A stretch of DNA of 64,000 nucleotides from Azolla caroliniana (Eukaryota; Plantae; Polypodiophyta), in assembly GCA_043228905.1 (NCBI GenBank), contig JBHGNT010000010.1, forward strand, positions 4,216,001-4,280,000, written 5' to 3'. The translations under genes and the position numbers were made by a program. Under the pieces are notes generated by a model. The model did not search any database. It had not been told where the DNA came from and was given only the letters and a program-made list of their open reading frames with translations. Every line of letters begins with the position of its first letter. Within the stretch, counting starts at the first letter, position 1. Shown here in pieces: positions 1 through 64,000 of this stretch.

Positions 1-212
1 GGTGCCTAGACAGTCCTGCACATACGGAGGCATAAGCTTTGAAACAAAATATGGACAGATGAAGTTGATATAAGAAGAGACTACCATATATAAATATGGT
101 GCCTCGACAATCAATCATGCACATATGGAGGCGTAAGCTTTGAAACAAATTGCAGATAGATGAAGTCGATATAAGAAGAGACTCACATATATAAATTTGG
201 TACCAAAACAAT
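1..212. repeat. Tandem repeat, ~100-bp unit, 2 copies plus start of a third (cut by window edge)
   Basis: ggtgcct..gaca...aagctttgaaacaaa...gatataagaagagact..catatataaat recurs at 1-97 and 98-198; the third copy starts ggtacc at 199. Confidence 0.8.
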
Positions 213-1120
213 GGTGCGTAGAGGGAGGCATCATGTTCGTCATTTGATTGGCTTTTTATGACATGAGGCTAAGTATGTGCATTGATTATGCATCTATTTG
301 ATAGAGATGTCATGGGAACCCTAATTGATTTTGTGGTGAGTCGACAAGAGAGTCTATTTTATCGATTGTAATTAATACATTACTATTTACAGAGAGAGAG
401 GACCTCTACATTCCATTGTGGCATGAAAGAGGCGTGCTTGTTGAGCCTTAAACACAAAGTAATAACTGACCACGTTCACCAAGGGAAGCTAGTTAGTAAA
501 GAGAGAAAAGGAGTATCATCTTCGGATGTCAAACATGACCTTATCAATTCCTAAACTCTATCATTTTCACATAATACATGTGAATGTGACCACTGACTCT
601 CAATATTCAAAAACTTTATGAATGAATGTCCCAATGAAGAGTACATGGTATGATTGTGAGAGAAATTCATGCAAGGATTGGATTTGGTCGAAGATGTGTG
701 GAAAGTGATCAAAGGCAGAGAGCATTGTATCAAAGTGTGATACTCATACTCTTGAACTTGTTTAGGATTTCTCTCATTACTTGTGCCCCAACGTTTTGTC
801 TCACATCATAATGAATATGATCTAAGTTGCATGGAAACAATAGTTTGGATAGCAAACAACAAGAGAGCCTCTGACATGTATCTATGGGTACAATTTCCCT
901 ATTCGATGAAAAATATGGCTTTGTAGTTAGGTGCAACATATGTCATCTAACACATGAAGTGTGAGCCTCCACATCTTTCCTATGTCATGATTCATTGGCA
1001 TTGTGAAAAGGCCTCATTCATTGAGGAATCTATTCATGCATCACGACATAAGTGTGTCGCATTCTAATTTTTCCATATCTTGCATGCAACCAGAACACAA
1101 AACTTTGTTTGTTTGTTTTG

Positions 1121-1147
1121 CGTGCGTGCGTGTGCGTGTGTGTGTGC

Positions 1148-1198
<51 letters not shown>
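1121..1198. repeat. Compound (TG)n(AG)n microsatellite
   Basis: Directly visible. Confidence 0.95.
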
Positions 1199-1201
<3 letters not shown>

Positions 1202-1203
1202 AG

Positions 1204-1275
1204 ATGGATGTAGCTCAGTTGGTAAGGTTGCCCAATGGAGACCAGGTGGTCATGAGTTCAACCCCTACATTCCAC
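1204..1275 (+). mobile_element. tRNA-derived SINE head / degenerate tRNA pseudogene
   Basis: A box TAGCTCAGTTGG at 1211 and B box GAGTTCAACCC with TTC at 1257 (46 nt later, the T8-T54 spacing of a tRNA); stems do not pair well, so not a functional tRNA. Confidence 0.65.
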
Positions 1276-1329
1276 AGTGGCATCTAGTGAAATAGAGATA
1301 TATATGAAGTATATAATAGAGAGGCGAGA

Positions 1330-1396
1330 AAATTGGGTTTCGAACCCAAGACACAATGCTTGTAGTGTTATCGACTTACCACTAGGGTAAGCTAAT
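1330..1396 (-). mobile_element. Second tRNA-derived SINE head, convergent with the first
   Basis: Minus strand reads TACCCTAGTGGTAAG ... TTGGGTTCGAAACCCA (A-box-like and B box) at tRNA spacing. Confidence 0.5.
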
Positions 1397-2528
1397 TACA
1401 AGAGAGAGAGAGAGAGATGGCATCCATGTGAGTATTTCCACCTAGAGGATTCTATAAATACGTTGGATGCATCCCCTTAGGTAGTTCCATCTATGAAGTA
1501 ATGGCAACAATACAACCTATTTTGGAAGGAAGAGGAAGATGGGTCATCGTGATGTGGCTACTAGACTAAATTCATAGACTAATACATCGTGATGTGGCAC
1601 ATGATATACAACATGATCTCGTCTAGTTCCTCTAGTATGAAGAAGACATACACCAAAGGCCCAAGGATTTCTCTCTTAAGATAAAATTGTGTCATGCCTT
1701 CCTACGTTTTTTGATCATTTATATTGTACAATGTAGACCACATGTAGAGCTCGAAAGGATTTTGAAAGTAAGCATTAATATTGAATTGAGGTGGAATGCA
1801 ACTTTTTCAGTCATGTGGCTTGTTACACAACATTGCACTGGATATACAACAATTGTGTAATTATTGTGAGTTTGGCTTTATAACATGACTCATACATCGA
1901 TCATTATAGCTTTTTGTCAAACAATCACAAATTTCACAAAATCAAATTTACACTCGTATTAATTAACCTTTGATTCTAATTATTTGCATGATCAAACCTT
2001 TTATTGTGCCACAACTAAATATTACTCGTATACAATGCATGCAAACAATTTTGCTTTATATATCATCCAATACCAACATGTAATCAACATTATTTCGCGT
2101 GGCAACAACTTTAGTATGAATAGTTTCACAACCATCATTTGCGAAAATGCATTCAACTGTTGCTCAAAAAGTCAAGAAGCAATTGATAGTAATTTTTCGA
2201 TAAAGTTCTTTGTGTAACGCCATGTATCTTTTAAAATTTGAAGTATATAATCCAGTCATTAATGTTCCACATCACCTCTCTTGGTCATAGACGCATGTAT
2301 ATCGTTTCTCGTGCTTATTTGCTTAGATACAACAATGTTATTAGTTGCTCAATGAAAGACAATATTATTTGTAAATGTATGGCAATAACACTTTGAATCA
2401 TGTACCATGCATCAATCATATTTTTAAATCTAGCTGCAATAAATGAATTTTCATCATTGTCTCCAATGTATCTATAATGAGGATCATGATATTTTACCAT
2501 GTTTTAATGTAAAATTTCATTTTGACAA

Positions 2529-2959
2529 TGTTATATTTACAAAACTTAAGTAAAGGGTACCAATGTGATTCAATAGAGGGAATGATATGTGCATGCACTA
2601 TCATGATCTTCACGAATCACTACCAATGATGGAGAGTCCTTTAAAAATGCACACCTACTCAAGGGGCTTGGGAAGATGTATAAATATGAGGCCTACCTAC
2701 AGGCTACGACCATAAAGACATTACATTAGAATGTTGAAGTAGTGTGAGACATTGGTGGCATGGGCTAGGCATTTAATCATGACAATAGCGTTACCTCTTC
2801 CAATGTACTAGTCATCATAATATCCAGGAGTATGGGACATTAGTAGTAGGTTGCCTATGTCTTAGCTCGAGGGTGGTTAGGAGGATCGTGTTACTCTACT
2901 AATCTATTAACCTTTTTTTACTTCAATTTGGTTTATTCTTTAGTGTGAGATTCTTAACA
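2529..2959 (+). mobile_element. Degenerate LTR (same family as solo LTR 32821-33296)
   Basis: TGTTA...TAACA termini; shares aagggtac.aatgtgatt, tggagagtc.ttt.aaa, tataaatatgaggc, tagtcatc.taatatcc and gtaggttg.ctatgtc blocks with the 32.8-33.8 kb copies; no TSD seen. Confidence 0.6.
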
Positions 2960-3576
2960 ACTCCCAAATGGATTGATAGGCTTTCATTGATTTCAATGCT
3001 TGATCCTACTTCTTGCTTACCTCCTTTCATTTACTTTGATGCTCGGTTTTAATTCTTACTCACAAAGTTGGTGATGAACTCTTCTTTCAAATGTGCAAAA
3101 TCATTTGACATTTCATTGGGAAGATTTTGGAATTGAACACCCTGTGTGTAGCATGGACCCAAATGTAGCTACCCATGCCATATCTATTACAGGCTCATTA
3201 GCCATGATAATTTGTTTGCAACACTTTACATCGTGTTACTCTACTAATCTATTAACCTTTTTTTACTTCAATTTGGTTTATTCTTTAGTGTGAGATTCTT
3301 AACAACTCCCAAATGGATTGATAGGCTTTCATTGATTTCAATGCTTGATCCTACTTCTTGCTTACCTCCTTTCATTTACTTTGATGCTCGGTTTTAATTC
3401 TTACTCACAAAGTTGGTGATGAACTCTTCTTTCAAATGTGCAAAATCATTTGACATTTCATTGGGAAGATTTTGGAATTGAACACCCTGTGTGTAGCATG
3501 GACCCAAATGTAGCTACCCATGCCATATCTATTACGGGTTCATTAGCCATGATAATTTGTTTGCAACACTTTACAT
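2885..3576. repeat. Near-perfect 345-bp tandem duplication
   Basis: 2885-3229 repeated at 3230-3576 (ORFs 3093 and 3438 start identically, offset 345); two substitutions seen. Confidence 0.95.
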
Positions 3577-4933
3577 GGTCATATAATATTTTGTCTATAG
3601 ATGTTTCTAAATTCTCACTTCAAAACTTGTTTGTTCTATATGCAATGTTTTTCAATCCATTTTCTTGACCGATTCCCATGAGCAAAATCTACAACCTAGT
3701 TGTGTTTTCTTTATACAAGCTCCAAATAAACTTCCACGTGGAACCAATACATGTTTGGGAGAGAAAGTCACTCTTGTATTGCTTATTAAGAGAAAGGAGA
3801 TACTATGTGAGTATAGATTAACACAAAACAATGAGCTTATTAGAACAATTCCATCATGCACTATTTGTTGATAATGTTTTTTGATTCCCATGTAAGATTT
3901 TAGCAATTTTTGAACATTCATTCTCTTTAAGAAGCGTTTCAAATAGTGACAAGCTAACTTGATTTAGAGACACATATGAGAAAACAAGAGTGCATTGCTT
4001 TGCCAAATTTATTCTCAATTTCAATATGGATGGTTCAAATGTGGACAAGAATGCTTTCTAATCATAATAGTGAAATCTTATGTTGCCTCTCAAGATTCAC
4101 CCATGGAAATACAAGTCATGAAGCACAAATAATGCTTGTGCCTCTGATAAGAAGAATTCACACAAAACCCAAGGACTTCAAAGGTAATTATGATAGCACT
4201 TTTGTAGGTGTGGAATGGTTTGATATGTACATATTAGATACACAATGAAATGAAATTCTCCATATGGATATATTTGCAAGCATTGCTTACACATCATTAC
4301 GAAAAAATCATGTCTCTTTCATTCGTGTAATATCCATTATACTAAAACACCTTGAATAGACAAACATTACCATCACTCATGAATCATGTATGACCCTGGG
4401 GAAAAATCAAGAGGCATGAAACGCATATATATATAGATGCAACAACAACTTTCCACTTTTGAAGATGCAACAACAACTTTCCACTTTTGAAACTTGGTAC
4501 TGATCCGTGGAATTGACAATACCTCTTTTACATATTTGCTATCAAAGAAGAACACTATTTGAAACTAATGGTTTTATGCATTTATAGAGAAATTGTGTTA
4601 TTATTACAAAAATGTTTTCCCAGTATTGGTAGACAGACGAAAACTACTCAACGAAGAAGTCTATTTAAGGTTTCGAACCACGTTAATGTGTGAATCCAGT
4701 GTACATGTTTGCTCTAAGCTAATCTTTGAGAGTCCCCTCCTAAATGAAGGGTATATACACATTTGTTTTCAGCTATGAAACATGAGTGCGACAATGTCAC
4801 CAACATAACTACTAGGGATAATTCATTAAATTCTGGCTAAATAAGGTTGGGCATTGAAGAATATAGATCAAAGACATTGCCTTTAAAGGTACAGGAGATG
4901 GCAGAGTTTTACAACGTTCTCTCCAATTATATA

Positions 4934-10423
<5,490 letters not shown>

Positions 10424-10807
10424 GGTGATGGAGATGAAGATTCAGAGTATGATGAAGAAAATGAGGATGAAGATGGAGATGGAGATGGAGATGGAGACGG
10501 AGATGGAGATGGAGATAGAGATGGAGAAATCAGGTGATCCAAAGAATTGAATACGGCCAAGCAGACACTGCAGCAATCCACCATGGATGAACAAATGAGC
10601 AGCAGAAGCTTGTAGAGTTATAATGATTGGGGAGGAGGAGTATTGGAGAGTTCACAGGGGCAAGAAGAAGAAATCAGAGAAGAAGAAGACAGAAGAAGAA
10701 AGAATGGACAGGGAAGCAATCATCTAGAAGAAGAAGAAGAAGAAGAAGAAGAAGAAGGCTCAAGATCATACACATAAATTGCTTGTATTATTTACATCTG
10801 TATTTAT

Positions 10808-10834
10808 GTACATATGTATACATGTATGTACATA

Positions 10835-10871
<37 letters not shown>

Positions 10872-10932
10872 ATACATGTATGTACATATGTGTGTGTGTG
10901 TGTGTGTATGTATGTATACATGTATGTACATA

Positions 10933-10965
<33 letters not shown>

Positions 10966-11005
10966 ATGTATGTATGTATGTATGTATGTATGTATGTATG
11001 TATGT
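10808..11005. repeat. Compound (TG)n/(TATG)n microsatellite with a 3x higher-order unit, upstream of the SDR gene
   Basis: tatacatgtatgtacatatg(tg)n(tatg)n block repeated three times; a (GAA)n run lies at ~10727-10756. Confidence 0.95.
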
Positions 11006-11734
11006 CTTGGTTGCCGAACAATAAGCCCGGACATCCGCAGCCTGGGTTGCCAGGAATCCTAGACTATACATTCGTGGACATCCATAGATGAGCAGGTGGG
11101 AAGCCTAGACTATACATCCACGGACATCTATAGCATTTGGTAAAGCCAGGACAATACGTCCTCCAGGCAGCCAGGTAGCCCGGACGATGCGGATTTTCTT
11201 TTGCCTTCACCTTCGCCGCTACCTATGAAAACAAAGCTATTACACGTTTCGGGAGAGTATCGCGTCGAATTATACTCATTTTTTTGCTACTCCTGCAATG
11301 CCCTTAAGTGTGTTGTCATTTTGACACACACATCCACCCTCTCTCAACTCGAGTGATTATTATACATATACATATATATATATATATATATATATGTACA
11401 TGTGTGTGTGTGTGTGTGTGTGTGTGCGTGCACGTGCGCTAATACGTATAATCAAAACCATCTCCTTCTCGCCACTTATGCTTTGGGGCAATCGGCAAAC
11501 TTTGGGGTGTAAAAAGAAAGCATGTACTTTAGACATGGAAGACCCTCATTTATCGACAAGATTTCGAAATGTTGTGGAAGTGTAATGCCATCTTGCCCTC
11601 ATGATGCTCTAGTTAGCCTCCTTTTGATTCTAAAGGTTCACTTGGAACAAAGGTCCCTCGGGTGATAACCAAAGTAGTGACATGAGAATGCTTAATGGAC
11701 AAATTATCTTTGTGTTGTTGAGAAAACTCTTCAA

Positions 11735-11889
11735 TGTTCAAGGCAAATGGATGTCATCTTGTATCTTATATAAGTTTCTAGACGATTCTTACTGCTACCA
11801 ACATTGGAAATGTTCAAAGGAGATGGATGTCACCCCCTATCTTATATAAGTTTCTAGAAGGTTCTTATTGCCACCAACATTGGAAATGG
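11735..11889. repeat. ~77-bp tandem duplication
   Basis: atggatgtca....tatcttatataagtttctaga...ttctta.tgc.accaacattggaaatg occurs twice. Confidence 0.8.
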
Positions 11890-12991
11890 ACGATTCTTAA
11901 TGTTATGTTACTAAGAACATTTTAGTCCATTCTAGGAGTGTTAATCTTGGCCTCTATTTGTTATGACTTTCCTATTCACCTTCTAGAAACTTTTAGGTGG
12001 TTCTCTTTAACGGCCAATTGTTCATACTCTACCCACATGTTTTGTTATCAAGGAGATTCTCGGCCTTCATGTCCCAACCGGTGGTGACTACTCATGGTGT
12101 TAACTGTACTATAGGAAACCACATAAAGATAATAATGATGATATTAATAATAAAACTTCAATGTTTTAAACTTACTCCTTACACATTCTTATAAAAGGAA
12201 CAAAATGTGACCTAAATTACATAAATATTCTAATATTGTCCTATAAATATACATATGTGATACTTCTCATAAGTGATGACGGGGAAAATAGATTGGTTCA
12301 GACAATGTTTGCCTTTCAAGTAGTTGGACGGCTTATCGAGTGTGAGAAATGACACATTCGCTTCCATTTGCAAAAGACAAAATTCAATCCACATGGAATC
12401 GATAGACAAATGCAAGTCTTCTGTCTGAATGATTACACCAACTTCAACCATGTTTTTTAGGTAAAACAAAAATATGAATCACTCTTTAGTATTTGTCAAA
12501 CATAACCCTACCATTAAGTAGATGATTTCAAGGGTTCATTATTGCTTATCATTTCCTAATCAAATTCATAAAGAGTGATAGTGGTACAAATATTTTAGAT
12601 GAAGCATGAATTCAACATTAGTAAGATAACTATCTACCAAATCATTTTGTTGAGCGGCAAGCTCAACTGGAGCTGGATCGGCTGAATAAGCCGGAGCCGG
12701 TAAGCGAGACGGATCGGGCGAAACGGATCGGTATTACGGTGAGCAACCGAACCGGCAAGCAGTGGAGGCCGGGTGCAATGGTTCTCCTTTCTAGAGAAAC
12801 CGGATCAACCAAGAGTAGTCGAAACTGGAGACGACACTCCTCACCCAATCGTGCACGTCGGAGAAGTCCCTCTAAGCCACGTCGGACAGAAAGGGAAGCT
12901 GATGAACGTATTACACGTTCCGACAATCACGAAGAACCTGGTGTCCGTCGGTCAGATTGTCGACCAGGGGATGTAGGTGCGGTTTACGCAC

Positions 12992-15900
12992 TGTTGGGAA
13001 ACAAGGTCGTCTATGCGGAAGATCAAGAAGCATTCGATTGCTGTTGAGTACCTGCGTATGACAGTTTGTATGTCGTTGCACAGAGAGAGAGAGAGAGACA
13101 GAGAGGCACAAAAAACTTTCTCATTCCATAAAGCAATAATACAACACCCAACCTTACAAAAAGGTTACAAGGTCAATATATATAGTGACCGACTTAGGGC
13201 AACTACCCTTTATGCTAATTACATAAATGGCCAAAACGGGATAGTGTGAATACGTCCATTATACACATGTATTCGACACTCCCCCGTAATGGGCGTATAC
13301 ATGGGTTATCTAAGATTACAGGTATAGACTTAGGTTCTCGGACATATCAGCTTTATTCGAGTCGGCAGGGTCCGAAGGTAGAAGACCGAACTGGTCGGGT
13401 CGGAACAGTTGAAGCCGATCATTAAGGAACTGATGTCGGTTGTCGGGAACCATCCTGCTCTGTGTCCGGCCCTAACCGGACTAGTTTGTCGTTACGCCCA
13501 TCTGATGCCGAAGAGACCGAAAGCGGTCTGCCGAAAGACACTTGGTCATTCCATCTACGACATTGTCGGTTGTGGATATTTTCTCTAGACCGATTTTCCC
13601 TGAAATGACGCAGTCCCGAACGAAGTGATATCGAACGTCGATATGTTTGGAGGCGTTGTGGTGAACCGGATTTTTCGACAAGGCAACAGCACCTTGACTG
13701 TCGCTGTAGACAACTGGAGCCGAGTCATGGTCGACTTGTCGAAACGTGTGCGCCAGCCGACCGAGCCACAAAGCTTCTTTTGCTGCGTCGGACGCAGCTA
13801 CATATTCTGCTTCGGTCGTTGAGGTCGCTGTGCACTCCTGAAGTTTCGACTTCCACGAGATTGCTCCATTGCCGAATTTGAAGCAGTATCCGGTTGTTGA
13901 TTTCCGACTGTCTATACAGCCGGCGAAATCCGAGTCGGTGTAACCGACTACGCCTGAGGTTCGGTTCGGACCGAAAAGAATGTCGTGGTCTTTTGTGCCA
14001 GCCAGATATCTGAACACATGCTTGACTGCGTTCCAATGCGATCGGCTGGGATTGTGCATAAATCTGCTAACGACTCCTACGACGTGAGAAATATCAGGCC
14101 GTGTCGCGACCATCAGGTACATAAGGGAGCCGACTGCCGGTGCATACGGTACCGACTTCATATCTTCCCCCTCCGGACCGGATGTCGGGCAATCTCGCTG
14201 AGAGAGCCGAAGATTCATGGGGAGCGGGGTTGAAGCAGATTTGGCTGATTGCATGTTGAAGCGTTCTAAGACACGTCGGATATAGTCGGTCTGAGACAAA
14301 AAAAGATGTCGTTTATCGCGATGCCGACTAATCTTCATGCCAAGGATGTGTCGTGCCGGACCGAGGTCCTTCATGGCAAACTTCAACCGCAGTTGCCGAA
14401 TGAGATCGGCAAGTTCGCCCGCGTGGCGTCCAGAGATTAGCATGTCGTCCACGTAAATGATGAGGAAGATGGGTGATCCATCTTGAGCTGTGTTGGTGAA
14501 AAGACAATGGTCCTCATCGCTTTTTGAGAAGCCGATCGATTGGATGAAGTCGTCGAACTTCTTGTACCATTGTCGTGGTGCCTGTTTGAGGCCGTATAGA
14601 CTCTTCCTGAGTCGGCAGACTAGATGTTCTTGGCCAGTCGCCACGAAGCCTTTTGGCTGCTCCATATAAATTTCCTCGTCAAGATCACCATGGAGGAAGG
14701 CTGTTTTGACATCTAGCTGAATCAGCTCCAAGTTGTCGGCTGCCACTACGCCGAGTAGGAAACGAAGGGTTGTCATTTTCACCACTGGTGAAAAAATCTC
14801 GTCGAAGTCGACGCCATATTCCTGTCGGAAGCCCTTCGCAACTAATCTGGCCTTGTACTTTGGGGTGGTCGAATCAGACGTCTCTTTTAGTCGATAAACC
14901 CACTTGCAAGGAAGAGCACGTCGGTTCCTAGGTAATTCGACCAGATCCCAAGTTTTGTTTGCCCGAATGGAGTGCATTTCCGACTCCATCGCCAGATGCC
15001 AGGTGGCGGAATCGACAGATGTCGATGCTTCTTCGTAAGACGTCGGTTCGCCGGCGTCGGTGAAGAAGATTCCAGGAGAGTACCTCTCCGGAGGTTGCGA
15101 CAGTCTCTCGGATCGTCGAGGTATGATTGGACTGGTCGCATCGGGTATCGAGGTCGGATGGTCCGAAAGCGGATTGTTCTGCTGTGCCGAGTCGGAGTTG
15201 TCCGAGTCGGTAGTGTAAGGTTCAGCTACCCGTGAAGCTGACCGTGTGTTGAGAGCGGGGCCTTCTTGAAGGGTCGGCACATCGGAAAACGTTACCCTTC
15301 GGACTTCGATCAGTTTTTCGACTGATGGATTCATAGCCGACTCGTTGAACACAACGTCCGAACTTCGAACGATTTGCCTGCGTTCGGGGTCCCAGAGTCG
15401 GTATCCCATTTCGCCGCCGGATCCATATCCAAGGAAAATGCATTTCCTGGACCGAGGTGCAAGTTTTCGGCAATCATCTTTCGGAATAAGGGCGTACGCC
15501 TCGCATCCGAAGATCCTCAGCTTGTCGTAATTCGGCTTACTGCCGATCCATAGTTCCTGAGGAATTTGAAGTCCTAGAGGTCTACTTGGCGACATATTGA
15601 TTATGTGTACTGCCGTGAGTAGAGCCTCTGCCCAGAAGCCATCCGACAGTCCGGAGTGTTGGAGCATGGAAACTATCCGTTCTTGGATTGTCCGATTCAT
15701 GCGTTCGGCAATCCCGTTTTGCTCCGGGCTGTGTGGTGCCGTAAATTCACGTCGGATGCCGCGTTGTCGGCAGAATTTGACGAATTCTTCTGATTTGAAC
15801 TCTCCCCCATTGTCGGTCCGAAAGCATTTCAGTTTTCAGTCGGTTTGATTTTCTACCATAGCGAGCCAATCGGAGAAGATCGAGAAGACCCGATCTTTGG

Positions 15901-18471
15901 TGCGAATTGGATAAGCCCACACCTTTCGAGTCGAATCGTCAATAAAAGTGACGAAGTAAGAGGCACCGCCTAGAGACTGATGCGGCATTGGGCCACAGAC
16001 GTCCGAGTGGACCAAATCGAGAGGTCTCGTTTCTCTTGGTGCTGATGTCGGGTGTGATGCGGCTGCTTGTTTGCCATACTGGCAATGCTCGCAAAATTGA
16101 TGGTCGGAGAAGGAGAGTTTGGGGATGTATCCGGCTCTAGATAGGTGCGTGATGCCGGCCTTGCTGAGGTGTCCTAATCTTCGGTGCCATAGTGATGACA
16201 CAGGAATATCCACCAAAAACAGGTTACCCTCTTTGAGCGTAACATGTAACGGATACAGGGAGTGTATCTTGGGTCCTCTAGCAAGCAGGAGGTTCCCCCT
16301 GTGGAGTGTCCACCCTCCCGAAGAAAAACCGGCACGAATGCCGTCTTCATCTAGTTGTCCGACTGAGATCAATGGCCTTGAGAGCTCGGGTACATGTCGG
16401 ACATTGTGGAGTACAAGTGTAGAGCCACCTGCAAGGTTGAGCTCTACTGTGCCGATTCCGATGATGTCACAGTGTTGTGAGTTGCCGACTCGAACTGAGT
16501 CGGAGTGACGGATCGTATATTGCCGGAATTGGGATCGATGAGGAGTCACGTGAAATGACGCGCCCGAATCTAAGAGCCATGTGCTCGATTCTTCAGTCGT
16601 GAGTAGAACTTCTGATCCGACTGGATTTTCGATTGATAGTATATTCGGGTCGTCCGGTAGTACATCAACTGAGAAACTGACGTAATTGATCTCCTCATGC
16701 CGGCCACTCTTCTTGTTGTTCTTGTTCTTGAGTGCGCGGCAGTCTGCTTTGATGTGTCCGGGTTTCTTGCAATAGTTGCAGATTCGGTTATCCCGTGACT
16801 GGCTCCGTCTTCGCTGATTGCTCGGCGGTCGTGAGGAATCTCTTCCTCGTATGTTCGATCGGTCTGTCGAACCTTGTACTACGTAAGCGTCGTCTGTTGA
16901 GTCTTTGGCGAAAGACTTTCTCCGAGCTGCTTCGGTCAGGATTGCGCTCGTGACTTCGGAGTATTTAACAGCCGTGGTTGACGCGTTGCACACGGTTGTG
17001 ACGAAAGTTTCCCATGATGAGGGAAGGCTGCTCATGAGTATCATTGCTCTGAGTTCATCCTCGATTGCCGTCCCCTGTGACGAGATTTGGGAGCTTATGC
17101 TTTCGTACTCATTGAGGTGTGCTTGAACCGAATCGGATTCTTTCATCCGCAAGTTGTAGAGGCGCCGGATCAGAAACATCTTCGTTGCGGCGACCTTCTT
17201 TTCGTAAGTGTCCGACAGTGTTTTCCACAGTTCGAATGCTGTCGTACATGATTGCACCGTAAAGTATACCGATTCCGATAGGTGCATCCGAATCGTGGCG
17301 CGGACAATTCTGTCCAGCTTCTGCCACTCAATTGGTTTGTATCCTTCTGGAGGTTCTTCATTTTCGATGGGATCGATTTGCCCCTTGACTATGAGATAGT
17401 CCTGCATTTGCTCCTTCCAGAAGTTGAAGTTCGATCCATCGAACTTTCGTAGACTCATTTCTGACGAGCCGGATGTTGATGCCATCAAATTTGGTTTCGG
17501 TTAACGAAGCTCGGTTCGGAGTTGACTACGAACCTTGTTGGAGTGCAGCCGGTTGGCTCACCCGATATCGTTCTAGTCGGATTTGAACCTGAGTCGGTTC
17601 GGCTTCGAATATATGTATTGTTGAACTTGCTCGAATTGACTCCGGTAACTTGAGGGACAGAACCGACTGGTCTTCCCGAATGGTTCCGAGTCGAAGTGAG
17701 CCCGGTTCGCTTCGGATATATATACCGAATACCGATTATTGAAACCGATTATCTGGACCGATTCGGCTTCGGGTGACTGCAGCGACGAGAGAGATGGATC
17801 CAACTGATCCTCTCGAATGTCGATCAGCCGGATGAAGCACGAATTTGGGGTTGTTGTCTTGAGACCGATCTGCACCGAGTGGTTACAACGAGCGGCGAGC
17901 AGCGTTTAATGACCTTTTCGGATGCCGTTTAACCGAGTGGAGCACGATCGTGTCAATGATGCACAAGGGGATTTCACCTCGAGCGGTTACGATCACAAGG
18001 AACAGAGTACAACCTGATGGCTTACTCCAAGCAAGAGGATCTAACGCGATGAGGTGCAAACCTCGTTTTTGTTCTTCTTCTCTCTTTCTTCGAATGACGC
18101 GAATACTGTGCAGGCCGTGATGAAGTGAAGAACCGAATGCTGTGCAGGCGGTGATGACGGCCGAACCTCTGCTCTGATACCAGATGTTGGGAAACAAGGT
18201 CGTCTATGCGGAAGATCAAGAAGCATTCGATTGCTGTTGAGTACCTGCGTATGACAGTTTGTATGTCGTTGCACAGAGAGAGAGAGAGAGACAGAGAGGC
18301 ACAAAAAACTTTCTCATTCCATAAAGCAATAATACAACACCCAACCTTACAAAAAGGTTACAAGGTCAATATATATAGTGACCGACTTAGGGCAACTACC
18401 CTTTATGCTAATTACATAAATGGCCAAAACGGGATAGTGTGAATACGTCCATTATACACATGTATTCGACA
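12992..18471 (-). mobile_element. Full-length Ty1/Copia LTR retrotransposon B, nested in A
   Basis: 287-bp LTRs 12992-13278 and 18185-18471 appear identical; TSD CGCAC; PBS TGGTATCAGAGC (tRNA-iMet) at 18171-18182 on minus; PPT next to 13279. Confidence 0.97.
13481..17488 (-). pseudogene. Copia B gag-pol (Gag, zinc knuckle, PR, IN, RT, RNase H), ~1335 codons with one in-frame stop
   Basis: CNYCKKPGHIKADC, WLLDSGAS, LWHRRLGH..CEHC, VHSDVCGP, QLDVKTAFLHG, YVDDML, YTDSDFAG, KHIDVRYHF. The 550-aa and 739-aa ORFs share a frame, separated by TGA at 15836-38 (GAC TGA AAA CTG; probably CGA originally). Confidence 0.93.
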
Positions 18472-18476
18472 CGCAC

Positions 18477-21400
18477 CTCGGGTGCTTCATTGAGGATGAG
18501 GGCGAAGTCATTGCGCAAGGGCGCAGAGACGGGAGAATGTTTATCCTCAACACCAATGACTTTGGCACCGCTCTGTTCGCGAATCGACAGAAGGTCGAGT
18601 CGGACATCGACCTATGGCACAAGCGGATAGGCCATGTCAACTACCGGAGGCTTCAAGACCTGCAAACGAAACAAGTCGTTGTTGGTTTGCCGAAGTTCAG
18701 CGGCCGGAGAGCCGAAATTTGTGAAGCTTGCCAACTTGGGAAGCAACACCGGCTTCCATTCCCCACCGAACGGAACCGGAGCCGTAACAAGCTCGATCTC
18801 ATCCATTCGGATGTGTGGGGACCGGCACAAAGTGTAAGCCTTGGCGGGAGCCGGTACTTCGTCTCCTTCATCGACGACTATACTCGACATACTTGGATCT
18901 ACCTCATTGAGCGGAAGAGCGAAGTCTTCGACTGTTTCCGGAGCCTCCAGAAGATGGTGGAACGGGAATTGGAGAGGAAGATCAAATGCCTTCAGTCGGA
19001 TGGCGGAAAGGAATATTTTTCCAGCCAATTCACTAGTTATCTGCAACAGAAGGGAATTCGGCGAGAGTTCAGCTGCAGATACACACCGGAGCAAAACGGT
19101 GTGGCCGAAAGGAAGAACCGGACACTCGTCGAAGCGGCAAGGGCAATGCTGGAGGAAAAGAGCATGCCCCGGTTCTACTAGGCGGAGGCGGTCCGGACGG
19201 CCGTCTACATACAAAATCGCATTGGTGACAAGGTGTCAGCTCATGAGCTGTATTTCGGGCGCAAGCCGAACTTAAGACACCTTCGGATATTCGGCAGCAT
19301 AGCGTCTGTGCATGTGCAAGATCAGAAGCGGAGAAAGCTTGATGCAAAATCGGAAAAATGCATCCTAGTCGGCTATGCTCAAGAGCAAAAGGGGTATAAG
19401 TGCTATAACCCCCGGACGAAGGAAGTCCGAGTTAGCCAGGATGTCGAGTTCAATGAATCGGCATCCTGGTACTCCGTACCGACTCCGACTTCCGATCCCG
19501 ACCCAATGCCGGAAGATCAGGCCAGTGAGCCTAAATCAGCCCTGGCAGAGGATGATGAAGCCGGGACTCAAGATGAGAGTCCGGAATCGTTACGGTTGAG
19601 TGGACCGAACGAGCGACTGAGTCGGTTGGACCAGTCGGATGAAGAGACGGCAAGTGGTGGAGACTCTGTCGTGCTCTCCCCGCGCAAGGAACCGAGGAAA
19701 CGGTTCACGCGCAAAGAGAAGGGGAAGAGGAAGATGCCGGAATTCGAAACCAGCAACGATGAGTCGGATCGGTGCGTATCCGACTCCGGAAAGGAGAAAG
19801 GCGGATCTTCGGCAACGAAGACCGAGCAGGCCAAGAAGGGCCTCAAATCAGGTGACGGTGCGTTGCGCCGATCAACCCGCCAGAAGGATCCTGTCATGCG
19901 GTACAGGTACAATGAATACATGGCGCATCATTATGCGTACATGACTAAGGTGACAGAAGTGCGTGAGCCGGAGAGCTACACAGAAGCGGCAAAGGACGCA
20001 AATTGGCGTGCCGCTATGGACAAAGAAATGCGGGCACTCGATGCCAACGAAACTTGGGACCTAGTTTATCCTCCCCGTCATTGTAAACCGATCGGATGCA
20101 AGTGGGTGTACAAGGTCAAGTACAACGCCGACGGTTCTGTTAACCGGTACAAAGCCCGGTTAGTGGCGAAGGGATACGCGCAGACCCACGGAATCGGCTA
20201 CGACGAGACCGTCGCTCCTGTGGCGAAGATGACGACGGTTCGTGTGGTACTGGCGGTTGCTGCGGCAAGGGGGTGGCATCTTCACCAGATGGATGTGAAG
20301 AATGCCTTCCTTCAAGGAGAGCTTGAAGAAGAAGCCTTTATGACTCAGCCCCCCGGATTTCAATCGGAGATGAACAAGTCGGCGGTATGCCGACTGAAGA
20401 AGTCGCTTTACGGCTTGAAGCAAGCCTCCCGAGCTTGGAATGCGAAGATCACACACCGGTTGCGGAAGCTGGGGTTTGATGTCTCTAAGTCGGACTCTTC
20501 GTTGTTCATCCGGCAAGGCTCTGATGGTCCGGTATGTATACTCTTGTATGTGGATGATTTAGTCATCACCAGACCGGGTCTTCCCGAAATCAACCGCGTC
20601 AAGTCCCAGTTGTCGGACGCATTCGAAATGAAGGACCTGGGGGACCTTCATTATTTTATTGGGATCGAAGTGATCCGGACCCCTGACGACATATTGCTCT
20701 CACAACGACATTACGTGTTGAATATGCTGTATAAGTTCGGCATGACGGATTGTCGACCTGTCTCCACACCCTTGGACCGGAACCAGAAGCTCCGTCCCAA
20801 CTCCGTACCGGCCTGCAATGAGAAACGGTTCCGACAGGTTGTCAGAAGCCTGATCTACTTAACCATCACCCGACCCGACATCAGCTATCCGGTCGGCATG
20901 GTAAGTCAGTTCATGCAGAAGCCGACCATGGAGCACCTTCAGTGCGCGCAACGAATATTATGGTATGTCAGCGGCACTAAGGACCGGGGACTGCTATACC
21001 GGCGAGGTATACCCGAGGAGCTTGTCGGTTACACAGATGCTGACTGGGTCGGCGATGCGTCTTATCGCCGCTCCACTTCAGGATACATGTTCTCCATAGG
21101 TAGCGCGGCCGTTGCGTGGAGCAGCAAGAAGCAGCCCACAGTGGCTTTGTCAAGCACTGAGGCTGAGTACCGGGCCGCTACTGTTGCCACTTGTGAAGCC
21201 ATCTGGCTTCGGCAACTGCTGCGAGACTTGCGGATCGAGGTACCGACCCCGATCCCAATTTACTGCGATAACATGAGCAGCCTGCAGCTCGCTAGGAACC
21301 CTGTGTTCCATGCTCGCACAAAGCACATCGAGGTGCACTACCACTTCGTGCGTGAGCGGGTCCTGAGCGGTGAAGTTGACCTACGGTATATTCATACGGA

Positions 21401-22241
21401 TCGGCAAGTTGCCGACATCTTCACCAAGCCGCTCGGATCGGACAAGTTGCAGCACTTTACCGACATGCTTGGTATTCATCATCTCGACGTGCCGCACTTG
21501 AGGGGGAGAAGCAAGGGCAAAGTCTCTACCGAAACGGGCAAAGGCCAAAAAACTGTTGAACCCGTCGGTAAGAGGAGAGCCGGAAGAAGAGGAGACAAGA
21601 AGATGAAGGAAGCCGAGTCGACGAAGGGAGTCGACACATCCGAACAGGTCGGAGCAAGCGGCTGTGAAGAAGAGTTGTGCACTCAGGAAGAGAAGTGCAT
21701 GCTGTGCGGAGGTCATCACGACGGTATTGACCATGATGCAGAGTCGAATGAAGAATTCGATTTCGGTTCACCGGCTGAAGAAGCCGAGGGAAACATGGAG
21801 AAGGCCAAGACTCGGAAGTGGTCCGATGTGGTGAGAGGCCTGAAGTCGGAAGTCGAATCGGAGTGTACCGATTCGGACAAGAGCTGGAACGAGTCGGAGA
21901 CAGCTGACTCGGATCAACAGATGGATCCGGATGAGTCGAATCGACTGAAGGCCAAGGGGACACGGACACAACGGAAGTCGATGCCATCATGGGAGAACCG
22001 ACGGATCGGCAAGCGCCGGAGTCACAGCAACGTGAGTGCTGAGATGGGCCTATTGAGCAGACATGCCGACCGAGAGGGTCGAGGCGCGCAGAACCAAAGG
22101 GGTTGCGGCAAACGGGACCGGACCGGACGAGGAGCGCGAGCAAGGCGGAGTGACGCCAGGAGAAGTTGGTTGGAAGAACCGACTGCCATAGAGGTCGACA
22201 CTACGACCCCACCTCAGGTTGAACTTGAGGGGGAGTGTTGA
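18477..22241 (+). pseudogene. Copia A pol (IN-RT-RNase H plus C-terminal extension)
   Basis: [58 protein letters not shown]; stop TAG at 19179-81; the ORF runs through the PPT and stops inside the LTR. Confidence 0.92.
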
Positions 22242-22563
22242 GCGGCAAGCTCAACTAGAGCCGGATCGGCTGAATAAGCCGAAGCCGGTAAGCGAGACGG
22301 ATCGGGCGAAACGGATCGGTATTACGGTGAGCAACCGAACTGGCAAGCAGTGGAGGCCAGGTGCAATCCGTAACCGGAAGTCCAATCGGAAGCCTAGTAT
22401 AGGATAGACTACTAGGTAGCTACAGTCTCGTAGTAAGTGTAAGATGCTTGTGTGAGCATTGAAGTACATGGTACTTCTGTCAGTCCCAAGAGGACTTGTA
22501 TAAATAGTGCTACTTAGCACAGTGTGTGTACAGAGTTTTGATATAATTTTGAAATTGTGTTCT

Positions 22564-22616
<53 letters not shown>

Positions 22617-24219
22617 TGTTCTCTGTTTTACGCTTCCGCAAACATTTACGTTCACACATTTAAAACATTATGAGATCAATCCCAATCATTCTTATTCATA
22701 ATTAGTTATAAGGACAAGCTAGTCATTATTCTATAAGCTTTATTGTTTGTTACATAATATGCATGCGTTGAAAGAGCTCTTGTTGCTACCTTTGTTGACC
22801 CATCTCACCATATGTGATTACAAAGAAAAAATTGTCTACATGGACATTTCTTGAGAGTACCATAGAGGGAAACAAAACCTTTCACTATATGCTCTTATAC
22901 TTAATGATAACCTAAGATTTTATTAACTCTTGTGCTCGTGTTCAAATATCACAAAATGTACTAATTTAGTAGATGCAACTACCAAATGTAAAGGTTGTGC
23001 ATAGGTTGATTTTTTAATGCATGAATAAGGAGTCGCGACATTTTAGTCTCCATTGAATGCATAAATCATGAGTCGTGACATTCTAGTCTCCATGGACAAT
23101 CCTTTTAGTCTACCCATTCTAAGTATAGGAGTATTTTGGTAGTGCATTTAAAAATTACGCCTATTTTGTTTCCTTTATGATGCATATTTTTTGTTCTCTA
23201 GTTTAAAAGTTAGGAGGTATTCTAGTAACTAAAAAACCAATATAGAGATGCTTCTATCAAGAGTTATAAAATGGTTGATTCTTACTATTGAGTGGCGACG
23301 TGCTCAGCAAAGCACTTTACTTAGACAAATACCGGTCAACCTGTTCGCCTTTGGAGGAGATAGGCTACATGCAATTTATGGAAGTTCAACTAAGTAGAAA
23401 GATAAATAATTATCAATCAATTTTTACAAACAATTGGATCTTCATTACTATTGTTTTACATGTCTAGATATTGTTCACAACATTTGTAACTACATTCTAA
23501 ATGTTTTTAAGTGGATGATGCCCAAAAATGGATGTTGGTACCAATAGAACTTATGGCTATATGGTACATCTACATACCTCACACACACACATGTTAGAAA
23601 TATTGAGAATCGATTAGATAGGTACATAGAGTTACAACTACAGAGATGGGATATATGAAAACAAAACTTCTATTACATATGAGAGTAGCTGACAATGGTA
23701 GTTTTCCCATGCACTTAGCTTAGATAGGATATGGACCAGCTCACTACAAAATTAGTGTGGACTGATAATCAAGCCAACCACTGTGAAAAGAAAGTAGATT
23801 GCTTTCTATGTTTGGTCTAAGTATAACATTAAATGTGCAAGTGAATTGATAGTAGTGGAGATATTCCTTTTCGGTCAATTGATTTGTCATTTAATATGAC
23901 CAACTCCCTAGGTACAGGCTATTGCTAGATAATACTTATCTTGAAGTCAATGACGCATACTTCAAGACTAAGTACATCGTAACTTGCCCACAAAATATTC
24001 TAGTTGCCTTGATTAGCCAATCCTACTACCTATTTCTCTCTTTCCTAAATACATTGTGTCCTACACATCTACGGTTTCCTAGAGTAACACCTTATCGACC
24101 CATATAGTCGAGTTGCACACTAGCCACTCCTCATTTGGGGCACTACCACAAAATGTGCACTCTAAGAGCACATATGGGGATAGATTTACAACTTGGGGCT
24201 GATCATTGATTATATCTAA

Positions 24220-24264
<45 letters not shown>

Positions 24265-25200
24265 TCCAATAGCTTATATCAATGAAGTGCAAGAGATTGG
24301 GCTCCAATGGTGTCAAACCCTCTATTGGAATTGCACTTCCACATTCTGCAGCTATAATATGAACCTTTTATTTTCTCCATTATGTTCTTCATGTGGAATA
24401 TATGTTTGTGTATCCTCTGATTTCCACACAATGAATAATAACACTACAATCTACTCTTGAAGTCTGAAGACATCCCAACCCCACGTTGATACATATTCTG
24501 TATTCCCCATACTCAAATCCATAAAGAAAATTTGTAAGACCCACTGATGCAATTTTTTGTACCATGGAGATTGCACTGGGAAAAAATTGATTCACTACTT
24601 CACACATGCAATCCACCAAATTACATTACTGTAGCCCATGAAACCAAATGGATGCTATTCGTAACACTTGTCATTACTATGTATGAATATCATCAATGTT
24701 ATCGGATGAATCAATCATTGCACCTCAATTAACGCAACTTACCCTTCCAACATCACAAGTTACTGTGACACTTGAAAACAACAGGAGCTGCTCAAAGTTC
24801 AATATGTATAAGCATTTGTAAAACACTGTGTACAAAACTTTAAAAATATAGGTGGCTCGTGGCTGGCCAGCTCATAAAAAAGGGTATACAATGAATGCAC
24901 TATTAAAACAATATGAGACGAGAATGATGCCAGTTCAAATCAGAAATACAGATGATTCTCTGATTGGGCATTTCTTAATGGCCTTTATAGTTATGAGACC
25001 TCTTGATATATGGCTTTCTGGTATTTATAATGTTATATTATATTATGCTTACCCAACTGTTATGGTTATAAAACAAATGAAATCACAAAATGGTTTCTCT
25101 TACAAGAGACATGGCTCACCATGCCCTCTTTCCTTTCCTCAATACCTTCTTTGGTGATGCTTGGGGTCTTCAATATATACGTGTGTGTGTGTGTGTGTGA

Positions 25201-28200
25201 TCATCCCCTTCCAGAATCTGGGGAAACAATGATGGGTATAACTGTCTTTGTAGAGGGCTTGTGAGCTCGTGTTTGCCACCGTGCACTATGCTTGGCATAA
25301 AATGCACGCAAGTGAGGAATGACTTTCTCGCTCAGCTTTATATTGATGAAGAAGATCAACCTATATGCAAATATATTTGCAAACACCATGGCATTGTCCC
25401 ACCACATATTCCAACTCAAATCAATCTGGAAGTTCTCCCTCAAAACTTGCTCCCCAGAGAGAGGTGGGAGTAAAGGGCTTATGTTGTCGAATGTAAGCCC
25501 CAGCAAGTCGTTTTTATATTGCCCCTGTACGTAAATACAATTCATTTGATATGAGCATATTGTTCCTTTGGATTGACTTTTAAGCAGATTCAAATTTCTT
25601 AAACTGAATGTACACATTGAAATTCCTTTAATTGAATGCACACATTGAAAATTCCTTAACTGAACGTACACAGATTCAAAAAATTTATCGATTGAAACAT
25701 TCGACAACCTGTTATAATTATATGTACCTGCAATGCCCAATAGTTGTAGCTCATGTATGATAGTGGATATCTCCAAACCACCTTTGGCAAGTCATTCGGA
25801 AGCCGAAAGAACCCAGCAACTAACATGAACATACCCTGATCAAGAAAGAGCAATGATGTGTTCAATACCCACAGAGGTTTAGGAACAAGCATAGAAAGGT
25901 TAAATATGATCTTTTACTTACCATTAGACCAGCCCCACAGATAATCCCCATAAGAAAGTTTGGGACTATACTTGCAATGGCCATCATCAAGCTTTCTACC
26001 ACTGTAATGCATCCAAAGAGGTTGATGATAAAGAATATATAGTGGCTCAAGCCAGGATGCAGTCCAGCCATAAAATAGCATATCGTTCCAGTTGCAAAAG
26101 CTATAGCAAACAAGAAAGGAAGAGAAGACAATGTGTTCGCAATCACAAAGGAGAGCACTCCATAATGCCCATTCAATCTCTCCCGATGAAAAACCTGCCA
26201 AGATTAAGAAAGTTTTTCCTACATCTCCTTACAAATAGATGTAGACAAAGAGTATATACTAAATAACGTTAACTCACCTTCATGTCCTCTATAAAAGATG
26301 GGAAGCCACCAATTGACATGAAAGTAACGAAACCAGAAACAAATGAAGTGCATGCACCTCTTGCCTGTAAATAAAATGAGTTTTAACATTTGAAAAAGCT
26401 TCGAATATGTCAACTCGAGTTTCAATATGATACACAAGCAAAGGCCCTTACCAGTATAGAGCTATAAGATGTCCCAACCTTATAGTAAAGGCTTCCAACA
26501 CTTATGGCAACAATTATGTATATTATGAGTCGAAACCAGTAATAACCAACATCTCTACTCATGTTAATGAATGAACGCATTGTCAGCACCTTCGATTGCA
26601 TCCAAAAGCTTGCTAAACTCCCCCTAGAGTCGAGGAGTGTGCCTTTCTGCAAAACAAAGGCACAATTCATGTTCAAAAGTATCACATTAAGTTAGAAATC
26701 AAATAACAAAAACAGAAAGTAGTGTGCAAAGTCTTGGAGTAAAACTACTTACAACTTGAGAGATCTCATGGATCCTGGAAGCAGTTAGGATTGCATGCTC
26801 TGAGTTGCTATAAGCATTCGTCAATAGCTCAATGATTTCAGAGGTCATAAGTTTCGATGATGCATCCACGATACCATTTACCTGTAAAACAAAAAAGAGA
26901 AAATTGAATATCACCAGGTGCATGGGTGCCTTGAAATACAGCAAAGCAGGACAGAGACATCACCCTGTGTCTTAGAGAGCTTTTTTCAGTTGGCTTTACT
27001 CTATCAAAATCCGAATTGACACATCGAAGAAAGTGATCAGAAGGATTCCGCCTTGGTGGACAAGGAAAACCTGAATCAGCAAAGAACTGCAAAATAGGCA
27101 CAATATGGTCACAAAAAACATCAGAAAAGACCCACAATTCAAGAACAAATGTCTCTCATACATTCTGGACACAATGTTCATCAAACCTCATGAGCACTAG
27201 AGGCTTTCCCGAAGTAGATCGTTCTACCACCTGACAACAGGAAGAGATTGTCAAAGAGTGCAAATACTTCACTACTGGGCTGATGGATGGAGAAGATAAC
27301 GGTTCGACCATCGTGTGAAAGGCCTCTCAATGTTTTCAGAACAAAGAAGGATGCCGCACTGCAAGGAAAGAAGATAAGTTGAGCTAAAATGCAATGGGAA
27401 AGGATTATAATTACGAAAAGAATGTCAAATCTAAAGCAATGGTTCTAATATTAATAGATTCACTGTAAAACACATTCGTATTTTAACTTTTTGATGATTT
27501 TGTACCAGTTAAATAGTACTTTTGTGGCAAAAATTTTACTTTTCCGTACAACAGTTGACTTTACAAGATCTTCGATGACACATCCCTCGTAAAAGAGAAT
27601 TCTAACAAATGTGAATCATTCACACTACCACAAGATACATCACCACCTAAGTCAAGAATTTGTCCATTGATTACCAAAGCAATATATATAAATATACCTG
27701 TCAAGCCCACTAGTGGGCTCATCGAGGAAGAGAAGCCGAGGTCGGGTAAGGATCTCTAGAGCAATGCTCACTCTCCTCTTTTCACCACCACTAAGACCGC
27801 GTACATGCCAGTTTCCGACAGGTGTATCAGCACAGTCCTGAAGACCCATCTCAAGGATAGTGCTCTCAACAATTGTATTTTTCTCTCTCTTTGGCATTTT
27901 ATCTGGCAAACGAAGATGGGCAGAGTAGTAGATGGTCTCTCGAACAGTGAGAGTTCCAAGCAGTGTATCTTCTTGAGTGACATAGGCCTGCATTCATTTA
28001 TTTAAACATGAAACAAATGAATGAATGCATATCAGCATGTTTTTAGCAACACCTTATCACAATCATAGTTGATGATGCAGGCTTATCTCATCACAATTCA
28101 CAACACTTTAAACTCACCGCAGAACCATACGAAAGCTTCGTGTGTTGCCCATTAACAAGAACTTGTCCAGACACCAGAGCATTTCTTGCAAGGCGCCCTA

Positions 28201-28875
28201 CACATACATAAATATGTCTTAGTAAGAAAACTCATCCGAATTGACCAACAAGAGCAATGAACAAGCCATCCAGTTGATTGAAGGAGAGTGACAAATTTAT
28301 GAGAATTGGTTATAAAGGGGAATAGAAATTTTCATTTGAATTGTTCATAGAGGAGTAATAATGATAAAACCATCATCATGGGTATCTAGGAATTTAGTGC
28401 TGATTTCCATTGGAACAGATACATTCTCTGTTGAATTAAAATAAAAAAAACATGTGCAAAATATTTTGTTATAAGTTTCTCTTTGGGAATTTGTGTATGT
28501 CAATTTTCTATCAGATCAATAATTAGATTGGTGATTGAATGTGGTCAAGTAAGTACCTGCAAGAGCATCAAGAAGGGTTGATTTCCCCGACCCTGAGGGG
28601 CCCATGATGGCCGTCATAAAACAAGGCTCTGCATATCCACTCACATTCTCGAGGATTGGATGAATTTCTCCTCGACCATTGGAGACTCGAACAGTGAGAT
28701 CTTTCCAAGTGAGCCAGGCCGAGGATTCGGTTCCAGTGGTCATGCCATGGGGTTTCAATTTCTTCACATTCTTCCATAGTGTCTCACTCAAAGGGCTCAA
28801 CCGAGAGAGGTAATGCGATGGAGAATGATGGGTCCTTCCCGAAACCTGTCGGGTAAGGCCATTCGGTGCTTCCAT
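25201..28875 (-). CDS. ABCG11: ABC transporter G family half-transporter (WBC type, ABCG11-like), 11 exons, 699 aa
   Basis: GT-AG exons 28557-28875, 28118-28197, 27698-27987, 27187-27358, 26964-27086, 26753-26881, 26452-26646, 26278-26364, 25922-26194, 25728-25835, 25201-25524 sum to 2100 nt in frame. Walker [10 protein letters not shown], signature LSGGEKRRV, Walker [44 protein letters not shown]; NBD-TMD order. Exact orthology is inferred. Confidence 0.93.
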
Positions 28876-28939
28876 GGAAAGCAAAATCACACAAAGCAAC
28901 TACAAACAACAACAACAAGATGTTGGGTAAGGCTATTGG

Positions 28940-29290
28940 GGCAAACCTAACTCTATTCCTAACCTTAACAGCACGAAATCGGTTAGACTAGTGGCAAGGA
29001 TTAACCTAATCCTAACCGTAACCCTAAAACAAGAACTTGGGTAATGCAAGAAGCGAATATGAACAACCCTGAAACCTTAATCTTAACCTTACCAAACGAG
29101 ATGTTGGTTAAGACTAATTCTAAACCCTAAACCTAAACCCTAAAACCGTAACATTAACAACAAGGTGATGATAGTAAGGCAAGGATTACCCTAGAATCTA
29201 ACCCCAGAACCTTTTAACAACGAGAAGTTGTATTGGGCTAGGAGCAAGGAGAAGGATAACCTTAACCTTAACTCTTAACTCTAACACTAA
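28940..29290. repeat. Cluster of degenerate telomere-like / telo-box motifs upstream of the ABCG start
   Basis: aaaccctaaacctaaaccctaaa at ~29122-29144 plus many aaccta/aacctta/accctaa variants. Confidence 0.55.
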
Positions 29291-29924
29291 GGGCCCAGCT
29301 TTCAACTCTTAAAACTTTCTAAAGTCTGTAGGAACAGAGGAAGGAAAGGACGGAGATGAAGATTTTAGTAGGAGGAATGGCGAACCTGGAGGAGGAAGTG
29401 GGGTTGCTGTCATCATCTTGTTTCTCTTGAGAGATCCTGGTCTTCTGCGGCCACCACCTTCGGGCATTGAATGCGCTTGCCAAACCCTAATCAGAGAGAG
29501 ACAGAGAGACAGAGAGGCAGAGAGAGAGCGATCTTCGTGGAAATTTGAAAATACAGGAGGATTGGAAGGAAAAAGGGGGAAGGGAGGGGGGGACCAGACA
29601 GAGATCTATCTAATTTTGGGTCCCACCCAAATCATCATCATTCACCATATTAACTGTCCTACCCATCCACCCTCTTTCTCCTCTGGCAGACAGACAGATA
29701 AACAGATAGATAGATGAAGATCCATAGATAGGTAGTTCTGTCTTTCTACCCTCCTTCTTTAACCCACCATACCCTACCCTTCTTCTTCTTCTTCTTCTTC
29801 TTCTTCTTCATTCTTCTTCATATTTGCTGGATTTGGCTACATTCATTCACCGGCTTTCTGTTGTAAGTGTTCCGGAAACATCCGAAATTCCCCGATATGA
29901 CCCCCCCATGCGCACGATCTTTCT

Positions 29925-30370
29925 CCTCCCGGTCCTCTTGCTTCTTGCTTTTTGCTTTTATTGTCGAGTACTCTGCAAACCCACGCACCAGGCTCCGTTC
30001 ACAGTTAGGGTTCCCGAGGGACATTGGTGTCTCTCCTCCCATGCTTCCGGTCCTCTTGCTTTTTGCTTTTGTGCGAACCCACTCCCCATGGCACCGTTCA
30101 CAACAGTCAGGGTCTCCGAGGGACATTAGTGCCTCTCCTCCCATGCTTCCGGTCCTCTTGCTTTTTGCTTTTTGCTTTTCCTGTTGAGTATTGTGCGAAC
30201 CCACTCCCCATGCCGCCGTTCACAACAGTTAGGGTCTCCGAGGGACATTGGTGTCTCTCCTCCCATGCTTCCGGTCCTCTTGCCTTTTGCTTTTTGTTTT
30301 TCCTGTTGAGTATTGTGTGAACCCACTCCCCAGGCTCCATTCATGGTGAAGGTCTCCGAGGGACACTAGT
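29925..30370. repeat. Minisatellite, ~100-120-bp unit, ~3.5 copies, upstream of ABCG
   Basis: ccggtcctcttgc.tttttgc...aacccactcccca...cagtt/cagggtctccgagggacatt.gtg.ctctcctcccatgctt repeats. Confidence 0.9.
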
Positions 30371-31901
30371 GCTAGCGCCAGGGCCTCGCTTTTTCCCCGT
30401 GGCATGTATAAAGGACATTATTTCGCAGTTCAAAACTCCTGTCCTGCCACCATTGTGGAACATACCTGCGTGTGTGATGTAATGGGAACCATGTGGGGAT
30501 GCAACATTCTTCTGTTCCGGCTTTTGTGGATGATAAACCCACACATGCACAACCCTAATTGTACCACTCTATATGTAGACTCTTAGTTACCGTTGCAGCG
30601 AGGGTTTCCTGACGAGGCGGGGAGTCTGCTAGAGCCTAGGGGCCTTGCTTCTCCCATGGCATGCAAAGTACATTATTTGCATTCTAAACCCCTGTTCCCC
30701 ATGGGGGATGCAACATTCTCATGTTTTGGCTTGTATCCAATGAACCCACACACATGCACATCCTTCATTGTACGACTTTGTATGCAGAATCTTAGTTACG
30801 AGTGTGATGCAACCAAAATGCGAGTGTATACCTTTTCCCATTGCAATCTAGAACTTACATAGTGATCTTATGTTATCATTTTGACCCCTGCCTAAAGTTT
30901 ATGTAATGGGGGCCAAAGGGTTGCCATGTTTTTTATAATGTCGAACACAGTGCCACCTTTTGAGTATTCATACTAATATATATAGGAGCTTGTAATATTG
31001 GGACATTGCACGTGTGCTCTTCATGCTAGCAAGAGCGCCCATGCTAAGAAATCATAAGAGAACAAATGGGAAGTTTTCCACATTGTAAACTGTTTAAAAT
31101 ATTTGAATGTTAAATAAATCTTATCACATTTCATCAACATCACACAACATCTAGAGCACCTTTGTATCAATTGTCATTGAGGTGGCATCATCGGAACCAT
31201 GAGTGTTAAAGGTTGGGTTCTTGAGATGTCATGCATGTGGTTCATTGACAATCCAACATCCAATTATTTTGGCTCTTTTCACACGGTGAATACTCATTGA
31301 TATCCTTGGAATCGAGCCTTAAAGTCTTAGAAATCATGCCATCACATTTTCTAATCAATTAAGATTGAGATGACGCCCTTAGAACCATGTCGCAAAGTAA
31401 AATAACATTCACACTTCTACTCCTTATATGTCATGTATATGTATTTTGGGCTCCATGCATGCTTCTTGACAACAAAACATACACGATTCATACAATTATT
31501 ATTGGGACTTTGGTTCCTTCTATGCAATAAATACAAGAATTGTTGGCTGGCATCCTTGCAACCACTAAGTTTTAAGTCAAAGTACATGTTGGGTAATACC
31601 CTTAGTTCTCATATCATAACCATCGTTGGACATAACTATTAACAACTCTGCTTTTTCGTGTTTCTAAAGTTGAATGGTCTTAGAGATACTCAAGGAGTTA
31701 TGATTATATATATTGGAAAATAGATCATGACATTAGGAGTCACTTTGCATTAAAGGATTTTGTTTTAAATTTGGTGAGAATTAAGATGGGTGGATACAAC
31801 ATACAAGATTGGTGTTCATTTGGTAAAGCCTTAAAAACCGAAGAAAATTTTCAAGCATTTATCTTTAAAGGGTCACTCAATCATTGCGGGGAAACTTGCA
31901 C

Positions 31902-32201
31902 GCCAAGGATTTCACCTACTCTAGTTGCTTTGGTGGGTAATTTAAGGTGATGAATCTTATCCTAGGAAACGATATTCTCAAAGTATCGAGTGTGTCCTCT
32001 TACGTTTTACTGCTCAAAAGGTATAAGGGAAAAGTTGCCATTTGTTAGTATATACCAATTTCCATCCAAGGATTTCACCTATTCTAGTTGCTTTGGTGTG
32101 GTAATTTAAGGTGATCCATCTCATCCTAGGAAACAATATTCTCAAAATATCGAGTGTGTCCTCTTACGTTTTACTCCTCGAAAGGTATAAGCAAAAAGTT
32201 A
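31902..32201. repeat. ~163-bp tandem duplication
   Basis: ccaaggatttcaccta.tctagttgctttggtg...tatcgagtgtgtcctcttacgttttact...aaaggtataag occurs twice. Confidence 0.9.
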
Positions 32202-32820
32202 CCTCTTGTTGAAGTAATTTCATTTTTACTACTAATGCCCAACGTACACTATATGACTCTATCATTGTAATACGAGCATGGTATCTTGCTCACATTGCCA
32301 CATAACCAATGAAAGGGAGAATCTCACCTAGAATATATTGTTCCTCAAGTGCAATATGACAAAACATGAGGACTTTAAGCAAAACGGATTTGATTGTTAT
32401 GTTCTTATTATCACTACATCGAATGTTGACAACCAACCTCTAATTGCACATACTTTACATCTCTATGTAAAATAATCTAATTCATTGCTCAATTGAGTTT
32501 GGATGTGCAGAAGATTAGTTTATCTTGGATGCTTTAAGAACATCTCAACAATGAATTTGGATAATACATAATATTGTTTATGTGAAATTATACCAAGTAA
32601 TATTGGACTTAACAACAATGTCTATTAGACATTGCATTTATAGTCCTTTTTATTCCAAAAATGCATTCACACTCAGAATGAATACTATGTAGAGATGGAA
32701 TTATTGTTATTTTTATGGATTGGCTTGATTTGAACTGCTTAGCTGTACATTTGCTATCATGAACTTGACAACCAATGAATGGAGAGTCTTTTAAAAGGCA
32801 CATATACTCGAGGGGCCTAG

Positions 32821-33296
32821 TGTTAAGAGTCTATTACTAATCAATAGAGCAAAATAAAGTAAAAAAAAAGGAAAATAGATTGGATAGAAGAACCTATTCC
32901 ACCCGTTCACCCTCGAGCTATGATCTAGACATAGCCAACCTACCACCAATGTCCCATATTGCCGGATATTAGGATGACTAATACCTTCGAAAACATAACA
33001 CGATCGTCAAGACGAAAGCCTAGCCCGCACCACCGGTGTCTAAGACAACAACCTTCCGACATAATGTCCTTATGAGGGTAGTTAAGCCTCATATTTATAC
33101 CTTTTCCTAGGCCCCTTGAATAGATGTGCCTTTCTAAAAGGCTCTCCATTCATTGATTGTCTAAATCACAATAGTGCATGCACCTATTATGCCTTCTATC
33201 CAATCACATTAGTACCCTTTTTAACATTACCGAACATACCCTTCACTTATGTAAATATTAGTGACCTACCCTCACCCACGTTATGTGTACATAACA
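32821..33296 (-). mobile_element. Solo LTR (476 bp)
   Basis: TGTTA...TAACA termini; TSD CCTAG (32816-20, 33297-301); TATAAAT on minus at ~33093-33099. Confidence 0.88.
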
Positions 33297-33509
33297 CCTA
33301 GGTAGAGGTATAAATATGAGGCCTAGCTACCCTCATAAGAGACATTACGTCGGAAGGTTGCCGTCTTAAGACACCGTTGGTGCAGGCTACGCTTTTGTCA
33401 CTATGATCATGTTATCTCTTCCAAGGTAATAGTCATCCTAATATCCGTCGGTAAAGGACGTTAGTGGTAGGTTGGCTATATCTTGATCATAGCTCGTAGT
33501 GGTAGGGTG

Positions 33510-33793
33510 TAGGAATCAAAATTGGCTCGGCTCAAGCCTAAACCGAATTGTCAAACCATTTTTAAACGGTTTGGCGGTTTTGTTTGGTTCGATGTAGGCT
33601 TGAGTTTCCTTAACCGGTTTGAGCTCTGTTTGGGATTGCTCAAACCGGTTAAGCCTAGACCGAACTAGTTAGCAAGCTGTTTAAGGCTTAATCCGCTTGG
33701 CTAAACCGGTTCGATTAAGGTTTGGAAACACCCAAATCAGTTTGGGCTTAATCCGTTTGGCCTTGTCCGAAACCGAATTGTTGCCGATTCCTA
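33510..33793. mobile_element. hAT-type MITE
   Basis: Termini TAGGAATC...GATTCCTA; 8-bp TSD GTAGGGTG/GTTGGGTG (one mismatch); internal aaaccg/cggttt subterminal motifs. Confidence 0.8.
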
Positions 33794-36700
33794 GTTGGGT
33801 GGAATGGGTTCTTCTATCCAACCAATGATATTATTAGCAATCATCATATGACTATGAGTTTGACCTTGTTACAAAGAATTGAACTTCATAGCTTTTGGAA
33901 ACAAGTGAACCATTAGGTTTGACAATGATTTTATATTAGTAATAGAATACCATATGTAGAGTGTATATGATATATTATATTATGTTACTAATATGATATA
34001 TATATATCGAATGAAATTATTTTACTAAGTCACAAGTCCACAACTTTTCCAATGATTTTCAATCTTATTTTACTAGCCACAAAACATCAAATTGGGCACT
34101 CATTTAGAAAAGTGATGGGAAAAGCATTCGTTTAAAAATCAAATTTGGCACTTTGCAAGTGTGTGTGCCAACTTTTCATGTTCTAACTTGTTGACTTGCT
34201 TTTGCCTTTTGTACACAGTGATAAATTGTTCATAGAGTATATTAAAGCTAGTAAAACAATGCCACAATATGATTAAACTGGTGTTGTGGCCACATTGACA
34301 AAGTCATTCATGTACATGTTAGGAGTTGCAAACTATTTTCCGAATGTAATGGTTTAAAACAAAGTCTCAATTATAAATTTTACTTAGAAAAAGGAAAAAT
34401 TACTTACCAATTTATGGTTCTTGATATCAACAAGAGACTCTAAAATTGTTACTCTTGGAGTATATGTTTCCACTTTCCACCATTTCAGAGTAACATAATT
34501 TTAAAAAGAAGAGAAAGTATCCTCGATATCAATCCTACTCTTAATGATATTACAAAAATGTCAAATTGCCCATGCTATAAAAAGTAATGCAATTTATGTA
34601 GTTTAGAGGTGATTCATCAATAGTTCTTAAACTCTCTCTAGTCCACCTTCAATTCGTTGCACTTCCAATCAACCACTAAATCCTGTAGTCGCATCTAGAA
34701 TAACAATGAAGTTACTGCGATTTGAACATCAATGCAAACCAAACACATGCCTCACATGTAGTGTGTCTAGGTAATGTCGGTGCTCCCTCAATAATGAACT
34801 CTTACTCAATCCTAACACATACGTAATGAACTAACAATGCACTTAATTCAAAGAAAGATGAGAAAAAGAAAACACAATGAAATTACAAAGACAATATTAC
34901 CAACACAATATGCTTCATTCCTCGACCATGAACCAACGACAATTTTACACACAGTTTATGACTCAAGAGAGCAATTAAGAGGACGAGAGGTAGAGATCTA
35001 GAAGAAGAGACAAAAAGAAACAAATGTAAAAAGCTTATAATTTTGTTTTAATACCTCATTCACAAAATGTTTTTACATTATAATTAAGTCCCTTTCACAT
35101 ATCTTTTGTTCTTAAAGGTTTCGAGGGCCTTTCTTCATACCCCTTGGTGAATGACCCACAAGTTTAGCTTTGGTTGAGAATTGATTGGGATGAATTTAGG
35201 AGGGTATGTGGTGGATGCAAGCAAGTGGGAGTGTTAAGATGTGCGACACTTGTGACCATTAAAAGATGTAAAGGAAATCAAAGGCATTGTGGGGTAACTA
35301 GTTGTATATTACCAATTCCGATGACAAGTTGGGTGGTTGTTGGTTAATGGCCAAAGAAATTGGTGCCCACTGTCATCTAAAAATCATGTAGGTTAAGTTA
35401 TTGACAATATTTGGGCTCGACACTACATACCGATGAGTTGTAATCAAGTAGGCCTTCTATTGAGAAAAACAAAGATTGTAATGAGGTGATTGTAGTCATG
35501 GTACTTGGGACCTTCAAATTTCAATTGTGTATGGAATTCTCAATGATTCTAAGTAGTTCTAGACAAAAAGCTTCATAACTTGTACCATATGTTTCTTCAA
35601 AGGGTCAAGGTCAAAATGATTTGATAATTAAATAAGATGATTGGACTTGTTGCATGTGTGTTAAGTACCTAGCGTACATAGCACGACCCATATTGAAGAC
35701 ATCGACATCGGCTTTTGTACTAAAGACTAAGTGCAAGAACAAATAAAGCAGACAAAATAAAGTTGGTTCTACAACTTTTGTAAATGAGCTACAAAATTCA
35801 AATTTGTGCATTTTTTAGTTTATTCTTGAACTTTTAGTCTTAAGCACCCTTAGAATCCAAGCTAGAGCTCTTCATCTTCCTCTTTCCCTCATACTTGTAG
35901 TAAGTTGAGTGATTAGGGTTAAGTGCTTCTTAACCAAACCCTAATCTCTCTTCTCCATTTGTATGTGTCGTGTGCATTTACACCAATCAAGATGTGATTA
36001 TTTCTTAGTCTCTCAATCTCTTTGTTTGCATCTATTAGTATATGTACATAACATGAAAGCTCATTAGCGTATTGGCATTAGTGAGGTTAAAGCTCTTTGA
36101 GTGACAAGCTCAACATGGGCCGGATCGAGTGAAGAAGCCGAGAGCTAGATCGAACGTAGATGAATCGGCTAGGCTCGGGTCGGCGGAGAGCCGACAAGTC
36201 AATAGGAGCCTATATTCCTATTTTAGTAAATAGGAATATTTAGGTTTTCATGTTAGAAGCTCGTTCATGAGCATTCAAGTACTTGTCAGTACTTGTGTCA
36301 ACCCTCTGTCAAGGCTTGTATAAAAAGTGCTATGTGAGCATAGTTGTATGTACTAAGTCATTATATAATAGAAAAGTTGTTGTCTCCTCATTCCGTCTCT
36401 CTCTCTCTCTCTCCCCCTACATTCTTTGTGTTTACCTGTCTTGTGGTGTCCGACTGAGCTGGATGTGTCTGTTGTTCGTAAACTTCCGCACACATTTCTT
36501 TTCACATGGTATCAGAGCACGAGGGTTGAAGATCCTCTGTAGCCGACAAAGTGAACAAAAACACAGAGACAAACTTTTGTCTTCTAGAAAAGTACAGATA
36601 GGAACATAGACAGAGGTATGGGCAGCTTGACACTTCCAGAGGAGAAGCTCGACAGAAGCAACAAGCATCTTGGTTGTACAAGATGCACCAGTACCTGCTC

Positions 36701-37642
36701 GGACACGGGTACTAGAGCTATGTCGAAGGAGCATTTAACAAAGTACCACCAAAGCCGACACACAGAGACTTCCTAGCTTGGGAGCAAGCAACAAGACTAA
36801 TCTTGTACTGCTTTGCCTCGTGTGTTCACGACCAGATGCTCGGGTACATAAGAGATGCGAAGTACCACCAAAGCCGATAGATAGAGACTTCCTATCTTGG
36901 GAGCAAGCAGCAATACTAACCTTCTACTGCTTTGCCTCGTGTGTTCATGACTAGATGCTCGAGTACATAAGAGATGCGAAGTTGCTGAAGGATGCTTGGA
37001 ATACGTTTGCGTTCACAAGCGAGAGGATCGCGCATTCCACTTATAGATTCCTTTTATAATCTTGCGATTTTAGGCAATTTTTAGAAACTTTATACACCAG
37101 TATCACATGTTTTAAATAACATGTAAAATTTGCTAAATTTTTGAGATTTAAGTTTTAACAAGTTTCAAAATGATAATTTTTAGAATTGAATAGTTTTTCA
37201 ATAAATGTTTAAACATTGATGGTCTGCAGATATAAAATGTGGTTAACTTAAAGAAAATCACAATGGTTAACTCAAGGCACAAGTTAAGATTAATGGTTTC
37301 ACCATCTTGAGGAGATGTAGGTTCAAGAAGTGGAAGTTATATCTATTGTTAGACTTGAAAATGTTTTAAGTATAAGAGGTAACATTGTAATCCTTAATGC
37401 TATCATCTATAAATTTAGTGCTCATTAACATCCATAAATTCACAACTCAAGAAATGTATACAATATTCATAAACAATTTTGATAAACCCATAACTCCTAA
37501 AATGTAGACGATATTCATAAACTATCAAAACTGGCAAAACTACCAAACTTAGATGTAAACATTAATATATCACATAGTTATTAAGGTATCCACAATGCTC
37601 TCCTCTTCTTCATTTTGAGAACTCCCCTACAAAATTTGTGAA

Positions 37643-39140
37643 GTAAATGGCATTTGCAAGGCTTAATTACCATCAACACAATTATTAATGGTTTTTTGTT
37701 AATCAATAAGCACATGTTCACCATAAGGTATCTTGTTGTGCAACATACTTCTTTACAATATCAATATGCATCTTTTACTCTTGTAAAAACAAAGATTTTA
37801 GTACAATTCGAGTTCATGTAAACCCTAAACCTCTTTTATTTGAAAAAAAAGAAGATTTATAAAGATGAACTCCATACATTGTATCGAGTTGATATAAAAA
37901 ATAGATTTTTTATCACAATTCCATACAATGTATCAAATTCATGTTCAATGTTTTTTTCCCGGATTTAAAAAATAAAAAATAAAAAAATTTGAGTTTGAGT
38001 TGATGAAAAGACCAGATTTTTCACCACAATTCAGTACAATGTATCGTGTTCATGTTTAAAGTAATTTTTTTCAAAATTTTTTGATTTTATATTTTGGAAA
38101 AAAAAACTTTAAACATGAATTCGATACATTGTATCGACTTGTGATGAAAACTTTGGTTTTTCCATTACTTCAAATTAAAAAAAAAAAACAAAAAACCCCA
38201 AAATAAATAGAAAACAAATCAAATTTGGTTTTTAAAACCCCCCCCAAAAAAACTTTGAACACGAACTCGATACAATGTATCGAGTTGGTCTTGAAAACTC
38301 TGTTTTTCAACACAATGTATCGAGTTTGTGTTGAAAAGTTGACTTTTCCACATGAACTCGAAAATCTGACTTTTTCATGTAACTCGATACATTGTATCGA
38401 GTTCGTGTTGAAAATCTAACTTTTTCATGTAACTTGATACATTGTATCGAGTTCGTGTTGAAAAACTGAATTTTCTAGATGAACTCCATACATTGTATCG
38501 AGTTCATGTTAAAAAAAAATTTTAAAATTTTATTGATTTTTTTTCTATTTTTTTTGGGTCATTTTTTTTTGTTTTTTTAAAAATTTGAAGTGATGAAAAA
38601 ACCAGAGTTTTCATCACAAGTCGATACAATGTATTGAATTCATGTTTAAAGTTTTTTATTTCCAACCCCCGCCCCCCCCCCCCCCAAAAAAAATAATTCA
38701 AAACAAAATCAAAAAAATTACTTTAAACATGAACTCGATACATTGTATTGAATTGTGGTGAAAATTTTGGTTTTTTCATCAACTCAAGCTTGTTTTTTTT
38801 ATTTTTTTAAATCCGGGGAAAAAAACTTTGATCATGAATTTGATACATTGTATGGAATTGTGATGATTACTCTGTTTTTACATCAACTCGATACAATGTA
38901 TGGAGTTCATCTTTATAAATCTTTTTTTTTTCGAATAAAAGAGGTCTAGGGTTTACATGAACTCGAATTGTACTAAAATCTTTGTTTTTACAAGAGAAAA
39001 AGATGCATATCGATACTGCAAAGAAGTATGTTGCACAACAAGACACCTTATGGTGAACAATTGAAGGTGTGCTTCATTGATTAACAAAAATCCATTGATA
39101 ATTGTGTTGATGGTAATTGAACCTTGCAAATGCCATTTAC
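37643..39140. repeat. ~1.5-kb imperfect palindrome built on a self-palindromic motif
   Basis: gtaaatggcatttgcaagg... (37643) mirrors ...ccttgcaaatgccatttac (39140); about a dozen variants of AACTCGATACA(A/T)TGTATCGAGTT; centre ~38392. Confidence 0.92.
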
Positions 39141-39261
39141 GTGGTCTATAAAATATTCTTGTGGTTCTTAATCACCACTTCAAGCACTTAATGTTGATCT
39201 TCATAGTTTTGTTCATCTACAACAGAGAAACATTTATGTGTAACTAAGGATGACAACACGA

Positions 39262-42200
39262 TGTCGCGTTGTTACGTGCGTGCGTGTAGAAGGGGCGGGA
39301 CCACGGGGATCTCAGACTAGGGAGTAGAGGAGAAAGAATAAGACATGATATGGAGGCTTAGCTCAAGAGGAGAAGAGGAAAGAATAAGACCATGACATAG
39401 AAGGAGAGATCGGCGGAGGCAAGAAACTCCTCAAGTTATATTAAAACAAACGAATGATTACAACAATGGTGGCCGCATGGACCGCACCAAACTATGAGAA
39501 AACCCCAATCGAAACCCTAACCCTAAAGCGGTAAGAACTCTAGACTAAGTGGTATACCTCTCATACGCAAAATAGGCAACCCCTCATAAGTGACCCCTCC
39601 CTTCCTTTTATAGCCCAAGGAGGGAGGGACCTTACAATGTGGGATAAAATTTCCCCTCTTTCTATACACCATATCCTAGTATACATGTGCACATGTTATA
39701 CACCACCGACTTGCCCATTCCACCTCGGTTTCCCCCTATGGACGAAAATCTTCACGACATCCGCCCCCACCAAACCGCACATCCACCGGTATGTGCCAAG
39801 AAGGGGAAATAGGTGAGATTTTCGGCCATGGCGGTCAACCGAGTCCTTAGCGTCTTTGTCAGCTTTGCCCAACTTCGTCTTCCACTTCGAGCAAGCCCAT
39901 CCGTCCCACATCGACCACCTAACCTCCCGGTCCGCCATATCCGTCGTATGCTCTCGAACCATCGGCTCCATCCGATCCACCATACTCGACGGAGTTCACC
40001 GAACCATTGTCTCTGCCCGGTCCACCAGACCTGGTCTTCGCACACCTCTCTTTGTCTTCCTTCGTTTTCTGCGCGCGACCTTGGACCGAATCCTCGTTCT
40101 TCCCAACTGTTTGCCGAATATCGCACCGTGTGCTCTTTGTCCACACATGTCTTGCCTCAGCCACTTCCTCGAATCGGCACTATCGTGCGCCGAACTTCGT
40201 CGTCGATCATCCTCGTGCTCGTCGCTCAGCCCTTACGCGGCCACATCGCACGTCTCGCACTTCGCCCCGCTCTGCGTACTCTTTCGAAAAGGTACGTTGC
40301 TTCCCCGACATCCGCGTCGGTGCTCTCGTCTTCGGTGTCCTCCACAACCTCTGATGTTGCCGCTTCGCCCCAAGGTACACCCTCTTGGTCCGCCTAGCCC
40401 GCTTGGCCGCACACATCCTTTGGGATGCCCCGTTTGCTCTTCACGGTACATGACCCTCCGTTCTCCACGCATCTCCTCCGTTTTCCCAGACACAATACTT
40501 CGTTCATGCCGATCACGCTCGTCTCGTTTTGTCGATCTTGGCGTCTCGTCGCACCGTCCGTCGTCCCGCGCTTGCCTCTCGAAGGCTTCCTCCGACCGTC
40601 ATCATCGGTCACTCGTTGCGGCTCCTTCGAATGCACGCTCATTCTTTGGTCCTTAGGTGACCCCATTACGCGCACCTCGATTCTCCCTTGCTCTCCGTGA
40701 TCTCTCGTAGTAGAGCTTATTGTCATCCCGACCTTCGTGTCGGGGTTCTTCGTGGCTCTCGTTACCGCTTCATCCCGACTCGCATCCTCTTGGCCCGCTT
40801 GGCCCCGCATGTCCTCCGGGACGCCGCTTTTTCTCTCCCCGGTGCATAACTCTTTGCTCTCTGCGCACCATCCTCCGCTCTCGTCGTTCATCCGCCGATC
40901 CCGGCAACTCATCGCTTCGTGTCTTGCAGCGTGCTTGCCTCTCAAAGGCTCGACCGGTCCGCCGTTGCCGATCACTCGTTGCCGCTCTTCCGGCTGCATG
41001 CTTGCTTCTTGGCCCTTCGCCAGCCGTAGTGCATACTTCGTATTACGCGCCTCATCCACCGTAGACCTGACCTCTGCGTCGGTCTCTTCGTCCTTCGTTG
41101 CCATTCACTCTTTCGTCTTCGTTTGGCCCTCTTGGCCGTGCTCGTCCGTCTTCACGCACCGGGTACCTGTTCCGGTAGCCTCGTCCGTTCTGGTCTCCGA
41201 CTCCTTGCCGCCACCCGCCGTCTCTCCGGTCTTATGTTGATCCGCAACCGCCAAAGTCTCTAGAATAGGTGGGGAGGGTCCCGCTCGTTTCCGGTCTTCC
41301 ACGGAACCGTAGTCATCATGCCCACTTGGCCTCCTTCTCGCGCTCACCGGTTCCCACCATGTGTTGCGACTCGTCTTCCCCGATCTCCAATCATGCCGGT
41401 TTGGTCCTTGCCCGGTTTGATCCCGATTGATCATGTTCCGGTTCTTTCGGCTCCCTTCCGTGATCATAACCGGCCGGTAAGGGTTTGGCAAAACAATTCC
41501 GGCCTTGCCGGCTCTTCTTCCATTCGGGCCCGGTTGACCGGCCCTTGCTCCAATCTTCTTCCGCTTTGTCTTGCGGTCGAGTCGGTCCCCGACTCGATCC
41601 TCTTTGCCGCTCCCGACCTCTCCGTCGGTCCTCTTGTATATGCCCATTCTGGGCCTCGCATCCTCCTCTTCTCACATGTTCGCTCTGGGCCATGCCTCCT
41701 CACGGCCACAGTCCTTCTCTCCGGTCTTATGTTGGCATTCGAGCGCAACCGCCGTAGTCTCCGGTCTCAGTGTCGAGGGGTCTCTCCTCCGTCCACTATG
41801 ACTTTCCTCGTCGTCGTTTCGATCGTCCACTTTGCCGCCGCCACCTTCCGTCTCTCCGGTCTCACGTGGGCTCTCGGGGCCGACCGCCGAAGTCTCTAGA
41901 ATAGGTGTGGGAAAAGTCTCGGTACCATCACTCGCCGATGTCATGTTTGTAGCCACCTTTGTTCGGACGCCGTGGTCCGTGGCTATCTTGTCCCTAGTTA
42001 CGCAAGCCTCGGTTATGCTTGCTATCTCCTCGTCCTCGTCCTCGTCTCGGTTGCCCACCTTGCCATCGCCACCACCCATTGCTCTAGGACTCACGCCGGC
42101 ACTCGGGCCGACCGTCGGAGCCTCTAGGACCGGTGTGGGTAAGGACCCGACACCACCGCTCGTTGTGTCCGTAGCCGCCTCCGTTCGGACATCGTTGTCC

Positions 42201-44199
42201 GCGGCTACCCCGCCTTTGATCGCGCAAGCCTCGATTACGCTTGCCGCCGTCTCTTCCATGTCTTCGTCTCGGTTGCCCGCCTTGCCGCCGACACCGCCCG
42301 TCCCTCTAGGTCTCGCGCCGGCACTCGGGCCGACCGCCGGAGCCTCTAGGACCGGTGTGTATAAGGTCGCGGCACCGATGTTTCGGGCCGCCATGTCCCG
42401 AATCCGTAGTTACCGGCCTCCATGGCCGTCCCTTCACCGCAAGGCAAGAGGGTTGCTTGGTCCTGATGGAAATAAATCGACACTTTCCAAACTTCACCTC
42501 TCGGCCACAACCAAGGAAACACACGAATCGTTGTTGCAGAAAATGGGAAATGCAAAAGTAAATAAGTGGACACACGATTTAACGTGGAAAACCCTGTACG
42601 GGAAAAACCACGGGAGTACAAGACTCCGAACCAAAACTATGCACAGAGAAGTATACAATGGCGAGCTGCAAGGCGACGACCTTGAGCTCGCTGTCCTCGC
42701 CACAGGCGGCGGAAATACACAGAGGCGTCGACCTCTTCCTCTCTCTCGCTCTATCTCTCTCACGGCTGCTCTCTCTTCACTCCTCTTCAGTGGAAAAACA
42801 GAAAAATGAGTAGCAACATCAAAACTGTTTGCCCTAAGTCATATTTATACACATATGACTTTAGGGCTATTTACAACTATAGCCTCAAGGGCCCTTGGCA
42901 AACATATTCACAGATATGTCCCCGCATCCGGATCTCTCTCCGGGTACATTCGTCGTCCGGCTCCGAAGTCGGGGTCTTCATTATCCGGTTCCGAAACCGC
43001 AACCGGGCTTGTCGGCATTCATCTCCGACATCCGACCATCCCATCCGAAGGGACCGTAATCCCAACAGGTCCGCACCCTCTCCCATGTCGCCGTCGTACG
43101 CTCTTCTGACCTCCGTATAGGCCCCCGTCTTCTACGCTTAGGGAGGCTTCTTCCTCCGCATCCTCCGATCGCCTCTGGCCCGACTCCATAATAAGCCCTT
43201 CTTTGGCTTCGATTTTCCCCTTCACAAGCTCGCATGCCTCCCGTATTAGCGCTTCTAGGTGGAGCTCCTCTGAACTGTTTTGCGTTGAGCTCTCTTCCAG
43301 CAGTAGTGCGTACTCACTCGCCGCTCTCTCTTCTCCGCCGCTCGCGGGCCGTGTTGTGGCCGACCGCCTCGCATCATGTTGGTGGCACACCCATTCCACC
43401 TCGGACCACTCCTCGGTGAGACCATATGCTCCATAATCATCTTGAAGCTCGAATAAGATGTCTGTCCTCTCCTCTTGATGGATCGTCTTAAAAAAAAAGA
43501 GGACTTTGTCCGCCCCCACCGATCTCCGATTTCGCTCTCAGAGTTGAGAGAAACGACGCTCGAACTCTCGGAATGCCTCCATCGCGCTCTGATGGCGCTC
43601 CATCGATGCCACCCATCGGTCCAACTCATGCCGACCTCGCCCGTCCGGTTTCACATACCCGTACACTTCCAGTAGGGCTCCCTCAAAGGCCACCCACGAC
43701 TCATGGGCTTCTCGTAGCTCCTTGACCTCCTTGTGCACCGGTACAGCTGCCACTCGAGGAAAATATTCTAGCCGCATCGCCTCGTCCACGCCCCCTTTCG
43801 CCATCTCGGCCTTTTAGGCTCCCAAAATTTTTAGGACCTCATTCCCATTGAACCGGCCGACTCGATCGACCACCCTTTCGACGGCTTGTTGAGCCGCATC
43901 TCACTTCGCCATCTTCCGTCTGGCTTCCAAACTATGAGAAAACCCTAACCGAAACCCTAACCCTAAAGCGGTAAGAACTCTAGACTAAGTGGTATACCTC
44001 TCATACGCAAAATAGGCAACCCCTTATAAGTGACCCCTCCCTTCCTTTTATAGCCCAAGGAGGGAGGGACCGTACAATGTGGGATAAAATTTCCCCTCTC
44101 TTTCTATACACCATATCCTAGTATACATGTGCACATGTTGCACACCACCGACTTGCCCATTCCACCCCGGTTTCCCCCTATGGACGAAAATCTTCACGA
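39262..44199 (-). mobile_element. Non-autonomous Gag-only LTR retroelement F (TR-GAG/LARD-like)
   Basis: 3' LTR 39262-39759 (TGTCG...CGACA) after purine-rich GGTGGGGGCGGA; ~270-bp partial 5' LTR ~43927-44199; probable TSD CACGA; degenerate Gag-like frame (GRFNGNEVLKFL..EMAKGG..RLEYFPRV..SWVAFEGALLEVY) ~43070-43912; no pol motifs found. Confidence 0.75.
42464..43067 (-). mobile_element. Solo LTR (604 bp), Copia-like, inside element F
   Basis: TG...CA termini; TSD GGTCC (42459-63, 43068-72); contains gatttaacgtggaaaaccc...gggaaaaaccacggg typical of plant Copia LTRs; TATAAAT on minus at ~42843-49. Confidence 0.85.
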
Positions 44200-45436
44200 A
44201 AAGAAACATAACTCAGGTGACAAGGAAACATGCAAGAACGTAGGGTGGGATATTAATAGCTACACATATAGATGGCCATGACCTAGGGCACCAATTCTAC
44301 ATTGGTAAAGTTTTGGACGTGGTGATGCATTAAACCTTTGTAATACATCTATCATTGACATTAGTGAGGTGGATATCATTGTGTATGACTTTACACTAAC
44401 AAAAGTTGGATGTTTAAAGACGACAACAATAGACATAATAAAAGAGATATTACCAAGTCTAGAAGATATCTCAGATTGAAGGCGAATAATGATTTGATTG
44501 GTACATTTCAAAATGAGGAGGAAGAGTCACAATTGTATATTAGCCATAGTACTGATTCTCATGAAAGGAATGATGATAGTGATGCAAATAACTCCTAAAT
44601 GTATTTTTTGTGCAACGATATGTAACAAATTTAGACAACATTTTATCGAATGAAATAAAAATGTTGATTGTTGGAGACGGTTTATGTCATTGCCACTACA
44701 AGATCAAGCCAACATACTCCATGGCATCATGGGCAGATGGAATATGAGATCGGAAATCAATAATGCTCTACTGGTTAGGGAAGCCGCTACTCATAAGACG
44801 ACAATGGAGAAATGGATAGGCTATGAGGAGGAGGGATCTTTGATCCCGAGAGGTAGGGTATCACCAGACAGGATCGAAGGCTCTGAATTTCGAGACACTG
44901 AGACACCAACACAAAATAACGCAAGTATACTCGCGTATACTGGTCATAAATGGATTGTAGATCTTGATCCGATCAAAGTACAACCTGATTGGCACATATG
45001 TACTCATGAAAACACATGGCTACGTAAGGTCAGTTGGGACCCTTTGCAATGGACATGGCAGCAAGGAAGCAAACCTATCCCTTTCTTCCAATTCACAACT
45101 AGATTGGGTCGCCACATCCTAGCTGCTCAAATTGCCCGAGAGTCGGTTGCTGCAAAGGTCTGGCACACATATCAAGTTCCTCACACAATTGTCACCAAGT
45201 TTTGGCAGAAAATCTGGAAACAACAACACGCGAGGCGAATTACCACATTCCAATGGCTATTAATACATAAGTCACTACCGGTGGGAGCATGGCAATGTGG
45301 GAACCTTAGCCCTCCTAATTGTGTAGAGTGTCCAAATGCAATAGAATCAATACGACATGCTTTGTGGGACTGCCTAGCGTCCCATCGAATATGGCGGGGG
45401 GTTGGCCGCTTGTTGCAATTATGCCAGGTGTTGTCA

Positions 45437-45508
45437 TGATATAGCAAGACTCGAACCCATGACCTTATGTTATATGGGTCGAACTCTTGACCATTATACC
45501 ATCCATTG
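45437..45508 (-). other. tRNA-like Pol III (A box/B box) cassette in U3 of the chromovirus 5' LTR; also at 50597-50668 and 58586-58639
   Basis: Minus strand TGGTATAATGGT-CAAGAG...AGGTC-ATGGG-TTCGAGTC with exact T8-to-T54 spacing. Confidence 0.6.
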
Positions 45509-45926
45509 TAATACGTAAAATATTATTTTCATTTAAATTTTATTATAGGAAATTAATGTATATTCCAGATATCTCTAGAACATTCTAGAAGCTTCAGGAC
45601 TCCTCCTGAGAACACTATAAAAGGAGGAACAAGGCATTATGTTGAACCAAATTGGTTCAATGCTAGTCTTAAGCCTCATAGCCATCTTGTACTTTTCATA
45701 TAATATATCATATGTTATCATCATCTCTCTCTCTCTCTCTCTCTCCTCTTCTCTTTCCTCTCTCTCGGGAGTCTTACGCAATCCCGTCCTCGTAGTACTA
45801 ATAGTACTTCCCTTCTCTAGTACTAATTCTCTCTCTGTTTTAGTACTATTCCTTACAGTTTGAACCGATTTTTCTCTAGTCTTCTTTTCGGTTTCCCTCA
45901 TCCTCTTACCCCTTTTTTCCAATACT

Positions 45927-48900
45927 ATGGCAACTGTTAGCGCCCAAGAATATCAATCTGTTTTCTCCGAGCTAGAGGGTCTAAAAGAAAAATTTGTTGC
46001 CTTCGAACAAGAAAACCAACGATTGTTAGGGGACCTTCAACAAATCACTCTAGAAAAACAGTAAACGCAACAACAACATGGGGAGTTAGCATTACGTGTA
46101 CAACAACTCGAAGCAACCATCGTAGCGTTGCAACAACAAGGATCAAGTCCCCAAGGATTTCATAAAGAGCCCAAGATTGGACTTCCTGTGAAATTCGATG
46201 GAACGCAATCGCAATTCAGGGGATTTCTTAATCAGGTACACTTAGTCATTCAAATGCATCCTTCCCGATACCCCAATGATGCATCCCGAATCAGCCTAAT
46301 AGGCACGTTGCTTAGTGGCTCAACCTTGGCATGGTTCGCTCCGCTTCTAGAAAAACAATCACCCTTGCTTAATAACTTTGACGACTTTATTAGAGAGTTT
46401 AAAGCATGCTTTGGAGATACAGACAACATCAGGATGGTGATTAACAAAATCCGACGATTGCGTCAAGGTGATCGTCCAGCCTCTGCCTACGCGACGGATT
46501 TCCGTCTACTCGCCTCAGATATCCCCTAGGATGATCAGGCACTAATGGAGCAGTTTCGCTACGGCCTGCAAAACGATGTCAAAGATTTACTCCTAACCTT
46601 CCCCAAAGAACCAAAGTCTCTTACAGAGGCAATCAGTCGAGCGGTCCGATGCGACAACCGCCTTTTCGAACGGCGTTCTGAACGTCAATTACAAATACCA
46701 CGCCCTAGGCCAGAGCCCACATATGCCTCAGTCGCGGCTAAACCGTTTGCACGAGACGTATCTCAAACAAATACTTTGACACCGATGGAGATCGACACCA
46801 TGCGTCGATGTGGCCCGTTATCGGAAGACGAAAAGCAACGCCAACGTGCAAATCGATTATGTCTTTATTGCAGTGGACCAGTGCATATCGCAATCAACTG
46901 TCCCCATAGGCCAAGAAGACAGGTAAATCAAATCGTAGCCTGTACTAAACCTGAGTCTATTCTTCCCTTAGGAGTGTCTGATAGTATTAATAGTACTAAT
47001 AACCCAAGTATCTCAAATAAATTTGAAATCCTTAGTCAATTAGAAGAAGAGTTAAATGACTGAGTCCAACCAAAATAGGAGCCGTTTGGTTGGACAGCCC
47101 TAGATCTGTACAACCCATTAGTGGTTCCATTCCCTCAAAGCAAGTTAGCAATGTGTTCTTAGCCCAAGTCAGGGTTAGTACTAAAAGTACTCCTCCAATA
47201 CACATCCTAGCACTTTTAGATTCCGGAGCCCATTCTTGTTTCATGGATCAAAATTTTGCCCAAGCTTCTCAGATATCCTTAAGAAAACTTCCTTGCCCCG
47301 CATCTGTAGTAGTCATTGATGGTCGTCCCATTGCTTCCAGGAATATTGTAGAAGAGTCCGAACCCATTTAGGTTGTCCTAGGTAGTTTTGTGTGTGTGGT
47401 ATCATTTAATATAATTAGTAGTCCAGAGCATCCCATTGTCCTGGGATTACCTTGGTTTGAATTACATAATCCAGACATAGATTGGAGAACAAGAGAAGTC
47501 TGGTCTCGACAACCCCTTGAAGAATCTACTCCATCAACTACGCGAAGAAGGACACAAGGAGGCAATGTTTCTATTTGCAATATCAGTACATCCTTCCAAC
47601 AATATTAAGAAGGAATCCTTAGTGCAACTTCCGGCAAAATATCATCCTTATGCCGATGTATTTGACAAGGTAAAAGCCGGTACTCTTCCTCATCATCGTC
47701 CCTACGATTGTCCCATTGATTTACAACCAGGAACAGAGCCACCATGGGGACCAATTTACAACTTGTCACCAACCGAGTTAGAAGTCCTTCAAGCCTACAT
47801 AGAGGAGAATTTGGCAAGCGAGTTTATTCGTCATTCGAAATCTCCAACTGGTGCACCTATCTTCTTTGTCAAGAAGAAAGATGGATCACTTCGTCTCGTC
47901 CTTGATTACCGCAACTTGAATAAGGTCACCATCAGGAATAGGTATGCACTTCCTCTTATATCAAGTCTTTTAGAGCGAGTAAATGGTGCCAAGTTTTTTA
48001 CAAAAATCGATCTATGAGGAGCGTATAACCTCGTGCGGATCCGACCGGGAGACGAATGGAAGACCTCCTTTCACACGCAGTATGGGAATTTCGAGTATAC
48101 CGTTATGCTGTTCGGTCTAACCAATGTGCCCGCAGTCTTCCAGCACATGGCAAATGATATATTCAGAGACCTCTTGGATATCTGTTTGATCATCTATCTG
48201 GATGATCTATTGATTTATTCGAAGACCCAGGAAGAGCATGATTCTCATGTACTATTAGTACTAAAACGACTCCGAGAGAATGATCTTTATGCCAAACTAG
48301 AAAAATGTAGCTTTGACTGCAAGCAAGTGGAATTTTTAGGCTACGTCATCTCCTCAAAGGGCATCTCCATGGATCCAGCTAAAGTCAAAATTGTGCTAGA
48401 GTGGCAAACTCCACGTTCGTTACGAGATGTACAATGTTTCCTAGGTTTTGCTAACTTCTACCGCAAGTTTATACAAGATTACTTGAAGATTATTTTACCT
48501 CTCACATAGCTTACGAAGAAAGGACAAGCATTTCTTTGGTCCAATGAAGCGGAGATGGCTTTTAGGCATCTTAAGAAAGCCTTTACATTAGCTCCTATTC
48601 TAGCTCATGTGGATACAAACAAACCATTCATCATGGAGGCCGACACATCAGATTTCACCCTCAGTAGCATCCTTTCTATACAAGGAGATAAAGAAGAGTT
48701 ACATCATGTGGCTTTCCATTCACGCAAATTTGATGCTGCGGAAATAAACTACGGGATACATGACAAGGAGTTATTAGCCATCGTGGATTCATTTGTGCAA
48801 TGGCGGCACTTCTTAGAGGGCTCTCCACATCAGGTCATCATCTTCAGTGATCACAAAAACCTTGCTTATTTCCAGAACGCTCGTGTACTAAATCGAAGGC

Positions 48901-50600
48901 AAGCTCGGTGGGCCCAATTCCTCACATGTTTTAACTTCAAAATCACATATCGACCGGGGAAGCAGCAAGGAAAAGCAAATGCACTATCGCGGCGTTCATA
49001 TCTTGCACCTCATCCTGGTGATCCAGTGTTTGATAATCAAAAGCATGTAATCTTGGGACCAACACGTTTGCACACAACGCGGATTTTTCACACTCCACTA
49101 GATTCCCGGATTATCGATGCCATACGTGCTAACCTAAAGACAGACAGTTTTGCTCAAACCATTCTAGCGCACATTGATAGCTCTCGGGCATCCTGTTCCC
49201 AATGTCAACAACCAGGTATGGACTACCGACAATTCGAATATCATGATGGTTTATTGTTCTTTAAAAAGCTCGTATATGTTCCCGATTGCTCCTATCACCT
49301 TCAAATCGTCCAAAATTGTCACGACACCCATACAGCGAGACATTTCGATAGTACAAAGACGTTGGATCTAGTTCAATGATCCTTTTGGTGGCCCCATATG
49401 TGACGTTTTGTCGACGACTACGTTCAGACCTATGATGCTTGCTGCCGAGCAAAGATGCCACGACATCATCCATATGGCTTGTTGGAACCCTTACCGATTC
49501 CAAGTAAGACGTGACAGTCTATTTGTCTTGATTTTATCACAGATCTGTTGGTCTCGAAGGTTTTCGATGCTATCTTAACCGTCGTTGATCGATATACTAA
49601 GATGACATAGTGAGGAAACCGTCGTCCTTGTCATGCGTGAGGTATTTCGGCACCATGGCCTCCTAGACAGTATCATCAGTGATCGAGGACCTCAATTCGT
49701 CTCCAAATTTTGGAAGCATCTTTTCAACATGCTCAAGCTCTCTTGTAACCTCTCCTCCAGTTACCATCCCTAGACCGATGGGCAAGCGGAACAAACAAAT
49801 CAAATGCTGGAACAATACCTCTGGTGTTTTCTGAGTTATCAGCGGGACGATTGGGCTGATATTCTCCACTTTGCAGAGTTTTCTTATAATAGCGTTATTC
49901 ACTCCTCGACTCGGGTATCCCCATTTTACGCTTATACTGGTTCTCATCCTCGCAGGTCTGTGATCGACACCCCGGAGCTACCTACCAATCCTCGTGTCGA
50001 GGATCATTTGGAGAGGCTACGCAAGATCCAAATGGATCTCTCTACTCATCTTCGTCATGCTCAACACACACAGAAGACTTATGCGGATCATCATCGGCTT
50101 CCCTCCTCTTTTGTCATCGGAGATCGAGTATGGCTCTTACGTCGTTACATCAAGACTACTCGACCGTGCGACAAGTTGGATTATCAATGACTCGGTCCTT
50201 TCCGTATTACCGGTAAGGTTAATGATGTCACATTTCGTCTTGATCTTCCTCCGCATCTTCAGATACATCCGGTCTTCCATAGTTCTCTTCTTGAACCTTA
50301 TAAATCAAACACTATTCCCGATCGTGTTACACCGCCGCCACCCCCGCTTGAGTTAGACGCCGGCCTGGAGTATGAAGTTGTTGCCATCCTCGACTCCAAA
50401 TTTGTTTACAACAAACTTTATTATTTGGTCGATTGGCTTGGCTATAGTCCGAGTGAACGTACTTGGGAACTCATCGAGTATGTCGCCAATGCTCAGGATC
50501 TTCTTGCTAATTTCCATCGACAGTATCCGGACAAACCCGGTCCTCAATCAACGCCGACTCGTTACACTCGTCGTCTTAAAGGGGGGGATAGTGTCATGAT
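45927..50600 (+). pseudogene. Chromovirus gag-pol (Gag, PR, RT, RNase H, IN, chromodomain) with several stops and frameshifts
   Basis: [89 protein letters not shown]; chromodomain EYEVVAILDSK..YYLVDWLGYSPSERTWE at ~50368-50530. Confidence 0.92.
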
Positions 50601-52255
50601 ATGGCAAGACTCGAACCCATGACCTTATGTTATATGGGTCGAACTCTTGACCATTATACCATCTATTGTAATATGTAGGGTATTATTTTCATTTAAATTT
50701 TATTATAGGAAATTAATGTATATTCCAGATATCTCTGGAACATTCTAGAAGCTTCAGGACTCCTCCTGAGAACACTATAAAAGGAGGCACAAGGTATTAT
50801 GTTGAACCAAATTGGTTCAACACTAGTCTTAAGCCTCATAGCCATCTTGTACTTACTCTTGATATAATATATCATCTATTATCATCATCTCTCTCTCTCT
50901 CTCGTCCTCGCTATCTCTCTCTCTCTCGAGAGTCTTACGCAGTCCCATCCTCTTAGTACTAATAGTACTTCCCTTCTCTAGTACTAATTCTCTCTTTGTT
51001 TTAGCACTATTCCTGACAGGTGCAAGGCTCAATCAAGTGGGGAAATATATGTTTGGCTATCATGGCAGACCCCAGTTGACAGATACGAGCATCAGGAGGA
51101 GGGGATGGCTTTGGTGATAAAAGCACAAGAGGTTTTTTTCTCCACCATCGGCAATGTCCACTCAACTCCTCTTAATGACAAATCTCAAGTTGTGTTGGAA
51201 TTGGTCAGCCCAATAACTCTTTGGATTCTATGGAAACAACGGTGTAGACGGGTCTTCTCCAACCAAACCGCGCATCCAACAATGTTACCGCAAGAGATAT
51301 GGAGTGAAATTGTAGCCACTCTAAACATCCAATATGATGGCCTCAAGGGCAGTTCCGATGAAGTTGAAAGACAACGAATAACCTTCATCCAACAATGGTC
51401 GTCCTCTCCCTTTCTTGAGTCAGTGGGCATCCACATAAGATGGAATTATTGCGTCCCTACAGGGATTTGTACATAATCATCTCATTTGTAAAATTTTATA
51501 ACTAATGGAAGGAGTTTTTTTGGGGAAAAAAAAAATGTTGATTGTTTTGAAATCTTTCACTTATGATATCGTTAAGATCTAAAATACTACTAGTTGTAAT
51601 TTCTCCTTAAAAATACACAAAGTCACTTTTTGTATTTGGCCAAAATTTGGCATTTTTCAATTTTACCGAATGGTGAAAATTTTAGCTTTTTCATCAAGTT
51701 TTCGAGAACATGTGATACTGGTATCAAGGTGTTTTGTGGAATGGCAAAAAAAGCCCCAAAATCAGACGGAATATTCCTTATCCTTCCATTTGTGCGTAAT
51801 TCTTCCACTTGTGAACGCAAACGTGTTTTGGGGGAACCTGAAGGTCTTTGGCGCCAGCACCATAACCCAAAGTTGCAGCTCCGCCAAGAGTTCAACAATG
51901 TTTGACAAGGAAGAATGTCGGTCATTCACTATACCACGAAGATCAAGGAGATCTGTGACTCACTCGGCTCCATCAACGTGAATTTGGTGGACGAAGACGA
52001 GATGGTATAATTTTGTCTTAGTGGTCTAGCCCAGAAATATGGGTCGATTCGGACGGCAATCTGCACCAGAGAGAAGCCTCCATCATTTTCTGACTTGTAG
52101 TTGATGCTCCTTGTAGAGGAGAACCACACGGGTGCGTCAACGAGCATGCACATCGACAACAAGATGTTGTATACGGAGGCAGATAGGCCCCGTGATCGTG
52201 GTGGACGTGGCGGATTGAGACGCAATGGAGGTAGCCAACAAGAGCAAAACCAAAG

Positions 52256-52583
52256 TGTTGAGCGGCAAGCTCAACCGGAGCCGGATCGGCTGAATAAGCC
52301 GAAGCCGGTAAGCGAGACGGATCGGGCGAAACGGATCGATATGACGGTGAGCAACCGAACCGGCAAGCAATGGAGGCCGGGTGCAATCCGTAACCGGCAG
52401 TCCAATCGTAAGCCTAGAATAGGATAGACTACTAGGTATCTATAGTCTCGTAGTAAGTGTCAGATGCTCGTGTGAGCATTGAAGTACATGGTACTTCTGT
52501 CAGTCCCAAGAGGACTTGTATAAATAGTGCTACTTAGCACAGTGTGTAAGTGCAGAGTCTTTATATAATTTTGGAAATTATGT

Positions 52584-52614
<31 letters not shown>

Positions 52615-55600
52615 TGTTCTCTGTTTTACGCTTCCGCAAACACTTACGTTTACATGGTATCAAAGCGCGAGGGTTGAGAACCTCTTATGTAGACATTTAC
52701 TCTTGAGAAGAAAACCCTAACAGGTCGAAAACAGACACAGTAGAAGACATGGATAGAGGCATGGCTACGTCGCTCCCGGTGGAGAAGCTCGACAGGAGCA
52801 ACTACGCATCCTGGTCTTACAAGATGCACCAGTACCTGCTTGGACACGAGTACTGGAGTTATGTCGAAGGAGCGAATGATGCGGCGCCAGACTCGACACA
52901 CAAGGACTTCCCGGTATGGGAACAGGTGGCAAGCAGGGTGATGTACTGCTTCGCATCCAGTGTCGCCAAGACACCGAAGGATGCTTGGGGGAACCTGAAA
53001 AAGGCTTTCGCCGCAAGCACCACTGCCCGGAAGCTGCAACTCAGACAGGAGTTGAGCAATGTTCGACAGAAGAACATGTCCGTGGCAGACTACACGGGCC
53101 GGATAAACGAGATTTGCGACTCACTCGCCTCTATCAATGTTACCATAGAGGAAGACGAGATGGTGCAGGTATATCTCGGAGGCCTGGCGTCCAAGTTCGG
53201 AGCGTTCCGGACTGCGGTGTGTACAAGGGATACTACCCCCTCATTCTTCGACTTACAGTCGATGCTCCTTGTAGAGGAGAACCACGCCGGTGCATCTACC
53301 AGTGCATCCCCGGACAGCCGAATGTTGTACACGGGAACGGATCGGCATTGTGGGCGTGGTGGAAGAGGTGGGTCGGCACGCAATGGAGGCGGCCGGCAAG
53401 AGTAGGAACGGAGGCACTATGAGTGTGCCGACAGCAGTTCTGGGACTTCCACAAGTAGGGGGAGTCAAGGCGGTGCCGGAGGACGGCAAGACAAATCCGC
53501 TACGGAATGCTGGTACTGTGGCAAAAAAGGTCACAGGGAAAGCGAGTGCTGGAGAAAGCGTGCCGATTCGGACAAATCCGGATCCGGCAAGACCGGTAAG
53601 GATGGCCGGCAAAACTCGCACTACGTAAACGGATCAGGAGGATCCGGAACCGGAAAGGCCGGTAAGGGGCTAGCCTTGGTGATGAATCACAAGGCAAACT
53701 CAATGAAGAAGACCACTTTCAAAACGGAGGAAGTGTGGTATGTTGATTCCGGCGCGTCGAACCACATGACGAGCCACAAAGAGTGGTTCTCCTTTCTGGA
53801 GAAACCGGATCAACCTGGAGTAGTCGAAACCGGAGATGACACTCCACACCCAATCGTGCACGTCAGAGAAGTCCCTCTAAGCCACGTCGGACAGAAAGGG
53901 AAGCTAATGAACGTATTACACGTTCCGACGATCACGAAGAACCTGGTGTCCGTTGGTCAGATAGTTGACCAGGGGATGCAGGTGTGGTTTACGCACCTCG
54001 GGTGCTTCATTGAGGATGAGGGCGAAGTCATTGCGCAAGGGCGCAGAGACGGGAGGATGTTTATCCTCAACACCAATGACATTGGCACTGCTCTGTTCGC
54101 GAAACGACAGAAGGTCGAGTCGGACATCGACCTATGGCACAAGTGGATAGGCCATGTCAACTACCAGAGGCTTCAAGACCTGCAAACGAAACAAGTCGTT
54201 TTCGGTTTGCCAAAGTTTAGCGGCCGGAGAGCCGAAATTTGTGAAGCCTGCCAACTTGGGAAGCAACACCGGCTTCCATTCCCCACCGAACGGAACCGGA
54301 GTCGTAACAAGCTCGATCTCATCCATTCGGATGTGTGGGGACCGGCACAAAGTGTAAGCCTTGGCGGGAGCCGATACTTCATCTCCTTCATCGACGACTA
54401 TACTCGACATACTTGGATCTACCTCATTGAGCGGAAGAGCGAAGTCTTCGACTGTTTCCGGAGCCTCCAGAAGATGGTCAAATGCCTTCGGTCGGATGGC
54501 AGAAAGGAATATTTTTCCGACCAATTCACTAGTTATCTGCAGCAGAAGGGAATTCAGCGAGAGTTCAGCTGCAGATACACACCAGAGCAAAACGGTGTGG
54601 CCGAAAGGAAGAACCGGACACTCGTCGAAGCGGCAAGGACAATGCTGGAGGAGAAGAGCATGCCCCGGTTCTACTGAGCGGAGGCGGTCCAGACGGCCGT
54701 CTACATACAAAACCACATTGGTGACAAGGTGTCAGCTCATGAGCTGTATTTCAGGCGCAAGCCGAACTTGAGACACCTTCGGATATTCGGCAGCATAGCG
54801 TATGTGCATGTGCCGGATCAGAAGCGGAGAAAGCTGGATGCAAAATCGGAAAAATGCATCCTAGTCGGCTATGCTGAAGAGCAAAAGGGGTATAAGTGTT
54901 ATAACCCCCGGACGAAGGAAGTCCGAGTTAGCCGGGATGTCGAGTTCGACGAATCGGCATCCTGGTACTCCGTACCGACTCCGACTTCCGATCCCGACCC
55001 AATGCCGAAAGATCAAGCCAGTGAGCCTGAATCAGCCCTAGCAGAGGATGATGAAGCCGGGACTCAAGATGAGAGTCCGGAATCATTACGGTTGAGTGGA
55101 CCGAACGAGCGACTGAGTCGGTTGGACCAGTCGGATGAAGAGACGGCAAGTGGTGGAGACTCTGCCGTGCTCTCCCCGCACAAGAAACCGAGGAAACGGT
55201 TCACGCGCAAAGAGAAGGGGAAGAGGAAGATGCCGGAATTCGAAACCGGCAATGATGAGTCGGATCGGTGCATATCCGACTCCGGAAAAGAAAAAGGCGG
55301 ATCTTCGGCAACGAAGACCGAACTAGCCAAGAAGGGACTCAAATCGGGTGACGGTGCGTTGCGCCGATCAACCCACCAGAAGGATCCCGTCATGCGGTAC
55401 GGGTACAATGAATACATGGCGCATCATTATGCATACATGACTAAGGTGACAGAAGTGCGCGAGCCGGAGAGCTACGCAGAAGTGGCAAAGGACGCAAATT
55501 GGCGTGCCGCTATGGCCGAAGAAATGCGGGCACTCGATGCCAACGAAACTTGGGACCTAGTTGATCCTCCCCGTCACTGTAAACCGATCGGATGCAAGTG

Positions 55601-58059
55601 GGTGTACAAGGTCAAGTACAACGCCGACGGTTCTGTTAACTGGTACAAAGCCCGGTTAGTGGCGAAGGGATACGCGCAGACCCACGGAATCGACTACGAT
55701 GAGACCTTCGCTCCTGTGGCGAAGATGACGACAGTTCGTGTGGTACTGGCGGTTGCTGCGGCAAGGGGGTGGCATCTTCACTAGATGGATGTGAAGAACG
55801 CCTTTCTTCAAGGAGAGCTTGAAGAAGAAGTCTTTATGACTCAGCCCCCCGGATTTCACTCGGAGATGGACAAGTCGGCGGTATGCCGACTGAAGAAGTC
55901 GCTTTACGGCTTGAAGCAAGCCCCCCGAGCCTGGAACGCGAAGATCACGCACTGGTTGCGTAAGCTGGGGTTTGCTGTCTCTAAGTCGGACTCTTCGTTG
56001 TTCATCCGACAAGGCTCTGACGGTCCGGTATGTATACTCTTGTATGTGGATGATTTAGTTATCACCGGACCGGGTCTTCCCGAAATCAACAACGTCAAGT
56101 CCTAGTTGTCGGACGCATTCGAAATGAAGGACCTGGGGGACCTCCATTATTTTCTTAGGATCGAAGTGATCCGGACCCCCGACGGCATATTGCTCTCACA
56201 ACGACATTACGTGTTGAATATGCTGTATAAATTCGGCATGTCGGATTGCCGACCTGTCTCCACACCCCTGGATCGGAACCAGAAGGTCCGTCCCAACTCC
56301 GGACCGGCCTACAATGAGAAACGGTTACGACAGGTTGTCGGAAGCCTGATCTACTTAACCATCACCCGACCCGACATCAGCTATCCGGTCGGCATGGTAA
56401 GTCAGTTCATGCAGAAGCCGACCGTGGAGCACCTTTAATGCGCACAAAGAATATTACGGTATGTCAGCGGCACTAAGGACCGGGGACTGCTATACCGGCA
56501 AGGTATACCCGAAGAGCTTGTCGGTTACATCGATGTTGACTGGGCCGGCGATGCGTCTGATCGCCGCTCCACTTCCGGATACATGTTCTCCATAGGTAGC
56601 GCGGCTGTTGCGTGGAGCAGCAAGAAGCAGCCCATAGTGGCTTTGTCAAGCACTGAGGTTGAGTATCAGGCCGCTACCGTTGCCACTTGTGAAGCCATCT
56701 GGCTTCGGCGACTGCTGCGAGACTTGCGGATCGAGGTGCCCACCCCGATCCCGATTTACTGCGATAACATGAGCAGCCTGCAGCTCGCCAGGAACCCTGT
56801 GTTCCATGCTCGCACAAAGCACATCAAGGTGCACTACCACTTCGTGCGTGAGCGGGTCCTGAGCGGTGAAGTTGACCTACGGTATGTTCATACGGATCGG
56901 CAAGTTGCCGACATCTTCACCAAGCCGCTCGGATCGGACAAGTTGCAGCACTTTACCGACATGCTTGGTATTCAGCATCTCGACGTGCCGCACTTGAGGG
57001 GGAGAAGCAAGGGCAAAGTCTCTACCGAAACTGGCAAAGGCAAAAAAACTGTTGAACCCGTCGGTAAGAGGAGAGCCGGAAGAAGAGGAGACAAGAAGAT
57101 GAAGGAAGCCGAGTCGACGAAGGAAGTCGAAACATCCGAACAGGTCGGAGCAAGCAGCTGTGAAGAAGAGTTGTGCACTCAGGAAGAGAAGTGCATGTTG
57201 TGCGGAGGTCATCACGACGGTACTGACCATGATGCGGAGTCGAATGAAGAATTCGATTTCGGTTCACCGGCTGAAGAAGCCGAGGGAAGCATGGAGAAGG
57301 CCAAGACACGGAAGTGGTCCGATGTGGTGAGAGGCCTGAAGCCGGAAGTCGAATCGGAGTGTACCGATTTGGACAAGAGCTGGAACGAGTCGGAGACAGC
57401 TGACTCGGATCAACAGATGGATCCGGATGAGTCGGATCGACTGAAGGCCAAGGGGACACGGACACAGCGGAAGTCGATGCCATTGTGGGAGAATCGACGG
57501 ATCGGTAAGCGCCAGAGTCACAACAACGTGAGTGCTGAGATGGGCCTATTGAGCAGACATGCCGACCGATAGGGTCGAGGCGCGCAGAACCAAAGGGGTC
57601 GCGGCAAACGGGACCGGACCGGACGAGGAGCGCGAGCAAGGCGGAGTGATGCCAGGAGAAGTCGGCTGAAAGAACCGACTGCCACAGAGGTCGACACTAC
57701 GACCCCACCTCAGGTTGAGCTTGAGGGGGAGTGTTGAGCGACAAGCTCAACCGGAGCCGGATCGACTGAATAAGCCGAAGCCGGTAAGCGAGACGGATCG
57801 GGCGAAACGGATCGATATGACGGTGAGCAACCGAACCGGCAAGCAGTGGAGGCCGGGTGCAATCCGTAACCGGCAGTCCAATCGGAAGCCTAGAATAGGA
57901 TAGACTACTAGGTATCTATAGTCTCATAGTAAGTGTCAGATGCTCGTGTGAGCATTGAAGTACATGGTACTTCTGTCAGTCCCAAGAGGACTTGTATAAA
58001 TAGTGCTACTTAGCACAGTGTGTAAGTGCAGAGTCTTTATATAATTTTGGAAATTACGT

Positions 58060-58120
<61 letters not shown>

Positions 58121-58160
58121 TGTTCTCTGTTTTACGCTTCCGCAAACACTTACGTTTACA
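52256..58160 (+). mobile_element. Full-length Ty1/Copia C (same family as A), nested in D
   Basis: LTRs 52256-52654 and 57732-58160 (~6 substitutions plus a CT-tract length difference); TSD CAAAG; PBS TGGTATCAAAGC 52655-66; PPT GAGGGGGAG. Confidence 0.96.
52749..57737 (+). pseudogene. Copia C gag-pol with multiple in-frame stops
   Basis: Gag (EKLDRSNYASW, CWYCGKKGHRESEC), PR WYVDSGAS, IN, RT YVDDLV, RNase H; stops at 53403, 54675, 55782, 56103, 56436, 57570. Confidence 0.92.
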
Positions 58161-58554
58161 CAAAGGCATAGAGGAAGTGTCGACAAGAGTGAACCCTCCA
58201 CAAGCAAGGGGAGTTAGAATGGTGTTGGGAACTGACACAGAAAAACCAATACGGACTGCTGATATTGTGGCCGAAAGGGCCACAAAGAGAGTGAGTGTTG
58301 GAAGAAGAAATCGGATTTGGACAAAGTTGAATCAAGTCATGCCGATGGAGAAAGGCGGCAACAATCGCATTATGCTAAAGGCTCAAGGTGAGCCGGAACA
58401 GGCCTTGCCTTCGTCATGAAGTACAAAGCCAACTCGATGGCGGTGAGCACCTCGAAACCAAAGGAGGTGTGGTATGTGGATTCCGGCGCATCGAACCACA
58501 TGACAAACCATGAAGAATGGTTCTCTTATCTTGAGAAGCTGGAACATCCGGGGG

Positions 58555-59016
58555 TGTCATGATATGGCATGGCATGGCTCCAAAAGGATTTGGACCTATG
58601 TCCTTATGTTACATGGGTTAAACCCTTACCATTAAACTATGCATTGTAATACGAAAAATACTATTTTCATTTATTATTTCACTATAGCAAATTCATGTAT
58701 ATTCCAGATTACTCTAGAACATTCTAGAAACTTCAGGAATACTACTAACAATACTATAAATAGAGGCACATGGCATTATTCAGAACCAATTCGGTTCAAC
58801 GCCAGTCTTAAGCCTCCTAGCTGTTCTTGTATCCTTCTTCATATAATATACTTCTTGTTGTCATCATTCACTCTCTCTACTCTCTCTCCCCCTCCCTCGC
58901 TCCTTCTCTCCCCCTCTCGTGACTCTCACACACTTTTTCCCTTCTTAGTACTAATCCTCATTCTTCCCCTCTATCTTTAGTACTAATTCTCCCTGCCTCT
59001 AGTACTATCCCTGACA
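58555..59016 (+). mobile_element. Solo LTR (462 bp) of the chromovirus E family
   Basis: TGTCATGATAT...CTGACA; TSD GGGGG (58550-54, 59017-21); homologous to 45432-45857 throughout. Confidence 0.92.
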
Positions 59017-59234
59017 GGGGGTCGTCGAAACTAGTGACGACACTCCTCACCCCATCGAACACATTGGAGACGTCCCTTTGAGACATGTCCCTTATTACAT
59101 GGCATTCTCTGTCCCAACTTGACTCCTATTCGGCGCCATAAAGGCACCCCATTATCTTACACAGTTATACATGGGTGAGTGCTCACGCCACAACCCGCCG
59201 ATATTCCCAATAGGCCCGGTTTTCTCACTATGGC

Positions 59235-59600
59235 TATGAATCTTCACGACAACGGTTCGGTTCGGTTTCAACAATAAAAAACCGCGGTTTAAACGGTTTA
59301 ACGGTTTTTTTATTTTTATTTTTATTTTAAATTGTAAAAAAAAATTTAAATTGTTTTTAAATAATATTTTCATTTTTAGACCTTATTCTCACATTTTAGG
59401 AACATCTTAAAAAAATTTAAAAATGAAATATTATAAATTTTAAAAAATTAAAATTTTGACCTATGTTGAAAACCAAAACCGAACCACAAAACTGCGGTTT
59501 TTACGGTTTAATGGTTTGGTTTGGTTTAGGTTTCAAAAAAATTTAACGGTTCGGTTTGGACCCTCTCAAACCGAGCCATACCGAACCGTTGTCGATTGTA
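59235..59600. mobile_element. Degenerate MITE related to the 33510-33793 hAT-type element
   Basis: Inverted cgacaacggttcgg (59247-60) / ccgaaccgttgtcg (59581-94); aaaccg/cggttt motifs flank an AT-rich core; no TSD seen. Confidence 0.6.
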
Positions 59601-60509
59601 ACAAGTCGGGACTAAGTAGGGACAACTCGCCAAAACCAACAAATAAGAGAGATAGCAAAATGGTTGCACACTCCTTAAAACTAGGATGATGAGAATGAAA
59701 GAATAGGAGAGAATGAAAATAATGGGAATGGTTACGAAGGAGTGGATCGTCGTTATATAGGCCAAATATGGTTGTTGGGACTAGAAGTTGGGTGGTCCCC
59801 TTGGAACTAGGTTGTCCAACCCAAGATGGTGCCTTCTTTGGGACTAGGGTTGGCCCCATTGGTGGGTTCCAACTCAGATTGGGACTGTGTCCTAGTTGGG
59901 GCAACCTAGGGACACCACACATGTTGTTGAAGGGTATTATAAGCTAAGTTTGATATAACTGTTGATGGGAGTATAAAATTTACTTTTGTGTTTTTCTTTG
60001 CAACATAGAATCTTCTCTTCACCTTTTGTCTTATTCTTGTATCAAGGATTAAGTGATTAATAAAAAAAGGTTTGTGATTAATAAAAAGAGGTTTTCTAAC
60101 TCCTACTTGGATTTAAATTTTCTTTAAGTAGCAAATCACTGGTTAGAGACCGTCATAGTTGAGTGATTGTTTCTTAGTTATTTAATCTTGTTATGAGCTT
60201 TGAAGCAATTCACTTGAACTAACTATGAGTTTACAACTTCTTTTGCCTGTCTTTCCAACAACAATGTGGATAGTTGTGCATGATCAACGACCTCAACTAG
60301 GGAGTACAAATCTTGATCAAGTATAGATGTGCTCAGAGTAAACACCTAGAGATACACACTTCTCAAAGTGTTCAAGACGGAGGACTGTAAGTCAACTTCC
60401 ACACTAATGGAGATCAACTTAAAGTTGTTGAAGATTAGGAGATGAAGGTTGGATAGATTAGAAAAATATCAATCCCTAGTTGAAGGCTAGGAGAGGACGG
60501 GATCCTATA

Positions 60510-61110
60510 TTTCTACAACATGAGTCCAAACGTAACCTATGTGGTAAGAGTGTTGGCACAATTCACAACAAATCCAAAGAAGGGACATTGGCAAGCTAGG
60601 ATGCATACTCTTAGATACATAAAGGGTATAATCAAATATGACATCCTTCATGACCAAAGGACAAAGTAATTCGAGTGTTGTGATTCCAACTAGGAGGGAT
60701 CCAAAGAACAAGAGGCCAACTTATAAACTATGTTTGACTCTTGGGTTTCAAATATTTTCATGAAATACCAAGAAGCAGTTGAATGTTCATTATCTTCGAT
60801 GAAAATCGAGTATAATTTGCCATGCCCTGCATGCCATGAAGTAGTATAGTTAAGAAAGTTTTTGGTAAAAATCTAGATGTTGATTGATGGAAAACCAACA
60901 CCCAAAGTCGCATTCCTATCATAGATTATATGTTGTATGGGCTGATTAAACATATTGGAATTCAATATCACCTCATACAAAAACTCATTTCTAATGAGAA
61001 GGTGAGCAACACAGGTAGATGTGACAACCAAAGTTGTTTTGCAAACACAAGTAATATGTCATATAGGCAAACTAGACATATTGAGATTCAGTGCCCCTCA
61101 TATGAAAGGT
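60510..61110 (+). pseudogene. Highly decayed Copia RT/RNase H remnant
   Basis: Reads PNVTYVVRVLAQFTTNPKKGHWQARMHTLRYIKG..CDSN, then KHIGIQYHLI and RHIEIQ. Confidence 0.65.
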
Positions 61111-62642
61111 CATATTAGAATATTCTCCATTATAGGAGAACTATGCTTCTCTCTTCATGAAGACCCTAAGACATGAGCAGCCTAAGAAGTAGTTGTGATT
61201 AGTTCAAGTGGGAGGATACCATGCAAGTAGAGAAAAGTTTTATATGTATTTGTTGGCTCAAGACATGAGACACATCCCTCTTTGTAGTGAATTGTGCTAT
61301 AACCAAGCCTAAGCACTTTGCATACTATACATATCTCTTTTGCCTCATCACTTCATTTTATTTTCCATGTATCCAATGGCTCAATCCTTTTATACTCATG
61401 TTGAATATAATGACATTGTCACAACTAACTATTATCATTTGGTATGTACGATGTCTACACAAGAAAGTGTTAAAAGTAAATTTGGTCATGCATACTTTTT
61501 ATCTCAAGGAATGCCGAAACACTTGAGAATATAGATGTCAAATTCTCAAAACACTCCATGCAAGTTTAAATGCTCATGAAATATTATAAATGCTTGTATG
61601 CTTTATGTGTTCATGGAAAAAGGACTTTATGAGAGTGGAGAACTTGATACAAAGGTATGAAACATTTACACATTTGAAAAAGTATGTGGATACAAGATAT
61701 AGTATGCTTATTTAAAATAAATACGGTAGTAATAATGTGCTGGGAATTAAAATGAAGGATGTTCATATGTGATGATGTAGTTATAAATGTCATGCTTTAC
61801 AAGCTTATGGTTGTCAATGGTCATTCAAGTCTAATGCAATGGGTTTAATAGAAAGAAGAAGTAATATTATCTCTTTGAAATAACTACAAAAAATGATGTA
61901 TTGATAACTTTGAAATGATTATACTAACAAAGTGGTTCTAAATTCTACCTACAAAATTGCTGATGGATTTTACCCATGTAACTAAAATGCATGCATGAAT
62001 GCTACAAATTTTAAATTATTACAACATTTTGAACATGACATATCCTAGTTAAAGGAGCAAATTACATGCATTTTTTTGGTGACATATCCATGTCAAAAAA
62101 TGTAATGCAAATAGTGTCAATCAAATATCTCGGTGGAAAAATAATCCTTGGAAAGGAAATTTGTTGACATATTCTTGGAAAGGAAATTTGTAGGTGGAAA
62201 ATAAACGCGCTAAATGGTTGGATTTGAAAGGCAAGGAGCCGTGGTGTAAATGATTACATATGCAAGAAATAAACATAGTACATTGATCTCCAATATAACA
62301 GATCTAACTTGTAATGAAGACTTCTTGGTAGTATGATAGAAACGGTGTTCAGATGGTTTTGGTCATTGAAGAATATTCAAATTTTTATGTGCTACATGAG
62401 TACATATGAGTGGATACATAGTGTTGTTTGAATGCTTCTTGCGAGAAAAGTTAAAAGTCAAGAAAGATTTTTTTTTACATATGCTCACTTTAATTGTAAA
62501 AAATCTTTTAATAACACCACAACACGTGTTAGGTTGACGTAAAATGTCGTTCACTTTTTCATCATTTCGTTTACATAGAAGAATCATAATGTCAAAAAAT
62601 TAAACAATCAAAAGAACCCTACGAACAAATAATAATCGATGC

Positions 62643-63618
62643 CGTGTTGGCTAAAATACCGGTTTTCAGATTAGAATGGGACCCAATGGATTATCAGTGG
62701 ACAGACCCTTTTACGGGTAACAAATTTAATTTTTTCCAATATTCTGTACAGTTAGGAAGACATGTGCTTTCAGATATACGAGATGTGACACCGGCTGCTT
62801 TTCAATTTTGGAATCAACAAGGTATTACTCCCCAATTCCTGGCAAATTTTTGGGTAGTGTTATGGGCTAGAAAACAGCCACACCAAATATTGCATGTACA
62901 GTGGTTGCTTGTACATCGAGCCTTGCCAGTTGGCACATGGCTACATAGGATGGGAGTAGAGTCTACTTGCGCACGATGTCGTTTACAAATGGAAACTCAA
63001 AAACATTGCTTATGGGAATGTATTGAGTCTCAATTGATATGGCAACGTCTCCTTAGAATTTTTGCTAATTATTTCTCCCTGTTGGTTTTCACTTGGGGTA
63101 TGGTGGTTTGGACATCTCTTGTCCGTGATGTATTTCATTATGATAACGAATCAATGGACCATGGATTTTGCACTAATTTTGGAAGAGTACATAAAGTACC
63201 ATTGTTGTCACTACAGTTTACAGGAATACGAAAGGAAGTCCAACCAGTATGGGAGATATTGAGTAGTACCACTATATATCATATTTGGAAGACTAGGTGC
63301 TCTCTTATTTTCCAACAACTGAAAACACCACCGGCCGAATTGGTCTCAAATATTTGGTTAGACATAGTGCATACTTTGAAGGGACAATGGGATGGTATTA
63401 TTGGTGACTCTGATGCTAAGATTGCTCAACGGCATGAGTTTATCACTATATGGAAACCTTCTCCATTCATGACAGCCAACTGTGGTACTCCTTATTGGCA
63501 TTATCAACCTCCGAAATGGTTGTTCCCCCCCCCCAATTACATAGAACTTTGAATCTTGTAAAATGACTATACTAATGACAGGATATTTTTAAAAAAAATA
63601 AATAATAATAATAATAAT
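62643..63618 (+). mobile_element. 5'-truncated L1-like LINE (zf-RVT C-terminus; 302-aa open frame 62644-63552)
   Basis: FWVVLW..QWLLVHRALPVG..CARC..ETQKHCLWEC..IYHIWKTRCSLIF; A/(TAA)n tail; 15-bp TSD AATAATAATCGATGC (62628-42, 63619-33). Confidence 0.9.
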
Positions 63619-64000
63619 AATAATAATCGATGCTCTTCCTCAACAACAAAGTATGGATAGAGACAAAACCAAAGGAACACTACCATAAAAACTCAATTTG
63701 TGACCCAATTCAATCTCTCAAGCTTTTCATCACACAAACATTCTCTAGAGATGCCCATGAATATAAAAATATATGTAGTGAACACCAACTAATTGTGGGG
63801 AATTAGTTGGTCTTAGAAGACGTTAATATATATTTCTATCTCTCTCTCTCTCTCTCGACCCCCCGCCACCTGCCCCCCCCAAAAGTAAAACTAAACTTTT
63901 GAAACTGCCTATATGCATTCAACCTTAAATTTTCTGTACATATTTGTATTTTATTCCATGTCTTCCGTAAAAAGTATAGGTAGATGTTTGCACTTCAAGT

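Follow-up and report, generated by a model that had tools for sequence, protein, structure and literature searches.

Promoters derived from tRNA or 5S sequences have so far been described in the LTRs of tiny, non-autonomous elements, where they serve the transcription of the element itself. The closest known system, that of the Helenus TRIMs/TRIMp3, is of this non-autonomous kind: according to the available text of Kojima (2024, PMC10886601), its LTRs contain tRNA-derived segments in which boxes A and B are conserved, and the elements, which are 311-1,263 bp long, non-coding and tRNA-primed, are proposed to be transcribed from that RNA polymerase III (Pol III) promoter, their autonomous partners having to use Pol II. 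The same text mentions a resemblance to part of a tRNA for "not a few" Repbase LTRs but deals with the TRIMs alone; scattered autonomous cases may therefore exist. Cassandra and Ajax are further non-autonomous TRIMs, with a captured, 5S-derived Pol III promoter in their LTRs (available text of PMC10886601 and PMC12786077), and a 2025 review, in the part accessible, singles out Cassandra among plant LTR elements as the exception that uses Pol III (PMC12786077). Pol III miRNA cassettes are known from foamy virus and BLV, lying within the LTR in the case of simian foamy virus (PMC4378190, available text).

A second point of reference is provided by the Tcn1 chromoviruses, which the accessible parts of PMC2864245 and PMC6317226 describe as self-priming elements with an aromatic-cage chromodomain, separate gag and pol and a 5-bp TSD, and in which a tRNA-like LTR segment is not mentioned in those parts. 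They have been reported from mosses, Selaginella and fungi, and a PCR screen found none in the ferns it covered (PMC2864245, accessible part).

Element and cassette in the window

The fern element considered here lies in a 64,000-nucleotide stretch of Azolla caroliniana DNA (the window; Table 1). It shares with Tcn1, within the limits of the published descriptions available, the aromatic cage, the lack of a tRNA primer-binding site (PBS), self-priming, separate gag and pol and the 5-bp TSD; on these features and on a by-eye likeness to SM-Tcn1 it can be regarded as Tcn1-like, the tree mentioned below having been built without named reference elements. Pfam matches in it comprise Gag, RT, RNase H and the integrase zinc finger. 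The integrase ends in a chromodomain with the cage residues Y, W and W/Y, and PF00385 is present on the closest proteins. No tRNA-like cassette was seen by eye in the SM-Tcn1 LTR (PMC2864245, supplement S3). In SM-Tcn1 the sequence past the 5' LTR is, also by eye, complementary to a stretch of the LTR, suggesting self-priming, of which PMC2864245 reports no evidence.

Table 1. Coordinates of the Gypsy element, the solo LTR and their parts in the window
Feature	Position	Strand	Remarks
Gypsy element	45432-51018	+	5' LTR to 3' LTR; 5-bp TSD; nested in LINE
zf-RVT match of the LINE hosting the Gypsy element	44654-45436		zf-RVT
Left TSD GGTGT	45427..45431	+	right copy GGTGC, 51019-51023
5' LTR (TG...CA)	45432..45857	+	
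tRNA-like cassette, 5' LTR U3	45437..45508	-	tRNA positions 1-72 (45437-45508 = 72 to 1)
B box	45447..45457	-	positions 52-62; T54 at 45455
Variable-loop motif AGGTC	45461..45465	-	positions 44-48
A box	45491..45501	-	positions 8-19, without position 17; T8 at 45501
AT-rich tract (89% AT)	45509..45561	.	upstream of A box, between cassette and Pol II enhancer; predicted TFIIIB landing region
Heat-shock-element-type array GAAnnTTCnnGAAnnTTC	45578..45595	+	
TATA box of LTR Pol II promoter	45616..45622	+	
Self-primer	45649..45660	+	at predicted R start; complementary to PBS
Primer-binding site	45860..45871	+	complementary to the element's own 5' end
gag and pol	45928..50591	+	RT, RNase H, integrase, chromodomain (~50371-50533)
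Polypurine tract	50578..50588	+	
3' LTR	50592..51018	+	91.9% identical to 5' LTR
tRNA-like cassette, 3' LTR	50597..50668	-	T8 50661, T54 50615
Solo LTR of sister subfamily	58555..59016	+	TSD GGGGG; inside Copia element
tRNA-like cassette, solo LTR	58576..58646	-	T8 58639, T54 58594

The PBS of the window element pairs at 12 of 14 positions with its own sequence just past the TATA box, and in all five loci with an identified PBS 11-12 of 14 positions pair with the R start of the same locus; in the relative L007, PBS and R-start primer have changed together. Judging by this complementarity, the window element and its relatives are self-priming and have no tRNA PBS, and priming from the R start places the cassette in U3. 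The self-primer lies within a short inverted repeat (45640-45660; also in L010, L011, L012 and L015) and resembles a sense B box in several families (GGTTCAACGCC in L010-L012), not in L007.

As the original prediction had it, the start of U3 carries a tRNA-like cassette on the minus strand in both LTRs of the element, and tRNA numbering holds from the A box through AGGTC at positions 44-48 to TTCGA from position 54. Using a sequence-only tRNA profile (254 distinct phage-contig tRNAs, from 347 ARAGORN calls), the three LTR cassettes of the window, including that of the solo LTR, scored 28.5, 28.5 and 25.7 bits, which are ranks 2, 3 and 5 among 127,880 scored window positions, the best of 40 shuffled 64-kb strands reaching 24.4 bits. 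The top score (34.2 bits, position 1211) is an overestimate, since the A-box motif of that very copy had been used to fetch the training tRNAs. The A box of the window cassette is modest (5.0 bits alone), and the top score of three Copia LTRs in the window was 8.1 bits. The expected advantage over controls was obtained for these box-level scores and not for a full tRNA covariance model, which gives no score. The cassette is not a tRNA gene, as had been foreseen: ARAGORN called none in the 64-kb window and none in the 31 relative loci scanned, Rfam returned no tRNA match for 45400-45560 (E up to 10), nor for 15 loci or L077, and cloverleaf pairing is at the shuffled level. The solo LTR does keep the cassette, followed directly by a T4 run (58585-58582). 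Two details of the original description need a small correction: the B box of the solo LTR is degenerate and, at 76% identity to the element LTR, it belongs to a different subfamily.

The GAAnnTTCnnGAAnnTTC array is of the heat-shock-element type, and seven of the nine three-unit matches to such elements in the window fall within the three Gypsy LTRs (arrays at 45578-45595, 50738-50755 and 58717-58739). Both Gypsy insertions are nested in other retroelements, a LINE and a Copia element. The window also contains nested elements and LTRs of a single Copia family (12639-22658 and 52247-58162; ~95% identical over 4.2 kb), whose LTRs have no cassette, and an AT-rich foldback element of 1.5 kb (37643-39140) that has internal repeats as well as long inverted arms. 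An intron-containing ABCG11-like transporter gene (~25250-28900, minus strand) is closest to fern proteins and places the host among the ferns: it is 71-74% identical to most proteins from Adiantum, Pteridium and Ceratopteris (64% and 69% to two Ceratopteris paralogues), 67% to Psilotum and 62-64% to four angiosperm proteins, in a comparison without moss proteins.

Distribution and conservation among relatives

Relatives were obtained by a metagenome scan with an integrase-chromodomain alignment, from which the best 80 of 538 confirmed loci were taken. In a quick tree, the window element groups with 20 loci (SH-aLRT 86) amounting to about nine families; L067, left out because of its short coverage, was assigned by 77% identity and by its LTR. 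Of the best 80 loci, 54 have a recognisable LTR start with at least 90 nt, the other 26 not being evaluable. The antisense cassette, with T54 at most 60 nt from the LTR start, is present in 16 of the 17 evaluable clade loci and in none of the 37 others (best 80 of 538 loci; p = 0.005 by shuffling, the floor value), although the clade represents one origin, has a support of no more than SH-aLRT 86, and draws all its loci from one assembly series, so that these are not 54 independent observations. The cassette is a trait of this whole Tcn1-like clade; the earlier idea of an inherited trait, and not a single insertion, applies even more widely than proposed, since the clade comprises about nine families.

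In all 16 passing loci the cassette is antisense to gag-pol. The sole failing clade locus, L075, has a weak match to the clade-built profile (E 0.011), L030 has kept the B half, and the ten loci of a sister group (L019 and its kin) reached at most 10.6 bits, with no profile match at the LTR start. Strong matches to the cassette profile (E below 1e-7) are all located at LTR starts, none being free-standing with a tail and TSD like SINE2. Regarding coding capacity, cassette-bearing relatives have open gag and pol frames (431 and 1,203 codons in L001; 414 and 1,214 in L012) or open pol frames of 1,183-1,235 codons (L007, L011 and L015), and stops and frameshifts break both genes in the window copy. 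The proposal that a gag-pol-encoding Gypsy lineage bears a tRNA/SINE-type A/B cassette is supported. L007, L011, L015 and L023 read pol, LTR, gag with a single LTR, as collapsed repeat assemblies or tandem elements would. Contigs resembling the window LTR number hundreds to thousands in sequencing runs under several organism labels, and no relatives of the element were found among viral contigs. Tcn1-like elements appear to be abundant in a fern, the group in which the PCR survey, in its accessible part, found none.

Between-family identities were calculated from 33 between-group pairs of nine representatives. Identity between family groups is 0.88 at the ten tRNA-invariant box positions, and the same at AGGTC (positions 44-48), against 0.41 at fourfold-degenerate integrase sites; it falls to 0.36 in the spacer (positions 27-43) and to 0.31 at acceptor positions 1-7 plus 66-72, and positions 49-52 also differ from family to family. 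The contiguous 44-61 block is conserved better than the A box, the B-box CpG is retained in seven of nine representatives, and T35 and T37 are each kept in nine of ten. Within the subfamily, none of the 32 variants listed from four sequencing runs falls in 45432-45464 or 45490-45494, the placement being biased towards stretches where contigs match. Other families thus keep the boxes far better than neutral sites, as the prediction of conservation above background required, and the cassette is, on this evidence, under purifying selection beyond neutral expectation. Two trivial causes were considered and rejected: overlap with the pol frame, since pol of L001, like most of the close proteins, ends five bases into the LTR, and nearness to the LTR end, since the distance varies over unalignable sequence.

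The arrangement of the cassette is equally regular. An unanchored MAFFT alignment brought the boxes into register in all ten U3 sequences, and T8 and T54 are separated by 45-46 nt in 15 of the 16 passing loci (48 in one), i.e., A and B boxes stand at the tRNA-like spacing of a type 2 Pol III promoter. Around them, T54 lies 24-57 nt from the LTR start (range 33) and T8 lies 114-207 nt from the TATA box (range 93). Every family has an AT tract behind the cassette (79-91% AT), and the Pol II module beyond it differs by family, with heat-shock-type arrays in some and motifs rich in CATGCA/CACGTG in others. The enhancer types behind the same cassette separate L007 and L013 from L010-L012 and L015, the window LTRs having heat-shock arrays. 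Upstream of the A box, no TATA-like motif keeps a constant position. The pattern of conservation is that of a promoter, with a sequence like that of a type 2 Pol III promoter.

What could have been the donor? The window SINE, put forward for comparison, is not supported as the source: its head (1204-1275) has nothing beyond the boxes in common with the cassette (7 bits and E 2.6 with the cassette profile), and no donor isotype stands nearest among phage tRNAs (56-67% identity). This SINE is part of a pair of convergent tRNA-like heads between (GA)n tracts (1199-1410; T8 at 1211, plus strand, and 1389, minus strand), with a related repeat, 80-84% identical, at L008:281-538. A further A/B-box-like pair at 4721 (minus strand, 18.9 bits) has no other copy in the compared loci (best 80 of 538). 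In a distant chromovirus clade, L077:7106-7165 (plus strand) carries a sense tRNA-like head of 30.7 bits. The LTR has 68 bases in common with that of L074 and departs from it where the head begins; this looks like a fresh SINE insertion into one LTR, and as such like an example of the capture step.

Possible roles of the cassette

In its orientation the cassette cannot make genomic RNA, and must consequently do something else. We see about an even chance that a TFIIIC/Pol III promoter has been kept for a role at the DNA level, beside the Pol II promoter of the LTR. A single SINE or tRNA head would have inserted into an ancestral LTR and been copied to both LTRs by reverse transcription; TFIIIC would bind the A and B boxes and place TFIIIB on the AT-rich tract adjoining the Pol II enhancer, generating an occupied, nucleosome-poor site with the host chromatin of the flank on one side and the LTR promoter on the other. 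That site might act as a barrier or as a promoter opener, and short Pol III transcripts directed outwards would arise only incidentally. TFIIIC is described at chromatin boundaries in the available text of PMC8136502. In this way the elements would likely enlist RNA polymerase III factors for the protection or opening of their own promoter, the value to the element likely residing in the DNA and not in the RNA made. The DNA-level role is supported by the presence in the clade (16/17 against 0/37), by box identity above neutral sites and near-fixed spacing, by the persistence of cassette and AT tract in spite of the exchange of the Pol II module, by the failure to keep RNA features (cloverleaf, shared fold, constant terminator), and by the nesting of both window copies in other retroelements.

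Nonetheless, some features fit it poorly. TFIIIC tolerates variable spacing between A and B boxes, so the near-fixed 45-46 nt are left unexplained; AGGTC lies outside the B box and is as conserved as the boxes, which counts against a DNA-only role, as do the modest A box, the missing fixed TATA-like motif upstream and the retention of T35 and T37. Neither the fixed spacing, AGGTC, T35 and T37 nor pair 11-24 and the inner T-stem pairs are known to be required by simple TFIIIC binding.

The main rival attends to just these features: the Pol III promoter would be kept for its product, a short, loosely tRNA-like antisense transcript with a regulatory effect on element or host. It might serve as a decoy, give rise to small RNAs, or be antisense to genomic RNA at the 3' end of the latter. 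We consider this rather unlikely, even though it would suit the fixed spacing and the conservation of AGGTC, T35 and T37. Pair 11-24 forms in nine of ten representatives, with three pair types, the three inner pairs of the T stem are found in 8-10 of ten, and pairs changed on both sides number 16 against 12.6 shuffled (24/500); the residual 11-24 and T-stem pairs hint at a constraint on RNA. The antisense strands of the window and L001 copies, moreover, fold into a hairpin better than shuffles do (z -2.5 and -4.5), and foamy-virus LTRs encode Pol III miRNA precursors (PMC4378190, available text). However, the families have no common fold (z from -4.5 to +0.8), RNAalifold over the family representatives yielded 0 pairs, and the paired cloverleaf cells (50.5%) hardly differ from shuffles (48.7 +/- 2.3; 120 of 500 reach that value).

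Termination gives a similarly divided picture. A T4 run occurs inside the LTR in four of ten representatives and within the LTR or 25 nt beyond in seven, in agreement with a short RNA, but a T5 run is found inside the LTR in none of the ten. In the window element, the first T4 is 235 nt (5' LTR) or 1,292 nt (3' LTR) away from the cassette, so that the 3' end of a transcript would depend on the insertion site. Antisense firing from the 3' LTR into the integrase region, which had been proposed, is not borne out as a clade trait by the seven representatives with a nearby T4; in the window copy, the first T4 comes 1.29 kb into pol. With the cloverleaf lost, no conserved terminator and an element that self-primes, the cassette is neither a tRNA nor a primer, and cassette RNA as reverse-transcription primer was discarded, since it is the R start, rather than the cassette, that changes together with the PBS.

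Alternatively, the sense strand could be the functional one, the U3 end of genomic RNA pairing with host tRNA loops and thereby aiding packaging, dimerisation or strand transfer. HIV-1 reportedly provides a precedent with a tRNA-like stretch in its U3, U3 does belong to the 3' end of genomic RNA, the better conserved 44-61 block is contiguous, and a fixed length would suit colinear pairing. We regard it as improbable all the same: the element self-primes, with a primer that covaries with the PBS in L007 and a cassette that does not, the conserved positions are those common to most tRNAs (49-52 and 27-43 vary), no single isotype is nearest (judged on phage tRNAs only), and the acceptor-stem positions, the easiest to pair, are not conserved.

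Integration offers another, very improbable role, in which TFIIIC/TFIIIB on the cassette would tether cDNA or create target sites of the Pol III type, like those that tRNA genes offer to Ty3. The cassette lies only 24-57 nt from the U3 end gripped by integrase, and Ty3 is a known case of targeting to Pol III sites, in the literature text available. Nevertheless, the two insertions of the window have a LINE and a Copia element as their targets, no cassette of at least 19 bits occurs in the flanks beyond clade LTRs (363,806 bases, best 80 of 538 loci), and the element already has an aromatic-cage chromodomain for targeting. Last, the cassette could be what neutrally remains of an old SINE insertion, or could resemble a tRNA by chance; this is scarcely credible and largely refuted. 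L077 does show that a SINE-like head can enter a single LTR without becoming a family trait, but the clade cassette scores above all shuffles, keeps its B-box CpG and exceeds in box identity both neutral sites and the spacer that it encloses.

Going one step beyond the DNA-level role of a TFIIIC/Pol III promoter, the domesticated tRNA/SINE promoter could be a portable TFIIIC insulator, a constant Pol III module, facing outwards from the outer edge of the LTR, combined with an exchangeable, stress-responsive Pol II enhancer, which would keep the element inducible once inserted in silenced chromatin and scatter TFIIIC sites through the fern genome. This extension is tentative, and we hold it to be possible rather than probable. 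Every LTR and solo LTR would spread one such site, and the clade thus offers a natural test of two questions: how do heterochromatin-seeking chromoviruses keep their promoter usable? And do plant TFIIIC sites act as barriers?

Comparison with known systems

In the literature searched, which left most subscription papers outside its scope, no description was found of such a cassette in an autonomous plant LTR clade. PMC7466625, PMC5738225, PMC11181671 and PMC6786969 contain nothing on it in their accessible parts; the large supplements of PMC6317226 and PMC6786969 fell outside that scope and may bear on novelty. What sets the present case apart is a Pol III-type promoter sequence under purifying selection in full-length, coding elements.

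As far as the available texts allow the comparison, the fern LTRs resemble those of Helenus in bearing tRNA-derived sequence with conserved boxes A and B. Unlike Helenus, the elements of this clade are ~5.6 kb long, encode gag-pol, are self-primed and keep a Pol II TATA promoter; their PBS pairs with their own R start and is not of the tRNA type, and their cassette is antisense to gag-pol, and so unable to make genomic RNA. Cassandra, according to the descriptions accessible, differs in that its own 5S-derived promoter drives the Cassandra transcript. With foamy virus and BLV, on the available text, the clade shares the combination of an autonomous retroelement with Pol III units, although theirs encode structured pre-miRNA hairpins, whereas the fern cassette has no common fold and keeps tRNA numbering. 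SINE heads and TFIIIC boundary sites (PMC8136502, accessible part) are similar in their retained A and B boxes, decayed stems and possible boundary role; the fern head, in contrast, is fixed in an LTR, is moved by LTR reverse transcription and has no SINE tail. Classified by its sequence, the cassette of this clade is neither a member of Helenus, nor a SINE, nor a tRNA.
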